A stretch of DNA of 64,000 bases from an uncultured Nitrososphaerota archaeon (lineage in GTDB: Archaea > Korarchaeota > Korarchaeia > Korarchaeales > Korarchaeaceae), in the NCBI GenBank assembly GCA_964594835.1, contig CAZQNA010000006.1, forward strand, positions 82,205-146,204. The letters run 5' to 3'. A program made the translations under genes and the position numbers. The notes beneath the pieces are model-generated. The model had not been told where the DNA came from. It saw only the letters and a list, made by a program, of their open reading frames with translations, and searched no databases. This document shows positions 1 through 64,000 of the stretch, one piece after another. Every line of letters begins with the position of its first letter. Within the stretch, counting starts at the first letter, position 1.

Positions 1-1809
1 GGACCCCTCCACCAGGAGGGTGACCGTCAGCACGTGAGTCCCCCTCTCCAATCTGAGCTCCGCTTCGAAAGGCACAGCCTCGCCCGTCAGGGTGACGGGA
101 ATCGAGGTCAGGATCTCTCCACGTTCCGACACCCGCAGCTCGGCCTCGACGGTGAGGTCGGGGGCGGGGGGAGGGTTGAGCCTCACCTCCCCCCTCAGGG
201 CCAGCTCCCCGGGCTGGGTGGACGAGTTGACTTCGAGGGAGGCTGAGTAGACCCAGACCCTGGCCTCGGCGACGGCGAGCGTATCGCCGTCGTACACGAG
301 CTCCACCGACAGCTCGTGAACGCCGGGCTCGAGTTCGAGCTGAACGTCCCTCTCGGCGTCGCCCGAGCTTATGTTCCAAGGCTCCTCCAGCAGGGCTCGA
401 CCCGCCTCGGACACCACGAGCTCGGCGGGGAGCGGCCACCTGGGGTCCGGGGCCGGGGTGAGCTCAGCCCTTACCCTCAGCCCGCCCGATCCAAGGCTGA
501 GAACGGAGAGAGAGGCACTCTTTGGCGGATGGGGCAGGACCTCGACCTCCACGACCTGGGACGCCACCTCCTCGCCGCCCACTGTGGCCCTCAGGGTTAG
601 GACGTGGTGCCCCGGGGCGAGGGGGGTCCCGAGGGGTATGTTGAGGGCTCCACCCGAGCCCGACACGGTCGCCTCGGCGGCCGCGACCTCAACTCCCCCC
701 TCCAGCAGGCTGACCCTCACCGCCACCTGCTCCTGAAGGCTGGGGCTCACCGAGAGGTCCACGGTGACGTTGTCTCCGTACCTGGACACCTCGACCCCGG
801 AGATCGAGATGGTAGGGCTCACCTTGACGAGGACGCTAACGCTCCAGGTGCCGACGGCCAGGGCCGAGGAGTCGGGGCTCCAGGCCAGCGACTCAACCGG
901 TTCGCCAAAGGTCTTCGACAGGACCTCCGTCCCGGTGGGCGTCACGACCAGGAGCTCCCCTCCGCGCCCACCCACGGCCAGCAGGGATCCGTCGGGGGCC
1001 CACTCCACATCCGAAACGGCCGATCCCACAGAGCCCGACCAGACCTCCTCTCCCGAGGGGGTGACTATCCTGACGACTCCGTCGCCCGATCCCGCGGCCA
1101 GCAGGTCGGTGGGCCCCCAGTCCAGGTCCTCAATGCCGGTCGAGGCCAGCCTCAGCAGGAGCACGTCCTCCTCCCTGATTACGGCCACCGTCCCGTCGGC
1201 CGACCCGGCGGCGAGGAGCCCGCCCTCGGACGCGGACAGACATGTGACCGTGGAGTCGAGCCCCGCGATCCTGCTGACGTTCTCCCCGAGCAGGAGGACC
1301 TCGTCCCCGACGGACGCGACCGACCGGTTACCCATCAGGGCCACGTGCGAGACGGTCCCGTTGAGCTCGAACCTCCTCAAGAGGCCGCCCGACGAGTTGA
1401 GGACGACCACCTCTGGACCGGCGGCCGCCGCCACGGTGTCCGGCCTAGAGGCCAGCTCCGAGACCGGCGCCGGCAGCTGAAGGGACCAGGCCCAATCTCC
1501 GGAGCGCGTGTACGCCCTGACGAGACCGGAAGAGGTCGATGCCACTATCAGGGAGCCTACCCAGGTGACTGAGGTCACCGTGCTCCCGAGTCCCCTTGCC
1601 CAGAGCCCGGACCCGAACTCGCTGAACAGGAAGAGGGATCCCGTGCCGGTCCCGGCGGCCAGTTCCCCGCCGTCGGGGCTCCACGCCAGCGCCTCCACCG
1701 AACCCCAGGCGCTCTTGCTCCAGGACTCCTCCAGCGTCACCGGACCCGCCGAGAGCTGAGCGGGCGCGATCAGCAGCAGCGTCAGGATCGCGGCGGCCGC
1801 CCTCCCCAT
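1..1809 (-). CDS. Secreted WD40/PQQ-like beta-propeller protein with C-terminal Ig-like domains (runs off window start)
   Basis: Not in the ORF track because it is truncated. Read manually from ATG at 1809: signal peptide MGRAAAILTLLLIAPAQLSA, repeated blades (VEALAWSPDGGELAAG, VSDVEWAPDGSLLAVGG, VESLAWSPDSSALAVG), then beta-rich Ig-like segments (PGHHVLTLRA, PGVHELSVEL). No stop before position 1. Confidence 0.8.
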   Translation of the reverse strand, partial: MGRAAAAILTLLLIAPAQLSAGPVTLEESWSKSAWGSVEALAWSPDGGELAAGTGTGSLFLFSEFGSGLWARGLGSTVTSVTWVGSLIVASTSSGLVRAYTRSGDWAWSLQLPAPVSELASRPDTVAAAAGPEVVVLNSSGGLLRRFELNGTVSHVALMGNRSVASVGDEVLLLGENVSRIAGLDSTVTCLSASEGGLLAAGSADGTVAVIREEDVLLLRLASTGIEDLDWGPTDLLAAGSGDGVVRIVTPSGEEVWSGSVGSAVSDVEWAPDGSLLAVGGRGGELLVVTPTGTEVLSKTFGEPVESLAWSPDSSALAVGTWSVSVLVKVSPTISISGVEVSRYGDNVTVDLSVSPSLQEQVAVRVSLLEGGVEVAAAEATVSGSGGALNIPLGTPLAPGHHVLTLRATVGGEEVASQVVEVEVLPHPPKSASLSVLSLGSGGLRVRAELTPAPDPRWPLPAELVVSEAGRALLEEPWNISSGDAERDVQLELEPGVHELSVELVYDGDTLAVAEARVWVYSASLEVNSSTQPGELALRGEVRLNPPPAPDLTVEAELRVSERGEILTSIPVTLTGEAVPFEAELRLERGTHVLTVTLLVEGS

Positions 1810-1875
1810 CGAGCAACCCGGATCTCCCTCATGTTAAGGGTTATCCGGCGCCGGCCTTCGGACCAGGGTCAGGTG

Positions 1876-2307
1876 TCAGGCGTCCGGGCTGTCCGCCTTC
1901 CTCACGTAGACTATGTCCCCCGCGACCTGATACCCGAGCTTCTTGAAGAGGTTCAGGGAGGGTTGGTTCCACCCCTCGATCAGGGCCGAGATCACCCGCG
2001 CCCCCCTCTCGTGGAGGACTCTCTCAGCCTCCCGAACGAGCGCCGAGGCGATTCCCCTCCTCCTGTAGTCCGGGTGGACCGCCAGCCGGTTTATCCACCC
2101 CTTTCGACCGTCGAAGGTGGCTATCACAGCCCCTATCAGCCTTCCCCCGTCGTAGGCGCCGATGAAGCCCCAGGGGAACTCCTCCATCTGCCTCCTCAGG
2201 CTCTCCGGGCTGTCCCTTCCCCTCGGCTTGTGCGGCAGGCCGGCCTCCCTCCAGAGCATCAGGAGATCATCGACCTCCTCCCGCGTGATCCTCCGGAACT
2301 CGACCAC
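1876..2307 (-). CDS. GNAT-family N-acetyltransferase
   Basis: Motif A (LAVHPDYRRRGIASAL) and motif B (NQPSLNLFKKLGY). Confidence 0.9.
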   Translation of the reverse strand: MVEFRRITREEVDDLLMLWREAGLPHKPRGRDSPESLRRQMEEFPWGFIGAYDGGRLIGAVIATFDGRKGWINRLAVHPDYRRRGIASALVREAERVLHERGARVISALIEGWNQPSLNLFKKLGYQVAGDIVYVRKADSPDA

Positions 2308-2517
2308 GGGTCATCCCCCTTCCTGCAAGTGGGTTAATTCTTTTCCCGCCGGCCCTGGTGGTGGCGAGAGGGTAGCCTGGTCTGTTGGGCCGACCTGGGC
2401 CTCCTTGAACGCGTTCGCCGCGTGTACTGGAGGTCGCCCCTCACCCCCTGCCCCCCTGCGTCGCGCCAGGGGTGCGTCTGTGACCGCCTATCTCCACCGG
2501 AGTTCACATGCGTAATA

Positions 2518-2544
2518 TTAGCCCTACGGAGCTCCGTTGGCTAA
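2518..2544. promoter_or_regulatory. Inverted repeat, candidate metalloregulator operator upstream of the P1B ATPase
   Basis: TTAGCC-ct-ACGGAGCTCCGT-t-GGCTAA: a perfect 12-bp core palindrome plus 6-bp arms, about 75 bp upstream of ATG 2620. Confidence 0.45.
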
Positions 2545-2619
2545 ATTGGGCGTTATAGAAGGAGTTTTTCGCGAGTCACCGCTTATTTCCCGATCCCCAC
2601 AGGCTGACTGGGAGAGGTC

Positions 2620-4476
2620 ATGAGCGATCGGGAGGGGGGCCGAGAGAGAGGTCACGATGGCTGGGAGAAGCCGATCTGGCTGGCGATATCAGCAATGGCC
2701 TTTGGCTCGGCCGCCCTGCACTGGGCGGGGGTGGAGGGCCTCGAGACTTACACTCTGCCCCTGGTCATCGCAGTCATCGGTCTCCACACCCTGTACGAGG
2801 TGACCTCGAGGCGGGAGCTGGAGATGGAGCACGGGGTGGCCGCCCTTATGATGCTCGTCGGTGTGATCACCCACCAACTGGGACTGCACGTTGAGGGAGA
2901 ACTCGTTCTTGGCCTCTACGGAACGGCGGAGCTGCTGGAGCACTACGCCGTGGAGAGGGCGGAGTCGGGGATGAGGTTCCTGATCGAGCTGATGCCCCGC
3001 TCCGCCAAGGTCGTGAGGGAGGGGGAGGTCAGGGAGGTAGATCCCTCCGAGATCCGACCGGGGGACGCTATCCTCGTCGCGCGAGGTGAGAGGATACCAG
3101 TCGACGGGCTGGTGGTCGAGGGCAGGGGAAGCGTGGATCAGTCCCTGGTGACGGGGGAGCCCCTCCCCGTTGAGGCCTCGGAGGGGAGCTACGTTTACGC
3201 CGGGTCCCTGGTCGCGGACGGGTCTCTGGTCGTGAAGGCCCTGAGAGCGGGTGGAGATACCCTGCTCTCTAAAATGCTCACCCTAGTGAGCAGGTTCCGC
3301 CGGGAGAAGTCGTCGAGCGAGAGGCTCGTTCACCGCTTCTCTCGGGCGTACCTCCCAGCGATGCTCGCGCTGGCCCTCCTCTCGACGGCCTTCCTCGGGC
3401 TGGAGCGGTCGATAGTGCTCATAGCCGTGGCCTGCCCTAGCGCCTTCCTGGTGGCCGTCCTGGCGACGATGCTCACCTCTCTTGCGGCCTCGGCCAGGAG
3501 GGGAGTCCTCTTCAAGGGAACACCCCCGATGGAGCGGGCGGCCGATGTGAGGGTCGTCGCGCTGGACAAGACGGGCACCCTCACGCTCGGCAGGCCCGTG
3601 GTCAGGCGGGTTGCCAGTCTCGGGGATCTGGCCGAGGATGAGGTCCTCAGGGTCGCGGCCTCCCTGGAGCTCGCGTCGGAGCACCCCCTCGCCAGGGCCA
3701 TCGTGGATGAGGCGAGGCGTCGGGGGATGAGGCTCTCGGTCCCGGGGTCGGTGAGGGAGTTCCCCGGGGCCGGAATCGAGGGCGTCGTCGACGGTCGTGC
3801 TGTGGCCGTTGGACGGCCGGGGTTCCTTAGGGGCAGGGGGATCGAGCCGCCCAGCGTCTCCTCAGGGGATATCGTGGTGCTGGTTGCGGTGGACGGCTCA
3901 GTCGCCGGCGCAATCGAGCTCGGCGACGAGGTTAACCCCGACTCGACGGAGGTGGTCAGGCGGCTCAGGTCGGATGGTCTACACGTGGTCGTGCTCACCG
4001 GCGACAGGAGGGAGAGCGCCGAGCCGATCGTTCGGTCGCTGGGCGTGAGCGAGTTCTACGCCGACCTCACCCCCGAGGACAAGTACAGGATCATTGAGGG
4101 GCTGCGGGAGAGGTACGGCCCAGTCGCCATGGTGGGCGACGGGATAAACGACGCGCCGGCCCTGGCCAGGGCTGACGTGGGGTTCGCTGTGGGGGGCATC
4201 GACGCGGCCATCGAGGCGGGCGACGTGATCCTGGTCTCCGGGCTCAAGAGGCTGTCCTGGGCACTTCAGATCTCCAAGATCACCGTCTCCAAGACCTGGC
4301 AGAACCTCGCGATCATCCTCGCCGCCAAGCTCGCCGCCGCCCTCCTGGGGTTGGCCGAGATCATGCCCCTCTGGGCCGCCGTGGCCATAGGAGACGACGG
4401 TGGACTCATCCTCACGTCGCTGAACGTGGTCACCGGCCTGAGGAGGGTGATGGCGACCGACGGCCCCCGCGGCTAG
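2620..4476 (+). CDS. Heavy-metal-translocating P1B-type ATPase (Zn/Cd-like), no N-terminal metal-binding domain
   Basis: TGE actuator, CPS in the metal-binding helix, DKTGT phosphorylation site, SEHPLA, GDGINDAP, K in TM7 and DDG in TM8. Confidence 0.93.
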   Translation: MSDREGGRERGHDGWEKPIWLAISAMAFGSAALHWAGVEGLETYTLPLVIAVIGLHTLYEVTSRRELEMEHGVAALMMLVGVITHQLGLHVEGELVLGLYGTAELLEHYAVERAESGMRFLIELMPRSAKVVREGEVREVDPSEIRPGDAILVARGERIPVDGLVVEGRGSVDQSLVTGEPLPVEASEGSYVYAGSLVADGSLVVKALRAGGDTLLSKMLTLVSRFRREKSSSERLVHRFSRAYLPAMLALALLSTAFLGLERSIVLIAVACPSAFLVAVLATMLTSLAASARRGVLFKGTPPMERAADVRVVALDKTGTLTLGRPVVRRVASLGDLAEDEVLRVAASLELASEHPLARAIVDEARRRGMRLSVPGSVREFPGAGIEGVVDGRAVAVGRPGFLRGRGIEPPSVSSGDIVVLVAVDGSVAGAIELGDEVNPDSTEVVRRLRSDGLHVVVLTGDRRESAEPIVRSLGVSEFYADLTPEDKYRIIEGLRERYGPVAMVGDGINDAPALARADVGFAVGGIDAAIEAGDVILVSGLKRLSWALQISKITVSKTWQNLAIILAAKLAAALLGLAEIMPLWAAVAIGDDGGLILTSLNVVTGLRRVMATDGPRG

Positions 4477-4580
4477 GGAAAGGGGGCGGACTCCCACGGA
4501 ATCGGGCGTCGGCCGTCAGGGCGAAGCGCTGGCTTCCCAGCCCGGTGCCATGCCACTCACTCGTCTGAGGGAGGTTGCGA

Positions 4581-6968
4581 CTAACTGGCCTCCAACAATC
4601 CCTCGAGCGCCGCTGCGACCTCCTCAGGCGAAGACGCGGTGTAGTAGCTCCCCCCGGTCAGGTGGGCCATCAGCGCAGACACCGCGGAGCCCACGGCGAA
4701 CGGGTCGTACCTCCTGGAGGCCATCGCCACGAATCGCCTGGCGTCGAACCGGCCGTCCTCGGAGAGGCTGAGCCTGTAGAGCTGGCCCGCCCCCTGGGGT
4801 GTTATCCTGTGGGCGGACGCCACGGGATCCGGGTTTATCACGGCGACCTTCAGCCCCTCTCTGGCCATCAGCTGGGCCGCGGCTGCGACGTCCTCGATCG
4901 CCTGATGCCTCTGCACGTTGCTGACCGCGTGCTCCCTCCTCCCCCTCCTCCCCGTGAGGGGGTTGACCGGCAGGGGCACGTTGGGGTATCCGTCGGTCAG
5001 GACGATCACGAGGGGATCGGAGTCCGGGTCCCTCAGCCTCTCCGCCCTGGCGAGGGCAAGCGCGAGCATCAGACCTGACGCCAGGGGCGTGAGCCCGGAG
5101 ACGCTGAGCCTGCCCAGGAGCCTCGCGACCTTCGCGACGTTCGTTGTCGGCGGGTGCACCACGAACGCGTCCATGTCCCTGAGGGCGACCACCCCTATCC
5201 TGTCCCTCCTCGAGCTGAGCTCCCTGTACAGCCGGGACAGCGCCCTGGCAAACTCAATCCTGACAAGCGTCATCGAGTCGCTCAGGTCCAGGACTATGAT
5301 CGCCGTCAGGGGGACGTTCCTCTCGTACAGCTTCTCCCTGACATCCTCCGGCCTTATTCTCACCCTCGGTACCTCCTCCGCGGGCGACGAGCCGGCTGCG
5401 ACCGCCGAAGCTATGCTGGCCGTCATGTGAATCGAGGCCGGCCTCCCCCTAGGGATCCTCCACCCCCTGACCCTGCCCCTCTTGACCTCCGGGTCCGTCT
5501 TGGTCCTCCCTCCCCTGGCCGACCTGCCGACCTCCTCCACCTCCAGTATGGGCAGGGCGATCCGCCCAACGGTGGGCACCACCTCAACGCTCTCCTCGGG
5601 GCCGAACCCCGTGACCACGGGACCGAGAAAGGGCCTCAGGAGCGCGCTGACCACGGCAGGCTCGGTGAGCTCGAACCTCGTTCTGGACAGCAGGTATCGG
5701 TAGAGGGCGAGCGCCAGGGCCGACCAGATCAGCAGGATCAGCCTCTGCGTGGGGCTCGCCCCGGGAAAGAGGGAGGCGAAGGCCAGGCTCAGGGCGGCCA
5801 GGAGGGCCAGGAAGAAGGGAACCGACACCGGCACCGCCGGAAGCCTGATCCTCCTCTCCCCCCTCCCCTTACGCCCCCGCTCATCCTCTCCCCTCAGCCT
5901 GGACCCTCTCACCTTTCCCGCCCTCACCTCGGCCCTGGTTGCCTCGGAGAGCGCCTCCTCGATCTCCGCCTCGGTCGCGGGCTCCAGCGTCCCGCCGGCC
6001 CTGGTCCTGTGGGAGAGGGCAAGCTTCGCGGCGAGCCTGACGTGTTCCCAGTCTACCTCCAGTCTACCTTCTAGGGCGGCCAGGGCCCGAGAGGTCTCGT
6101 AGATCGCTATGTCTGGCCTCACTCCGTCCACCCTCAGCCTGTGGCAGAGCTCGGCTATCCCCCTGATCACCTCCTCGGGAACCCTCACCTCCGGCAGGAT
6201 CTCCCTCGCCCTCCTGATCCTATCCCTGATCCTCTCCTGCTCCTCCCTGTACCTCTCGTAGAACCCGATGGGGTCGGCCCTGAACTCCGCGTTCCTCCTG
6301 ATGATCTCCTCCCTCTCCTCCGGTGAGTAGTGCCCCGGGACAGTGACGGAGAGGGCCAGCCTGTCCAGGAGCTGGGGCCTCAGCTCCCCCTCCTCCGGGT
6401 TCATGGAGCCTATCAGTATGAACTCGGACGGGTGCTCGACCGAGATGCCCTCCCTCTCCACCACGTTAATCCCCGAGGCGGCGACGTCGAGCAGGTCGTC
6501 CACCAGGAAGTCTGGGAGCAGGTTGATCTCGTCCACGTAGAGGATGTTCCTGTTGGCCTCCGCCAGCACGCCGGGCCTGAACCTGATCCTCCCCTCCCTC
6601 AGGGTGGCCTCCACGTCCAGGCTTCCCACTACCCTGTCCTCGGTGGCGCTCAGGGGGAGGGTGACGATCCTCATCCTCCTCTTGCGGGTTGGGAGGGGGT
6701 TCTCCCCCCGCTCCATCCGCTCTCTGCACTCCCAGCAGAGGTTGGGCGAGCGGGGGTCGCACCCGAACCTGCAGCCCTCCACGACCTCGACCTCCGGGAG
6801 GAGGTCCTCCAGCGCGCGAACGGCCGTGCTCTTCCCGCTGCCCTTGGGACCCCTGACGAGGAGCCCCCCGATCTTCGGATTGACGACGACCGCCAGGAGG
6901 GCGAGCTTCAGCTCGTCCAGCCCGACCAGAGCGGCGAAGGGATACCTGAGCCACCCCCTCCCGGACAA
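4581..6968 (-). CDS. Mg-chelatase ChlI/ChlD-like AAA+ ATPase fused to a vWA domain, with an internal transmembrane hairpin
   Basis: YPFAALVG, Walker A GPKGSGKS, LYVDEINLL, NPEEGELRPQLLDR; vWA MIDAS DLSDS, GLTPLASGL, LTDG. Two hydrophobic helices lie between the domains. Confidence 0.88.
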   Translation of the reverse strand: MSGRGWLRYPFAALVGLDELKLALLAVVVNPKIGGLLVRGPKGSGKSTAVRALEDLLPEVEVVEGCRFGCDPRSPNLCWECRERMERGENPLPTRKRRMRIVTLPLSATEDRVVGSLDVEATLREGRIRFRPGVLAEANRNILYVDEINLLPDFLVDDLLDVAASGINVVEREGISVEHPSEFILIGSMNPEEGELRPQLLDRLALSVTVPGHYSPEEREEIIRRNAEFRADPIGFYERYREEQERIRDRIRRAREILPEVRVPEEVIRGIAELCHRLRVDGVRPDIAIYETSRALAALEGRLEVDWEHVRLAAKLALSHRTRAGGTLEPATEAEIEEALSEATRAEVRAGKVRGSRLRGEDERGRKGRGERRIRLPAVPVSVPFFLALLAALSLAFASLFPGASPTQRLILLIWSALALALYRYLLSRTRFELTEPAVVSALLRPFLGPVVTGFGPEESVEVVPTVGRIALPILEVEEVGRSARGGRTKTDPEVKRGRVRGWRIPRGRPASIHMTASIASAVAAGSSPAEEVPRVRIRPEDVREKLYERNVPLTAIIVLDLSDSMTLVRIEFARALSRLYRELSSRRDRIGVVALRDMDAFVVHPPTTNVAKVARLLGRLSVSGLTPLASGLMLALALARAERLRDPDSDPLVIVLTDGYPNVPLPVNPLTGRRGRREHAVSNVQRHQAIEDVAAAAQLMAREGLKVAVINPDPVASAHRITPQGAGQLYRLSLSEDGRFDARRFVAMASRRYDPFAVGSAVSALMAHLTGGSYYTASSPEEVAAALEGLLEAS

Positions 6969-7034
6969 CGAGGGCCCCTCAGACTCAGCGGGCCGGCCCA
7001 GAATAAAACGCCGACCCTGGGCGCGGCAGGGGAA

Positions 7035-8498
7035 TCAGCTCCTGGGCGGCGGAGGAACCTCGATGGCGACGATCCTCTGGCCGTGGAACACCGGCCTTCC
7101 CGGGACCTGCGGGGCGGGAGACCCTCTGCAGACGACGAATATCTCCGCACCCTCCTCCGACTTCTCCGTCGCTCCTGCAGGAATCGCGGACAGCAGGTAC
7201 TCGACCCAGTAGGGCCCGAGCCCCCTGCAGAACACCCTGACGTCCGACCCGGGCGGGACGACTTGGCCCAGGGCGACCAGGTCCGCGTAGGTGACAGGGT
7301 CTATCCTCGGGTGGACTGCGGCCACGGATCCCGGGACCTGGAGGGCGAGAGGGAGCAGGAGGACCGCGGCGAGGATCGGCCTGAGGGCGCCTCTGGCCAG
7401 CTGCCCCACGGCGACTCCAACCATCAGGGAGGAGGGAACGCAGGACACGAGGAGGAACCTCCACGCCCACTCCCTGAGCCCGAGCACGCTGGGCATCAGC
7501 GTCAAGGCGCCGACCGCGAGGGCCGCCGAGACGGCGACCTCCCTGCCTGAGGCCCCCCAAGGATTGCCGTCCAGCTCCTTGCTTGAGAGAACCGCCAGTA
7601 GAACTCCCAAGGCAAGGTAGGCGATGAGGTACTCACTCCCAGGGATCATGAGGCCTGGAGGAGAGGGAGGCGGCTTCGGGGGAAGCGGCCCGCGGGGCGG
7701 CGCTCCGAGCGGGCCCTCACCCGCGGCGGAGCCGAGAAGATCCCTGAGGAAGGCGATTCCCTTACCCACGTCCGTGAAGAGCCACGGGAGGGACGCGGCC
7801 GCGGCCGCCGAGGCAGCCCACCCCGGCAGGACCGAGGCGGCCCACCTCAGGCCGATCCCTCCCCCACCGCGGGTCGGCCCGGGGCGGAGGGCCAGCGTCG
7901 CGAGGGGCAGGTACGCCAGCGAGAAGGCGACGGTGAGGGCGAAATCGAGGGAGTGCGTGAGGAAGGCCAGGAACGAGGACAGAGAGGACAGGAGGGCCGA
8001 CCTCAACCAGTTTCCTCCGCCTGCGAGCGCCGAGTGGAGCCAGTACACGGAGAGGGCAACGAAGAGAATCCCAGAGGCGTTCTTCATTAGGTCTCCAGCC
8101 ATCCTGAACATCTGGGGGGACAGGGAGAGGGACAGGGCGGCGGCGACGCCGGCGACCCTGCTGCCGGTGAGCCTCCTGACGAGCGCGTAGCTCGGGACGG
8201 CCGAGAGCCCGCACATCACAGCCACGGTGATAGACACGCCGAGCCTGATGTCTCCGACAGCCCTGCTTGCCGCCGCGGCCAGGTAAAACAGGAGGGGAGG
8301 GTCCCCGTAGACCATCCCCGAGCCCGAGAGGATCGACCTCACCTGTATCAGGTAATAGGGCCCGTCCACTCCGGGCATGAAGTCCCACGAGAGGAGCGCG
8401 GCCAGGTGGGAGGCCGCGGCCCCGGCCGACGCGGCAATGGAGATGAGAGCATCCCTCCTGTCCAGTCCGCCCTCTCGCACACGAGCTCGAGGGGACAC
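7035..8498 (-). CDS. Multi-pass membrane protein, GT-C (ArnT/PMT-like) glycosyltransferase-like
   Basis: GVDGPYY after TM1, DPPLLFYL and LTHSLD motifs, about 11 hydrophobic segments. Confidence 0.65.
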   Translation of the reverse strand: MSPRARVREGGLDRRDALISIAASAGAAASHLAALLSWDFMPGVDGPYYLIQVRSILSGSGMVYGDPPLLFYLAAAASRAVGDIRLGVSITVAVMCGLSAVPSYALVRRLTGSRVAGVAAALSLSLSPQMFRMAGDLMKNASGILFVALSVYWLHSALAGGGNWLRSALLSSLSSFLAFLTHSLDFALTVAFSLAYLPLATLALRPGPTRGGGGIGLRWAASVLPGWAASAAAAASLPWLFTDVGKGIAFLRDLLGSAAGEGPLGAPPRGPLPPKPPPSPPGLMIPGSEYLIAYLALGVLLAVLSSKELDGNPWGASGREVAVSAALAVGALTLMPSVLGLREWAWRFLLVSCVPSSLMVGVAVGQLARGALRPILAAVLLLPLALQVPGSVAAVHPRIDPVTYADLVALGQVVPPGSDVRVFCRGLGPYWVEYLLSAIPAGATEKSEEGAEIFVVCRGSPAPQVPGRPVFHGQRIVAIEVPPPPRS

Positions 8499-8563
8499 CC
8501 CGTATTAACGGCCGCGAACGAAGGGTCCACCGCGGCCCCAAGCACTCCCGCCCGGAACGGGCT

Positions 8564-11500
8564 CTACCTGCCCCTCAAAGCCGCGGCCAGTAGGAGGGCA
8601 GCCGCGAGCGCCGCGGCCACGGCAGAAACGAACAGCAGGGCTGGGCGGGACGTCTCCACGTACAGCCCACCCACGGCCGGTCCGGGGGGAGGGCCGTTGT
8701 TGTTAACGCCTACGCTGGTCACGTAGGGGTCCGCCCCGCACAGCCTGCTATCCGTGTCCACGGTGGGGGGTCCGGGCGCGGTGTCGGATGTCGACAGCTC
8801 CCAATCCGCGCCGCTGGTTGTGAACACGCCGTTCGGGGTGAGGGCCAAGCTCCATGCGTCGCCGGCCCCGCCCGGGGAGTTAGGACCTGCCCAGAATAGC
8901 GCCCCCGGCGGCGGGTCCTCTATCCCCCCGTCCGACCCGTAGGCCACGTAGTCGACGAGCAGGCCGGACGAGTCGAACAGCCAGATGTCGTCTCCAACGT
9001 TCCGGAGCCTGGCGCGTGTGCCGACGTAGAAGTTCGCCGCCGAGGGGGCGCTCCCCACCCCGGGATCCCCCAGCCAGACAACCGCGTAGCTGCCCGCGGA
9101 GAAGACTGAGCCCGGTGGGAACGTGAACTCGAAATTCCCGGGGGACTCGCTCCCGTCCGTCAGGGTCCACCCGCTGACGTCGACGGAAGAGGAGAAGTAG
9201 ATCTCTATGAACTCGTCGTTGGTCGACGCAGTCAGCCCGGCGCCGCACTCGTTGTACAGGACCTCGTTTATGACCACCTCGCCGCGGTGAGGTGACGGAG
9301 ATCCGTAGGAGACGAGGGCGTACTGGTACCTGTCGGCCCCCGACCCCGGGGGAGACTCCCACGCCCCTCCAGACTCGGAGGCTGGATCGAACTCACCATC
9401 CCACGAGTAGACCTCCGGAGGCCTGACGAACCCGTTCAGCGTGAAGGAGTGTGGGTTGTACCGGTAGGTCCCACTCGAGTTGATCTCCACCTCCCTAACC
9501 CTCCACCAGGTGGAGATGTTCTCGTAATCGAAGTCGGGCGGTCCGTACCTCCCCGCGGAGTCCCAGGCGCCCGAGGCGTAGTCGGCCACGTCGTCCCCGT
9601 CGTCTCCTCCGCGGAAGATCTCCACGGTCAGCCCGAGGACGGCGCCCCCTCCCGAGTCCCTCACCTGGACGTACCCGAGCCAGTCCAGCGCGGCCTGTCC
9701 CAGCCCGTTTCCCGACACCGTGTTGTTCCCAACGACCCAGCTCAGGTTTGCCCACGGGTTGTCGAGCACGTAGAGGCCGAGCCCCCCGTTGTCTTGAATC
9801 ACGTTCCCCGAGATCCCCATCCCCCCGAACCCGAGGCCGAGCGACAGGACGTCGTCGGCGTGATCGTCCGGGTGCGAGGATTCGCCGTAGTAGGGCTCCA
9901 CCCTCACGCCGTCCAGGTCGTTGTCGTGAATCGAGTTCCCCGAGACGTTCCCCGAGGAGCCGACCCAGTAGACCCCCCACAGCTCGTTGTCCCAGACCTC
10001 GTTGCTTGCGTTCAGAACGAAGTTGGTGGTCCCGATGAGGATGACGCCGGCTCCCCTGTTGCCGGCCACCCTGTTGCCCTGCAGCAGGGTGGAGTCCGGG
10101 CCCTGAGCGGAACTCCCGTTCACCGGGAAGGGGTAGTGGATCTTGGGGGCGGCGTCGCACGCCACCGCGATGCCGGCTCCGTTCCCCAGCGACCTGTCAG
10201 CCAGGTAATTCCCCCACCGATCGAACGCCCCGACCCAGTTGCGGGAGACGTTGTTCCAGTCTGTCCCAGTTCCGTTAACGAAGATTCCCTCGTAAGCGTG
10301 TCCTCTGACGACGTTGCGGGCCACCAGGTTTCGGCTGGCGCCCCCCGTGATTATGATGCCCAGGCTCATGTTCACCGGGTCCGCCAAGATGTAGTTGTAC
10401 AGGACCTCGTTTCCATCGCTCCCCTGGCCCTCGATCGCCAGATCCTGCCAGGCGTTGTATCCCAGCGTGTTGTTGCGGACCACGTTGTCGTGGGCGCCCG
10501 CGGCGAGCGTCACACCCCCATCCCCGTTGCCCCACGCGAGCCCCGAGGCGTCCACCCCCACCATGTTGTACGCGACCACGTTCCCCTCGGTGGAGGACCC
10601 GGCTAGCAGGATGCCCTCGGCGCTGTTGTTCAGCACGAGGTTCCCGTCCCTCGCGGAGTCGGTTCGGTCAAGCCCGATGTAGTTGGCGAACGGCCCCCTC
10701 CCGCTCGTGGAGTTGGTCACGAGCGCGATCCCCGGCGAGAAGGACCTGGGGAGCCCGCTTTGATCGTACCCGTTTAGGGAGATGTTGTTTCCAAAGATCT
10801 CCATTCCCTCAACCGCGCCCATGAGCAGCACGCCGCCGCCAGGTGCGGTAACCCCGTTGTGGACTATCAGATTCCCGACTATCAACCCCCGCCCCACGGT
10901 GCCCGTCCCGTTGTCGGCCAGGGCGATCCCCCACACCCCGCTCCCCGCCACAGTGCTGTTCCTCACCTCAAGGCCGTACAGATCTGCCCCGTAGAGAAAG
11001 ACCCCGGACAGCCCGCACTCGAGGATTTCAGCCCTCTCTACGGCCGGCCCGGTTATCTCTCCGCCGACCATGTCGTTTCCCACCAGCACTCCGTACGTCC
11101 CGCAGTTGTGAAGCAGAGAGTCCCTCACCGTGACGTTGCTGGAGCGGATCGCGACACAGGCGGTGTCGGCGGTGACGTTTACCCCGAAGATCGTCAGGTT
11201 CCCGAAGTCTTGGGGGGCCCACCCGTACCTGGCGGAGAAGATCCCGACGTAGGAGTCGTACACCGTGAGGTTGGCGAGGATCACCTCGTCCTTTGCGAGG
11301 GTGACCAGGATGGCCTCTCCGGTGAACCCTCTGAGCGTCAGGTTTCTCACGATCGTCTGGCCCCACCAGACCGTTATCACAAGGCCGCTGGCGACGGCTC
11401 CCTGTCCGTCTATCACGACCTCTCCTGGGGCAGTGGCGCCGTCCAGCGTGACTGCCTCGGTGATCTGCGGCAGGGGCGACGAGAGGGCTATCGTTCCGGA

Positions 11501-11716
11501 TACGGAGAAGGTGATCACATCGACCCCCGGGTTGCTGTTCGCGGCCTCTATGGCCTCTCTCAGCGTGCACTCGGTGGCGTCGCATCCGCCGGTTCCCGGA
11601 TCGTTGAGACTGTTGACGGAGTAGGTGGCCCCCTCGACCCTCATGGCGGGGATTGCCAACGTAGCCACGAGCGCCAGGATCGCGATGGTAGCCGCCCTCC
11701 TGCCCAGATCCACCAT
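8564..11716 (-). CDS. Large cell-surface protein: CSLREA motif, parallel beta-helix repeats, lamin-tail-like domain, C-terminal membrane anchor
   Basis: Signal peptide from the likely ATG 11716 (MVDLGRRAATIAILALV); CTLREAI; many GNxI/NNxxxG beta-helix repeats; VVINEVLY...DEFIEI...VDYVAYG; AVGG plus TM plus RGR tail. Confidence 0.85.
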   Translation of the reverse strand: MVDLGRRAATIAILALVATLAIPAMRVEGATYSVNSLNDPGTGGCDATECTLREAIEAANSNPGVDVITFSVSGTIALSSPLPQITEAVTLDGATAPGEVVIDGQGAVASGLVITVWWGQTIVRNLTLRGFTGEAILVTLAKDEVILANLTVYDSYVGIFSARYGWAPQDFGNLTIFGVNVTADTACVAIRSSNVTVRDSLLHNCGTYGVLVGNDMVGGEITGPAVERAEILECGLSGVFLYGADLYGLEVRNSTVAGSGVWGIALADNGTGTVGRGLIVGNLIVHNGVTAPGGGVLLMGAVEGMEIFGNNISLNGYDQSGLPRSFSPGIALVTNSTSGRGPFANYIGLDRTDSARDGNLVLNNSAEGILLAGSSTEGNVVAYNMVGVDASGLAWGNGDGGVTLAAGAHDNVVRNNTLGYNAWQDLAIEGQGSDGNEVLYNYILADPVNMSLGIIITGGASRNLVARNVVRGHAYEGIFVNGTGTDWNNVSRNWVGAFDRWGNYLADRSLGNGAGIAVACDAAPKIHYPFPVNGSSAQGPDSTLLQGNRVAGNRGAGVILIGTTNFVLNASNEVWDNELWGVYWVGSSGNVSGNSIHDNDLDGVRVEPYYGESSHPDDHADDVLSLGLGFGGMGISGNVIQDNGGLGLYVLDNPWANLSWVVGNNTVSGNGLGQAALDWLGYVQVRDSGGGAVLGLTVEIFRGGDDGDDVADYASGAWDSAGRYGPPDFDYENISTWWRVREVEINSSGTYRYNPHSFTLNGFVRPPEVYSWDGEFDPASESGGAWESPPGSGADRYQYALVSYGSPSPHRGEVVINEVLYNECGAGLTASTNDEFIEIYFSSSVDVSGWTLTDGSESPGNFEFTFPPGSVFSAGSYAVVWLGDPGVGSAPSAANFYVGTRARLRNVGDDIWLFDSSGLLVDYVAYGSDGGIEDPPPGALFWAGPNSPGGAGDAWSLALTPNGVFTTSGADWELSTSDTAPGPPTVDTDSRLCGADPYVTSVGVNNNGPPPGPAVGGLYVETSRPALLFVSAVAAALAAALLLAAALRGR

Positions 11717-11764
11717 GCCCAGTCGGGCTGGGATGCCCGTCAGGTTCTCTTTAAACATCTCACG

Positions 11765-11820
11765 GCCTCACGATCAAGGATCAGATCAGATGTCGCCTCA
11801 CGATCAAGGATCAGATCAGA
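11765..11820. repeat. Tandem direct repeat, 2 x 26 bp (30-bp period)
   Basis: GCCTCACGATCAAGGATCAGATCAGA at 11765-11790 and 11795-11820. Confidence 0.9.
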
Positions 11821-11852
11821 CCAGACCCCGGAAAAGCGAAGCTATATCACCG

Positions 11853-13736
11853 CTAGTCGAGCTGGAGCCTCTCAGGCCTCCCCCGGCGTCGTCTTCCCTT
11901 ATCCTCAAGCAATCCGGGTATATACTCGGCGAGTGACTTTCTCCTCCTCCTGGCCAAGGCCTCCTCGATCGAGCTAGAGGTCACGACCTCGTAGACCCTG
12001 GCGACCTTCCCGGGCCTGCCCCTGAGAACCCTGCCGACCCTCTGGGCCATCTGTCTCGGAGACCCGCTCCCGCTGGCTATGATGGCCACATCGGCGTCGG
12101 GCACGTCGATCCCCTCGTCCAGCACCCTGGTCGTCACTATCACGTCCAGGTCGCACCTCCTGAAGGCGTCGAAGATCTCGGCCCTCTCCCTGGTCTTCCC
12201 CACCATCAGGGCCGATCTGATGCCCCTCTTTTCAAGCTCCCCCTGAATGGCCTCGGCCTGATCCACGTACTCGCAGAACACCAGTATCTTGCGCCCCCCC
12301 TCCGACTCCACGATGGACGCCACGACGGGGATCTTTGCCCTCGCCCTCAGGGCGTGCCTCTTCATCACGGCCAGCCTCGCGTTCTCATCCCTTACCCTGG
12401 CCAGCTGGGCCATCATGGCCCTGCGCTCGTCGGGCTCCATCCTGACCCTGACCACCCTGTGCTCCAGCCTGGCGAGCACGCCCATATTTACAAGCTCCCT
12501 GTACCCCACCTTGTAAACCACGTCTCCCGAGGAGAGGAAGATCAGGTGCTCGTTTCCGTCGCTCCTCTCCGGCGTGGCGGACAGGCCCAGGCGGTACTTG
12601 GCTCTGCTGGCGAAGGCGACCTTCCTGAACGTGCTAGCTGGCACGTGGTGGACCTCGTCGAAGATCACGAGGCCGAAGAGGTTCCTCAGCCTGTCGATGT
12701 GCTTGGCGACCGAGTTGTATATCCCGACCACGACGCCGGGCGACAGGTCCTTCTCCCTCCCGCTGAACTCCCCCGTAGTAACTCCCAGCTTGGACTCGAT
12801 GAGTTCCCTCCACTGCGTGGCTAGCTCTGCCGTGACCACACAGACAAGCGTCCTCTGCCTCGTCCTGGCGATGGCCTCTAGCCCGACGAAGGTCTTCCCT
12901 CCCCCCGTGGGGATCACAACGGTGCCGAACCTCTCGGCCCTCTCCCACCTATCTACGGCCTCCCTCTGGAAGGGGTAGAGCTCGTAATCCCTGCTCGGAA
13001 CTTCGATTGGTTGGGATGGCCACGAGACGTCCTCTTCAAACTCCAGCCCCTCGAAGCTGGCGAACCTCTTGAGGTGGTGGTACATGAATGGGGGGACCAC
13101 GTGGGCCAGCCTGCCCACCCGCCTCGCCAGCCTCATCCTCCTGGTCTCGAGACCCCGCCTGGTCTGGACGTTGACGCTCACGGTGAAGAGATCCTCCAGC
13201 CTCGAGAGCTGGTCTGGGGTGAGGCCCCCGGCCTCCAGGAGGATTCCCTCCTCGTGGTCCCGCACCGTCAACCTCCCCGGACCCCGGACCCTGGAGGCCG
13301 CCAGCCTGACGAGGTCCTCCCTCCAGTACCCGCCCACGGATCTCGCCAGCCTGAGCGCGCCGTCGATCCCCTCTGAGGACACGATCGCCGCGAGCTCGTC
13401 GGGATCGACGACGAGATAGTCCCCCTCCCTCCTGAAGGGGCGGACACGCCCATCTCCCGGGAGGAAGACGGCCAGCACCCCTCTCTCCGCCATCTCCCTC
13501 AGCCTGCCGTCCACCGACGACCTGAAGACCTCGACGACCTCCCTCACCGCGTCCTCCGGCACCCCGATCCTCCTGAGGACGTCCCACCCTCTGGACAGCG
13601 CAAGCCCGGGATCCAAGACCCACGCCTTCTCCCCGGGGTCGAACCTGCAGATCTCCCTGATCAGCCCCAGGACCTCTTCGAACTCGTCGTCCCCAAGGCT
13701 CTTCACGAAGCTCTTCGATCCTACCCTGACCCTCAA
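11853..13736 (-). CDS. Superfamily II helicase, XPB/Rad25-like, with N-terminal extension
   Basis: LYPFQREA Q-motif, PTGGGKT, DEVH, LSATPER, DEGIDVP, QRVGRVLR. Likely TTG start at 13736 with an abutting GGAGG. Confidence 0.9.
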   Translation of the reverse strand: MRVRVGSKSFVKSLGDDEFEEVLGLIREICRFDPGEKAWVLDPGLALSRGWDVLRRIGVPEDAVREVVEVFRSSVDGRLREMAERGVLAVFLPGDGRVRPFRREGDYLVVDPDELAAIVSSEGIDGALRLARSVGGYWREDLVRLAASRVRGPGRLTVRDHEEGILLEAGGLTPDQLSRLEDLFTVSVNVQTRRGLETRRMRLARRVGRLAHVVPPFMYHHLKRFASFEGLEFEEDVSWPSQPIEVPSRDYELYPFQREAVDRWERAERFGTVVIPTGGGKTFVGLEAIARTRQRTLVCVVTAELATQWRELIESKLGVTTGEFSGREKDLSPGVVVGIYNSVAKHIDRLRNLFGLVIFDEVHHVPASTFRKVAFASRAKYRLGLSATPERSDGNEHLIFLSSGDVVYKVGYRELVNMGVLARLEHRVVRVRMEPDERRAMMAQLARVRDENARLAVMKRHALRARAKIPVVASIVESEGGRKILVFCEYVDQAEAIQGELEKRGIRSALMVGKTRERAEIFDAFRRCDLDVIVTTRVLDEGIDVPDADVAIIASGSGSPRQMAQRVGRVLRGRPGKVARVYEVVTSSSIEEALARRRRKSLAEYIPGLLEDKGRRRRGRPERLQLD

Positions 13737-13828
13737 CCTCCGTACCGGCTGCCGCCCCAGAATAAAACTCGCGGCTCCGGGCCCGGAACTCGGCGTGTTG
13801 TTCAAAAATATTGACAGTAAAACGATAG

Positions 13829-13843
13829 AAAAAAATTAAATTC
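13829..13843 (+). promoter_or_regulatory. Archaeal BRE/TATA-like promoter of the SHOCT operon
   Basis: A-tract followed by TTAAAT in the AT-rich divergent intergenic region. Confidence 0.5.
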
Positions 13844-14012
13844 AGTCCGAATGCCGTAGGAAGCGAGCCCCAGTTAGGGGTCTCGCTTAGTCGAGGGCCA
13901 AGAGGTGTGCCCTGGGGGTGTGGCCCTCCGGGTGACGTCCCCTCCGGGCGCGCCCGGGTGAGCGGCCCTAGGACATGCTTCTTCTGGCCTGTGCGACCGA
14001 GGTGAGGCTCCG

Positions 14013-14951
14013 TTGGGTTCACCTGATGAGCGGATCAGGAGGCTCGAGGAGTTGAGGAGGAGCGGGAAGATAAGCGAGGAGCTCTACAGGGAGCTGAGGG
14101 CCAAGTACGAGGCCGAGGCTACTGGACTGGCTCGAAGGGTCTCGGAGAGGAGGGAAAAGGGCGCCAAGGAGAGGGGAACGTCCCTGGGCAAGCTGATCCC
14201 GGCCGTCGTCCTCGTGTTGCTCGTCGTGGGCGGGGCCATGTACGCGCTTCGGGGGAGGTCCGGCCTGGCGGGGGGAGGGCCGACTCCAACATCAACGGGG
14301 GCGGGGGAGATCCCCCCAGAGTCGAGTCCAACGTCGCCCCCGGGCCCCGGAGGTCAGGCCGGCGGCGGAGCTGGGGCTGGGGCGGTCACGTTTGAGCAGG
14401 CCCTGGGGACGGCCGCCTCGGCGGCCCGCTCCTGGTGCCCTGACTCGTACCCGATCGAGGGCACCCTGCCCTGGATGGGCAGGGATTCAACCCTCCCCGG
14501 GTTCAGGGGGCTGGCCTCCGAGTGGGCGTTCAGGTTCTTCTGTCCCGGATCCAGAAAGACGGCCACGTTCCGGTACGTCTCGGGGTCGGTGGAGCAGGAG
14601 GAGATACTCGGTGAGCGCGAGTTCGAGTGGTCCCCCGACTTCACGCCTCAGCCGCTGAGCCCGATGGTGAGCGGCACCTCGGCCTTCGCCATCGCCTACA
14701 CGTCGGGCGGTCGTCAGTTCGTCCAGGATCACCTGGGCGAGACGGTCTACGTCTTCATGGCAGTTGCCGGCTCTGACGTGGGGCGCTACTACGGTTGGAG
14801 CAACCTATACGGATGGCCCGGCGAGGTCAGCTCTGAGGAGGCGTGGGTAGTGATCTTCGCGCTCGGGGGAGGGGGCGAGGCCTACGGGGTTTGCCTGGAC
14901 GCGGACACGGGTGAGGTGCTGGCTGCCGAGGGCTTCACCCCGGGAGGGTAG
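14013..14951 (+). CDS. SHOCT-like domain + TM + Pro/Gly linker + extracellular PepSY-like domains
   Basis: LEELRRSGKISEELYRELR; TM LIPAVVLVLLVVGGAMYAL; VTFEQAL...WAFRF and WVVIF...VCLDADTGEVL. Confidence 0.7.
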   Translation: MGSPDERIRRLEELRRSGKISEELYRELRAKYEAEATGLARRVSERREKGAKERGTSLGKLIPAVVLVLLVVGGAMYALRGRSGLAGGGPTPTSTGAGEIPPESSPTSPPGPGGQAGGGAGAGAVTFEQALGTAASAARSWCPDSYPIEGTLPWMGRDSTLPGFRGLASEWAFRFFCPGSRKTATFRYVSGSVEQEEILGEREFEWSPDFTPQPLSPMVSGTSAFAIAYTSGGRQFVQDHLGETVYVFMAVAGSDVGRYYGWSNLYGWPGEVSSEEAWVVIFALGGGGEAYGVCLDADTGEVLAAEGFTPGG

Positions 14952-14959
14952 GTGGTGAG

Positions 14960-15865
14960 ATGAGTTCTCCCGAGGAGAGGCTGAGGAAGCTGGAGGAGGC
15001 CCTCCTGGAGGGTAGAATAAGCGAGGAGACCTACAGGGAGCTGAGGGCCAAGTACGAGGCCGAGGCCAGGGCGGCTGGAAGACCAGCCCGCCCACCCGCC
15101 CCGGCTCGCCAGCGGGGGAGGAGCGGGAAGTGGCTAGCGGCGGCCTTGGGGGTCCTGATCCTGCTGGCGGCAGCTGGTCTTTGGTTCTGGGTCGTCCCGC
15201 ATTGGCAGGGTCAGACTAGCCCTCTCCCAACCACCCCCGCCCCTCCGCCGGGCGGGGGTGGAGGTGGAGGTGGAGGTGGAGGCGGGGGCGGGCCGAGCCC
15301 CCCCATTACGACCACGACGCCGCCTGCATCGTCAGGTCGACCCCAAGAGGGCGTCCCCGCGGTGAGGCCGGGGTGGGCGACCTACAGGCTGACCCAGGCT
15401 GGGCAGGGGGCGGTCACGGTCACGTTCAGGATCTCCGGCCCGGAGCCCAAGGAGGGGAGGTCTTGCTGGAGGTACGTGACCCAGACGTGCCCCGAGGGAC
15501 TATGCGACGTGATGTACAGCGAGACTGTCGTGTGGCTCGACGAGAACACCCTGGAGCCCGTGTACTGGGAGATGAACGTCTACCAGGGTGAGAACAGGGT
15601 GGTCCACCAGGAGGGCGCCGGGGGTCCCTCGGGCAAGCAGGTCTACGACCCCTCCAGGGTCCCGAGGGAGGCCACCTACCTGGGGAGGGAGTCCGTGACG
15701 GTTCCCGCCGGGACGTTCACCTGCGACAAGTTCTCCGTGTCGAAAGACGGTGTCACCACGACCATCTGGGTCAGCGACGAGGTCCCCTCGATCGGGATAG
15801 TGAGGCTCGCCACTGAGGTGGAGGGCATCGAGTCAGAGATGGTGCTCGTGGACTACGGCCACTGA
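14960..15865 (+). CDS. SHOCT-like domain + TM + poly-Gly linker + DUF3108-like beta domain
   Basis: LLEGRISEETYRELR; TM WLAAALGVLILLAAAGLWFWVV; ESVTVPAGTFTC and TIWVSDEVPSIGIVR. Confidence 0.75.
   Translation: MSSPEERLRKLEEALLEGRISEETYRELRAKYEAEARAAGRPARPPAPARQRGRSGKWLAAALGVLILLAAAGLWFWVVPHWQGQTSPLPTTPAPPPGGGGGGGGGGGGGGPSPPITTTTPPASSGRPQEGVPAVRPGWATYRLTQAGQGAVTVTFRISGPEPKEGRSCWRYVTQTCPEGLCDVMYSETVVWLDENTLEPVYWEMNVYQGENRVVHQEGAGGPSGKQVYDPSRVPREATYLGRESVTVPAGTFTCDKFSVSKDGVTTTIWVSDEVPSIGIVRLATEVEGIESEMVLVDYGH
14961..15091 (+). repeat. 131-bp inverted repeat, left arm
   Basis: Identical to the reverse complement of 17239-17369; encodes the shared N-terminus SSPEERLRKL...AAGRPAR. Confidence 0.95.
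15257..15280 (+). repeat. (GGTGGA)4 microsatellite within the poly-Gly linker
   Basis: Four exact hexamer copies inside a 14-Gly run. Confidence 0.85.
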
Positions 15866-15872
15866 GGGTTCG

Positions 15873-15890
15873 CAGGGGGGCGACCCCCTG
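15873..15890 (+). terminator. GC-rich hairpin with a GCGA tetraloop, 8 nt after the stop codon
   Basis: CAGGGGG-GCGA-CCCCCTG, a perfect 7-bp stem. Function is inferred. Confidence 0.4.
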
Positions 15891-15972
15891 AGCAGCCGGT
15901 GTGTTAGATCACGCCATTCTGTAAAATTTATTTCCAAAAAAGTTATAATACACTCCTAAAACGAAACGAGCA

Positions 15973-16626
15973 ATGGAGAGAGTGGATAGAGAGGCCCAGA
16001 TAAGGCGGAAGATGAAGGAGCTCAAGAGGCTCCGGAAGTCCGGGGAGATATCGGAGCCCACCTACCGCAAGATGATGGCCGAGCTGGAGGCGGAGCTCAG
16101 GGAGGCGAAAGAGGCGAAGAGAAAGAGGGGCAGGGAGGCTGCAAAGGCCGGGCGGCGGGGGGTTCAGCTCCCCTCTCTGCCGGGTCTTCCCTCCAGGGCA
16201 CCCCGGAGGCGAGCGAGCTGGGTGCCACCCGTCCTCGGGGCCGTATTTGGCCTCCTCACGCTGGCGATCGCCTCGATCTACAGGCCAAGCGCGCTGGGCA
16301 GCTTCTCCGGACTCTTCATCCTGCCTGCCGCCGCGGGATTCGCCTGCGGCGTCCCCTGCTCGCTGGGCGGGGGCGGCCTTCGCGAGGCCTCCTACGCAGT
16401 CCTGGGCTCCCTGCTGGCCTACTCCCTGCTGTCGGCCGGGGCCCTGAAGACCTCGGCCGCTTGGGCCGGGGCCCTGGCCTCCACGCTCCTCACTCCAGAG
16501 GCCTCTGGCGATCCCCTCAGGCTGTCGGTCTCGGCATTCCTCTGTCTCCTCGCGCCGGCGTTCATCGGCGGGTACGCCGCCACGAAGGCCATCCCGAGGA
16601 GGGGGAGGCGATCCTCATGGGTCTGA
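15973..16626 (+). CDS. SHOCT-like domain + four-TM membrane protein
   Basis: LKRLRKSGEISEPTYRKMM, then about 4 hydrophobic helices. Has its own AT-rich promoter at about 15920-15950. Confidence 0.75.
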   Translation: MERVDREAQIRRKMKELKRLRKSGEISEPTYRKMMAELEAELREAKEAKRKRGREAAKAGRRGVQLPSLPGLPSRAPRRRASWVPPVLGAVFGLLTLAIASIYRPSALGSFSGLFILPAAAGFACGVPCSLGGGGLREASYAVLGSLLAYSLLSAGALKTSAAWAGALASTLLTPEASGDPLRLSVSAFLCLLAPAFIGGYAATKAIPRRGRRSSWV

Positions 16627-16970
16627 TTGACGTCCTGATCAGGGGTGTGGTGCTGACCGACGCCCTGATTCGGAACCTGATGATGAGGGATACCCTGCCG
16701 ATACACGCCTCTCTGGACTTTGGACTGGCCACGCTCGGGCTAGTGGGGCTCCTCTACCTCACCAACCTGAGGAAGAGGGCCGGCTTCTGGCTGGGGGTAT
16801 TCGGACTCGGGGCCACGAGCTTCGTCTTCAGGAGCAAGATAGCAGGCGGGCTGCTCTCGCTTCTCTTCCTGAAGAGGTTCTGGAAGACCTTCCTGATACT
16901 TGTCCTGTCCCTCCTCCTCATATATCAGGGAGTCGGGGACCTAGCCCTGATGTCCGTCGGCCTGCGCTGA
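16617..16970 (+). CDS. Small integral membrane protein (about 3 TM)
   Basis: ATG 16617 overlaps the end of the upstream gene; hydrophobic helices; host-like codon usage. Confidence 0.7.
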   Translation: MGLIDVLIRGVVLTDALIRNLMMRDTLPIHASLDFGLATLGLVGLLYLTNLRKRAGFWLGVFGLGATSFVFRSKIAGGLLSLLFLKRFWKTFLILVLSLLLIYQGVGDLALMSVGLR

Positions 16971-16995
16971 CCCCCTCACATTCCTCTCAGGCCGC

Positions 16996-17370
16996 TCAGG
17001 CGGACTCCAGCCTCCGTCTCTCCGCCTCCAGCTGCCTCATGTCAGAGATCAGCGACTTGAGCTCGGGATCCGTGGGCTCATACTCGCCGCTCTCTATCAG
17101 CCTGAATACCCTCCACCCGATCTTCTGCGCGACCTTGTCCATCTTTCCCTCGATCAGCTTGATCTCGGCCTTGGCCTTGGCGCTCTCGAGGCTCTCCTTT
17201 ATCTTATCCAGAACCCCTCCCTCCTCGCCCTCCTCCTTGCGGGCTGGTCTTCCAGCCGCCCTGGCCTCGGCCTCGTACTTGGCCCTCAGCTCCCTGTAGG
17301 TCTCCTCGCTTATTCTACCCTCCAGGAGGGCCTCCTCCAGCTTCCTCAGCCTCTCCTCGGGAGAACTCAA
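16996..17370 (-). CDS. Soluble SHOCT-like + coiled-coil protein
   Basis: First 44 aa match the 14960 product (TTG start), followed by a helical domain AKAKAEIKLIEGKMDKVAQKIGWRVF. Confidence 0.8.
   Translation of the reverse strand: MSSPEERLRKLEEALLEGRISEETYRELRAKYEAEARAAGRPARKEEGEEGGVLDKIKESLESAKAKAEIKLIEGKMDKVAQKIGWRVFRLIESGEYEPTDPELKSLISDMRQLEAERRRLESA
17239..17369 (-). repeat. 131-bp inverted repeat, right arm
   Basis: Exact reverse complement of 14961-15091. Confidence 0.95.
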
Positions 17371-17549
17371 CGCGGGAGCACCTTAGAGGTTCATCCGGCC
17401 TCTCTTTTTACCCTTTCCAACCCCATAACCGCTCTCGGTCACTACGCGTTAAATCTGTTGACGGTCCTCTCGCCATCCAGACCGCCCGAGCGCCGGCTCG
17501 GCCGCCGCAACGTTAATGGCCTGTCCGGGCCGTCCCCTTGGGCGGTACG

Positions 17550-18194
17550 ATGGGGTCGACCGAGTTCAAGTCCAAGGAGGAGGCCAAGAGGGCCCTTGAC
17601 CAGCTCGACGAGGAGCTCATAGAGGGCAAGATCAGCGAGGAGGAGTACCGCAGGAGGAAGGCCGACATCGAGAGGCAGATCGAGATCATGGAGCTCGAAG
17701 ACATGCTCATAGAGGGCAAGATAACCGAGGAGGAGTACAGGAGAGCCAAGGCCTCCCTGCTGGGGAAGGCCGAGCCGGTCGAGGCCGTGTCGCCCGAAGG
17801 GGTGTCGGAAGTCGCGAGGAAGATCTCTCAAATGGCGTCGAAACTCTCCGAGATCAGGGAGAAGAGGGAGAAGCTGAGGGACCTCCTCATATCCAAGGAG
17901 ATATCCGAGGCCACGTTCCAGAAGCTTGACTCCGAGTACGAGGAGAAGGAGAAGTCCCTTGAGCTCAAGGTGAAGGAGCTCGAGGAGGAGTCCAGGGAGA
18001 GGCTGAAGGAGATCGAACAGAAGCTGGAGGAGATCAAGCTGATGAGGGAGGAGATGAAGGCCAGGCACCTCCTGGGGGAGATCCCGAAGTCGGAGTACGA
18101 GTCCAAGGACGGAGAGCTGGCCTCTCAGGCCGAGAGGCTGGAGGCGGAGAGGGAGAGCATATCCTCCGCCCTGAAGGCCGTCGGTCTGGAGTGA
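17550..18194 (+). CDS. CdvA-like coiled-coil protein with tandem SHOCT-like repeats
   Basis: Four units (LIEGKISEEEY, LIEGKITEEEY, LISKEISEATF, LLGEIPKSEY) separated by coiled coil. The last two have the spacing of the CdvA helical domain. No PRC barrel. Confidence 0.65.
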   Translation: MGSTEFKSKEEAKRALDQLDEELIEGKISEEEYRRRKADIERQIEIMELEDMLIEGKITEEEYRRAKASLLGKAEPVEAVSPEGVSEVARKISQMASKLSEIREKREKLRDLLISKEISEATFQKLDSEYEEKEKSLELKVKELEEESRERLKEIEQKLEEIKLMREEMKARHLLGEIPKSEYESKDGELASQAERLEAERESISSALKAVGLE

Positions 18195-18275
18195 CCGGAT
18201 CATCTGCGATAGGATCTGGGGCTGAGGCGGCTTCCACGCGTGGAGGCGGGCGAGGGACGCGGTCTAGGCCGAGGG

Positions 18276-19484
18276 TCACCACCTCCTCCCGTCTCCGGTG
18301 AAGGGTCTGAAGGTTATCTTGTCCCTCTCCCTGATTATCTGCCTCAGGAGCCTTCTGGCCCTCTCCGGGGGCAGGTTGAGGAAGAGCGCTGCGAGGTGCT
18401 TGCAGAACATCTTCTTCTGGGACTGCCTCGACCAGTCGGCGCAGTCGTGGAGGATCACCCCCTGCCGGAGGTCTATCGTCACGTCGTAGCCCCTCACCCT
18501 GGCCATCAGGATGTCCCCCCTGTCCGTCAGGACCTCCACCTGGCTGGCCGGCATCTCGATGGCCCTCTCAAGTCTCCTCTCATCTGTGATGGACCTGAGG
18601 AGCCCGAGAACCTCTTCCCTCCCCCTCGGAACCTCCTCGCGGACCTGCGGCCCGCCGATGAAGCCCTCTAGTGAGGTCGGGGCCCTCGATGCGATCTCCT
18701 CCCTCCAGGCCCTGATCCTCTTGAGGGCCTCCTCCTGCCGGGAGTCTGCCGCCCCCAGGATCTTCAGCATCAGGATGGCGTTCTCCGGGGCATACGCGTG
18801 GTAGTGGTTGTTGAAGTAGCCGTAGACCCTCTTCGCCGAGGAGGCCGCCTCCTCGACGGCCCTGGCCCAGGGCCTCAGCTCATCCTCAGAGTAGAGGTAG
18901 TTGTACGGGACCTTCTCTCCCCTCCCGTGCCACCTGAAGTAGCCCACGTCCGACGTGACCACGGCCCTGGGAGGGGCGCCTCCCCAGTCCGACACGACGT
19001 ACGCCGCGCCGGCGGACTCCATCATCCTGAGGACCCTCGGGTCGTCCCAGCTCGGGTGCCTGAACTCGAGGGCGAGGGTGGCCCACTCAGGGGCGAGCGA
19101 GAGGAGGTGCTCCAGCCTGTCCGGCTTGGCCCTGAAGCTTGGCGGGAGCTGGACGAGGATCGGGCCCAGCTTTCCGGCGGAGCGGAGGGGCTCCAGAGAG
19201 TCGAAGAAGAGCTCCAAGTCCGCCTTGATCCCCCTGTCGAGCCTGAGCCTCTTCCTGTGGGTCACGTCCCTCAGCATCTTGACCGAGAAGTCGAAGCCCT
19301 CCGGCGTGACCCTGGCCATGCCCGCCAGGGTCTCGGCATCGAGGATCTGGTAGAAGGTGGAGTTGACCTCGGTGGTGTTGAACAGCCTCGAGTAGAGCGT
19401 GAGCCTGGCCCCTCCTGACCTGGGATAGAAGGGGCCGACCCAGTCGGCGTAGTCCCACCCGGAGGTTCCTATCCTCAGGTCCAA
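18276..19484 (-). CDS. DUF72-family protein fused to a C-terminal SWIM-type zinc finger
   Basis: IGTSGWDY, EVNSTFY, QLPPSF, EFRHPSW, YFRWHG, YFNNH; tail HDCADW...FCKHL. Likely TTG start at 19484; the longer ORF-track N-terminus overlaps another gene. Confidence 0.88.
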   Translation of the reverse strand: MDLRIGTSGWDYADWVGPFYPRSGGARLTLYSRLFNTTEVNSTFYQILDAETLAGMARVTPEGFDFSVKMLRDVTHRKRLRLDRGIKADLELFFDSLEPLRSAGKLGPILVQLPPSFRAKPDRLEHLLSLAPEWATLALEFRHPSWDDPRVLRMMESAGAAYVVSDWGGAPPRAVVTSDVGYFRWHGRGEKVPYNYLYSEDELRPWARAVEEAASSAKRVYGYFNNHYHAYAPENAILMLKILGAADSRQEEALKRIRAWREEIASRAPTSLEGFIGGPQVREEVPRGREEVLGLLRSITDERRLERAIEMPASQVEVLTDRGDILMARVRGYDVTIDLRQGVILHDCADWSRQSQKKMFCKHLAALFLNLPPERARRLLRQIIRERDKITFRPFTGDGRRW

Positions 19485-19609
19485 GGACCCTGCCCGAGTG
19501 TGGGACCCGCCGGTAAAATTAACGGCTTCTCGGCCCCCGCATCGGCCGAAGGTTGGAGGCCATCGACTCATCCGGCTGGCCCGGGGGCGGGCAAGATCGC
19601 CTTGGGGGC

Positions 19610-19885
19610 CTACCTCAAGAGATCCTCCCAGCCCATGGGCACGATCCCCCTCTCTATCGCCCGCCTGGCAGCGGCGATCGCCCACTCCGGGGGCCGCCTC
19701 TCGGCCCGCCCCACCCTCAGGCCGCAGCCGGAGCAGTACTCGGCCCCCACCATCCTCCCCAGGATGCGGTGAACGCCGAGGGAGCAGTGCCCCCTGGGCT
19801 CTCCCCCTCCGCTCGACCCCCTCGCAAAGACCTGGAACCAGCGGCAGTCCACGCCAGACCCCTCTGCCGCGGGGCTCGTCGCCAT
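19610..19885 (-). CDS. Small Cys-rich (possible Zn/Fe-S binding) hypothetical protein
   Basis: GGAGGTG RBS before ATG 19885; DCRWF, HCSLG and YCSGC. Confidence 0.65.
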   Translation of the reverse strand: MATSPAAEGSGVDCRWFQVFARGSSGGGEPRGHCSLGVHRILGRMVGAEYCSGCGLRVGRAERRPPEWAIAAARRAIERGIVPMGWEDLLR

Positions 19886-19985
19886 GCGACTCACCTCCCC
19901 GGGAGGGTCCACCGACCCTGCCCCGGAGCCAATATAACCATGCCACCACCACGAACGTTTAACCGGTCTGGGGGAGGCGCTCCGG

Positions 19986-20885
19986 GTGGGGGAGCGGGGT
20001 ACGGCGGGGAGGGCCGAGCCCGACGCGGCGCTCGTCAGGTCTCACTACTCCAGACCCGACGTCAGGCGGGAGATCCGGGAGTTCTGCCGCGGGAGGTGGG
20101 TGGCCGCCTGGCTGACGGACGGCAGGGTGGTCAGGTGGCTCGGGAGGAGGCCTGCCACCGCCAGCCCCAAAGACCTCGACCTCCTAATCTCTGGTCGGGC
20201 GGGGTCTCCCGTGAGGAGCATCTACGCCACCGCCGAGCGGTACGCCAGGCTTCGCCGGAGGGAGGACGTCTACGACCCGGGCAACGTCCTGGAGGTGACC
20301 CCCTTCTGGGACGTGGACAACGACCCCGGGAGTTGGAGGGCGACCGTGGAGGCAGCCAGGGCCCTGGTCGAGGCCCTGGGGACCCTGGGGGTGGTGAGGT
20401 CCGTCTACGTGGTTTGGAGCGGCAGGGGAATGCACGTGAGGGTGCACGAGGGGGCCATATCCCGGGAGGTCAGGGAGAGGGTCGGCCCGCTGGACGCGGC
20501 TTGGGCCCTCGTGGAGCGGGTCAGGCTGAGGGTGGCGGGGAGGATCGAGGAGCTCAGGTCGGAGTTCGGGGCCCACGGCCTGAGGGTCGACAACGAGGTC
20601 AAGCCCAGGGGGCTGCTCTCCGTCCCGCTCAGCCTGCACAGGAGCGTGGACGCCGTCGTCGTGTGCCTGTCCCCCGATCAGCTCGACTACTTCGACCCGT
20701 CCTGGTCCGACCCCTCTAACTTCAGGTCCTCCGACTCGTGGAGGAGGTTCGACCCGGGGGAGGCCGACTCGGCCGTTTTAGAGGCGGTTGAGCTGCACGG
20801 CCGATACCCGGGGCCGCGAACGCCCAGGAGAAGGAGGAGGGAGCCGCCGGTCGACGAGATGCTAAGGAGGTGGCTGGGCGGGTGA
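19986..20885 (+). CDS. Archaeo-eukaryotic primase (AEP) superfamily primase-polymerase
   Basis: Motif I FWDVD, motif II SGRGMH, motif III region RVD, then a PLSLH signature. Confidence 0.8.
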   Translation: MGERGTAGRAEPDAALVRSHYSRPDVRREIREFCRGRWVAAWLTDGRVVRWLGRRPATASPKDLDLLISGRAGSPVRSIYATAERYARLRRREDVYDPGNVLEVTPFWDVDNDPGSWRATVEAARALVEALGTLGVVRSVYVVWSGRGMHVRVHEGAISREVRERVGPLDAAWALVERVRLRVAGRIEELRSEFGAHGLRVDNEVKPRGLLSVPLSLHRSVDAVVVCLSPDQLDYFDPSWSDPSNFRSSDSWRRFDPGEADSAVLEAVELHGRYPGPRTPRRRRREPPVDEMLRRWLGG

Positions 20886-20927
20886 GCGACGTCCCGCCCA
20901 GGGTGCCCGTGCGGCGGGGTGGGGGCC

Positions 20928-21293
20928 ATGCCGGACCTCAGCGAGGAGGAGAAGGCCAGGGTGGTAGAGCTCATACTCGACGGGAGGGTGGAGGAGGCCC
21001 TGAGGATCGTGTGTGAGGCCCACGGGAGGTCCCCGCCCAAGATCAGGGTGGGAAGGGTCAAGGGGCACTCCAGGTCCCTGGCCGTGTACGAGCCCAGGTC
21101 CGAGACGATCTACCTCTCCGACGGATCCCTGCTGAGGAACCCGTTCGTCATCCTGCACGAGCTGTACCACCACCTGAGAATGTTCGCGGGCAGGCACCGG
21201 GGCACTGAGAAGCACGCGGACAGGTTTGCGCTCTCCTTCCTGTCAGCGCACAGGACCCTCGGGCACAAATCCGGAAAAAATATTGATGAGTAG
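20928..21293 (+). CDS. Small zincin metalloprotease-like protein (SprT/ImmA-like)
   Basis: ILHELYHH (HEXXH) and downstream EKHADRFA. Confidence 0.75.
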   Translation: MPDLSEEEKARVVELILDGRVEEALRIVCEAHGRSPPKIRVGRVKGHSRSLAVYEPRSETIYLSDGSLLRNPFVILHELYHHLRMFAGRHRGTEKHADRFALSFLSAHRTLGHKSGKNIDE

Positions 21294-21357
21294 CGGGGTC
21301 CACCTCGGGAGAATCGCTTAAAACTATGGGTACCCCGGGAGATTAGAGGAGATCGAG

Positions 21358-24300
21358 CTGAGGAGGCGCGCCGCTCTCATTCTCCTCGCCCTGATGATCG
21401 CTGTGACCTCCCGCGCGGTCGCGCAGGGAGAGTACCCTGTCGGACATCCCATCAGGCTCGTCGTCACAATCGAGAATCCCGCTGAGACCACGCAGTCCTA
21501 CACGGCCGTACTCTTGGTGAACGGGTCCCCGGTCGACTCCACAAACCTGATCGTCCCCGGGGGGTCGACGAGAGAGGCGGAACTTTCCTGGACGCCCACG
21601 AGTCCCGGGACCTACGAGCTCAAGGTCGTCGTGCAGGACGAGTCGGGCGCCGAGGTCAAGGTCGAGACCTACAGGGTGGAGGTCGTTCCACCGCCCAGGC
21701 CTGACCTCTCGCTCCTGAACCTCACCCTCTCCGGACCCCTTGAACCGGGCGGGTCTGTCGAGGTCAGAGCAACCGTGGCCAATCTGGGAGACGCCGAGTC
21801 TCCCCCCACGGAGATGCTGGTTGTGGAGTTTCCGACCGACAGGGTCATCTACTCCGAGGAGGTCGGCCCGCTCCGGCCGGGCGAGGAGGCGGTGATCTCC
21901 TTCGAGTACACCGCCCCCGCGGAGCCCGGGGACTACTCTCTCGTGGTCATTCTGGATCCCGAGAACGCCGTTGAGGAGAGCGACGAGGAGAACACGTTCG
22001 AGTTCGGGATCTCCGTACCTCCCGCCCCAGCTCCCTCTCCGACTGAGGTCCCACCAACGGAGAGCCCCACGCCCACGCCCCCGCCCTCCGAGACCGGAGC
22101 CCCCACGGAGACCCCGACGTCCTCCACGCCACCGCCCTCCTCGCCGACGCAGGCCCCCCCGACCACACCTCCAACAGAGCGGGGGCTGGAGAGGTACGCC
22201 TACGCCGTCGGGCTCCTGACCGCGGTCGCCCTCCTCCTCTACGGTGGGATGAGGCTCGGCGGGATCAGAGACCCATGCAGGGACATGGGATCTCTCAGGA
22301 CGGCCCTGGACCTCGCCAGAAAGGCGAAGTCGAGACTCCTGGACGATCTGGAAAGGGTGAGAGAGGAGGCGGAGCAGATCTCTCGACAGATATCCCAGCT
22401 TGAGAAGGAGGCTGGCTCTGCCCAGGAGAGGCTGGCGTCGATGTGGAAGGAGCGCGACCAGCTCCGGCTGGGGCGCGCCTACCGCTCGTATGCCGCGATC
22501 GTGGGAAAGGGGCGCGCGATCGTTCGGGTCCATGATAAGCTCAAGAGGCTGACCGAGCTGGAGGAAGAGATCAAGGAGCTGGAGGAGAGTCTCGCCCGGA
22601 CGAGGGCGGAGATACTGGAGAAGGAATCGGCCTTGAACGAGAAGGTCCGCGAGGTGGACGCCCTCTGGTCGCTGCTGGAGGAGGCCAACCGGCGGCTGGC
22701 CGAGGTGAACGACCTCATCTACCAGTGCCTCCTGAAGAAGAGGGGTCCGTGCTACGATCTAGACCTGCTCAGATCCAGGGTTGCCGAGCTGGAGAGGGAG
22801 CTCGAGGCCCTGAAGGCGCTGGCCTCCCTCTCGGAGGCGGACGCCGAGAGGATCGACCGCTTCATCAGGCAGACTGAGGCCGAGATTGCGTCCCAGCTGA
22901 AGATGGCAGAGTTCTGGGAGTCCGAGGCCAGGAGGATGGCCGAGGGGAAGCCGAAAGTGAGGATAAGCGTGTCAGGGGGTCCAGAGTTTACCGACATCGA
23001 CTTCAGGCTGATCGAGATTGAGAGGGGCCGGCTTGTAGCTCAGTTCGCCCGAGGGGAGATTTCCGAATCGGAGTTCATTCAGGCCTACGAGTCCCTGAGC
23101 CACCCGACCGAGGAGGTCGTCCAGAGGCTGAGGAAGAAGGCCCGCGACGTCGCCTCAAAGCTGGAGGACCGAGCGAGGGAGGCGAGGGAGAGGGCAAAAT
23201 CTCTGGAGACCCAGTTACCAGAACTGAAAAGGGCTAAAGAGTCCGCAGAGGCCAGGACGGAGGCCCTGCGCGGCAAGATTCGCAGCCTCTCCGAGTCCGT
23301 TGAGGAGGCCAGGAAGAGGCTAGAGAAGTGCGAGAAAAAGGTCAGAGACTGCCTCTCAAATCTCGTCACACTCAGGGAGGAGATAAGGTGGGCACTCAAC
23401 TCCTACGAGCAGAGGAGGGCCAGGCTGATCGAGGAAGCCAGGCGGGAGATAGAGGCGGTGAACAGAGCGGTCGATGAGGTCCCCGAGCTGGTGGGCAGGA
23501 TACAGAGGCTGGCCATCGAGATAAAGGAGAAGGTCGACAAGATAAGGCCGGTCCTCAAGCTGGAGGAGCTGAGCCCGAAGTTCCAGGAGATACTGGAGGA
23601 GGACTGGAACGCGTTCACCTACGGCAAGACGGGCGCGAGCATAGTCAAGAACGTCACGCAGCTCCTGAAGGACATCGGCGCAAAGGCCGACTCGATCCTC
23701 CCGGATCCGTCCGACTATCTGGAGCCGGCGGTCAAGGGGGTCGCCTTCGTGTACAGGGCGGCAGGCGTGCTCCTGAGCCCCACGGATGCGGGGGCATGGC
23801 TCTACAGGGAGATGAGGAGGTGGGCGAGGGAGCACAAGGTCCCCTCCGACGAGGAGATCGAAGAAGTGCTCGAGGCCGCCGAGAGGTTCGTGAACGCCTG
23901 GTCGAGCTGGAGGTCCGCCGCCAGGCAGGCCCTCGAATCCCTCCAAGACTACCTGACTGAGGTCAGTAACGGCCAGGACGTGTTGGAGGAGTGGAAGAGG
24001 TTCCTTGAGTGCCTCGAGAACCTCCCGGCCACCCTCCTGGATGAGAGAGAGGCGGCAAACCTCACGAGGCTCATGAAGGACTCTACGTCCGCATCCACCC
24101 TCGGTGACTGCGAGAAGTACGCCCGCCTCCTTGGCGAGAAGCTTCGAGAGATAGGGGACAGGTCAAAGGAACTCTTCGACAGGTGTGAGGAGCCTAGCTA
24201 TCGACCCAGCGGGGGGATAGAGGCGACCAGGCAGGCCCTCGTCCAGGCGGCCAAGAGGCTGGAGGAGATCTCGAGGGATCTCCAGAGGTACCTGGACAGC

Positions 24301-24375
24301 GTTGGGAGCTTCCTACAGAGCGTGAAGGAGAGCATCCCGGGGTTCATCAGGGCCCTCTTCCGACTGCTCTCCTGA
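21358..24375 (+). CDS. Type I membrane protein: CARDB/Ig domains, Pro/Thr linker, TM, about 700-aa cytoplasmic coiled coil
   Basis: PDLSL...ANLGDA...LDPENAVEESDEEN (CARDB); TM YAYAVGLLTAVALLLYG; long heptad region containing ARGEISESEF. An in-frame CTG at 21358 restores the signal peptide (the ORF track starts at 21394). Confidence 0.8.
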   Translation: MRRRAALILLALMIAVTSRAVAQGEYPVGHPIRLVVTIENPAETTQSYTAVLLVNGSPVDSTNLIVPGGSTREAELSWTPTSPGTYELKVVVQDESGAEVKVETYRVEVVPPPRPDLSLLNLTLSGPLEPGGSVEVRATVANLGDAESPPTEMLVVEFPTDRVIYSEEVGPLRPGEEAVISFEYTAPAEPGDYSLVVILDPENAVEESDEENTFEFGISVPPAPAPSPTEVPPTESPTPTPPPSETGAPTETPTSSTPPPSSPTQAPPTTPPTERGLERYAYAVGLLTAVALLLYGGMRLGGIRDPCRDMGSLRTALDLARKAKSRLLDDLERVREEAEQISRQISQLEKEAGSAQERLASMWKERDQLRLGRAYRSYAAIVGKGRAIVRVHDKLKRLTELEEEIKELEESLARTRAEILEKESALNEKVREVDALWSLLEEANRRLAEVNDLIYQCLLKKRGPCYDLDLLRSRVAELERELEALKALASLSEADAERIDRFIRQTEAEIASQLKMAEFWESEARRMAEGKPKVRISVSGGPEFTDIDFRLIEIERGRLVAQFARGEISESEFIQAYESLSHPTEEVVQRLRKKARDVASKLEDRAREARERAKSLETQLPELKRAKESAEARTEALRGKIRSLSESVEEARKRLEKCEKKVRDCLSNLVTLREEIRWALNSYEQRRARLIEEARREIEAVNRAVDEVPELVGRIQRLAIEIKEKVDKIRPVLKLEELSPKFQEILEEDWNAFTYGKTGASIVKNVTQLLKDIGAKADSILPDPSDYLEPAVKGVAFVYRAAGVLLSPTDAGAWLYREMRRWAREHKVPSDEEIEEVLEAAERFVNAWSSWRSAARQALESLQDYLTEVSNGQDVLEEWKRFLECLENLPATLLDEREAANLTRLMKDSTSASTLGDCEKYARLLGEKLREIGDRSKELFDRCEEPSYRPSGGIEATRQALVQAAKRLEEISRDLQRYLDSVGSFLQSVKESIPGFIRALFRLLS

Positions 24376-24392
24376 GGACCGGGGGCCGGGAC

Positions 24393-25262
24393 TCAGTCCA
24401 GCTCGACCCCCACCAGGCCCCTCAGGATCACCCCGAAGGCGAAGGACAGCGCCGCGACCCCGAAGCTTATCGCGACCGCCTCGGCGAATCTCCTCCAGAA
24501 GGGCGTCTCCCTGACCACCGAGACGAAGAACGTGAAGACCAGGATCACGACAAGCGCGTCGAACAGCGCCAGGGCCAGCGCCGCCATGTAGCTGGAGAGC
24601 GCGAAGAATGGGGCCACCAGGACGAAGACCGTCGTCACGTAGGCCGCGCCGGTGTACAGGGCGGCCTTCCCCGGATTCTCGGCGCCCTCCGACTTCTGAG
24701 AGAGGTACTCAGAGGCGGCCATGGAGAGCGAGGCGGCTATTCCGGTTATCGCCCCGGCCACGGCCACCAGCTTCGTGTTCTGGAGAGTCATGCTCAGCCC
24801 CGCCACGGCGCCGGTGAGCTCCACCAGGGCGTCGTTGAGGCCTAGGACCATCGATCCTATGTACTGGAGCCTCTCCTCCCTGATCAGCCTCACAAGCTCC
24901 TGCTCGTGCCTCTCCTCGTCCTCGAGAACCGGCTTCGCCTCCGGCACGGCCTCCAGGACTCTAGAGTAGCTCTCCTGGGCCCCCTCCTCTCCGCGCTCCA
25001 TCAGCTTGAGGGCGAACGTTATCCCCAGCAGGCGCGCCATCAGGAGATAGAGGAGGAGCTTGAGGCGGTTGGGGCCCACGTCGACCCCCGTGTACCTCCT
25101 CCAGAACTCGTAGTGCTCCAGCTCGTCCCGCCCGATCCTCTCCAGGATATCCCTGTTCTCACCGCGCTGGAGCTTGGCTAGCCTCAGGTAGACGTGATGC
25201 TCGGTTATCTCGTTCCTCTGGAAGCTCAAGATGAGCCTCCTGAGGTCTCCCGGGAGGGGCAT
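24393..25262 (-). CDS. VIT1/CCC1 iron/manganese transporter with N-terminal ferritin-like (rubrerythrin) domain
   Basis: DELEH and DEERHE di-iron-type motifs; LGLNDALVE and SLSMAASEYLS. Confidence 0.92.
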   Translation of the reverse strand: MPLPGDLRRLILSFQRNEITEHHVYLRLAKLQRGENRDILERIGRDELEHYEFWRRYTGVDVGPNRLKLLLYLLMARLLGITFALKLMERGEEGAQESYSRVLEAVPEAKPVLEDEERHEQELVRLIREERLQYIGSMVLGLNDALVELTGAVAGLSMTLQNTKLVAVAGAITGIAASLSMAASEYLSQKSEGAENPGKAALYTGAAYVTTVFVLVAPFFALSSYMAALALALFDALVVILVFTFFVSVVRETPFWRRFAEAVAISFGVAALSFAFGVILRGLVGVELD

Positions 25263-25351
25263 CTCCCTCCCCCGCCCGGGGACCGGTAAAAGGCGTCGGG
25301 ATTTCCCACTCAACATTTAATTCCCACAAGGGGTATTATGAATGATACGGG

Positions 25352-25597
25352 ATGGAGGTGGTGGCGACCGTCGACGATAGGGGGAGGGTGACGCTGCCCA
25401 AGGAGTTCAGAGAGGCCCTCGGCATCCGGAGGAGGGTCAAGATCAGGAAGGAGGGTGAGAGGATAGTGATAGAGCCGGCCGACCCCGTGTCAAGGAGGTT
25501 CTACGGCGCCTTCAGGGCCGAGGTCCCGGAGGACCTGGACGGGATCGTGGTGGAGGCGGTGGCGGCGTGGTGGAGGAGAGGTCGTACGTCGACGTGA
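25352..25597 (+). CDS. AbrB/MazE-family antitoxin (VapB)
   Basis: VDDRGRVTLPKEFREALG; overlaps the PIN gene. Confidence 0.9.
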   Translation: MEVVATVDDRGRVTLPKEFREALGIRRRVKIRKEGERIVIEPADPVSRRFYGAFRAEVPEDLDGIVVEAVAAWWRRGRTST

Positions 25598-25977
25598 ACG
25601 TGTTCGTCTACTGGCTCACCGCGGACCCGAGGTTCGGGGAGAGGGCCCTCAGGTGGATCGAGAGGGTGGAGGAGGATCCGAGGTCGTACGCGACGTCGGC
25701 CCTGACCCTCTGGGAGGTCCCAGTCATCCTGGCCGGCATCCTGGGCTCGACGCTGCGGGATCCCGACCTGGCGACCCGGGCGGTCAGGGCCGTGGTGGAG
25801 ACGGGGGTGACGGTGGTGGAGCTGAGGAGGGAGGACTACCTGAGGGCCCTGGAGTTCGTCCTCCGGGGGGCCGACCTAGAGGACGCGATACACCTAGCCT
25901 CGGCCCTCCGGGCCGGCTGCACCAGGGTGGTTTCCAACGACAGGGACTTCGAGAGGTTCATCCGGAGGGTCTTCTAG
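25567..25977 (+). CDS. vapC: PIN-domain toxin VapC
   Basis: YVDVNVF, TSALTLWE, EDAIHLASA, SNDRDF. Confidence 0.92.
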   Translation: MVEERSYVDVNVFVYWLTADPRFGERALRWIERVEEDPRSYATSALTLWEVPVILAGILGSTLRDPDLATRAVRAVVETGVTVVELRREDYLRALEFVLRGADLEDAIHLASALRAGCTRVVSNDRDFERFIRRVF

Positions 25978-26025
25978 ATCCGGGGATTGAGGTCCGCTTT
26001 TTACGGGCGGGGGGCCGATCGCGCG

Positions 26026-26946
26026 ATGGCGCGGGTGGAGCTGGCATCCCTCCGGCACGTGGGGGGAATAGTCGAGGTGCACCGCTCCGACATCGAGTCG
26101 CCCAGGCAGTGGACCGAGGGGGGCTGGAGGGAGGCCTCCCCCGGGGAACTGGATCCCTGCCAGTGGACTCTGAACGGCGGACCGTGGATGAGCGTTGAGA
26201 CCTGCGCGATACACGTCAACAACCTCCTCCTGGCGGGTCAGACCCCGCTGGTGGCCCTGGAGGGGGACCGAGTCGTGGGTGAGGCCGAGGTGATCCTGGG
26301 GGAAGAGGGTGGGAGGAGGGGCCTCGTGGCTCACCTCAGCGTGATAGAGGTGCACAGGGACTTCAGGGGGAGGGGGGTGGGCAGGTCCCTCGTCGAGTCA
26401 GCCCTGGCGGTCGCCAGGGACCGCGGCGTTGAGGCGGTGACGGTCGTCCCGGAGGAGGACGCGAAGGGTTTCTACCGGGCCACGGGCTTCTGCCCGGCAG
26501 AGCGGTGGGCGGAGATCACAGCATCCCCCGGAGACCTCCCGGAGGTCGCGATGGAGGCCGAGCTGTTCTCGCCGTCCCTGGAAGATTTCGAGGGGATGGA
26601 GCTCGTGGTCGGGAGGTACCAGAGCGGCCTGAACATCGCCCTCAACGTCCTGGAGGAGTTCGCCGGGTGCGACGCGCTCGGGGCCGGACGATCCTGGAGG
26701 GGCGTCGCGGAGGGGGTGGAGTTCATCGCCCACGTCTGGGACGCCCCCTTCCTCGGGGAGCCCGTGGCGTACGTCTGGACCGCAGCGTCCCCCGGGAGGC
26801 CCCTCGAGCTGGAGTCCAGGGTGGCCCTCTCAGCCGTCCTCACCCTGGCAGGCCGTCGAGTCCGGACCCTCATCCCCGAGGGGCTGGCCGGTGAGCTCGG
26901 GCTTTCCGGACGCGGGGCAGTCGAGTTCTGGGCTCGGGGGGTGTAG
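26026..26946 (+). CDS. GNAT-family acetyltransferase (extended)
   Basis: EVHRDFRGRGVGRSL and AKGFYRATGF; N-terminal GGPWMSVETC. Confidence 0.8.
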   Translation: MARVELASLRHVGGIVEVHRSDIESPRQWTEGGWREASPGELDPCQWTLNGGPWMSVETCAIHVNNLLLAGQTPLVALEGDRVVGEAEVILGEEGGRRGLVAHLSVIEVHRDFRGRGVGRSLVESALAVARDRGVEAVTVVPEEDAKGFYRATGFCPAERWAEITASPGDLPEVAMEAELFSPSLEDFEGMELVVGRYQSGLNIALNVLEEFAGCDALGAGRSWRGVAEGVEFIAHVWDAPFLGEPVAYVWTAASPGRPLELESRVALSAVLTLAGRRVRTLIPEGLAGELGLSGRGAVEFWARGV

Positions 26947-26948
26947 GC

Positions 26949-27692
26949 TTGACCGGAAGGGCCAGGACCAGTGTCTTCGTCGGGACCTCCGGGTGGTTCT
27001 ACGACTGGAACCCGGACGGGCTGGAGTGGTACGTCAGCTCCTCGGGGCTCAACGCCGTCGAGCTGAACGCCAGCTTCTACCGCTTCCCCAGGCCCTCGAC
27101 GGTGCGCAGGTGGGCCGGCGTCGGGGAGGGGATCAGGTGGGCGGTGAAGGTCCACAGGGGGATCACCCACACTAGGAGGCTGTCCAGATCGGCCCTGGGA
27201 CTCTGGGAGAGGTTCGAGGACCTCTTCTCTCCGCTAGACGGGCTGATCGACTTCTACCTGTTTCAGATGCCGCCGAGCTTCTCCCGAACCCCCGAGAGCG
27301 AGCGGAGGGTCGGGGAGTTCGCCGCGGAGTCGGGGCTTCGGGAGAGGATGGCGGTCGAGTTCAGGCACCCGAGCTGGTTCTCAGAGGGTGTGGAGGAGTG
27401 GGCCCGGGATCTGGGAATAACGCTGGTCTCCGTCGACGCCCCCGAACTTCCGAGGACCGTGTTCAACACCTCACAACGCGTCTACCTCAGGATGCACGGC
27501 AGGACCTGGTGGTACGCCCACCGCTACACGCTCGAAGAGCTGACTGAGGTGGCCCGCTCGCTGCTGGCCCTGGATGCTGAGGCCGTCTACGTGTTCTTCA
27601 ACAACGACCACGACATGCTGGACAACGGGCGGACGATGCTGGCCCTCCTGGGCGGTGAGGTCAGGGGTCAGCGCACCCTCGACCTGGATTGA
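26949..27692 (+). CDS. DUF72-family protein (second copy)
   Basis: VGTSGW, ELNASFYRFP, QMPPSF, EFRHPSW, YLRMHG, FFNND. Confidence 0.92.
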   Translation: MTGRARTSVFVGTSGWFYDWNPDGLEWYVSSSGLNAVELNASFYRFPRPSTVRRWAGVGEGIRWAVKVHRGITHTRRLSRSALGLWERFEDLFSPLDGLIDFYLFQMPPSFSRTPESERRVGEFAAESGLRERMAVEFRHPSWFSEGVEEWARDLGITLVSVDAPELPRTVFNTSQRVYLRMHGRTWWYAHRYTLEELTEVARSLLALDAEAVYVFFNNDHDMLDNGRTMLALLGGEVRGQRTLDLD

Positions 27693-27830
27693 AGTGAGAG
27701 CATCACCTCCTCACGGGGTCTGGTCGGATAGGAGTTCTCAGAAAGCTGGCAGGTCCGACCCGGCCCTCTTGCCGGTCGCGGGCAGTCAATCGTTTAAAAT
27801 TGAGCCGAATATGTGGGCGGGATCGGGCAC

Positions 27831-28445
27831 ATGGTAGACCCCTGGGCACTCCTGCTCCTAGGCGTGCTGAGCCTGCTGGGCTTGATCCTCTACCTAGCGA
27901 TACACTACAGCGTGCGGCCCGGCGCGAAGCGGGGGGGTATAGAGGACCCCCTGAGGCGGGCCTTCCTCAGGTACTCCGTCCTGGCCTCCCTCCTCCTCGT
28001 CCTGGGACACGCGTGGGTGGGAGTGGAGGAGATGTTTCGGAGCCTGATAAGGCCTGTTAAGCTGGAGCCCGTGTACGTGACGAACTTGGGGGAGCTGGAG
28101 CCTGGATCGGCGGTCTCCTTCGTGATGCCTGTCGACCCCGACATGCTCCCTGCCGATCACCCCTGCATCCTCATCAGGCTCACGCCGGAGGAGGCCCAGA
28201 GGACCGGGAGGGAGCTGATCGCGTACAGCGCCAGGTGCACCCACCTGGGGTGCATAGTGGAGTATATGGAGAGGGACGGCATGGAGATCTACTGCCCCTG
28301 TCACGCGGGAATATTCGATCCCCTCACGGGGAACCCCATATCGGGGCCCCCGAAGAAGCCGCTCCCGGAGGTTCAGCTGAGGGTGGAGGAGGACGGCTCG
28401 ATCTACGCCGTGGGGTGGGTGGGTCAAGGTGAGCAGGGCGAGTGA
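27831..28445 (+). CDS. Rieske [2Fe-2S] protein of a Rieske/cytochrome b complex
   Basis: CTHLGC and CPCHAG boxes, GPP motif, and an internal RRAFL twin-arginine motif. Confidence 0.93.
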   Translation: MVDPWALLLLGVLSLLGLILYLAIHYSVRPGAKRGGIEDPLRRAFLRYSVLASLLLVLGHAWVGVEEMFRSLIRPVKLEPVYVTNLGELEPGSAVSFVMPVDPDMLPADHPCILIRLTPEEAQRTGRELIAYSARCTHLGCIVEYMERDGMEIYCPCHAGIFDPLTGNPISGPPKKPLPEVQLRVEEDGSIYAVGWVGQGEQGE

Positions 28446-29850
28446 GGGTCCCTCCCTGAGGGAGAGGTGGACGCTCAAGTGGTGGGCCAGGGTGCACGGG
28501 GGCTGCAAGATCCCCCTGCACGCCCTGAGCCCGCTCAACGGCCTTGGTGGACTGGCGTTCCTTATGCTGATCATAGAGGCGGTCACCGGCATCATCCTCG
28601 GGATGTACTACGAGCCGAGGTTCAACGAGGCCAACCTCGCGTACGAGAGCGTCGTGGCCATAACGGAGAACCTCAAGTACGGGTGGCTCCTCAGGGGGAT
28701 ACACTACCACGCGGCCAACCTGATGATAGTGCTCAGCCTGCTCCACTTCCTCAAGACCTACATAGCTGGCAACTACAGGGAGCCCAAGGGCCTCTGCCAC
28801 GTGGTCGGCATACTGACCGGCCTACTGGCGATCCTGGCCTCCATCACGGGCTACTCCATGAGGGCCGACCACATCGGGGCCGAGGCCATCTTAATCGGGC
28901 AGACGCTGGTGAAGTACATGCCGCTGGGCGGCCTGCTGTTCAGGATCGTGTACGGGGTCGGCACCCTCGACGACGCCCTCGTCCGGTACAACGCCTACCA
29001 CTACGCCCTCGGGGCCCTCCTGATAGGCCTCGTCCTCCTCCACGTTTGGTTCAGCCACAGGCACCACGTCGCCCCTCCGATGGACGACAAGCCCTCCATC
29101 CCTGTCGTGCCCGTCTTCCCGAACTTCCTCCTCTCGGTCCTTTCGGGGGTTTTCATGGTCCTGGGCGGGCTGGTGCTGCTCAGTGTGGCCTTCCCACCAC
29201 ACCTGGGCGTGAAGTACGTGCCTGGAGAGCCCGTCCCGCCTGGGTTGCCCGAGTGGTACATGGTGGGCGACTACACCCTCATCAAGAGCGGGATCAACCC
29301 GGTGATAGCTGGAATGGTCGTCCCCCTTCTGGCCGTGACCCCGATAGCCCTCATGCCCTGGATAGACAGCTCGGGGCCGAGGCACCCGAGGCACAGGAGG
29401 TTCGCGATGATCTACCTCGCCGTGTTCATGACGGAATTCACCCTGATGACGGTCTGGGGCTACCTCACTCCTGGGCGGCAGGTGCTCCTCTCCCAGCAGC
29501 TCCCGGCGGCCCTCGCCGTGGCCGTGCTCGCGGCCATTCCCGCGCACTACGCGACCAGGCCGCGGGTGGTTAGGTTCGGCGCGCCGGAGGCGAGGAGGGT
29601 GGAGCGCGGCTCGATCCTACCCTGGCGGAGGATAGCCTCCCTCATCCTGGGGAGGCCTGTTGGGGTCGTCTCCATCCTCCTGGGGTGCCAGGTCGCGATG
29701 GCCCTCCTCGGCTGGTACTGGAACTACCTCGGGCTGCAGAGGCTCTATGCAGTCTCCCTGGGCGCGTCCATCTTCGTGCTGGGCGCCATCCTGCTGGTGG
29801 CCAAGTCGGCGCTCTTCGACCTGAAGCTCCTTAGGCTCTCTGGGCGCTGA
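28429..29850 (+). CDS. Cytochrome b subunit (b/b6 fused with subunit IV-like region)
   Basis: Heme ligands IHYHAAN...LHF and YHY...LHV; PEWY motif. Confidence 0.93.
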   Translation: MSRASEGPSLRERWTLKWWARVHGGCKIPLHALSPLNGLGGLAFLMLIIEAVTGIILGMYYEPRFNEANLAYESVVAITENLKYGWLLRGIHYHAANLMIVLSLLHFLKTYIAGNYREPKGLCHVVGILTGLLAILASITGYSMRADHIGAEAILIGQTLVKYMPLGGLLFRIVYGVGTLDDALVRYNAYHYALGALLIGLVLLHVWFSHRHHVAPPMDDKPSIPVVPVFPNFLLSVLSGVFMVLGGLVLLSVAFPPHLGVKYVPGEPVPPGLPEWYMVGDYTLIKSGINPVIAGMVVPLLAVTPIALMPWIDSSGPRHPRHRRFAMIYLAVFMTEFTLMTVWGYLTPGRQVLLSQQLPAALAVAVLAAIPAHYATRPRVVRFGAPEARRVERGSILPWRRIASLILGRPVGVVSILLGCQVAMALLGWYWNYLGLQRLYAVSLGASIFVLGAILLVAKSALFDLKLLRLSGR

Positions 29851-29865
29851 GCGACTCGAGGCTCC

Positions 29866-30600
29866 TCAGATCTTCCCGGTCAGCCTAGCCTTGAGGGTCA
29901 TCCTCTTGAGCTCCGCTATCAGGCTGCCCGGCCTGATGTGCTTAGGACACACCTCGGCGCATGCGTAGACCTGGTGGCACCTCCAGACTCCGGAGGCCTC
30001 GCTGTCAGCCACCAGGAGCCTCAGCGGCTTCACGTCATCCCTCTCCCTCGAGTCCACCGTGAACCTGTAGAGCTGGGTCAGCGCGGCGGGTCCCAAGAAG
30101 AGCGGATCCGTTGAGGCGACGGGGCACGCCGACACGCAGGCCCCGCACCATATACAGTCCGAGGGGGACTTGTACCTCTCGAACTCCTTGGGGGAGACCC
30201 TGGGCTCCCTCACCTCCTCCCTAGGGTAGAGGTAGGGCATCACGGCCTCCATCTGCCTGAGGAATGGCTCTATGTCCACGACGAGGTCCTTGAGCACCCT
30301 GAAGTGGGCGAGGGGCTCAACCTTCACCCTCCTGCCGAGGTCGGCGATCTGGGTCTCGCAGGCCAGCCTCTGCACCCCGTTGATCATCATGGCGCAGGAG
30401 CCGCAGATCTTGGCCCTGCAGCTGTACCTGAACGAGAGGGTCGGGTCCAGCTCCTGAAGTATGTAGAGGAGCCCGTCCAGGACGGTCATGCCCTTTCGGT
30501 AGGGCACCTCGTACTCCACGTAGTATGGAGCCTTGTCCCTCTTCGGGTCGAACCTGTAGACGGTGAACCTGACGGTCTCGCCCTCCTCGATCTGGGCCAT
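29866..30600 (-). CDS. sdhB: Succinate dehydrogenase/fumarate reductase Fe-S subunit
   Basis: SCRAKICGSC, CIWCGACVSAC, CHQVYACAEVC. Confidence 0.95.
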   Translation of the reverse strand: MAQIEEGETVRFTVYRFDPKRDKAPYYVEYEVPYRKGMTVLDGLLYILQELDPTLSFRYSCRAKICGSCAMMINGVQRLACETQIADLGRRVKVEPLAHFRVLKDLVVDIEPFLRQMEAVMPYLYPREEVREPRVSPKEFERYKSPSDCIWCGACVSACPVASTDPLFLGPAALTQLYRFTVDSRERDDVKPLRLLVADSEASGVWRCHQVYACAEVCPKHIRPGSLIAELKRMTLKARLTGKI

Positions 30601-30617
30601 CCCAGCCTCACCCCCGC

Positions 30618-32318
30618 TCAGTACTTCCTCTCGGTGGGCTGCCACTTCGTGATCACCACCGGCTTGTAATCGAACTCGGGCCCCTCTGGTGTGTAGAAGG
30701 CCAGGGTGTGCTTCAGCCAGTTCTCGTCATCTCTCTTGGGATAGTCCCGCCTGTAGTGCCCGCCCCTGCTCTCCGTGCGCCTGAGGGCGCCCTCGGCGAT
30801 GGCCAGGGCAACGTCGAGCATCCCCTCTATGATGAGGGCGTCCAGGAGGCCCTGGCTGAACGGCCCTGGGGAGGCCGGGACGCCCGCCCTCTCTTGATAC
30901 TCCTTCCTCAGTCTCCTAATCGTCTCGACCCCCTTTCTGAGTCCCTCCTCCTCCCTGAAGATCCCCACGTAGTCCCACATGGCCTGCTGCATGTCCCTCC
31001 TTATCCTGTACGGGTTGGAGTGTCCCTCCTCCTTCCCCCTCTCCACCAGGGTCTTGATCCTCCCCTCTACCTCCTCCAGGGCCCTCTCGACTGCCTCCCT
31101 CCCGTCGAACTCCCTGTGCTTGACGTCCTCCGAGGCCGAGGCCCCCGCCCTCGCCCCGAAGACGACGCACTCCAGGAGGGAGTTTCCGCCGAGCCTGTTG
31201 GCCCCGTGGACGCTGACGCAGGCGCACTCCCCCGCCGCGTAAAGGCCCTTGACTCTGGCCCTCCCGTGCTTGTCGGTCTCTATCCCGCCCATAGTGTAGT
31301 GCTGGCCCGGCTGCACGGGGATGGGCTCCTCCCTGGCGTCAACCCCTGCGAACTTGAGGGCCAGCTCCCATATCTGCGGGAGCCTCTCCATTATCAGGTC
31401 GGCCCCTAAGTGGGAGATGACAAGGTGGACATACTCGTTCTCGAACCCCCTCCCCTCCAGCACCTCGGTCCATATGGCCCTGGCCACTATGTCCCTGGGG
31501 GCCAGCTCCATCTTCTCCGGGGCGTACCTCTCCATGAACCTCTCGCCCTCGGCGTTGAGCAGGATCCCGCCCTCTCCTCTGGCCGCCTCGCTGATGAGGA
31601 TGTTCGTCCCGTAGAGCGTCGTCGGGTGGAACTGGATGAACTCCATGTCCTCCAGCGGGGCGCCGACCCAGTAGGCCAGGGCCATCCCGAAGCCGGTGCT
31701 CTGGTGGCTGTTGGTGGTCCTGGCGTAGATCCTGCCAGCCCCGCCGGTGGCCATGATCACGGCCTTGGCCTCGTAGGTCTCCAGCTCCCCGGTCTGAAGG
31801 TTCATGGCGACCAGGCCCCTCACGCCCTCCTCGTCCCGGGCGAGGCGGAGCACGGCCCTCTCGTTGTAGAACGTGACCCCCAGCCTGAGGGCCTGCTGGA
31901 AGACGGTGTGCATCACCGCGTGCCCCGTCTTGTCGGCGGCGTAGCAGGTCCTGGGGAACCCTGCCCCGCCGAAGGGCCTCTGCGCTATCCTTCCGTCCTC
32001 GAACCTGCTGAAGGGGACCCCCCACCTGTCAAGCTCGAGGACCCTCTCTATTGCGTCCTGGCAGTACTCCAGGACGGCGTCCTGGTCGGCCAGGTAGTCG
32101 GCGCCCTTGATCGTGTCGAAGGCGTGCCTCTCCACGCTGTCGCTGGGGTCCGCGTTGCCGAAGGCTGCGTTTATCCCACCCTGGGCCGCCACCGAGTGCG
32201 ACCTCATCGGGTAGAGCACGCTCACAACGGCCACGTCCGCGCCCCTCAGCTTGGCCTCGACGGCGGCCCTGAGGCCGGCGAGTCCACCCCCAACGACTAT
32301 CACGTCGTGCCTCTCCAA
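30618..32318 (-). CDS. sdhA: Succinate dehydrogenase/fumarate reductase flavoprotein
   Basis: GGGLAG, RSHSVAAQGG (covalent FAD His), QFHPT, HGANRLGGNSL, RTESRGGH. Confidence 0.97.
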   Translation of the reverse strand: MERHDVIVVGGGLAGLRAAVEAKLRGADVAVVSVLYPMRSHSVAAQGGINAAFGNADPSDSVERHAFDTIKGADYLADQDAVLEYCQDAIERVLELDRWGVPFSRFEDGRIAQRPFGGAGFPRTCYAADKTGHAVMHTVFQQALRLGVTFYNERAVLRLARDEEGVRGLVAMNLQTGELETYEAKAVIMATGGAGRIYARTTNSHQSTGFGMALAYWVGAPLEDMEFIQFHPTTLYGTNILISEAARGEGGILLNAEGERFMERYAPEKMELAPRDIVARAIWTEVLEGRGFENEYVHLVISHLGADLIMERLPQIWELALKFAGVDAREEPIPVQPGQHYTMGGIETDKHGRARVKGLYAAGECACVSVHGANRLGGNSLLECVVFGARAGASASEDVKHREFDGREAVERALEEVEGRIKTLVERGKEEGHSNPYRIRRDMQQAMWDYVGIFREEEGLRKGVETIRRLRKEYQERAGVPASPGPFSQGLLDALIIEGMLDVALAIAEGALRRTESRGGHYRRDYPKRDDENWLKHTLAFYTPEGPEFDYKPVVITKWQPTERKY

Positions 32319-32339
32319 GGGCGATCCCCCTCAGCCGGT

Positions 32340-32729
32340 TCAGAGCCCGACGGCGTAGGCCCAGTACACCATGAAGATCACGGTGGCCGCGAGCACGGCC
32401 AGGAAGAGCTTGTCCTCCCTCTCCGCCGCCCAGCCGAAGGCCTCGATCAGGATCACCCTGATCCCGTTGAAGGCGTGGTAGGCGCCAGTGAACAGGATCA
32501 GGTCGTCGGTAAGGAGGGTTCCTCCGGGGAAGGTGTAGCCGAAGTGGTTTGCGAGGACGTGCACGACCGCACCGAACACCATCAGGGCTCCGGTCACCCT
32601 CTGGAGGAGCCAGGCCCACATTCCCAGGCCCCTCCTCCTCACGTGGGTGACCCAGTGGACCACGTTCCTGAAGTCCGCGCCGGGGTTTCTGACCTCCCGG
32701 GGGACAGGGGCCGACTCCTCATCCGGCAT
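32340..32729 (-). CDS. sdhC: Succinate dehydrogenase cytochrome b membrane anchor
   Basis: WLLQRVTG and YHAFNGIR motifs, 3 TM helices, directly upstream of sdhA. Confidence 0.8.
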   Translation of the reverse strand: MPDEESAPVPREVRNPGADFRNVVHWVTHVRRRGLGMWAWLLQRVTGALMVFGAVVHVLANHFGYTFPGGTLLTDDLILFTGAYHAFNGIRVILIEAFGWAAEREDKLFLAVLAATVIFMVYWAYAVGL

Positions 32730-32862
32730 GTTGGCTCGTGGGGGGCGACCCCCCCGTCTGTTAAAAGATTGTCTTTACCCGAAAGGGGAAGCGCCTGGGG
32801 GTCGGCGTGGCCGCCGAGGGCTCAGTCAGTGACCCTTCGACCGACACGCACTTCGAGGTGAT

Positions 32863-33429
32863 CTAGTGCAGGAGCTTCAGCCTCTTTGCCGCCTCGATCA
32901 CGAGCCCGGCCGCGGACTCCAGGTCCTCCGTGGGCAGGACGGGCACCTGGTCCCCCCAGCCCGTCCTGAGGTAGCCCTCACTCGACTCCGAGCAGACCGC
33001 CGCCACCACCGGCTCCGTCAGCCGACGGAGCCACGACTCCGCCTCTCGGGCGCCGTGGGCGACCACGACCTTCAGCACGTCCCTCCTCCCCGCGGCGAGC
33101 CTGTCAAATCCGCACAGGACCGCGGCGTCGGGCGGAACCGCCTGTCCGGCCCCCAGCATGGAGAGGAGGTCCTCCAGCTCCTTGGGTGTTCCCACGAGGG
33201 TTATCCGAGATCTCCTCCTCCCCACGAGCCCCACGACTCCGGCCCCGGAGTCCTCGAGGAGGCCGGGCTCCGTGTCCGGCCTCTCCCTGACGGCCGAGTC
33301 CGAAGGGGCCCTAACGGCCGCGGCGACCCTGTACCCCCTCGTCGCCAGCGCCCGGACCACGGCGGCCGCCACCCTGGAGCGACCAGCGCCCCTGGGACCG
33401 GACACCAGGACCACGAGCAAGGCGCCCAC
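32863..33429 (-). CDS. MobB-like P-loop protein with degenerate Walker A
   Basis: VVLVSGPRGAGRS...LATRGYRVAAA...DT...AGAGVV follows the MobB pattern. GTG start at 33429. Confidence 0.55.
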   Translation of the reverse strand: MGALLVVLVSGPRGAGRSRVAAAVVRALATRGYRVAAAVRAPSDSAVRERPDTEPGLLEDSGAGVVGLVGRRRSRITLVGTPKELEDLLSMLGAGQAVPPDAAVLCGFDRLAAGRRDVLKVVVAHGAREAESWLRRLTEPVVAAVCSESSEGYLRTGWGDQVPVLPTEDLESAAGLVIEAAKRLKLLH

Positions 33430-33431
33430 CC

Positions 33432-33752
33432 TCAGGCCCCGCTGAAGATCCTCATCCTCCTCTGAATCGTCATCTTGATGCGAAGGAGCCAGCTCTGGGC
33501 CTCCTCCCTCGCCTGGGGGGACACCTCCCCGGACCCCAGGATTGAGGCTATGGCCCCGACGGACTCCCTGAGGCCGAACCTCTCGAGGGGCTCGGCCAGG
33601 GTGTCCGCGGCCTGAACGGCCTCCTCGAACCTCCCCGAGTCGAGGAGGTCGATCAGCCTCAGCAGCTGGGCCAGGTACCTCTCCTCGGCGTAGCTGCAGG
33701 CCACGGCCAGCCTCTTCAGGTAGAACTGGAGGCTCTCCACCCCGTCTCCCAA
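33432..33752 (-). CDS. Hypothetical helical protein
   Basis: Host-like codon usage, operonic spacing. Confidence 0.6.
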   Translation of the reverse strand: MGDGVESLQFYLKRLAVACSYAEERYLAQLLRLIDLLDSGRFEEAVQAADTLAEPLERFGLRESVGAIASILGSGEVSPQAREEAQSWLLRIKMTIQRRMRIFSGA

Positions 33753-33786
33753 CGTCGGGGTTCACCCCGCGGGATCTGATTAACCT

Positions 33787-34236
33787 TCACCGCTCGGGGC
33801 CCAGCTCGAACTCCCCCTCCTCGCACACCCTCCCGGTGAAGAAGAGCTCGGCTATCTCTCCGGCCGACCTGGCGAACACCTCGGGCCCCTCGTCGTCGGG
33901 GAGGCCCACGGAGAGGACCGTGATCGAGCACCCCGTGTGCTCCTCCAGGTGTATAGAGAAGACCAGCTCCCCGTCCATCTCCTCCCACTCCTCGTCCTCC
34001 GACAGGGACTTCCTGTAGTACCTCGCCCTCCACCTGCCGAACTCGATCGTGACGGCCGAGGCCCCGACGAACCTGGCGAGCCCCTCGACCGCCTCGAGCA
34101 GGTACCTCCTCAGCTCCTCAACGTCCATGGAAAGGAGCGACCAGGGGTCCCCCTTGGCCCTCCCGACAAGCTCCTCCCACCTGCGCTCGATTGCCTCCAG
34201 GTCAACCTCGGCGTCGGCCAATTTCCCTCTCTCCAC
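33787..34236 (-). CDS. Hypothetical acidic protein
   Basis: Host-like codon usage; overlaps the end of the PadR gene. Confidence 0.65.
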   Translation of the reverse strand: MERGKLADAEVDLEAIERRWEELVGRAKGDPWSLLSMDVEELRRYLLEAVEGLARFVGASAVTIEFGRWRARYYRKSLSEDEEWEEMDGELVFSIHLEEHTGCSITVLSVGLPDDEGPEVFARSAGEIAELFFTGRVCEEGEFELGPER

Positions 34237-34786
34237 CCACAGAATCCTGGGTACTAAAACTCTGCCGCTCGGTGGACGCCGTCGCCTCTCTGATCTCTCG
34301 GGCCGCCGTCCTGAGGACCTCGACGACCCTCTCCCTCACCTGGGGGTCGGAGAGGCGGACCTCTACCTCGAAGAGCGCCGCCCTCACCTCCCTGAGCGCG
34401 TCCACGATCTCGCCCGGGATGCTGGGCTCCAGCAGTGCCCTGGCCGCGTCCACGAACCTCTCGTAGTCCCTCCTCAGGAGGGACTTCGCCTCCTCCAGCC
34501 TCTCTGCCAGCTCCCCCCCCTTGGGCGTCAGGTAGTAAACCTTCCTCCTCCCCTCCTCCCTCCGGGCCACGACCCCCCGGGACTCTAGGTCCCTGAGGAG
34601 CGGGTAGATGGTCCCGGGAGAGGGCCTCCAGTGACCAGTCCTTCGCTCTATCTCCCTGATCATGTCGTAGCCCGTCAGCTCCCCCTTCTCCCTCAGCATC
34701 CTGATGATAGCCATCCTGAGCACTCCCCTCCCGCCGACGGGGATGGGGTGCCTCCCAGCCCCGCGGTCCCTATCTTCCTCTGACAC
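34202..34786 (-). CDS. PadR-family transcriptional regulator
   Basis: GYDMIREI...WRPSPGTIYPLLRDLE...RKVYYLTPKG. Confidence 0.93.
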   Translation of the reverse strand: MSEEDRDRGAGRHPIPVGGRGVLRMAIIRMLREKGELTGYDMIREIERRTGHWRPSPGTIYPLLRDLESRGVVARREEGRRKVYYLTPKGGELAERLEEAKSLLRRDYERFVDAARALLEPSIPGEIVDALREVRAALFEVEVRLSDPQVRERVVEVLRTAAREIREATASTERQSFSTQDSVGGEREIGRRRG

Positions 34787-34872
34787 CAGAGCGCCGGCTC
34801 ACCCATAGGGTATTAACGTATCCGAGCGTGCCAGAGTGGACGCTTATAGCTCTGGTTCCCCACGACGGCCCG

Positions 34873-35367
34873 ATGGGGCCCGGATACGATCTCGTGATCC
34901 TCGACCTCGACCTCACCGTCTGGGACCACAGGGACGCCTCCTCCCTGAGCCCTCCCTACAGGAGGATCTCGGAGGACGCTGCAGAGGATTCGGAGGGCGT
35001 GAGGGTCCGCCTCAGGCCGGGGGTGAGGTCCTTCCTTGAGAGGTGCGAGAGAGAGGGGGTCCTGGTCTCCGTGGCCAGCTGGAACAGGCCCGAGAAGGTG
35101 TTCCCCCTTCTGGAGGCGCTGGGGCTGGACCGCCACCTCTGGAACCCCGTGGTAGAGTTCCACCCCGACAAGGTGGCCATGGTGAGGAAGATCCTCGGCC
35201 GCCTCGGGCCTGGGTGGGATGGGAGGGCCCTCTTCGTCGACGACAAGGAGGAGCACGTCAGGGCAGTGGCCGAGGCGTTCGATAGGGTCGACGCCGTCCG
35301 GTTCGGGGTGGACGTCATGTCTTTCCGGGAGCTGGAGGAGCTGGTGTTCGGCCGGCGGGAGGTGTGA
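34873..35367 (+). CDS. Magnesium-dependent phosphatase 1 (HAD superfamily)
   Basis: DLDLTVWDH, ASWN, HPDK, FVDD. Confidence 0.88.
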   Translation: MGPGYDLVILDLDLTVWDHRDASSLSPPYRRISEDAAEDSEGVRVRLRPGVRSFLERCEREGVLVSVASWNRPEKVFPLLEALGLDRHLWNPVVEFHPDKVAMVRKILGRLGPGWDGRALFVDDKEEHVRAVAEAFDRVDAVRFGVDVMSFRELEELVFGRREV

Positions 35368-35370
35368 GGC

Positions 35371-36288
35371 CTGGAGTACGCGGAGCTCGGCCGGACGGGC
35401 ATAAGGGTGTCCAGAGTTGGGCTGGGGACCTGGCAGATCGGGACCTCCTACTGGGGGTGGGGGGCCGAGTTCGACAGGGAGAAGGCGATTCGGGTGATAA
35501 GGACCGCCCTTGAGCTCGGCGTGAACCTCATCGACACGGCCGAACTCTACGGGTGGGGCACCTCCGAGAGGGTGGTGGGTGAGGCCGTCAGGGACGTGAG
35601 GGACGAGGTGGTCATAGCCACGAAGGTATCCCCGTGGCACCCGACACCCCGCGGGGTGAGGAGGGCGCTGGAGGGGAGCCTGAGGAGGCTCGGCGTGGAC
35701 TACGTGGACCTCTACCAGATCCACTGGCCCAACCCCCTGGTCCCCCTGGGCCGGACCATGAGGGCGCTGGAGCGGCTACTGGAGGAGGGGAGGATCAGGG
35801 CGATAGGCGTGAGCAACTTCTCCCTCAGGAGGCTTGAGGAGGCCAGGAGTCACCTCAGCAGGCACGACGTGGCCTCCAACCAGGTCGAGTACAACCTGCT
35901 GAAGAGGGACGTGGAGGGGGACCTCCTGCCCTACTGCGAGAGGGAGAAGATCACGCTGATGGCCTACAGTCCGCTGGCGCAGGGCCTGCTGACGGGGAAG
36001 TACGGCCCCGGAAGGATGCCCCCGGGGCTCCAGAGGAGGATCACGGTGCTCCTGAGGTACGGCGGGTCGGGGAGGTTGTCCAGGGTTCTGGGGGCGCTGA
36101 GGGAGGTCGCCGATGCCAGAGGCGTCACGCCGTCTCAGGTCGCCCTGAACTGGGTGCTCAGGAGTCCCGCCGTGGTTGCCATACCGGGGGCGAAGAGGGA
36201 GGAGCACGTGAGGCAGAACGCCCGGGCTGTGGGCTGGTCTCTGAGCCCGGGGGAGTTCGAGGTCATCGAGAGGGCCCTCCGGGGCTGA
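35371..36288 (+). CDS. Aldo/keto reductase
   Basis: GLGTW, IDTAELYG, ATK, DLYQIHWP, GVSNF, YSPLAQG, IPG. The conserved N-terminus (EYAELGRTG) begins at CTG 35371. Confidence 0.93.
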   Translation: MEYAELGRTGIRVSRVGLGTWQIGTSYWGWGAEFDREKAIRVIRTALELGVNLIDTAELYGWGTSERVVGEAVRDVRDEVVIATKVSPWHPTPRGVRRALEGSLRRLGVDYVDLYQIHWPNPLVPLGRTMRALERLLEEGRIRAIGVSNFSLRRLEEARSHLSRHDVASNQVEYNLLKRDVEGDLLPYCEREKITLMAYSPLAQGLLTGKYGPGRMPPGLQRRITVLLRYGGSGRLSRVLGALREVADARGVTPSQVALNWVLRSPAVVAIPGAKREEHVRQNARAVGWSLSPGEFEVIERALRG

Positions 36289-36303
36289 GGTCGCCGTTGG
36301 CCC

Positions 36304-38109
36304 TCACGGCCTCCTGAGGACGATCAGGCTCTCCGTGGGGATGGCGCCCCTCTCGCTGGACTTGGCGAGGTGCACGTCGAACCTGAGCTCGGGCTCAAGT
36401 CCGGCGAGGTCCGCAAGCTCCTCCATCCAGTCCGCGATCGGGAGCCTCCTCACCTCGCCCCTCACCCTCATCACCTGCTCCGCCCCGATCACCCACGTGA
36501 CCCGGCCCCCTGGCCTGACCACCCTCGCCAACCCCTCGAGGACCGTCGATATCCCCGAGAAGTACCTCAGGAGCGCTGCGGCTAGCTTCGGCCTGGCGGG
36601 CCTGAGCCAGGCGAGGAACTCCCTGACGCCCTCAGGCAGGCCGTCAAGCGCGGACTCGCTCCACTCCCTCGAGCTGGAGCCGCGGACGGAGCCCAGGGTC
36701 TCCCTGTCCACGGACAGGTGGTCGCCGGTGAGCCCCAGGACGTAGAGGGAGTAGAGCTGATCCCCCACGTAGTCTATGGCGGTGAGGTAGGGCGGGCTGG
36801 TGACTACACCGTCGAAGGGTCCCCTCAGATCGGGGGGCAGCCTCTCTAGGACCTCTCCGAGCCTCGTCGAGTCACCCCTGATCACCTCGGCGTCCGCCGG
36901 ATTCAGGGGCTTGACCTCCTCCCTGTAGAGCTGGAGGAACCTGAGGGCGAAGCCCATCCTCCTGAGGTGGTCCAGGTAGGTGGAGACCACCTTCTCGGGG
37001 GGCTGCTTGGTGAGCATGCTCCTCATCCAGTAGGCCAGGGGGACCTTGAGGAGGTCGGAGAGGTCTCGGTCCTCCACCCCCCGGCATATCTCCAGCACCC
37101 TGGCGACCACCCCCAGGGAGTCCCTCCTGACCCGGGACGCCAGCCTCTCGGGCAGCCTCGACAGCAGCTCCTCCACGTCCTCTGTCGAGGGGCGAGAGCG
37201 CAGCTCCTCCTCCACGGAGGAGATCAGCCTCGACACCTCCGAGGGGTCCATCCGGAGCGCCCTGACCTTCACCCTGCTCACCATGGCGAGGAGGGGGTTG
37301 ATCTCCACCCCCACCGACCTGATCCCCATGAGGGAGGCCTCCACGTTGAGGGTCCCGCAGCCCGTGAACGGGTCAAGGACCAGGTCGCCCTCCCGCAGGC
37401 CCATGAGGTTCATGGCCGCCCTTATCATCCTCGGGAAGAACTTCCCGTGGATCCCGAAGAACCAGTGGGTCAGGTAGAGCTGCGGGGCCCTTCGGTCGTC
37501 CATGAAGTCCTCTATGGTCTTGAAGAGCCTCGCCGACTCCGCCGAGTAGGGCCTCTTCACCCCCACCTGTAGGTGCCTCAGCCCCCCGCGGAACATCCTG
37601 TCCACGTCCGACCCGTCCCTCGCGAGCCTGCAGACGAAGTCCGAGAACTCGTAGGCCGTCTGATCAGGGACGACCCTCATGCACCTCCCGCCGTCTACCC
37701 TGTAAAGGGTCGCCAGCGGGCTCAGCTCGACCTCGGCTCCCCCGCCGGATGGATCGAGCCCCATGTCGGCGGCGGGAGAGTCGTCGTCGCCCCTCCAGGC
37801 CAGGTAGACCTCCCTGAAGTATGAGAGCCTCTCCACACTCCTCAGGAGGCCTCGAGTGGGCTCCAGCCTCCTCGCCAGGAAGCCCTCGAGCGCCCCCGGG
37901 TAGGGGTGCCAGCAGATCCTGTCGTGGAGCCTCAGGTCATCGTCCACGAGGAACCTCAGCTCTCCCAGGAGAACGTCCACGGCGTTTCTCACGTCCTCTA
38001 CCGCCGATCCGACGGCGGCCTCTGCCTCAGCCCTGGCCAGGGGAAGCTCTGAGTCGTTCTGGACGTCGTGCTTCAGCTTGAAGTAGGCAATCAGGGTCCC
38101 GCCAGCCAA
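36304..38109 (-). CDS. SPPY-type amino-methyltransferase (probable N4-cytosine DNA MTase, alpha order), orphan
   Basis: HGKFFPRM, motif I DPFTGCGT before motif IV TSPPY; long N-terminal extension. Confidence 0.8.
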   Translation of the reverse strand: MAGGTLIAYFKLKHDVQNDSELPLARAEAEAAVGSAVEDVRNAVDVLLGELRFLVDDDLRLHDRICWHPYPGALEGFLARRLEPTRGLLRSVERLSYFREVYLAWRGDDDSPAADMGLDPSGGGAEVELSPLATLYRVDGGRCMRVVPDQTAYEFSDFVCRLARDGSDVDRMFRGGLRHLQVGVKRPYSAESARLFKTIEDFMDDRRAPQLYLTHWFFGIHGKFFPRMIRAAMNLMGLREGDLVLDPFTGCGTLNVEASLMGIRSVGVEINPLLAMVSRVKVRALRMDPSEVSRLISSVEEELRSRPSTEDVEELLSRLPERLASRVRRDSLGVVARVLEICRGVEDRDLSDLLKVPLAYWMRSMLTKQPPEKVVSTYLDHLRRMGFALRFLQLYREEVKPLNPADAEVIRGDSTRLGEVLERLPPDLRGPFDGVVTSPPYLTAIDYVGDQLYSLYVLGLTGDHLSVDRETLGSVRGSSSREWSESALDGLPEGVREFLAWLRPARPKLAAALLRYFSGISTVLEGLARVVRPGGRVTWVIGAEQVMRVRGEVRRLPIADWMEELADLAGLEPELRFDVHLAKSSERGAIPTESLIVLRRP

Positions 38110-38201
38110 GGGTACCTACCGCCCGCGGACCGGCCGGGGAGTCTGGCCGGGCGCGGGGCCATGGGCGATGGTATATTAAATTCACCGGGCGACCACGCCC
38201 G

Positions 38202-38915
38202 ATGGAACTGCCGGCGAGCCTGAGGAGCCCCCGCGCGCTGACGGCGCTCATCTTGGCGGTGGCCGGGGCGTTTTCGGCGGGGGTGTTCCTCGCGTGGCCT
38301 CCCAAGACCTACGAGCTTGGACTCGGCGCAGTCTTCGTGGGCTGGATAATCCTCATGGTCTTCAAGGCCGCGAAGGTCGTCTCCAGGAGGCTCAACAAGT
38401 ACATAGCCAGGAAGTTCATCCACTTCACGACCGGGGGGCTCGTGGCGGCCCTCTCCCCCTTCATCTTCGAGACTCCCACCGTCCCGATAGTGGGGGCGGT
38501 CGGGATGGCCCTCATGACAATCCTCCCCCGCGTCTGGGGCCGGGACCTGGACTGGTACCAGGTCAAGGACAACTTCGGGGACACCTGGTTTTGCCTGAGC
38601 TTCGCCGCCCTCTACACCGCCCTGTGGAATGTCGACAAGTGGCTGGCGGTCGTTCCCGCACTCTTCATGGCCTACGGTGACGGGGTCACCGGGGTGGTCA
38701 GGAGCGTGATCTACAGGGACTGGGTCAAGGGGGCGTGGGGCAGCCTGGCCATGCTCCTGGTGTCGCTCCCCATAGGGGCCGCCGTCAAGGGCGTGGCTGG
38801 CGCGATCGCGGCCCTGTTTGCGACGGCGGTTGAGAAGCTCCCCTACATCGACGACAACATAACCGTGCCAGCCGTGTCGGCCGCCGTGCTCTACCTGCTC
38901 CACGCCGCCGGCTGA
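38202..38915 (+). CDS. Dolichol/phytol kinase-like CTP-dependent membrane kinase
   Basis: RKFIH, GDGVTG, K-G-x-x-GS, DDNITVP. Confidence 0.85.
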   Translation: MELPASLRSPRALTALILAVAGAFSAGVFLAWPPKTYELGLGAVFVGWIILMVFKAAKVVSRRLNKYIARKFIHFTTGGLVAALSPFIFETPTVPIVGAVGMALMTILPRVWGRDLDWYQVKDNFGDTWFCLSFAALYTALWNVDKWLAVVPALFMAYGDGVTGVVRSVIYRDWVKGAWGSLAMLLVSLPIGAAVKGVAGAIAALFATAVEKLPYIDDNITVPAVSAAVLYLLHAAG

Positions 38916-38967
38916 CCCACAGCCCGCTGCCCAAGCGTCGGCGACCGCCGCCCGTTCCAGGGCCGCC

Positions 38968-39432
38968 CTACGGAATGGGGGGCAGGAGTGACTCCCTATA
39001 CTCAGCGACCTTGCTGGCTATCCTCAGTACCGCCCCGAGGGCCAGGAGCAGCACCACAAAACGCAGCCTGAGGGACACCGAGACCGCCGTATCCTCGACC
39101 GTCACCGCGACGGAGGGGTTGCCGAGAGACCATATCTGCCCCGCGCTGATCACGTAGACCGCGAGCACGAGGCCCGACAGGGTCAGGGCCGTGGAGGCCA
39201 GCAGCCTCTCGAGTGTCCCCCTGCTGGCCATGGCCTCGACCGCGGCAAGGGCCGCCATCACTATCCCCAGGGCCGCCAGGGTCTTAACGAAGGTCACCGG
39301 GTCCAACCCGACCCTCTCGACCTCTCGAATGAGCTCAGGAGGCGCCCTCCAGAGCGCCGCCACCGGGAGGGCCACCAGGCTCAGGAGGTAGAGGCCCGAC
39401 ATCATGAGGCCCTGAGAGACGCCCTCCCTCAC
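38968..39432 (-). CDS. Hypothetical membrane protein (about 4 TM)
   Basis: Hydrophobic helices; start overlaps the upstream stop. Confidence 0.65.
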   Translation of the reverse strand: MREGVSQGLMMSGLYLLSLVALPVAALWRAPPELIREVERVGLDPVTFVKTLAALGIVMAALAAVEAMASRGTLERLLASTALTLSGLVLAVYVISAGQIWSLGNPSVAVTVEDTAVSVSLRLRFVVLLLALGAVLRIASKVAEYRESLLPPIP

Positions 39433-39848
39433 TCCCCGCCACCCCCCAGCGTGCCCGATATCTCCACCCTTAGGAGCCCGCGAAAGGCCGCGACGCTGAG
39501 TCGGAGATCCAGTCGGGCGCGCTCTTCGGTGACTCCTTTGGGGATCGGCACTTCCAGGGACAGGACCCTCGACTCCCCGCGCGGGACTCCGACCGACGCG
39601 TTCGCAGAGCTGAGGACCTGTCCGTCTCCCCTGATATCCACCGACGCCCCAACGTCCACGTCGACCAGCCCGCCGTTCTCCACCGGTATCCTGAGCTCCA
39701 GCACATCCCCCCTCTGCTCCGCCTCAACTCCGGCCTCCACCACACCCCTCAGGGTGGTCAGCGCCGCATGCAGGAAGAGGACTAGCATGATCAGCGCGGC
39801 CGCCTCGACCGCCACGGCCGCCCCCCTAAGGATCGCGCTGGTCCTCAA
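39429..39848 (-). CDS. Membrane-anchored LEA2/Ig-like beta protein
   Basis: N-terminal TM followed by IPVENGG and VPRGESRVLSLEV. Confidence 0.6.
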   Translation of the reverse strand: MRTSAILRGAAVAVEAAALIMLVLFLHAALTTLRGVVEAGVEAEQRGDVLELRIPVENGGLVDVDVGASVDIRGDGQVLSSANASVGVPRGESRVLSLEVPIPKGVTEERARLDLRLSVAAFRGLLRVEISGTLGGGGE

Positions 39849-39899
39849 GACGGATCAACCACCCCGCGCCTGCTACGTATTAACCGCGTGCGCTCGACC

Positions 39900-40394
39900 T
39901 CAAGAAGCGGGTCGTCCGCTGGGGCGAGGTTCGCGCGCGTCTGTCGATCCCTCTCGGGGATCTCCCCTGATCCTCGCCACCCCCACGGCCGAGGCTCCGG
40001 CCGGACCCCTGAGGACGAACGGGATGCCCCTTATCCTAGGCACTGGCGTCCAACCGCTCAGGCTGCACCTTATGAGCATTAGGGTCCTGCCGTTCTCCCG
40101 GAGCATCTCCACGCTCTCGGGGATCGCGTGTCCGCCCTCCGGAAGTACGATGGACCACCCGGACGGATCCTCGGCCCCCGAGTCAACCCTCCACTCGCCG
40201 ATAGCGGCGGCCAGCACGTCAATCCGGGTGACCCCACCGTTGACCTCTGCGGTCGCCCCCAAGACCGCCAGAGCGGGCGGTCTCCTCCCGAACAGGGCCG
40301 GTCGGCTCATGGCCGCCATAGCCGCCGCGGCGGCCAGCGCCGCCGTCAGACTGGCCAGCTGCTGCTCGGGCACCCAGGGGAGGACCGCCCACAT
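39900..40394 (-). CDS. Hypothetical protein, divergent paralog of the adjacent pilin-like genes
   Basis: Hydrophobic N-terminal helix; C-terminal LRGPAG resembles LYGPQG and IYGPNG of the neighbours. Start uncertain. Confidence 0.5.
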   Translation of the reverse strand: MWAVLPWVPEQQLASLTAALAAAAAMAAMSRPALFGRRPPALAVLGATAEVNGGVTRIDVLAAAIGEWRVDSGAEDPSGWSIVLPEGGHAIPESVEMLRENGRTLMLIRCSLSGWTPVPRIRGIPFVLRGPAGASAVGVARIRGDPREGSTDAREPRPSGRPAS

Positions 40395-40534
40395 CAGGCG
40401 CCACTATACCCCACGCTGTATTAAATTACTTTGATAAAGATGGCATATTTAGTTAAGAATATCGCAACATTTTCCGGACTTCATTTGTCACCGCGCTAAA
40501 TCGCTTGATCGTCAAGCGCAAGGTTTGAGGGGGT

Positions 40535-41047
40535 TCACGGCCTCGGCCTGAGGGAGTAGAACACCCTCGTTCCGTTCGGCCCGTAGATCGCTATTTCGTA
40601 GCTGTCCGCCGGCGGCACGGAACTCTTCGGGCACCTGAGGCCGAACCCCCCAGACCTCCCCGACGTCTATGGCGGCGTTGTCCTCCAGCCCTGGATCAGG
40701 CGCGTGCTGCCGCACGTAGCTTGCCCTGACGACGCAAGGCGCCCCGTTGACGAAGACCTGCCACAGGTCGGGTATCTCGGAACCCCCAGCCTCGGGGTCA
40801 CCCACCCTGTTGGGCCCAAGGTTCCTGACGAAGACAACGAAGTAGGTGCTGGTCGACGCTCCCCCGCCACGCCTCCCTCCATCGCCTGGAGGTGGGCCGA
40901 CGAGGCCACGCCGAACTTGGCGGTCGCCGAGCCTACGGGCCCCTTTCCAAAGCTCACCAGCGCCACGGCCACCATGACGGCGATCATGATGAGGGCGGCC
41001 TCGACGGCCACCCTGCTCAGCCCCGCCCTCTGGGCCGTCATTCCCAT
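40535..41047 (-). pseudogene. Pilin-like (class III signal peptide) gene interrupted by two compensating frameshifts in G-tracts
   Basis: RAG|LSRVAVEAALIMIAV start; frame break at G5 (40861-40865); middle VRNLGP...WQVFV in another frame; return at G6 (40646-40651) to ...IYGPNGTRVFY. Homologous to 41047-41559. Confidence 0.75.
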
Positions 41048-41559
41048 CACCCGGGGTGGTAGGCGTACACCGTGAAGGTCCCCTGTGGCCCGTAGAGCTT
41101 CACCAGGTGGCTCTCCTTCGAGGTGGCGTAGATCGAGGAGCTGTAGGATCCGTCGAACCTTGTGCATAGGTTGTCCCTCCAGGTCAGCCTGTCCACCTCG
41201 TCGACCGAGAGAACGTCGTCTCCCCCGACATCCACCCGGCTCGGCTCCCCGCAGTAGTCGTCGACTATCAGCACCCAGGCCCCCCTGAGGCTCGCGTTCC
41301 TCAGCTCGATGGGGCCGGCGTTCCTGACAGTCAGCTCGATGCAGACTCCGGATGTGCACGGCCCCTCGGAGAAGTGGACCCCCAGAACCTCCAGGTGGGA
41401 GGGTGAGGCCGCGGAGGTGGTCCCGAAGAGGGCGCTAGAAGCGTAGGATCCCATGGGGGTGAACATCAGGAGGGCGAGGGTCGCCCCCAGCATCAGGAGT
41501 ATCGCCTCGACCGCTAGCCTGGACAGGCCCGACCCTGCCCCGCGCGGAGGGAAGGGCAT
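41047..41559 (-). CDS. Pilin-like protein with class III-type signal peptide
   Basis: GSG|LSRLAVEAILLMLG hydrophobic helix; VRNAGP; LYGPQGT. Confidence 0.65.
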   Translation of the reverse strand: MPFPPRGAGSGLSRLAVEAILLMLGATLALLMFTPMGSYASSALFGTTSAASPSHLEVLGVHFSEGPCTSGVCIELTVRNAGPIELRNASLRGAWVLIVDDYCGEPSRVDVGGDDVLSVDEVDRLTWRDNLCTRFDGSYSSSIYATSKESHLVKLYGPQGTFTVYAYHPG

Positions 41560-41647
41560 GTCTCTCAGCCTAGCAGGGAGCCCCGTCGGGACTGGGAGGC
41601 GTTTGACACTCCCACGAAACGCTTGAGATTCGAGCGGCCCAGAATAT

Positions 41648-42460
41648 TTACCCGGATGGCTCAGTTGGCGGGGCGATGAAGACGCGACGGGGCGCCGAGG
41701 GGTGAGGAGGCAGTGCCGAACTGAGCCCCCCGAAGTCCTCCTCCCCGGATCCCCAGGCAGAGGCCGCGTAGATTAGGAAAGCACCCGCCGCAGCCCCCAG
41801 GAGGCAGGGGAGCAGGGTCTCGGCCGTCGAGGCCGCGAGCAGCGGGAGGAAGGCGGACATATAGCTCAGCGTCCAGGCCCGGCTGGCCCCCTTCGGTGAT
41901 CCCGAGAAGAGGAGCGCGTGGGTCCAGGAGGAGAGCGCTGAGACGACGAGCCACCCCAGGAAGTTCAGAGGGGGCACGCCGAACCACGTGATCCCGGACC
42001 CGACCTCCCACGACCAGGCCCCCAGCTCGACCATGACGGGGTCGGCCGCCAGGTCTATGGCGACCATCATCCCGGAGGCCAGGGCGACCCTCCGCCACCC
42101 CGACGCGAGGGAGGCGGCGGACGAGTAGCAGAGGAAGAGGTAGATCCCCCAGGCCAGCACGATCGGGACCGGGACCCCCAGGACCTCGGGGCCGAAGTCG
42201 GAGTAGGAGTACCTCCCAAATGGGACCCCGTACCTTACCCCGACGGCCTCGAACGCGAGGCCCACGGCGGAGCCGATGAGGGGGAGAGCCAGGGCCTCCC
42301 TCCAGGCCTTCGATGAGAGGGCCAGTGAGGCCGCGAACGCGAGGGTCAGCGCCACGTCCGCGGCCCCTCGACTCCACGCGACGGACAGCGCCGCGTTCAG
42401 AGCGAACCCAAGGGCCATGACGAGGGCCGCCGCCCGATCTGGGTCTGCCGGGAGCCTCAC
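41648..42460 (-). CDS. Carotenoid biosynthesis membrane protein (CruF/DUF422-like)
   Basis: EAVGVRYGVPFGRYSY, GVP...W, DLAADP, FGVPPLNFLGW. Confidence 0.85.
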   Translation of the reverse strand: MRLPADPDRAAALVMALGFALNAALSVAWSRGAADVALTLAFAASLALSSKAWREALALPLIGSAVGLAFEAVGVRYGVPFGRYSYSDFGPEVLGVPVPIVLAWGIYLFLCYSSAASLASGWRRVALASGMMVAIDLAADPVMVELGAWSWEVGSGITWFGVPPLNFLGWLVVSALSSWTHALLFSGSPKGASRAWTLSYMSAFLPLLAASTAETLLPCLLGAAAGAFLIYAASAWGSGEEDFGGLSSALPPHPSAPRRVFIAPPTEPSG

Positions 42461-42528
42461 CGGTGTCCCCGGATCAAGACGCCCAAAAAGCCGACGCCCC
42501 TAGTCTACGACATCTGTATAATTGTTGA

Positions 42529-42555
42529 TGTTACGAAAATGCTTATTTGGTAACA
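42529..42555. promoter_or_regulatory. TGTTAC-N15-GTAACA palindrome, NikR-like operator
   Basis: Perfect 6-bp arms around an AT-rich spacer, ending 25 bp upstream of the ABC operon start. Confidence 0.55.
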
Positions 42556-42579
42556 ATAGTTCGCGGCCTCCGAGCCGGA

Positions 42580-44178
42580 ATGAGTCGCCTCGGACTGGCT
42601 GTCTCGGCGCTTGTGCTCGCGTCTCTGGCGGTCCTGGCGGTCTACCGGTTTGCGGGGGCGGGGGTGTGGGGAGAGAGGGGAGAGGAGAAGATGGTCATCG
42701 CCTGGGGGGACTGGGGTCAGCCGAACCCCTTCTCCTTCTACCCCCGGGGGCCCGGATACGTCGTGACCAGCCTGATCTTCGACACGCTGGTGTGGAAGGA
42801 CGAGGGCGGCCTGACGCCCTGGCTGGCCGAGAGCTGGTCGGTCTCGCCTAACGGCACCGTGTACACGTTCAGGCTGAGGGAGGGCGTGAGCTGGCACGAC
42901 GGGGAGCCTCTCACGGCCCGGGACGCGGCCTTCACGTTCAACTACCTGAGGGGGAAGGGGTGGAGGTGGAAGAACGTCGACCCCTCCCTCATCGTCGGGG
43001 CGGAGGCCGTGGACGGCAGGACCCTCGTGATAAGGCTCTCCCGACCGTATCCCCTCTTCCTCGAGACGTACGCCTCCACCGTGTTCATCATACCCGAGCA
43101 CGTGTGGTCCAGGGTAGACAACCCGCTCACCTACCTCGAGCCCGACTCCTTCGTGGGCAGCGGGCCCTACGTGCTTGAGGAGTACGAGCCGGGCGTCGGG
43201 TACAGGCTGAGGGCCAACGAGCACTACTTCGCCGGGAGGCTGGCGTACGATGAGCTTGAGCTCAGGGCCATAGCCGACCCGAACACCGTCGCGGCGGCGA
43301 TCAGGCAGGGCCAGGTCCACTCGGCAAGCTTCTGGGGCGGCCAGGTCAGGCTCGTCAGGCAGCTCCGGGAGTCCGTGCCGGGCCTGAGGGTGCTCGAGGG
43401 GGACACGTACTGGGTGCTCTACCTGGACTTCAACCACGCCTCCTGGCCGACCAACGCCACCGAGTTCAGGAGGGCGATCGCGCACGCGCTCAACCTGACG
43501 GAGGTGGTCGAGAGGTCCGTCGGCCTGGAGGCCGCCGTGGCGGGGAATCCGGGCTACCTGCCGCCGTACAGCCCGTGGTACAACCCCGACGTCCCGAGGT
43601 ACGGCTACGATCCCGAGGCGGCCCTGAGGGAGCTGGCCGACCTGGGGATAGAGGACGTGGACGGGGACGGGCGGCTCGAACTCCCCCACGGCGGGGACCT
43701 GAGGCTGAGGCTCGTGACCGTCGGCCAGTTCGTCCAGGAGGCCAGGCTCGTGGCTGAGCAGCTCGAGCGGATCGGCGTCTCGGTTGAGGTCCAGGCCCTC
43801 TCGGACTTCTCCCAGCTCGACCAGGTCTCGAGGTCGGGCGACTACGACCTGATGATATCGGGCCACGGGGCCACCGGGAACGACCCCCTCGGGTTCACGT
43901 GGTACTTCTCGAGGTGGGGCGCCGCCCCCTGGGTGAACGAGACATACGAGGCCGCCCTGAAAGAACTCGTCTCCTCCCGGTCCAGGGAGGAGCTCGCGCG
44001 GGCGGTGGAGAGGCTCCAGGTGATCGTGGCCCAGAACCTCCCCCAGATACCGCTCTACTACCCGAAGACCTACGTTGTCTCCAGGCCCGAGGTGGGGGTG
44101 GAGTGGTTCTTCACCCACATGGGCATCGACGGGGGGATACCGCTCCCGTTCAACAAGTTCGCCCTCCTCCGGGGGTGA
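42580..44178 (+). CDS. ABC transporter substrate-binding protein, family 5 (peptide/nickel)
   Basis: PWLAESWSVS...YTFRLREGVSWHDGEPLTARD, GSGPY; N-terminal membrane anchor. Confidence 0.93.
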   Translation: MSRLGLAVSALVLASLAVLAVYRFAGAGVWGERGEEKMVIAWGDWGQPNPFSFYPRGPGYVVTSLIFDTLVWKDEGGLTPWLAESWSVSPNGTVYTFRLREGVSWHDGEPLTARDAAFTFNYLRGKGWRWKNVDPSLIVGAEAVDGRTLVIRLSRPYPLFLETYASTVFIIPEHVWSRVDNPLTYLEPDSFVGSGPYVLEEYEPGVGYRLRANEHYFAGRLAYDELELRAIADPNTVAAAIRQGQVHSASFWGGQVRLVRQLRESVPGLRVLEGDTYWVLYLDFNHASWPTNATEFRRAIAHALNLTEVVERSVGLEAAVAGNPGYLPPYSPWYNPDVPRYGYDPEAALRELADLGIEDVDGDGRLELPHGGDLRLRLVTVGQFVQEARLVAEQLERIGVSVEVQALSDFSQLDQVSRSGDYDLMISGHGATGNDPLGFTWYFSRWGAAPWVNETYEAALKELVSSRSREELARAVERLQVIVAQNLPQIPLYYPKTYVVSRPEVGVEWFFTHMGIDGGIPLPFNKFALLRG

Positions 44179-44186
44179 CCGGCCCG

Positions 44187-44657
44187 ATGGGGAGGGGACG
44201 TGACCCCGCGCACGTCATCGAGCTCAGGCCGATCGGGTACGTCAGGAGGCCCGGCCCACAGCCGAGGGTCAGGAGGTGGACGAAGGAGGACGTGTTCGAG
44301 CACGACGAGGAACTCAGGAGTCAGGAGGTCACGGTGGAGGTGCTCCCGGAGTACGGCGACGCCCTTGAGGGGATCGAGGGGGAGGAGTTCGTCTGGCTGA
44401 TATGGTACGCCCACCTCTCCGGGAGGCCCGGGTCGCTGAGGATCCACCCCTACGGAGACCCCAGCCAGCCAGTCCGAGGGATATTCGCCACCAGGAGCCC
44501 GGTAAGGCCCAACAACGTCATGCTATCCCTGGTCAGGCTTGTCGACAGGAGGGGAAACTCTCTGGTGGTCAGGGGGACTGAGGCCTACGACGGGACCCCC
44601 GTGCTGGATCTGAAGCCGTTCTCCCCGGGACTCGACTCCCCCGAGAGCGTTCCCTGA
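44187..44657 (+). CDS. tsaA: TsaA/TrmO (YaeB)-family SAM-binding protein
   Basis: LRPIGYV, GIFATRSPVRPN, DGTPVLDLKP. Confidence 0.9.
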   Translation: MGRGRDPAHVIELRPIGYVRRPGPQPRVRRWTKEDVFEHDEELRSQEVTVEVLPEYGDALEGIEGEEFVWLIWYAHLSGRPGSLRIHPYGDPSQPVRGIFATRSPVRPNNVMLSLVRLVDRRGNSLVVRGTEAYDGTPVLDLKPFSPGLDSPESVP

Positions 44658-44669
44658 GGGGAGCTTGAA

Positions 44670-45590
44670 ATGCACAAGGTCATACTCGAGTCCGCGGCGA
44701 TCTTGGCCCTGCTCTCCCTGGTCGTCGCCACCGCCGCCTTCGTTCTGGTGAGCCTCGCCCCCGGGGACCCCCTCTCGACGATGGGGGGAGACGAGCCCCT
44801 CCCGCCCGACCAGGTGGAGAGGCTCAGGGCCCTGTACGGGCTCGACAGGCCCCTGTGGAGGAGGTACCTCGACTTCCTTCTCTCGGCCCCGACCCTGGAC
44901 TACGGCGTCTCCGTGAGGTTTGGCCTCCCGGTGGTGGAGGTGCTCGGGGGGCCGGCCCTGACTACCCTCGCCCTGGTCTCCCTCTCCGTGGCCGTCTCGG
45001 CCGCCTCGGCGTGGGTGCTGTGGAGGCTCGGCGTCGAGGCGAGGGGGGCGATCGGCAGGGTTGTGGAGGGCCTCGCCTTCGCCCCCTCCTACGCGTACGC
45101 GGCCGGGGCAGCGGTGCTCGCATACTGGAAGCTCGGCGTGGTCTCCACGATGCCGGAGCTCACCCCCGGCAAGCTGGCCCTGGTCCTAGTCGTCGCCTCG
45201 CTCTCGGCCACTCCCAGGCTCTACCTCGTCTTCAGGAGGACCGTGGAGGAGGAGGTCCGCGGCAGAGAACACCTGGTTACCTCCCTCAGGGCCCAAGGCC
45301 TCCCCGAGAGCGTCGTCAGGGGGAGGCTCGCGGCCATCTCCGCGCCGAGCCTCGTGACCCAGGTGGCGTCGCAGTTCGCCCTGACCCTGCAGGCCATGGT
45401 CTTCGTTGAGCCTGTGCTCGGGCTCCCAGGGCTGGGGTTCATGCTCATGGAGGCCATCCGCTCCAGCGACGTTCCCCTCCTCGTTGGGGCGTTCACCGCG
45501 GTCGGCCTCGCGTCGGTAACTTCCAACGCCGCGGGTCACCTCGCTGCCGGCCTGCTGGACCCGAGGCTCAGGGGGGAGTGGCATGGCTAG
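44670..45590 (+). CDS. ABC transporter permease (OppB/NikB-like)
   Basis: APGDP, YGLDRPL, RAQG loop, GLPGLG, LDPR. Confidence 0.9.
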   Translation: MHKVILESAAILALLSLVVATAAFVLVSLAPGDPLSTMGGDEPLPPDQVERLRALYGLDRPLWRRYLDFLLSAPTLDYGVSVRFGLPVVEVLGGPALTTLALVSLSVAVSAASAWVLWRLGVEARGAIGRVVEGLAFAPSYAYAAGAAVLAYWKLGVVSTMPELTPGKLALVLVVASLSATPRLYLVFRRTVEEEVRGREHLVTSLRAQGLPESVVRGRLAAISAPSLVTQVASQFALTLQAMVFVEPVLGLPGLGFMLMEAIRSSDVPLLVGAFTAVGLASVTSNAAGHLAAGLLDPRLRGEWHG

Positions 45591-46434
45591 CCCGTCGCCC
45601 CCCGCGCCAGGCCGCCTGAGAGGCTCTCGGCCGGCTGCCGAGAGGGCGGTGCTAGGCCTCAGCCTGCTCCTCGCGCTGGCCGCCTCGTGCTGGGCCGTCT
45701 CGTCCGCGTGGAGCCCTCCCCCCGGGCCCAGGCTCGGCGGCCCGTCCCGGCTCCACCCGCTCGGCACCGACCCGGCCGGGTACGATGCGCTCTGGCTCCT
45801 GCTCAGGGGCGCCGTCGTCAGCTTCTACGTGGCGGGACTTGCGTCCGCCTGCTCGGCGGCTGTTGCGGTGGTCCTGACACTGGCGTCGGCCTCCTCAGAG
45901 CGGGCGTTCAAGCTCGCCGCCTCCCTGACCTCGGCCTTCGCGTCGCTCCCGAGGATCCCCCTGGTGGTCGCGTCGATCCTTATCCTCCCTCCCAGCCCGA
46001 CGTCTGTCGCCCTGGTGTTCGCCCTCCTCTCCTGGCCTCACGTCGCGCAGGCGATCCTGCCGAAGGCGAGACAGGTCTGCAGAGAGGGCTACGTGGAGGC
46101 CGCCAGGGCCTTCGGCGCCGGCTGGGCGTGGGTGGCGTCCAGGTACGTGTTTCCCTCCATCCTCCCGACCTGGATAGCGTCGGCCTCCATCACGGCCGCG
46201 CACGCGATAGTCGCTGAGGCCGGCCTCTCCCTGCTCGGCCTCGGCGACCCCACCTCGCCCAGCTGGGGGAGGGTGGCCTTCAACGCCCTGAACTGTCCCG
46301 GGGCCGTCTACACCCTGCCGGGTCTGATACAGCTTGCCGCCCCCATGGCGCTGATCGTGGCGACCTCCTACCTCCTCTACCTGCTGGGCTCGAGCCTCGC
46401 TCAGGAGCCCGGCGGGTCGCCGTCGACCTGTTGA
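45583..46434 (+). CDS. ABC transporter permease (OppC/NikC-like)
   Basis: HPLGTD, EAA loop YVEAARAFGA, EAGLSLLGLG, PSWG. Confidence 0.9.
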   Translation: MASPSPPAPGRLRGSRPAAERAVLGLSLLLALAASCWAVSSAWSPPPGPRLGGPSRLHPLGTDPAGYDALWLLLRGAVVSFYVAGLASACSAAVAVVLTLASASSERAFKLAASLTSAFASLPRIPLVVASILILPPSPTSVALVFALLSWPHVAQAILPKARQVCREGYVEAARAFGAGWAWVASRYVFPSILPTWIASASITAAHAIVAEAGLSLLGLGDPTSPSWGRVAFNALNCPGAVYTLPGLIQLAAPMALIVATSYLLYLLGSSLAQEPGGSPSTC

Positions 46435-46834
46435 TCGATCGCGTACAGGTTCCCGGTCCGACCGTGGCGCGACCTAGTTTTCTCGCGTCGCAGCCTGAGG
46501 TCGAGAAGGGGGTGATACCGGGTCGGGGAGTATTCTCTGAAGGTTTTATCCCGAATTAGGCTGGCTCGGGAAACATCGGATCGCCACGAGCCTCCCGGCC
46601 CCGTCATTCCCCCAAATTAACCTTCGTTAAATTTTAATTCTGGTCCCCAGTTAGAGTTCTCTGACCGAACCGTCCCGCCCCGACTCGAGCCTTCTTTTGA
46701 CGCGGGGCTCGAATATTAAGTAATTTACTGGAAATAGAGGTCTTTAACTTTAGATTATGGCGCCAAACTTTCATTTTCTTATTGAAAATTAACTTTTTAT
46801 TGTATCTTCGGAACATCTAGTAGAAAATGGGACG

Positions 46835-47929
46835 GTGAGGCGCATGAGGAGGCTGATATCAGCCGCCCTCCTGGTGGTTCTCATCTGCACGATGCTGGGC
46901 CCCGCCCTGGCCTCGGCTGACAGCGAGTCGAGCGGGCAGGGGCAGTTCTCCATCGGCAACGTCGCGCCCTCGATCCAGCAGATAAAGCTCTACCAGTCCG
47001 ACGAGAACACGATCGTTGACGGATCCGGAAACTCCATGACCCCACAGCAGGAGTACGCGCTAAAGATCGTGGCCAGCGACGGCAACGGGTACAGCGACAT
47101 AACCCAGATCACCGTCTACATCTACTACGCTACTGACGTGTCCGCCAGCCCCACCGGCACCTTCGACACCAAGCAGGAGGCCGTATTTACGTGGGACCTG
47201 AGCAACGGCTGGCAGCTCTCCAGCGGCGGCGCGACCACCACTTGGACCGTTGAGACTAACAGCAGGGGGCCGATAGATGTCACCACCATCCAGGGAACTT
47301 GGTGGCTCCACTTCAAGCCAGGAAAGGTGGCCCATGAGGCCGACGGGACCACCGCCTTCTGGATAATCGACGTCAAGGTCCAGGACAGCGGGGGCCTATC
47401 CGACGAGAAGAAGAACAACGAGGAGGAGGGAGGCTCCGTCCTCCAGTACTCCATGCAGTGGTACGGCGAGACCGCCATTGCCTCGGCGGATCTCCCGTTC
47501 GACTTTGGTGCGGTTGACTTGGGGTCCTCCAACAACCCAATAGTGTCCCCCAGTGAGGGGTACATTGACGTCTACGTGGTCGCCAACGGAGACTACAACC
47601 TGAAGATTAAGGCCACCGACTCCACCGGGGCCAACTCCTACTGGGTCGGCCAGAACCACGGGGACCAAGCTACCCTCACCACCGACTCGCCGGGCGACGG
47701 CCAGATAAGGCTCAAGGCCAACACGGAAAACAACCCGAGTTCCGCTACTGCGTTTGCCAGCACGTACGTGGCCCTGCTCACCGGACAGACAGGCCCCACG
47801 GACGACGGGTCCGCGGCCAGCGGAGACGGGGCCGACATCAACGTCTACATGTGGCTCGACGTGGGATCCTCCGGCCTGATCGCGGACACCTACCAGGGTC
47901 TCGTCTGGTTCATGGTCGAGAACGGCTGA
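46835..47929 (+). CDS. Secreted beta-rich surface/fibre subunit (WxL/CS1/TasA-like C-terminus)
   Basis: Signal peptide ending ALA/ASA; Ser/Thr/Gly/Asp-rich; FDFGAV and C-terminal DTYQGLVWF; no TM anchor; 400-bp AT-rich upstream region. Confidence 0.65.
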   Translation: MRRMRRLISAALLVVLICTMLGPALASADSESSGQGQFSIGNVAPSIQQIKLYQSDENTIVDGSGNSMTPQQEYALKIVASDGNGYSDITQITVYIYYATDVSASPTGTFDTKQEAVFTWDLSNGWQLSSGGATTTWTVETNSRGPIDVTTIQGTWWLHFKPGKVAHEADGTTAFWIIDVKVQDSGGLSDEKKNNEEEGGSVLQYSMQWYGETAIASADLPFDFGAVDLGSSNNPIVSPSEGYIDVYVVANGDYNLKIKATDSTGANSYWVGQNHGDQATLTTDSPGDGQIRLKANTENNPSSATAFASTYVALLTGQTGPTDDGSAASGDGADINVYMWLDVGSSGLIADTYQGLVWFMVENG

Positions 47930-47981
47930 GCGGTCCTCAGTGCAACCTTAATTTACTTCGGGGGCCAGGGCGGCTTCGAAA

Positions 47982-49436
47982 ATGGGCAAGCGAACCCCCT
48001 TCCCCCCCACCTTTTTTGTCGGAACCCTGCTCGTCCTCGTGGCGGCGCTGGCCGCTCCCCCCTCCGCGGCCCAGCCGGTCCCCGAGGTGGGCGTGGCCGT
48101 CTCTGGCTCGTTCTACCTCTACAACTACACCCTCTCCGTCGGGCAGGTTTTCTCCGGCCCAGACACCTACATCGTGGTCTTCAACCAGGGCTCCAGGAGC
48201 GTAAACATCAGCCTGAGGGTCTGGTCCGAGCCCGAGAACCCCCTCCTGAGGGTCGAGCTCTCGGCCTGGAACTTCACCCTAGACCCGGGGGAGAGCAGGA
48301 AGGTCTTCATATCCATCGCCGCCGAGCCGGGCGCCCCGCCCGGGACGTACGACGTGCACATCGAGGCCTACGCGAGCGTGAAGATGCCCGAGACCGGTGG
48401 ATCCATGGCCGTGCCGGCCGCCTCGCTCCACTCGTTCGTCGAGATAGTGGGGGAGCACTCCGTGGTTGAGGTGAGCGTCCTGAGCCCGTCGGGCGTCCCC
48501 GTGCCCACGGAGATCAGGCTTGTGTACATCACCGAGAGGGGCAACTTCACGGTCGCGAGGAGCATGAACGGCACCCTTAGGGCAAGGATCGCGCCCGGGC
48601 TCTACAGGGTGGCGGCCTACCTCGCCGGGGAGCTGCTGAACGAGACGTCTCTGGCGGCGGAGCCCGGATCCGTCCACAGGGTCCTCCTCCGGGTGAGCAC
48701 GGTGCACTTCAGCTCGTTCTCGGCCATGCCGGCCTTGGACGAGGGTGGGAGGATAGGCTACGCCTACGTTGTCGGTGTCGTGGACAATCTCCACTCGGAA
48801 CTCGAGGACGTGACCGTGATCCTGAGGGTCTGGTCTCCCGGCGGCGAGGTCGACGAGGTCACCCTGGCCAGGACCCCCGTTCTGACGACGGGGAAGAGCG
48901 AGTTCAAGGCCAACTATGTCCCTGCGGAGGGTTGGGTCCAGGGGACGTACACGTTCCAGATGCTCCTCTACTCGGGCGGGATCCTCTACGCCTACACCCA
49001 AAACGCCTCCCTTGAGGTCACGCCGGGCATGGTTCCCGAGGCGGCAGGGGCGCCGCCCGCCCTCGTGTACCTCGTTCCCGTGGCCGCGGCCGCAGTCGCC
49101 GCCGCGGCGCTGCTCAGGAGGGCGCCCAGGCTCACGGGCGACGCCTGGTACGACCTCGACACCGGGACCCTGCTCGTGAGGCTGAAGAACGGCCTGAAGG
49201 ACCCGGTGCGGGTCAGGAAGATCGTGGCACTGACCCTCGACGGCAGGGAACTCCTGTCGAGCTCCGATCCCCGATCCAGGGAGTACAAGACCTCCAGGGT
49301 GCCGGCCCGCGGGTCGGCCACCTTCGGGCTGAAGGACAGGGAGGGAAGGGTGATAGACGCGATGGCCGAGGGAGGCGTGAAGATCTCGGTTCAGACTGAC
49401 CGGGGCGAGGTTAAGCTCTCCCTCAGGGCCGGCTGA
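47982..49436 (+). CDS. Membrane-anchored multi-Ig protein (DUF916/WxL-interacting or chaperone-like)
   Basis: Signal peptide; VFNQG...FTLDPGESRKV...APPGTY; VDN...GTYTF; TM helix followed by a cytoplasmic domain. Confidence 0.65.
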   Translation: MGKRTPFPPTFFVGTLLVLVAALAAPPSAAQPVPEVGVAVSGSFYLYNYTLSVGQVFSGPDTYIVVFNQGSRSVNISLRVWSEPENPLLRVELSAWNFTLDPGESRKVFISIAAEPGAPPGTYDVHIEAYASVKMPETGGSMAVPAASLHSFVEIVGEHSVVEVSVLSPSGVPVPTEIRLVYITERGNFTVARSMNGTLRARIAPGLYRVAAYLAGELLNETSLAAEPGSVHRVLLRVSTVHFSSFSAMPALDEGGRIGYAYVVGVVDNLHSELEDVTVILRVWSPGGEVDEVTLARTPVLTTGKSEFKANYVPAEGWVQGTYTFQMLLYSGGILYAYTQNASLEVTPGMVPEAAGAPPALVYLVPVAAAAVAAAALLRRAPRLTGDAWYDLDTGTLLVRLKNGLKDPVRVRKIVALTLDGRELLSSSDPRSREYKTSRVPARGSATFGLKDREGRVIDAMAEGGVKISVQTDRGEVKLSLRAG

Positions 49437-49660
49437 GCAGCTTACCCGAAGCTTTTGGGACGGAGAAAGAGGGATCGCACAGAGTCCGAATGAAATGTCG
49501 ATGGCGGCGAGGCCGCGTGCCAAGCGAGGTTGGAGGCTTGTGGCGTTGAGACTGGGGAGAGTTCAAGGAATAGCCCTGGCCGGGGAGCTGGACCGGGTAA
49601 CGTCGGCAGCTAGAGCTAAACTATCTTAACATGACCGCGAGCTGCACCGCTGGATTGGTG

Positions 49661-50239
49661 ATGAACTTCTCGCGGGTGGCGGAGAGGGCGAGGAGCTATC
49701 TCGGCCTCGGCCTGACCGACATCCGGGCGATAAGGGAGCTGAAGTCGCTGATCCTCTCCCGCGAGGACGAGATCATTCAGGGCGTCTTGAGTTCTCTCCT
49801 CTCCGACCAAGAGGCCGTATCAGTAGTTGAGAAGACCGGATTGTCCGCAGAGAGGGCGGTGGATCTGTTCAGATCCGTGATACGCCTCACGCTCGCCGGA
49901 GACTTCGACGGCGAGCACGCGAGGCGGGTCTTCATCGTCGGCGCCGCCCACCTCAGGGCGGGGGTGGGGCCCAGGCTCATGATACAGAACGCGGGGGCCT
50001 TCACGCGCGAGATCGTGAAGGTCCTGCAGGAGGCTGGCAGGCACGAGGCCGTCGTCCCGGCGGTAAAGGCCGTCTACTGGACCCTCACGATCATCATGGA
50101 GAGCTACCTGGAGGCCGAGCGCAGGAGCCTCAGGGAGGCCTCCGGTCTCAAGCCGGAGCTTGTGGAGAGGCTCAAGCGGGTGAAGGCAAGAGAGATCTAC
50201 GAGGAGTTCAGGACCGAGGGCGGGACGGAGCCAGCCTGA
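49661..50239 (+). CDS. Protoglobin / globin-sensor-domain protein
   Basis: YLGLGLTDI N-terminus and VGAAHLRAGV (proximal His) pattern. Confidence 0.75.
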   Translation: MNFSRVAERARSYLGLGLTDIRAIRELKSLILSREDEIIQGVLSSLLSDQEAVSVVEKTGLSAERAVDLFRSVIRLTLAGDFDGEHARRVFIVGAAHLRAGVGPRLMIQNAGAFTREIVKVLQEAGRHEAVVPAVKAVYWTLTIIMESYLEAERRSLREASGLKPELVERLKRVKAREIYEEFRTEGGTEPA

Positions 50240-50286
50240 GGTGTCCGCGGAGTTATAATGGGCGGCGGGGTGATTCACCGAGCCGT

Positions 50287-51228
50287 ATGGAGTACGTGAG
50301 GGACCTCGCCTGGAGGCCGGGAATGACCGTGAGGGAGCTGGTGGAGAGTTTCGCCACCACGGGATTTCAGAGTACGGAGCTCTACAAGGCCGCCCAGATA
50401 GTCGTGAAGATGAAGAGGGAGGGCGCGAAGGTCATCCTCACCTTCACCTCCAACATGGGGACCTCGGGGCTGAGGGGCCTCTTCGCCCAGCTGATCAGGG
50501 TGGGCCTGGTTGACGTTGTGATAACCACGGTAGGGGCGATAGAGGAGGATGTAATGAAGGCCCTGGGCGAGAGGTTCTACATCCACCGGTTCCAGGCCGA
50601 CGACGTGGAGCTCCACGAGAGGGGCATGAACAGGGTCGGCAACCTGCTGATCAGCAACGACAGCTACGCCAGGTTCGAGGCGTTTGCCACCCGGGTCCTG
50701 GAGGAGATCTACCGTGAGAAGAAGAGACTCACTGTGTCGGAGCTCCTCCGCGAGATAGGCCTGAGGCTGGAGGACGAGAACTCCTTCCTCTACCAGGCGG
50801 CCAGGAGGGACGTCCCGGTGTTCTGCCCCGCCATAACCGATGGCTCCTTCGGGTTCCACCTCTTCATGGCCAGGGAGAGGCACCCCGACTTCGATGTGGA
50901 CGTGGTGGGGGACTTCGGGAGGATGATCCTCTACCTGAACCAAGAGGACAGGAAGGGCGTCATAGCCCTGGGCGGGGGGGTGTCGAAGCACCACGCGATT
51001 CTCATGACCCTCCTGAGCGGCGGCGCCGACTACGCGGTCTACATCACGACCTCCACTCAGTTCTCGGGGAGCATGAGCGGCGCCACGACGTCTGAGGCCA
51101 AGAGCTGGGGGAAGATCAAGGACGACTCCGACTCCGTCACCGTGATAGGCGACGCGACGATACTCTTCCCGCTCGTCGCGGCGTACGCCCTCGAGGTCCT
51201 GAGGGAGGAGGGGCTGATAGAGACATAG
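50287..51228 (+). CDS. Deoxyhypusine synthase-family protein (possible homospermidine synthase)
   Basis: FTSNMGTSGLRG, NRVGN, CPAITDGS, GGGVSKH, SGA...EAKSWGK. Confidence 0.92.
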   Translation: MEYVRDLAWRPGMTVRELVESFATTGFQSTELYKAAQIVVKMKREGAKVILTFTSNMGTSGLRGLFAQLIRVGLVDVVITTVGAIEEDVMKALGERFYIHRFQADDVELHERGMNRVGNLLISNDSYARFEAFATRVLEEIYREKKRLTVSELLREIGLRLEDENSFLYQAARRDVPVFCPAITDGSFGFHLFMARERHPDFDVDVVGDFGRMILYLNQEDRKGVIALGGGVSKHHAILMTLLSGGADYAVYITTSTQFSGSMSGATTSEAKSWGKIKDDSDSVTVIGDATILFPLVAAYALEVLREEGLIET

Positions 51229-51261
51229 TCTAGTGAGGGAGAGAGGGAGAGGGTCGGGAGG

Positions 51262-52317
51262 ATGGCCAGGTTCATCCTGAGCAGGAGGATGGCGCTGAGG
51301 CAGTACGAGACGGTGAAGAGGTACGCAGACGTCGTGGCCTACAGCTACAAGACCAACCCGGCGGTCTGGGAGGTCCTCAGGGAGACCGACGCGATGGTGG
51401 GCCTGAGCTCGATGGGCTCGGCGAGGAGGGTTCAGGAGCTGGACAGGGCGGTCTACTACCTCCAGGGGGAGTCCGAGGAGGAGGTCAGGTGGCTCCTCGA
51501 CTCGGGCGTGAGGTGGCTCCTTGTGGACAACGAGCCTGAGCTCCGGGCGCTCCTCGACACCCTAGGCAGGCTCGAGCGCTCGGTCAACCTGCTCGTCAGG
51601 ATGAAGATGAGGGAGCACACGGTCTACACGGGGAAGCACTTCGTCTACGGAATCGACTGGAAGAGGGTGAACGAGCTGATCCCGGAGCTGCGCGAGAGCC
51701 CGCACGTCGAGTCCCTGGGGGTCCACTTCCACAGGAAGACCCAGAACGTGGGGGAGTGGAGCCTCGTCGAGGACCTCTCCGACGCCCTGAGCGAACGGGC
51801 CCTGGAGGAGCTGGATGTGGTGAACATAGGCGGCGGCATCCCCGTGAGGTACGCCAACTCCAGGCCGAACGTTGAGCTGGTCCTCTCCAAGGTGGGGGAA
51901 CTCAGGGACTTCCTCCGCGCCAGGGGGGTGGGGCTGATGGCCGAGCCCGGGAGGTTCATAGCGGCTCCGACGGTGGCGCTGGAGGCCACGGTCCTGAACG
52001 TCTACTCCGGCACGGCGGTGCTGGACTGCTCCATCTTCAACGCCTACATGGACACCTACCTCCTGAACACCAGGCTGCCGGTGCTGGGCGAGAGGGAGGA
52101 CCGCTCGGGCCACAGGTACCTCCTTAAGGGGAGGTCGCCGGACTCGTTGGACATCTTCCGCTACTCCGTCTACCTGGACAGGGAGCTGAGGCCGGGCGAC
52201 AAGGTGGTCTTCCTCAACGCCGGTGCGTACAACTTCCACGCCGACTTCAACGACTTGCCGAGGCTCGAGACCGAGGTCGTGGAGGACTTCCCCTTCCCCG
52301 TCCCCGAGTGGCTGTGA
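51262..52317 (+). CDS. PLP-dependent Orn/Lys/Arg decarboxylase family 2 (alanine-racemase fold)
   Basis: YSYKTN (PLP Lys), HFH, NIGGG, AEPGR, GRSPDSLD, AGAY. Confidence 0.88.
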   Translation: MARFILSRRMALRQYETVKRYADVVAYSYKTNPAVWEVLRETDAMVGLSSMGSARRVQELDRAVYYLQGESEEEVRWLLDSGVRWLLVDNEPELRALLDTLGRLERSVNLLVRMKMREHTVYTGKHFVYGIDWKRVNELIPELRESPHVESLGVHFHRKTQNVGEWSLVEDLSDALSERALEELDVVNIGGGIPVRYANSRPNVELVLSKVGELRDFLRARGVGLMAEPGRFIAAPTVALEATVLNVYSGTAVLDCSIFNAYMDTYLLNTRLPVLGEREDRSGHRYLLKGRSPDSLDIFRYSVYLDRELRPGDKVVFLNAGAYNFHADFNDLPRLETEVVEDFPFPVPEWL

Positions 52318-52324
52318 GATCTCC

Positions 52325-53005
52325 TCACGCCAGGTCCTCGAGGTCCACTGGCCCCAGCCCCTCCACATTCAGCACAGGCCTGCCCCTCGGCAGGACGACC
52401 AGCAGGGCCGTGGAGTATCCGTCCGACGCCACGCCGAGCTCCATCGGCGGGTAGGACCCCAGCCTAACAACGGGAGAGATTCCCGTGGGAGGGGCGAGCC
52501 TCACGAGCCAGGAGTCAGGGTCGCAGTCGGTTATTCTCTTCGCCCTCACCCTCCACCTCCCGACCTCAGCCTCCCGCCAGCTCGACTCACCCTCCAACGC
52601 GTCCAGGAGGTCCACGCCTATCGGAGGCTCCCCAACCGGCCCGAGGGTCTCCCTCGGCCTGACCTGGAGGCTTTTCCCCTCCAGCTCCAGCCCGACGGCG
52701 AGTCCGGGCGCCCCGCACGCGACCGCTGGCGGTGGGCCGACCCAGCCCTCGCCGTGGTCTAACAGCTCGGCCGAGGTCGAGGTCCACGACTCAAGGCTCG
52801 CGCCGCCCGGCTCAGACACCCTGAGCCTGAGGTATCCCCCAACGCCCTCCCTGAACGAGATCCTGATCAGGAGGACGTCGACCTCCCCCAACAGCACGGG
52901 GAGGACCAGGAGCCTCGACCTCTCACCCCAGGCCTCGATCCAGCACGCCGCGCAGGCGAGGTCGTTCAGCGCGGTGCCGGTCAGGTTGTAGAGCTGGAGG
53001 GCCAT
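52325..53005 (-). CDS. Hypothetical protein
   Basis: Likely ATG 53005 (MALQLYNL). The longer ORF-track frame overlaps the divergent gene. Confidence 0.55.
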   Translation of the reverse strand: MALQLYNLTGTALNDLACAACWIEAWGERSRLLVLPVLLGEVDVLLIRISFREGVGGYLRLRVSEPGGASLESWTSTSAELLDHGEGWVGPPPAVACGAPGLAVGLELEGKSLQVRPRETLGPVGEPPIGVDLLDALEGESSWREAEVGRWRVRAKRITDCDPDSWLVRLAPPTGISPVVRLGSYPPMELGVASDGYSTALLVVLPRGRPVLNVEGLGPVDLEDLA

Positions 53006-53020
53006 CGGGGGCAGGCCCCA

Positions 53021-53956
53021 GTGAATGAAATAACGGTGCCAGCCTCGGGGGCTGAGGTGCCCGTCGTCGCCAGGTTCGCCGGGGTCGAGCTGTGGGTGCC
53101 AGAGGGGGTCAGGTTCAGCGTCTTCAACAGTCCCTACCCTGCCCACGCCGGGTGCGGCGCCCTCGACGTCTACTTCGACGGGGAAGCCCTGATGCCAGCC
53201 GAGGAGGGCGTTGTGAGGGAGGTGAGGTGGTTCCGCGGCCCCAGGCCGCGATCCCACGGCCCAGGGTGCCAGAGGGAGGAGCCGGTGATTCTGATCGACC
53301 TGCCCGGCGGGCTGGTCCTCAAGGTCATGCACGTCGAGCCCTCCGTGTCGCCGGGCGAGAGACTGACCACGCTCGATCCAATGGGGAGGGTGGTGCGGTC
53401 CTGCTACCTCTGCCCCTGGTCCGACGCCCACGCCCACTTCGAGCTCAAGCTCGGCATGCCCTACAGGGCGTCGGGCTGGGCGACCCTCGACCTCTCCCCC
53501 GCCCTGACCTGGCTGGGCGACCCTTCCGAGCCCTCGGAGGAGTTCACAGTCGACGAGGTCAGGGACGAGTACGTCTGGCTCCTCCCGAGGAGGCCCGGAT
53601 CGGCCGGGCTAGTCACGCTGGTCGGCGGAGTTCGGGCCCACGTCGACGGCGGCCTCCCCCACTACGGGCACGGGGCGGCCCTCGTCAATCCACGCTCTCT
53701 GGAGCTGAGCGGCGGGGGCGAGGGTGAGGGCGTGACCTGGGCGGACGGAACGCCTCTGGGAGAGCCCACGGCGAACCTGGGGTTCGGGGTGACCTTCCGT
53801 CCCGCGGCCAGGCCCGTGGCTGATGGCCTGGAGTGCGTCGGCGTCGGGTCCTACCTGGCCGAGCCCAGGCTCAAGCTGATCGTGAGGAGGGGGGAGCACC
53901 CCTGGTCTGAGGGAGACGTCCTGAGGCTCAGGTTCGCGCCGCTCGACCCGCGGTGA
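53021..53956 (+). CDS. Conserved archaeal protein with M23/LytM-like metal-binding motifs
   Basis: NSPYPAH...ALD, MHVEPSVSPGE and DAHAHFE. Start uncertain. Confidence 0.6.
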   Translation: MNEITVPASGAEVPVVARFAGVELWVPEGVRFSVFNSPYPAHAGCGALDVYFDGEALMPAEEGVVREVRWFRGPRPRSHGPGCQREEPVILIDLPGGLVLKVMHVEPSVSPGERLTTLDPMGRVVRSCYLCPWSDAHAHFELKLGMPYRASGWATLDLSPALTWLGDPSEPSEEFTVDEVRDEYVWLLPRRPGSAGLVTLVGGVRAHVDGGLPHYGHGAALVNPRSLELSGGGEGEGVTWADGTPLGEPTANLGFGVTFRPAARPVADGLECVGVGSYLAEPRLKLIVRRGEHPWSEGDVLRLRFAPLDPR

Positions 53957-54024
53957 GTTCGCGGCGGTTCTCCGGGGGATCGTCCGCCGAAGAACCGTTA
54001 AATGATCTCGCGGGCCGTAGCGAC

Positions 54025-54877
54025 GTGCCTCACCTGGGAGATCACCTGAGCCGACTCTACAGCATCTGGCCCTGGCCCGCCGATCCCTGGAGCGAGGAGG
54101 GGAGGGCGAGGTACGAGGAGGCCATCAAGAAGTTCCGGTCCCTGCTGGAGCACGAGTGGCTCTCGCGCCTGGTCGGCGACAGGAGGACCGTGAGGGTGCT
54201 GGACGTCTGCGGGGGAACCGGGATAGGAGGGGTGGCTCTGGGCAAGGCCCTCTCGTCCAGGGGGCTCGGAGTGGAGCTCACGGTCGTGGACCTCCGGAGA
54301 GAGGCCCTGGAGGTGGCGGAGAGATTCGGGACCGAGGAGCTTGGCTCAGTGAGGGTCGAGATCGCCGACGCGACCAGGCTCTGGGAGCTCGGGTTGAAGG
54401 CGGACCTGGCCCTGATATACGGGTTCTCCACGCCGCACTTCAATCCCTGGGACATGGTGAGGCTCCTGAGCTCCGTCGCCGACTCCCTCTCCGACGACGG
54501 GGGTTCTGATCGTCGAGGAGGCGGACAGGACCTACACGATCTTCTACCTGAGGGGCTACAAGGAGTGGCTGGCCGAGGGCGTCGGCGAGGACAGGCTCTT
54601 CGTCACGGTCCACGCCGGCTACGACTTCAGGAAGGGGGTCTTCAAGCGGGCGGCGGTCGACCTCCTGAAGGGCGTGGGGCCCATACCCCACGAGGTGAGG
54701 CTCTGGGACCTCGCCGGCGTGATGGCCCTCGCCTGGACCCTCTTCGAGGACGTGGACTTCGTGCCCGGGGAGAGGCCCTGGAGCGGGTTCATCCTCGCCA
54801 GGGCGCCGAGGAGGAAGCTGAGTGCCGCCGACTTCGTCCGAGCGCCAAAGGTCCTGTCGGGGGAGAAGGAGGGCTAG
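54025..54877 (+). pseudogene. Class I SAM-dependent methyltransferase with a +1 frameshift in a G5 tract
   Basis: VLDVCGGTGIG. Removing one G at 54499-54503 gives DDGVLIVEEADR... continuing to TAG at 54877. Confidence 0.8.
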
Positions 54878-54880
54878 GCG

Positions 54881-55531
54881 TTGGAAGAGGATTCCCTTAG
54901 CGGGTACGGAGCGCTGGTGGGCAGGATCTGCTGCGGGCCGCTCAGGAGCCTGTGCTATCTGATCGTCGACCTCCGGGAGGGGGAGGCTGCCCTCGTCGAC
55001 GCCGGCTGTCCGGCCGAGGAGGTGCTCGGAGCCCTGGACGAGCTGGGAGCCGAGCTGAGGCTCATACTCCTGACCCACACCCATTTCGACCACGTGGCGG
55101 GTGTCGAGGAGATACGCGGGCCGACCGGGGCCAGAGCCGTCGCCCACAGGGCGGATGTGGAGATGCTCCCGAGGTACTGGGGGTGGGGCGGCGTGGGCGA
55201 CCCTCCCGAGGTGGAGCCGGCCGTCGAGGACGGATCCGAGTTCGCCGTGGGGAGGCTGATGGTCAGGTCCCTGCACACCCCTGGCCACACCCCGGGCAGC
55301 GTCTGCTACCTCCTGGAGGCCGAGGGGTCGAGGCTCCTGTTCACGGGCGACACGGTCTTCGCCGGGGCCGTGGGGAGGACGGACTTCGCGGAAGGGGACG
55401 AGCGAGCAATGAGAGAGAGCCTACGGAGACTGCTGAGACTCCCCGACTGCACAGTGGTCCTGCCGGGGCACGGGTCAGAGACTACGCTGGGGGCTGAGCG
55501 CCCCTTCTTGGAGTCACTAACGCGGCGGTGA
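54881..55531 (+). CDS. MBL-fold metallo-hydrolase (glyoxalase II-like)
   Basis: THTHFDH, TPGHTPG, FTGD, PGHG. Confidence 0.93.
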   Translation: MEEDSLSGYGALVGRICCGPLRSLCYLIVDLREGEAALVDAGCPAEEVLGALDELGAELRLILLTHTHFDHVAGVEEIRGPTGARAVAHRADVEMLPRYWGWGGVGDPPEVEPAVEDGSEFAVGRLMVRSLHTPGHTPGSVCYLLEAEGSRLLFTGDTVFAGAVGRTDFAEGDERAMRESLRRLLRLPDCTVVLPGHGSETTLGAERPFLESLTRR

Positions 55532-55581
55532 GCGCCCGATTTTTATGAGCCGCGGGCAGTCCACCGATCGGTCGGGTCGCC

Positions 55582-56769
55582 GTGCTCGAGGGCGTCAGGG
55601 ACGCGATAGGTGGAAACGTCAGGGTGATGCTGCTGGTCGCCGTGCTCTCTGGGGCGTACGGGGCGATGGTCGAGGTCGTGACGCAGCCGCTGATGCTCGA
55701 CCTGGGGGCCTCGATGGCATTAATAGGCCTCCTCATGGGACTGGGCGGATTTGACGGCATAATACCCACTCTAGTTCAGCCGATCGCCGGAGCGCTCTCG
55801 GACTTAAAGGGGAGGAAGCCCTTCCTCCTTCTGTCTCGGCTCATGATGCTCTGTTCCCTATCCTCCTACCTGGCCGCCAGCGCTCTCAGAGCACAGCTGC
55901 TCCTGCTCCCAGCAGTAATCTTCTGGGGGGCCGCGACCATCGGCTGGCCAGTCTGGGATGCCGCGGTGGCCGATGCGACGGACGAGAGGTTGAGGGGAAT
56001 GGCCTACAGCATTCTGATGGCGTCGGCAATCGTGCCAGGCCTTCTAACCAGGCCGCTGGGAGGGCTGATGGCTGACAGGCTCGGATATGCCGCCGTGTTC
56101 GTTGCGGCCTCCGTCATGGAGGTGACTTGCTTGGTGGTGCTGTGGTCAGGATTCAGGGAGGGCTGGAATGCGGTCGCAGATGAGGTGTCGCTCAGGGAGA
56201 CGTTAGTGAGATCCGTGAAGCCCTCTGAGGGTACACGGGCCTTCTACATTCTGAACGGCCTGGATGCCCTTGTCTGGGGGACCAGCCTCGGGATACTCTC
56301 CGGGATCATGGTCGACCACTTCGGCCTGACGAAGTTCGAGCTGGGACTGCTATCTGCGACCTTCAGCGCCTCCCTGGCGGCCGCACAGCTTCCCACAGGG
56401 AGTCTCATCGACAGATTGGGGGCCAAGCCCCTGATGGTGATATCCGAACTCTTCGGAGCGCCCATCATCCTGACCATAATCTTGGCCTCAAGCTTCTGGC
56501 ACCTGCTGGCGGCCGAGATCCTGATGGGCCTGTCCGCTGGGGCATGGGATCCGGCGATCAGGACGTACCTCTCCAAGGTCGCCCGCGTGGATGACATCGG
56601 AGGCTCCATGGGCAGGCTGAGCGCCTTCCGCGGCATAGTGGGCTTCGCGGCCCCGGCAGCGGGTGGAGTGCTCTACGACCACCTGGGGCTGATAGGCCCC
56701 CTCCTGCCGACTATGATAGGCTCCCTGGGCATCGCGCTGGGCATGGCAGTCCTGCTCAAGGAGGCGTGA
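55582..56769 (+). CDS. MFS transporter
   Basis: GALSDLKGRKP and GSLIDRLGAKP motif A copies; about 12 TM. Confidence 0.92.
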   Translation: MLEGVRDAIGGNVRVMLLVAVLSGAYGAMVEVVTQPLMLDLGASMALIGLLMGLGGFDGIIPTLVQPIAGALSDLKGRKPFLLLSRLMMLCSLSSYLAASALRAQLLLLPAVIFWGAATIGWPVWDAAVADATDERLRGMAYSILMASAIVPGLLTRPLGGLMADRLGYAAVFVAASVMEVTCLVVLWSGFREGWNAVADEVSLRETLVRSVKPSEGTRAFYILNGLDALVWGTSLGILSGIMVDHFGLTKFELGLLSATFSASLAAAQLPTGSLIDRLGAKPLMVISELFGAPIILTIILASSFWHLLAAEILMGLSAGAWDPAIRTYLSKVARVDDIGGSMGRLSAFRGIVGFAAPAAGGVLYDHLGLIGPLLPTMIGSLGIALGMAVLLKEA

Positions 56770-56808
56770 CTCCTCTACCTGCTTTTTAACGCGGGTGGGT
56801 CTTCAGGC

Positions 56809-57285
56809 GTGGAGGAGATGAAGAGACCGAGGAACTTCTCTTGGGTGGACGAGCGCGTGGCAGGCTCGGCAATGCCCGCAAGCCGGGGGGAGGTAGAGTA
56901 CCTGGCGAAGGCGGGCGTGAGGGCCATAGTGTCCCTGGACCCCGACCTGCCCAGGGAGGTGATCCAGGCCTTCAGGGAGTTCGGCATAGAGCACTACCTG
57001 GAGGAGGTTGAGGACCTGAGGGCTCCGACCCTGGAGCAGATGGAGAGGATCGTCAGGATAATCGAGGAACACGCTTCGAGGGGAGAGAAGGTCGTCGTCC
57101 ACTGCTACGCGGGCTGCGGGCGGACCGGGACGATCCTGGCGGCCTACCTGGTGTACAGGGGCGCCGACCCGCGGGAGGCCATCGACCACGTGAGATCGCT
57201 GAGGCCGTGTTCGATAGAGACCTACCCGCAGGAACTCGCGGTTGAGTACTTCGCCAGGTACTTGGAGTCGAGGCGAGAGTCCTAG
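56809..57285 (+). CDS. Dual-specificity/protein-tyrosine phosphatase
   Basis: VHCYAGCGRTG (CX5R). Confidence 0.93.
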   Translation: MEEMKRPRNFSWVDERVAGSAMPASRGEVEYLAKAGVRAIVSLDPDLPREVIQAFREFGIEHYLEEVEDLRAPTLEQMERIVRIIEEHASRGEKVVVHCYAGCGRTGTILAAYLVYRGADPREAIDHVRSLRPCSIETYPQELAVEYFARYLESRRES

Positions 57286-57369
57286 GGTGGTTCGACCGAC
57301 GTCGACTCGGGGAAATATGCCGAACCCCCCCTCCTTGAGGGAGGGACCGCGAGGCGGTCCCCGAATACT

Positions 57370-57747
57370 ATGGGACCGGCGTCGGACTCTCCCACCCGGG
57401 ATCTTCCCCTCAGGGTTTACGGGAGGAGGGGCATCCTCCTCGTGTCTTCGTGCCCCAGGTGCGGCGGAGACCTGAGGATCGACTGGAGGGCCGGGCGGGT
57501 ATCCTGCGGGCTGTGCGGCTGGTCTGCCGACGTGGCTGAGTCCCACCTGCTGAGCAGGGCAGCCGAGCTGACCGAGAGGGCGGCGGAGTTAATCTCTGAG
57601 GCGTCTATCCTCGTCCTGTGGGGCTTTCCCGCGACGTACGGCAGGCTCTCGGCTGCCCGCGCCCTCGCCGAACTCCTGGCCGGGGACCTGCGTGACCTCT
57701 CCAGGCTCAGGGAGGAGGCCGAGTTGGAGGCCGCGGGGGACCGGTGA
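57370..57747 (+). CDS. Hypothetical zinc-ribbon protein
   Basis: CPRC...CGLC followed by a helical tail. Confidence 0.6.
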   Translation: MGPASDSPTRDLPLRVYGRRGILLVSSCPRCGGDLRIDWRAGRVSCGLCGWSADVAESHLLSRAAELTERAAELISEASILVLWGFPATYGRLSAARALAELLAGDLRDLSRLREEAELEAAGDR

Positions 57748-57749
57748 GC

Positions 57750-58592
57750 TCACCGAGGGAGATTCTCGAGGAACTCCTCTATCGCCGAGTTGATGAGGTC
57801 GGGCCTCTCGTAGAGGACCAGGTGCCCCGCCCCGTCGACTATCAGGAGCCTCGACCCCGGTATCCTCCTGGCAATGACCTCGCTCTGCCCCACCGGGGTG
57901 ACCCTGTCGTCTCTCCCCACGATCACGAGCGTCGGGCACCTCACCTCCGGGAGCCACGGCTCTGCGTCATAGTCACTCAGGGCCGCGGAGTACCTGTGGA
58001 CGTGGGCCGGCAGGCCAGATATGTAGTCGGCGTTGTCCTCCATGAACTCCCTGAACGCCTCCGGCGGGCCCTCGGGGCTGAAGAATAGCTTCCTGTAGAA
58101 CCCTATCGTGAACCTGTTTGGCCTGAAGAGCAGGGGTCGCCACAGGAAGGCCGGGAGGTGCTGGACGATCCACTCCACCGCATCGCTCGAGTGCCTTACC
58201 ACGCTCCCTATCAGGACCAGGCCCCTTAGCTCCCTCCCCCGCGCGAACGCCTGGGCCACCATGCCCCCGAAGCTGTGGCCGACCAGGACCGCATCTCTCT
58301 CCCGGATCCCCAGCAGGCGCATGACCTCCTCCAGGTCCATCAGGTAGTCCTCGAACGTCACCCTCCTGGGCTTGTCCGACTCGCCGTACCCCCTCATGTC
58401 GTACGCGACCACCCTCCAGCGCCTCTCCAGCCTTTCGATCTGGTACCTCCAGTTGGTGAGCTGACCCGGCATGCCGTGGAGGAGGATCAGGGTGGTGGGG
58501 TCCTCGTAGGGGCGCCTCTCGGCCGAGTCGTAGACCCTGAGCCTGACCCCCCGGACGCTCAGGAACCTCTCGTGAGGCGGTCTCCAGGGCAC
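57750..58592 (-). CDS. Alpha/beta hydrolase
   Basis: LLHG, DMRGYGES, GHSFG, GRDD, AGH. Likely GTG start at 58592. Confidence 0.92.
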   Translation of the reverse strand: MPWRPPHERFLSVRGVRLRVYDSAERRPYEDPTTLILLHGMPGQLTNWRYQIERLERRWRVVAYDMRGYGESDKPRRVTFEDYLMDLEEVMRLLGIRERDAVLVGHSFGGMVAQAFARGRELRGLVLIGSVVRHSSDAVEWIVQHLPAFLWRPLLFRPNRFTIGFYRKLFFSPEGPPEAFREFMEDNADYISGLPAHVHRYSAALSDYDAEPWLPEVRCPTLVIVGRDDRVTPVGQSEVIARRIPGSRLLIVDGAGHLVLYERPDLINSAIEEFLENLPR

Positions 58593-58680
58593 GCGTCGGC
58601 CGGCGCGCGCTACGTGATAAGCGTGAGAGCCGTCCGACTCACTTTTTAAGGCGGGCCGGGACTGAGCGGCCGGTCGGGGG

Positions 58681-59247
58681 ATGTACTCCATAGCGGTCAA
58701 CCTCCGCTCCCCCAGGGAGTGGAGGAGAAAGGTTCAGGAATTCACATCGAGGCTCGAGGCGGCCCTCGGCGACAGGCTGGTCATGGTGGTGGCCCTACCC
58801 TCACCCTCCGACTCCCTGTACGACTCCAACGTCCTCGTCGTCCTGGACCGGATCGGGCCCGGCGACCTGGAGGCCGTCGCCTCGATCTCCCCGGAGGGGG
58901 TCAGCCCTCTGGTCGTCCCCGAGGGGGACAGGCAGGCGGTCGAGGCCTTCACCTCATACGAGCCTCCGTCTGACGAGTGGGGGGACAAGTTGACGTCCTT
59001 CCTGTCGGACCTTGCCGAAAAGTTCGGCGACAGGCTGGTCATGGTGGTGGCCCTACCCTCACCCTCCGACTCCCTGTACGACTCCAACGTCCTCGTCGTC
59101 CTGGACCGGATCGGGCCCGGCGACCTGGAGGCCGTCGCCTCGATCTCCCCGGAGGGGGTCAGCCCTCTGGTCGTCCCCGAGGGGGACAGGCAGGCGGTCG
59201 AGGCCTTCACCCTGGCGGGAGGCCGCGAGGTCGGGGGCCGGGGTTGA
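58681..59247 (+). CDS. Tandem-duplicated, degenerate minimal nucleotidyltransferase (MNT)-like antitoxin
   Basis: Two copies of GDRLVMVVALPSPSDSLYDSNVLVVLD; lies upstream of a HEPN gene. Confidence 0.7.
   Translation: MYSIAVNLRSPREWRRKVQEFTSRLEAALGDRLVMVVALPSPSDSLYDSNVLVVLDRIGPGDLEAVASISPEGVSPLVVPEGDRQAVEAFTSYEPPSDEWGDKLTSFLSDLAEKFGDRLVMVVALPSPSDSLYDSNVLVVLDRIGPGDLEAVASISPEGVSPLVVPEGDRQAVEAFTLAGGREVGGRG
58766..59211 (+). repeat. Exact 188-bp direct repeat (258-bp period) inside the MNT gene
   Basis: 58766-58953 is identical to 59024-59211. Confidence 0.95.
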
Positions 59248-59288
59248 CCGAGAGACCCCGACGCCTACTGGTCCGAGGGTGATCCCTG

Positions 59289-59645
59289 ATGCCCGGGGAC
59301 CTCGAGCGGAAGTCCAGGAGACTCGAGGAGGAGGCCCTCGAGGACCTGAGGGTGGGGTGCTTCAACAAGGCCGTGAGCGCGGCCTACTTTGCCGTCAGGC
59401 TCGCCGCGGAGTCTAGACTTAGGGGGCTCAGGACCAGGCGTGATGACAAGATAGCAAACGCCCTTGCCAGGCTGCTCGTTAGGACCCTGGGCGAGGAGGG
59501 GGCGGAGCGCGTAAGGAAGGAGTACCTGGCCCTGTTTGAGGCCAGGAAACTCGCGGACCACAGGCCATACCAATTCTCCAGGGAGGAGGCCGAACTCTTG
59601 ATCTCAAAGGCCAGGGAGCTCCTGAGGATAATATGGGGGCTCTAG
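59289..59645 (+). CDS. HEPN-domain protein (putative toxin)
   Basis: AVSAAYFAV helix; RKLADH is an R-X4-H motif; SREEA tail. Confidence 0.85.
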   Translation: MPGDLERKSRRLEEEALEDLRVGCFNKAVSAAYFAVRLAAESRLRGLRTRRDDKIANALARLLVRTLGEEGAERVRKEYLALFEARKLADHRPYQFSREEAELLISKARELLRIIWGL

Positions 59646-59648
59646 GCT

Positions 59649-62072
59649 CTATCCAGGCCCACCCGACGCCCAGGCTTCCGCCATGCTGGCCAGGTCCAGC
59701 AGGTGGGCCCTGAACTCCTCGATCTGCTGAGGCGTTATAGCGCCGCCGGCGTCAGGTTCTCCCAGCACTGCGGCAAGCCACCCGGCCCCGTTCGCCACCT
59801 CCAGGACCCCCTCCGCATCCTCGACCCCCAGGTCCCTGAGGGCGAGGTACGCGGACGTCAACAGGAGTCTCAGCCTTCCCAGCTCGTCGGCGGCCGCTGT
59901 GAGGTTCCGGCCAAGGAGGTCGGAGGCCCGCTGGGCGGACTCCGATATCCGCATGAGGAGGTCAGTCACGTTGACGCCGCCGGGCTCTCCCGGTAGGAGC
60001 TCGATGATTGCGTCGTCACCGACCCAGGCGACTATCCTCAGGTTTCCGAGGTCCGTCCAGGCCCCCCGAGGCAGCCTGGTGACCATGAACCTCACGTTCT
60101 CCCCAATCTCGGCCCCCGTGTCGGGGGGCGAGACCTCGCCCCACATCCCCCCGTCTATCCTTATAGGGGCGAAGACGGCCACTGCACACCCCCTCTCCCC
60201 GCTGTCGAAGTGGACGACCTCCCCCTCCCTCACGCCCGCCTCCACGAGCGCTGATGCCACCTCGCGAGCGTCGCCCCACGTGAATCCGCTCCCCATCACG
60301 TCTCCGGGCCTCACGTTCGCCAGGGCGCCGAGCAGTAGGGCCGAGGGCTCGGCCGGGAAGATCAGGTAGAACAGGATCAGGGCGACGGTCAGCCTCCTCC
60401 TCCACCTCGGAGGCGTCCTCTTTAGGATCCCGACGAACACCGTCACGCCCACCAAGGCGAAGGCTATCCCGCCCTGGATGAGGGCCCGCCCCTCGTAGGT
60501 GGCGAAGACGGGGGCGAGGGAGGCCAGGTAACCCAGCTGGACCGCCCTCTCCCTCGCCCTCCTCAGGGACGCGATGGTCCCGATGGCCGCGGGGACGAGT
60601 ATGGCGGGCTCCGGCCTGACTTGGATGTCCCTCTCCGGGAACCTGAACCAGCCCGCGAAGGCCACGAGCCTCACGAGCCAGGGGAGGTAGAGCAGGGCGG
60701 CGGCGAGCGTCACCTTCAGCGCGTCCCTCAGCCTGCCCGAGAGGGCGCCCGTGATCAGCAGGGCCACCGGGACTATGACGATCCCCGAGGTGTGGGAGTA
60801 CATGGCGGCAGAGGAGGCCAGGAGGGCCGGGATCAGGCGGCCCTCCGTCAGCCAGAGGGAGGCCAGGGGGGCGAGGATGAAGACGAGGGTCGAGGGAAGG
60901 CCTATGGCCATCGACAGGGCGGGGAAGAGCGTTCCCGCGACCATTACAAAGGCAAGAAGTCCTCCGAGGTCTCCGTAGAGCTTTCTGCCCACGTACCAGG
61001 TCACGTAGAGTCCGGAGGCGAATACTCCCGCTGACGCGAGGTCGTTGGCCAGGACGAAGCCCCAGGGGCCGAGGCCCAGCGCCCTCCCGAGGGAGGCGAT
61101 CATGATGTGAAAGAGGGGAGGGTAGAGGTGCGGCCTCCCCGCCGGCGCGAACTGGACGTCGTCCCAGAGGAAGAACCCCCTCTCGGCGATCATCTTGGCT
61201 ATCAGCACGTGGTAGGCGTTGTCGGGGTTCACGATCGAGTCCGTCCTCAGGAGCCACCCGGCGACGAGGAGGGCCTGCAGGATCATGACCGCCCAGGCCA
61301 CCCTGGCGGCGGGGATGGGCCTCACGGGTACCTCCTCGGGGGGCGCCGGAGGCGCCCCGACCTCCACCACCGGCGGCGGGAGCGCGACCCTCCTCCTGAG
61401 GGACGAGATAAGGGCGGCCGGGGTCAGAGAGATGATTCCCAGGAGCCAGCCGACCCTGATCAGCCACAGCAGCCCCCAGGGTAGGCCGATCAGCATGAGG
61501 CCGCCCAGGATGGCGGAGCGTACCCTGGACCTCCTGGCCGGCCGCGACAGGGCGTAGGCGGCCGCGGGCCCCACCACCCCGAGGGAGAGGCCCAGCACGA
61601 GCGCGGAGGCGGGGGGATCGACAAGGGCCTCCGCGGCCCTGTAGGAGAGGGAGTAGACTCTCGCGAGGGCCCTGGCGGGGCGGGGCCACCCGCGGGAGGC
61701 GACCTCGATTCCCTGCGACGTCCTAGAACGCAAGCCGGCCCTCCTGCCCCTGATTGCGGAGGAGTAGGCCGCCGACGCGGGGAGGACCACCAGGACCAGC
61801 GCCCACCCAACCTTCACCAGCCACACAGCGCCCAATGCGAGCCCTGAGACGAGCAGGGCTGCCCAGGCTATTCTCCTGGCTCCTCTGGAGCGGGAGAGCC
61901 TGACGTAGGCGTACCACGGGGCGGGGGTCAGCGCGGCCCAGGCGACGGCCCTGCGGGCCCGCGGCTCCAGAATCAGCAGGGCCCTCCTGAGGCCGGACCT
62001 GAGCTCCACGATCCGAAGGGCCAACGCGGTCCCATATAATGCTGACACGCCTCCTGAGACTCGGCCTCGCAC
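59649..62072 (-). CDS. Large multi-pass membrane protein, GT-C (STT3/ArnT-like) glycosyltransferase-like
   Basis: NPDNAYH...APAGRPHLYPPLFH, YSHTSG, many TM helices, extra N-terminal TM region. Confidence 0.7.
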   Translation of the reverse strand: MRGRVSGGVSALYGTALALRIVELRSGLRRALLILEPRARRAVAWAALTPAPWYAYVRLSRSRGARRIAWAALLVSGLALGAVWLVKVGWALVLVVLPASAAYSSAIRGRRAGLRSRTSQGIEVASRGWPRPARALARVYSLSYRAAEALVDPPASALVLGLSLGVVGPAAAYALSRPARRSRVRSAILGGLMLIGLPWGLLWLIRVGWLLGIISLTPAALISSLRRRVALPPPVVEVGAPPAPPEEVPVRPIPAARVAWAVMILQALLVAGWLLRTDSIVNPDNAYHVLIAKMIAERGFFLWDDVQFAPAGRPHLYPPLFHIMIASLGRALGLGPWGFVLANDLASAGVFASGLYVTWYVGRKLYGDLGGLLAFVMVAGTLFPALSMAIGLPSTLVFILAPLASLWLTEGRLIPALLASSAAMYSHTSGIVIVPVALLITGALSGRLRDALKVTLAAALLYLPWLVRLVAFAGWFRFPERDIQVRPEPAILVPAAIGTIASLRRARERAVQLGYLASLAPVFATYEGRALIQGGIAFALVGVTVFVGILKRTPPRWRRRLTVALILFYLIFPAEPSALLLGALANVRPGDVMGSGFTWGDAREVASALVEAGVREGEVVHFDSGERGCAVAVFAPIRIDGGMWGEVSPPDTGAEIGENVRFMVTRLPRGAWTDLGNLRIVAWVGDDAIIELLPGEPGGVNVTDLLMRISESAQRASDLLGRNLTAAADELGRLRLLLTSAYLALRDLGVEDAEGVLEVANGAGWLAAVLGEPDAGGAITPQQIEEFRAHLLDLASMAEAWASGGPG

Positions 62073-62210
62073 CTGCTCACTCCTGGATGCGATCCGCGCT
62101 GCCGATGTGGGCCTGTTCTCAAGTATACATCCTCCGGGGACCGGGCGGACTTGGACACCTCAGTGGGTCCTGTGGGGGAGCTGAGGGGGTGGAGAGGGGG
62201 GAGCGGCAGT

Positions 62211-63731
62211 TCACTGCAGGTCATGCCACGCCCCGCGGCGGAGGGACTCGACCCGGAAGATGCCCTGAGGAAGATCGAGGATAGGACCGGACCGCTCGGT
62301 GAGCCCGATCAGCTGAGAGGGCTGAAGAAGTTCCAGGAGGCCCTCAGATTCATTGAGACGTGATCCCTGGCCATTGGCCCATCCCTCGAGTTCCAGCGTG
62401 ATGACTTCCGGGCCAGCCTTCGTCGAGCTGAGGCGGGAGGAGATGTACCTGAGCCTCTCCGCCTCCCACCTTAGGTAGAGCTGGGCGACTTCGTCGAAGG
62501 TCATCCAGACCACCCTCCCCTGCCTGACCAGCGGATCGACGACCTCGGTCAGCCAGCGGTCGTAGGCCTGGAGAACCCTCTCGACCTCCTCCTCGCTCTC
62601 GCCAGTCTGGTAGAGGTGGGAGCTAACCCACCAGACGTTCACGAACCTCTCGTCGACGGACTCGAGCGCCGCCGCGAGGGACTCGGTCGCCGCCTCGAAG
62701 CAGCCTCCTCCGGACCTGCAGTCGACCTCGAAGTCTCCCGAGTTCCAGAACCAGCCCGGGATGTAGACCAGCCCGCCGGAGTCGTCGTGGGCGAGCCACC
62801 TGGGGTCGGAGAGGTCGATCATCTGAGTCGGGGGCAGGATCCACGGGTGGAGCCACGCTGGCGACCTCCCGGTCTGCCGGTGGTAAGGCTTCTCCACGGC
62901 AGTCATCGACGTGAACCAGAGCCCGCCCTTCACCGCCCCCAGGAGGCAGACGTTGTCCATCTCGAACCCGCCGCCGAGGTTCGTCGGCTCCATGCCGAGG
63001 GCCTCGGCCACGGCCTCCTTGACCTCCCGAGTGTAGGCGAGCTTCTGGGCGTCGGTCATCAGCCCCAGCTCCCTCACGTGGTGTCCCATGTGGCTCTGCA
63101 CCCCCACTCCGTGACCCCTGGCCACAAGGTCCCTAAGGATGTGTCGGCCGAACTGCACGTCGGCCCGGGCGAAGTTCTTCTCGGTCTGGATGGAGAGCTT
63201 TGCCCCGTGCGCCTCGAAGGTCGAAGCGAGCCTGTCGAGCACCTCGGCGTACCACTCGAAGGTGGCCCTGTCCTGATCGTAGTAGGTCGCCCTCCCGGGG
63301 TTCTCTTCGATGTGAAGCTGGAAGGCCACTATCAGGACCGGCCTCGGGCAGTCGAACGGGCTGTTCTCCCAGGTCTCGCCGGGCCCGCAGACTCCGTCTC
63401 CTCCCTCTGATGGTATCTTCACCCCCAGGACGTTCACCAGAGTTTTCTTGAGTTCTGGTGGCGCGTCCGATGCGAAGAAGTCCTTCGCGTCGTCGAAGTA
63501 CTCCTCGAGGGGCATAGAGTGCCCCCTGTTGTGCCAGATGATCCTCCTCTCCGCCGCCAGTATGGCCGCGTTGTACGCCTTCGCGCAGGCCTCTGGTGTG
63601 AGGAGGCTGTCCTGGAGGCCGCAGTGGAAGTGCACCCTCCCTTCATAGTTCGGGAGGAGGTAGAGGGGAGACGTTGCTGCTGTGATCTTGGAGATCTTTC
63701 GGGGAAAGGCCCAATTCTCGGGCCAAATCAT
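62211..63731 (-). CDS. Composite ORF: C-terminal half of an alpha/beta hydrolase + Cys motif + NodB/polysaccharide-deacetylase-like domain
   Basis: GLQDSLL and GHSM without an upstream GxSxG; DGVCGPGETWENSPFDC; LHIEE, GHGVGVQSHMGH, SSH, WMTFDEV. Both ends are suspect. Confidence 0.55.
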   Translation of the reverse strand: MIWPENWAFPRKISKITAATSPLYLLPNYEGRVHFHCGLQDSLLTPEACAKAYNAAILAAERRIIWHNRGHSMPLEEYFDDAKDFFASDAPPELKKTLVNVLGVKIPSEGGDGVCGPGETWENSPFDCPRPVLIVAFQLHIEENPGRATYYDQDRATFEWYAEVLDRLASTFEAHGAKLSIQTEKNFARADVQFGRHILRDLVARGHGVGVQSHMGHHVRELGLMTDAQKLAYTREVKEAVAEALGMEPTNLGGGFEMDNVCLLGAVKGGLWFTSMTAVEKPYHRQTGRSPAWLHPWILPPTQMIDLSDPRWLAHDDSGGLVYIPGWFWNSGDFEVDCRSGGGCFEAATESLAAALESVDERFVNVWWVSSHLYQTGESEEEVERVLQAYDRWLTEVVDPLVRQGRVVWMTFDEVAQLYLRWEAERLRYISSRLSSTKAGPEVITLELEGWANGQGSRLNESEGLLELLQPSQLIGLTERSGPILDLPQGIFRVESLRRGAWHDLQ

Positions 63732-63760
63732 AAACTTCTCCTCCGTGTCCCCTGATCATT

Positions 63761-64000
63761 TCACCAGAGACCCGTTTCGAGGTGGCGTTCTATCCTTTCA
63801 GTGAGATCGTATGGCCCTGGAAGGGGGCGGCCTTGAGCGTCGAGGAGGACAAAGTCTTTTAATTTCACTTCACCTTCGGCAAAGGCCTTGAGAGTGTAGA
63901 CGATGAGGGGAAGCTCCCGTTTTACCCCCTCCTTTCTGATGAGGGCAAAGAGGGGTTCGGCTTCACCTTCTTCCTCCATGATCTTCTCAAGACCCTTTTC
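63761..64000 (-). CDS. 3' end of a formyltransferase (PurN-like) family gene with atypical codon usage (runs off window end)
   Basis: Open to the window edge; PLFALIRKEGVKRELPLIVYTLKAFAEG resembles the C-terminus of bacterial PurN-like proteins as I recall them; GAA/AAA/TTT-rich codons. Confidence 0.45.
   Translation of the reverse strand, partial: EKGLEKIMEEEGEAEPLFALIRKEGVKRELPLIVYTLKAFAEGEVKLKDFVLLDAQGRPLPGPYDLTERIERHLETGLW

Follow-up and report, generated by a model that had tools for sequence, protein, structure and literature searches.

At the Campylobacter fetus sap S-layer locus, oppositely oriented homologues have in common a 5' stretch that is conserved over a few hundred bases, and recombination between these stretches, largely of the general kind, inverts the intervening DNA and changes which homologue is expressed; the single promoter is carried by the invertible DNA, and the homologues are directed outwards. 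In shufflons and hsdS invertons, as outlined in PMC9881135 and PMC7672463, inversion alters the protein itself, usually by joining an expressed 5' part to silent 3' cassettes, and a recombinase gene is usually, though not universally, located nearby (PMC9881135). The survey described in PMC9881135 deals with bacteria only, and archaeal invertons are, in the words of a preprint, a minimally investigated topic (PMC10028968). Gene conversion and concerted evolution among prokaryotic paralogues have been described for the mtrA copies of methanogens (PMC4632066) and in a prokaryote-wide survey (PMC6053082), and, among small protein modules, SHOCT was not supported as an oligomerisation domain by the test reported in PMC3581485 itself. 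Here we describe an archaeal locus that resembles each of these systems in part, and we posit, as a moderately probable reading, that its perfect inverted repeat is the footprint of a recent gene conversion (non-reciprocal homologous recombination) from gene D onto gene B within a lineage-specific block of genes.

The window, which is the whole 64-kb stretch of DNA that was analysed, appears to belong to an uncultured, Korarchaeia-related archaeon and contains two convergent genes, B and D, that start with the same DNA sequence (Table 1). An earlier note on this DNA had claimed that these starts form exact inverted arms of 131 bp, synonymous positions included, and that only the start codons differ (ATG versus TTG), and both claims were confirmed: the arms are 100% complementary over 131 nt around an interior of 2147 nt, and they become identical from the second base of the start codons onwards (ATG of B, 14960; TTG of D, 17370). 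The 10 bases outside each arm are similar between the two sides at chance level only, and on the inner side codon 44 is exactly the last to be shared, B then reading CCA... and D reading AAG.... Given the same 43 residues and the codon usage of the window, agreement at 43 of 43 codons has a probability of 10^-12.2, and codon bias cannot explain the identity of the arms; since all synonymous sites are identical at this probability, the arms share very recent DNA ancestry. No other inverted repeat of the window is both long and of high identity, the five other listed pairs measuring 35-37 nt at 70-75% identity. Across 80 comparison loci, gathered by a genome scan with the neighbouring helicase (1,280,256 bases, with none above 55% helicase identity), we found no perfect inverted repeat of at least 40 nt within 20 kb, versus one in the window, a rarity that we would expect of a selected element as well. 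A third near-copy of about 50 bp, reported in the same note for the gene at 14013 (gene A), is indeed present there; with as many as 3 mismatches allowed, the 50-nt arm core matches the window three times and none of 100 shuffled controls, and the flanks of the gene A copy within that gene's module have diverged from the arm. Elsewhere in the window lies a second perfect repeat, this one direct and 188 nt long (58766-58953 and 59024-59211).

Table 1 Features of the B/D locus, with positions counted from the first base of the window; promoter, ribosome-binding and terminator-like entries are putative.
Feature	Position	Strand	Description
Gene A, 312 aa, TTG start	14013..14951	+	SHOCT-like N-terminal module, one TM segment, ectodomain
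Third, shorter copy of the arm core, in gene A	14070..14119	+	48/50 bases identical
Shine-Dalgarno-like AGGTGGTGAG, then ATG of B	14950..14962	+	8 nt past the stop of A
Gene B, 301 aa	14960..15865	+	Arm-encoded module, one TM segment, Pro/Gly-rich linker, DUF3108-type ectodomain
Left arm of the inverted repeat	14961..15091	+	B codon 1 (bases 2-3) to codon 44
Hairpin, 7-bp G+C stem, 4-nt loop	15873..15890	+	Starts 8 nt past the stop of B
AT-rich promoter-like stretch	15920..15952	+	TTATAA at 15943-15948, ~27 nt 5' of the C ATG
Gene C, 217 aa	15973..16626	+	SHOCT-like N-terminal module, three TM-like segments
Gene C2', 117 aa, small hydrophobic protein	16617..16970	+	Start codon (ATG) within the 3' end of C
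Gene D, 124 aa, TTG start, soluble	16996..17370	-	Arm-encoded module, disordered linker, long helical hairpin
Right arm of the inverted repeat	17239..17369	-	D codon 1 (bases 2-3) to codon 44
D upstream signals	17379..17410	-	TATA-like TAAAAAGA 17410-17403; AAGGTG 17384-17379, 8 nt before TTG
Gene E, 218 aa	17538..18194	+	Two tandem SHOCT-like modules, coiled coil

Transcriptionally, the spacing of A and B suggests that the two are coupled in an operon, and no AT-rich promoter-like cluster lies between them, while the hairpin downstream of B may mark a transcript end. Upstream of D, an AT-rich cluster at 17403-17410 and the AAGGTG that follows it are a candidate promoter and Shine-Dalgarno sequence, respectively. 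The window holds 61 AT-rich clusters, including the one that precedes C; judged by the usual archaeal spacing between TATA element and start, on which we assign the promoter of C, its TTATAA would fit a leaderless transcript, and C and C2' appear to be served by this TATA-like promoter of their own inside the segment. Compositionally, A, B and D all have a GC3 of 0.83, which is coding-like for both B and D, and a frame plot places a GC3 frame switch near 16600, at the overlap of C and C2'. The contrast that had been drawn between a membrane-anchored protein and a soluble one facing it was upheld, as B has a single TM-like segment (residues 55-82) and D none. Gene A has a TM-like segment at residues 54-82 and C2' one long TM-like stretch, and neither A, including its ectodomain, nor C2' matches a family in Pfam or NCBIfam.

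Each arm encodes a SHOCT-like two-helix module together with half of a disordered linker. We call the module SHOCT-like only, because B and D have no match to Pfam SHOCT (PF09851) at E up to 0.1, and C (19 bits) and E (22.7 bits) both fall under its cut-off of 27; a CdvA identity for E was likewise rejected, its score against the CdvA-like family being 25.6 bits, below the cut-off of 30. The module occurs in five clustered genes here (A-E) and in many archaeal proteins. It is promiscuous: among 32 profile hits, 28 match through the module alone, which is N-terminal in 17 of them, C-terminal in 8 and internal in 3.

Evolutionarily, the arm sequence is, judging by database homologues, native to D. 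Eight orthologues of D (P0002-P0009; 64-96% identity in the alignment) all keep the arm module, with residues 10-25 invariant, and in the two closest, P0002 and P0003, the junction between arm and body (...PAR followed by KEEG...) is unbroken. Leucine occupies the position of the TTG in six of the eight, the remaining two entries starting past that position, and in P0003 the start residue is apparently given literally, as Leu. Within the last 12 arm codons, these two closest orthologues differ from the window (AEAEMA-KPAR in P0002, a 5-residue deletion in P0003), and the perfect identity of B and D is therefore either younger than the split from P0002 and P0003 or has been maintained since. 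In a structure model of D (mean pLDDT 80.2), helices are predicted at residues 4-16, 22-38, 50-94 and 102-123, with low confidence at residues 42-49, so modelled the arm would coincide with a structural unit made up of the first two helices and the start of the 42-49 linker. For the function of D we obtained no NCBIfam match, and the best PDB sequence match had E = 0.18; the fold search with the model gave no match at E <= 0.001, and a CdvA-type fold was set aside, the CdvA filament being the best match at E = 1.5 and a TM score of 0.47.

B, by comparison with distant relatives, looks like a chimera, since the arm is native to D and those relatives carry a differently spelled module. The ectodomain of B passes the cut-off for DUF3108 (PF11306; 34.5 bits against 26, E = 2.5e-8) in a partial match of residues 228-276 to profile positions 134-192 of 209. 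Its distant relatives P0011 and P0012 (33% identity) and P0046 have the architecture of B, namely a module, a TM segment, a Pro/Thr linker and a DUF3108-like domain, with modules whose spelling departs from that of the arm; B thus had a homologous module available for overwriting. The database search found no close full-length orthologue of B, and the earlier N-terminus of B is therefore deduced from distant relatives alone. The sole close match, P0010, corresponds to B residues 135-301, with the GTG at 15362 read as M. The longest contig of P0010 is listed at 2207 nt, which equals 2147 + 2 x 30 and is the contig size expected at k=31 for the repeat-bounded interior; its gene call, however, opens only with codon 135, although codon 63 offers an in-frame TTG, which suggests that the contig begins further in.

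The surroundings of the repeat point to a young block. Only one of the 80 loci (L009) is syntenic with the window, and in it E and the helicase lie immediately side by side in divergent orientation, with 229 bp and no A-D block between them; E (55.5% identity to its orthologue there) is the sole member of the cluster that a relative keeps beside its helicase. The 80 loci yielded no A, B, C, C2' or D, and because the block is absent from the syntenic relative and from all 80, we consider it probably a recent, lineage-specific local expansion. Comparison of this relative with two intergenic regions of the window returned chance words of 7-9 nt only. A mobile-element origin of the block was considered and rejected, there being no phage or plasmid DNA match, and no tRNA or Rfam family was detected in the window.

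Mechanistically, we propose that codons 1-44 of D, its 5' module, overwrote the corresponding module at the 5' end of the convergent paralogue B, which was homologous to it but had diverged. The outcome would be a pair of perfect 131-nt copies that face each other as an inverted repeat. B would have retained its own ATG and D the TTG of its family, and identity would stop where the homology of B and D stops, that is, at the start codon on one side and in the flexible linker past the module on the other. As a by-product, the 2147-nt interior would become invertible by the general recombination machinery, with a flip that is silent at the protein level and would trade only which gene body stands behind A and the ATG and which behind the D promoter and the TTG. 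Gene A may record a similar, smaller event. This gene, for which P0015 is an orthologue (83% identity across 312 aa), is B's neighbour, is laid out in the same way and can be aligned with B codon by codon, starting at the start codon; the two have identical codons at 15 of 16 same-residue positions in codons 20-36, versus only 4 of 9 in codons 2-19. This mosaic fits a short conversion patch, albeit one of moderate significance only, the chance that 16 same-residue codons all agree being 10^-3.5, and E, K and Y, which are among the patch residues, have near-single codon usage in the genome. Counting against conversion between B and D, the identical tract takes up all of the homology that the two genes share, and at either end it gives way abruptly to non-homologous sequence. 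Classical gene conversion requires homology on either side of the tract.

The earlier note had favoured a shufflon-like expression switch, and its geometry, at least, was right. When segment 15092-17238 is flipped in silico, the result is ORFs of 124 and 301 aa that are letter-identical to D and B past the start residue, which bears out the claim that both proteins are regenerated in frame, and the flip does swap the ATG/operon and TTG/own-promoter contexts as had been described. The switch itself is unsupported: no new protein variant arises from the flip, and a start codon and a Shine-Dalgarno-like AGGTG are present at both arms, so flipping would silence neither gene. Programmed inversions can be recognized by inverted repeats in coding sequence around a short segment, which the B/D arms are, or by a promoter on the invertible piece that toggles a flanking gene, which the locus does not appear to have; the sole promoter-like element inside the segment (15920-15952) would drive C and flip with it, leaving C and C2' unaffected because this promoter lies within the segment, and the presumed promoters of A-B and of D lie outside the arms. 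The absence of a recombinase from the window, also claimed earlier, holds, with no recombinase, integrase or transposase Pfam family in any of the 87 ORFs scanned over 64 kb. The comparative data agree better with what the note had named as the alternative, domain shuffling or a recent gene conversion, than with a switch, and we regard any flipping as incidental rather than as a dedicated switch.

It is nonetheless conceivable, though we think it unlikely, that segment 15092-17238 truly flips in the population and has been selected for a changed relative dosage of B and D. A recombinase encoded beyond the window, or frequent RadA-type homologous recombination between the arms, would do the flipping, and B (with C and C2' downstream) and D would trade the A-operon/ATG and D-promoter/TTG contexts. 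The repeat is perfect, long and rare, repeated recombination would itself hold the arms identical, and both reading frames survive. Additionally, B is membrane-anchored with an ectodomain, and bacterial inversion is often cited for surface-exposed proteins; PMC9881135 documents invertible regions that have no recombinase close by, and archaeal invertons are barely explored, PMC10028968 giving 12 putative cases in 42 datasets. However, the flip creates no protein variant and, with a start codon and AGGTG in both contexts, would do no more than swap dosage; C and C2' are apparently served by a promoter within the segment itself; and the window offers neither a recombinase family (0 of 87 ORFs) nor extra silent cassettes or further arm copies. 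The Leu at the start of P0003 also fits the TTG-linked state of the window. A working inverton in the full sense, in which general recombination or a distant recombinase swaps two complete gene bodies that carry an identical 44-residue module, strikes us as decidedly improbable.

Because identity fills the entire homologous region, conversion is hard to tell from an inverted segmental duplication of the first 132 bases of D that illegitimate recombination joined to the part of B encoding the membrane segment and ectodomain. Such an event would count as domain shuffling, with B lacking any pre-existing homologous module, and we consider it quite unlikely. It would account for the abrupt end of identity at non-homologous sequence on both sides and for a copied piece that comprises exactly one structural module and half of a linker, and the module is indeed found on many unrelated protein bodies; yet distant B-type proteins already have a module at the same N-terminal position, the neighbouring and similarly laid-out gene A can be aligned with B codon by codon beginning at the start codon, and the ATG of B versus the TTG of D is what replacement of no more than the interior of an existing homologous module would give. 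Finally, it is highly improbable that the repeat arose in assembly or polishing, through mis-mapped reads that homogenised similar modules or an interior orientation placed arbitrarily, for although the organism appears to be uncultured, all relatives being metagenome-assembled, the window has a second perfect repeat of similar size (the direct 188-nt one) and an assembler can misplace the orientation between inverted repeats tracelessly, the ORFs at both junctions are intact and coding-like with sensible architecture, the D arm and its junction to the D body are seen independently in P0002 and P0003, identity stops sharply and in frame where consensus artefacts tend to fade, and a misjoin at the arms would still need an existing repeat.

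If the conversion from D onto B is correct, the locus would be a clean, datable case of gene conversion at the level of a single module between archaeal proteins that are otherwise unrelated, would show how a short promiscuous module is kept uniform in a genome with invertible structures as a side effect, and would give useful background to the calling of invertons by repeats alone. Should the segment instead flip measurably, it would be among very few archaeal invertons, with the expression context swapped and the proteins unchanged. An inverton of this sort, trading an operon-coupled ATG for a stand-alone TTG context, would be of a previously undescribed kind, and would determine how much of a membrane-anchored protein with an ectodomain is made relative to a soluble coiled-coil protein with the same module.

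Compared with the sap locus of C. fetus, B and D converge rather than point outwards, their presumed promoters lie outside the segment, and a flip would swap expression between contexts rather than turn it on or off. The module resembles SHOCT as characterized in PMC3581485 (PF09851) in being a short two-helix unit that stands alongside many unrelated domains, and profile hits to the arm module are C-terminal in 8 proteins, as in classical SHOCT; unlike the classical form, the module of B and D is N-terminal and has no Pfam SHOCT match. With the shufflons and hsdS invertons of PMC9881135 and PMC7672463, as these are described there, the locus has in common that its inverted repeats fall inside coding sequence, that alternative 3' bodies share an invariant 5' part, and that the reading frames survive the flip. 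It departs from shufflons in that B and D are complete genes with their own starts, their proteins are unchanged by inversion, and no recombinase family occurs in 64 kb. The conversion events among prokaryotic paralogues described in PMC4632066 and PMC6053082 are similar in that part of one paralogue is overwritten, the identity pattern is mosaic, and paralogues within a genome are closer to each other than to their orthologues. What sets the present locus apart from those cases is that the tract is only a 44-codon module common to otherwise unrelated proteins, and that the partners are inverted, so that the product of conversion would be potentially invertible.

Recomputation bore out the inverted repeat described in the earlier note: 14961-15091 and 17239-17369 are exact reverse complements (131 nt, 100% identity) around an interior of 2147 nt, and these two arms, the 5' ends of the opposed genes B and D, diverge only at the first base of the start codon (ATG at 14960 and TTG at 17370). 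Outward, identity stops at base 2 of both start codons, with the next ten bases unrelated; inward, it stops after codon 44 of each gene. The third, partial copy in gene A was likewise recovered (14070-14119, 48 of 50 bases matching), a 50-nt arm core having three matches in the window and none in any of 100 shuffles, and the window yielded neither additional arm copies nor silent cassettes. The arm pair is the sole long high-identity inverted repeat within these 64 kb, and perfect inverted repeats of at least 40 nt, no more than 20 kb apart, were absent from 80 comparison loci gathered by a helicase-based scan (1,280,256 bases). Given the same 43 residues and codon usage taken from 35 window genes, agreement at all 43 codons would have a probability of 10^-12.2; the identity of the B and D arms far exceeds chance and codon bias. 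A second perfect repeat in the window is direct (188 nt, 58766-58953 and 59024-59211), its copies spaced 258 nt (86 codons) start to start and in frame within ORF 58681-59247, which shortly precedes a HEPN-domain gene (59289-59645); the ORF has either duplicated an internal domain very recently or been misassembled.

Genes A, B, C, C2' and D sit between a helicase gene and E, with which they form a six-gene cluster whose members were called from ORFs and third-position G+C. The window (61-70% G+C in 2-kb windows) encodes archaeal-type genes, e.g., an XPB-like helicase and deoxyhypusine synthase; the nearest relatives of the helicase (49-55% identity) belong to metagenome-assembled archaea, several labelled Korarchaeum or 'Kor3'. 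Transmembrane-like segments number one in A, one in B and three in C, with one long hydrophobic stretch in C2', and the same scan gave none in D and E. The B ectodomain is a partial DUF3108 match (34.5 bits against a curated cut-off of 26), and A and B have nothing in common past their first 75 residues. The linker of B contains a run of 14 glycine codons in GGTGGA-type short repeats (15250-15295), where length variation and assembly breaks are likely. Adjoining the helicase, 8564-11758 encodes a protein of 1064 aa that looks secreted and contains right-handed beta-helix repeats and a lamin-tail domain; elsewhere, a MazE-like antitoxin gene followed by a PIN-domain gene (25352-25977) is likely a toxin-antitoxin pair. 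Two DUF72 paralogues are present (18276-19952 and 26949-27692), the first with a C-terminal extension of ~160 residues that is kept in comparison locus L009.

Genes of the cluster and the adjacent helicase, in window coordinates
Gene	Position	Strand	Start codon
Helicase	11853-13805	minus	
A	14013-14951	plus	TTG
B	14960-15865	plus	ATG
C	15973-16626	plus	
C2'	16617-16970	plus	
D	16996-17370	minus	TTG
E	17538-18194	plus	

Gene B starts 8 nt past the A stop and is preceded by AGGTG; a G+C hairpin lies downstream of its own stop, followed by an AT-rich stretch with TTATAA ~27 nt upstream of the C ATG. Upstream of the D TTG are a TATA-like TAAAAAGA and AAGGTG. Judged by such sequence signals, the putative transcription units are A-B, C-C2', D and E. 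The AT-rich helicase/A promoter region is separated from the A TTG by a ~150-nt G+C-rich stretch with an evident hairpin (13845-14012), which matches no Rfam family and may be a long structured leader. The ATG of B is the exception beside the TTG of both A and D, and a literal L opens the A and D orthologues P0015 and P0003, database proteins from one source; starting with TTG seems usual in this family.

What the arms encode is a small protein unit. The structure model of D (mean pLDDT 80.2, built from nine sequences) places two short helices at 4-16 and 22-38, ahead of a low-confidence linker (42-49) and a long helical hairpin (50-94 and 102-123). On this layout, arm codons 1-44 correspond to a single autonomous module of two helices with the first part of a flexible linker attached. 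A six-frame scan of the whole window gave six hits to the motif G[KRE]-I-[ST]-x-[EDP]-x-[YF], all in the A-E cluster (two in E and one in each of A, B, C and D). Pfam SHOCT matches are sub-threshold and confined to C and E, so we term the module SHOCT-like rather than SHOCT. A D-family profile matched 32 of 1.84 billion representatives at E <= 0.001: three full-length D relatives, one protein matching elsewhere in the profile, and 28 matching through the module alone, be it N-terminal (17), C-terminal (8) or internal (3), which shows the module to be promiscuous, as the SHOCT domain is likewise described (PMC3581485). One module-bearing homologue carries the source name Candidatus Korarchaeota; judged by this and by the labels of the helicase relatives, the organism is probably Korarchaeia-related. 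E combines two tandem SHOCT-like modules with a coiled coil and scores 25.6 bits for CdvA-like in Pfam (cut-off 30), and the D model finds its best, non-significant fold matches in a CdvA filament (E = 1.5); this CdvA likeness is a lead only.

Evolutionarily, the arm is the native 5' end of D, because D homologues keep the module (8/8, at 64-96% identity in the alignment, residues 10-25 invariant), the Leu at the TTG position (6/8, the other two entries beginning past it) and, in the two closest, a contiguous junction ...PAR|KEEG.... P0011, P0012 (both at 33% identity) and P0046, B-type proteins from archaea further afield, have the same layout with the module spelled differently, and B is most readily taken as a chimera of D codons 1-44 and its own B body. 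The closest D orthologues depart from window D within the last 12 arm codons; since these evolve fast, the perfect B/D identity must be recent or actively maintained. Between A and B, same-residue codons are identical at 15/16 positions in codons 20-36, for which full agreement has a chance of ~10^-3.5, and at 4/9 in codons 2-19; the C and E modules give 7/12, 9/14 and 9/12 against B. On this A-B comparison, which is suggestive, not decisive, the process that shaped B left a weaker trace in gene A as well.

Of the explanations considered, we favour, with moderate confidence, a recent gene conversion in which D overwrote the 5' end of B. The earlier note had named conversion or domain shuffling as its alternative, and the native fit of the arm in D and the chimera-like B move it to the front. 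Its main weakness is that diverged homologous flanks, which would prove conversion, are absent because identity fills the entire homologous region. The note's own proposal, a shufflon-like switch, holds in its geometry and frames: after an in-silico flip of 15092-17238, the left-hand ORF had 124 aa and the right-hand one 301 aa, and they equalled D and B, respectively, past the start residue. As predicted, the flip swaps context only, placing either body behind A with ATG or behind the D upstream region with TTG, and C and C2' turn along with their own presumed promoter; but no protein variant is created, and beyond the repeat itself nothing speaks positively for a real, selected inversion, which we consider unlikely. 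No recombinase, integrase or transposase family matched any of the 87 window ORFs, in agreement with the note. Rare flipped molecules would be unsurprising, since general recombination can act on any perfect inverted repeat of 131 nt. One protein starts with V in P0006 and P0007 and with M in P0005 from another source, and the source of the first two appears to write start codons literally; P0003, a D orthologue from that same source, begins with L, which, as a single sequence, would fit the TTG-linked D state of the window. An inverted duplication with fusion, which could also have left D codons on B, is rather improbable, and an assembly or polishing artefact very improbable.

The A-D block is probably young. 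Only L009 (a 6.3-kb contig, 58% G+C) is syntenic among the 80 loci, its E, DUF72 and F proteins being 55-67% identical to their window counterparts; there (4343-6299, compared with window 11853-18194), E lies directly beside the helicase gene in divergent orientation, with 229 bp between them, and the 3.4-kb A-D block is missing. With A, B, C, C2' and D detectable in 0/80 loci, this absence indicates that the block was either gained in the window lineage alone, by insertion or expansion, or lost in L009. No phage or plasmid DNA match to the block was found.

In the sap system of C. fetus, opposed homologues have conserved 5' regions and rely on general recombination, features that the B-D pair resembles, whereas there the promoter is located on the invertible piece. 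Gene-altering programmed inversions, as described in a bacteria-only survey (PMC9881135), similarly have inverted repeats within genes and a constant 5' part, but inversion there alters the protein, and a recombinase is usually encoded close by. According to one preprint, invertons in archaea have been studied only minimally (PMC10028968), and there are published cases of gene conversion between archaeal paralogues (PMC4632066, PMC6053082).
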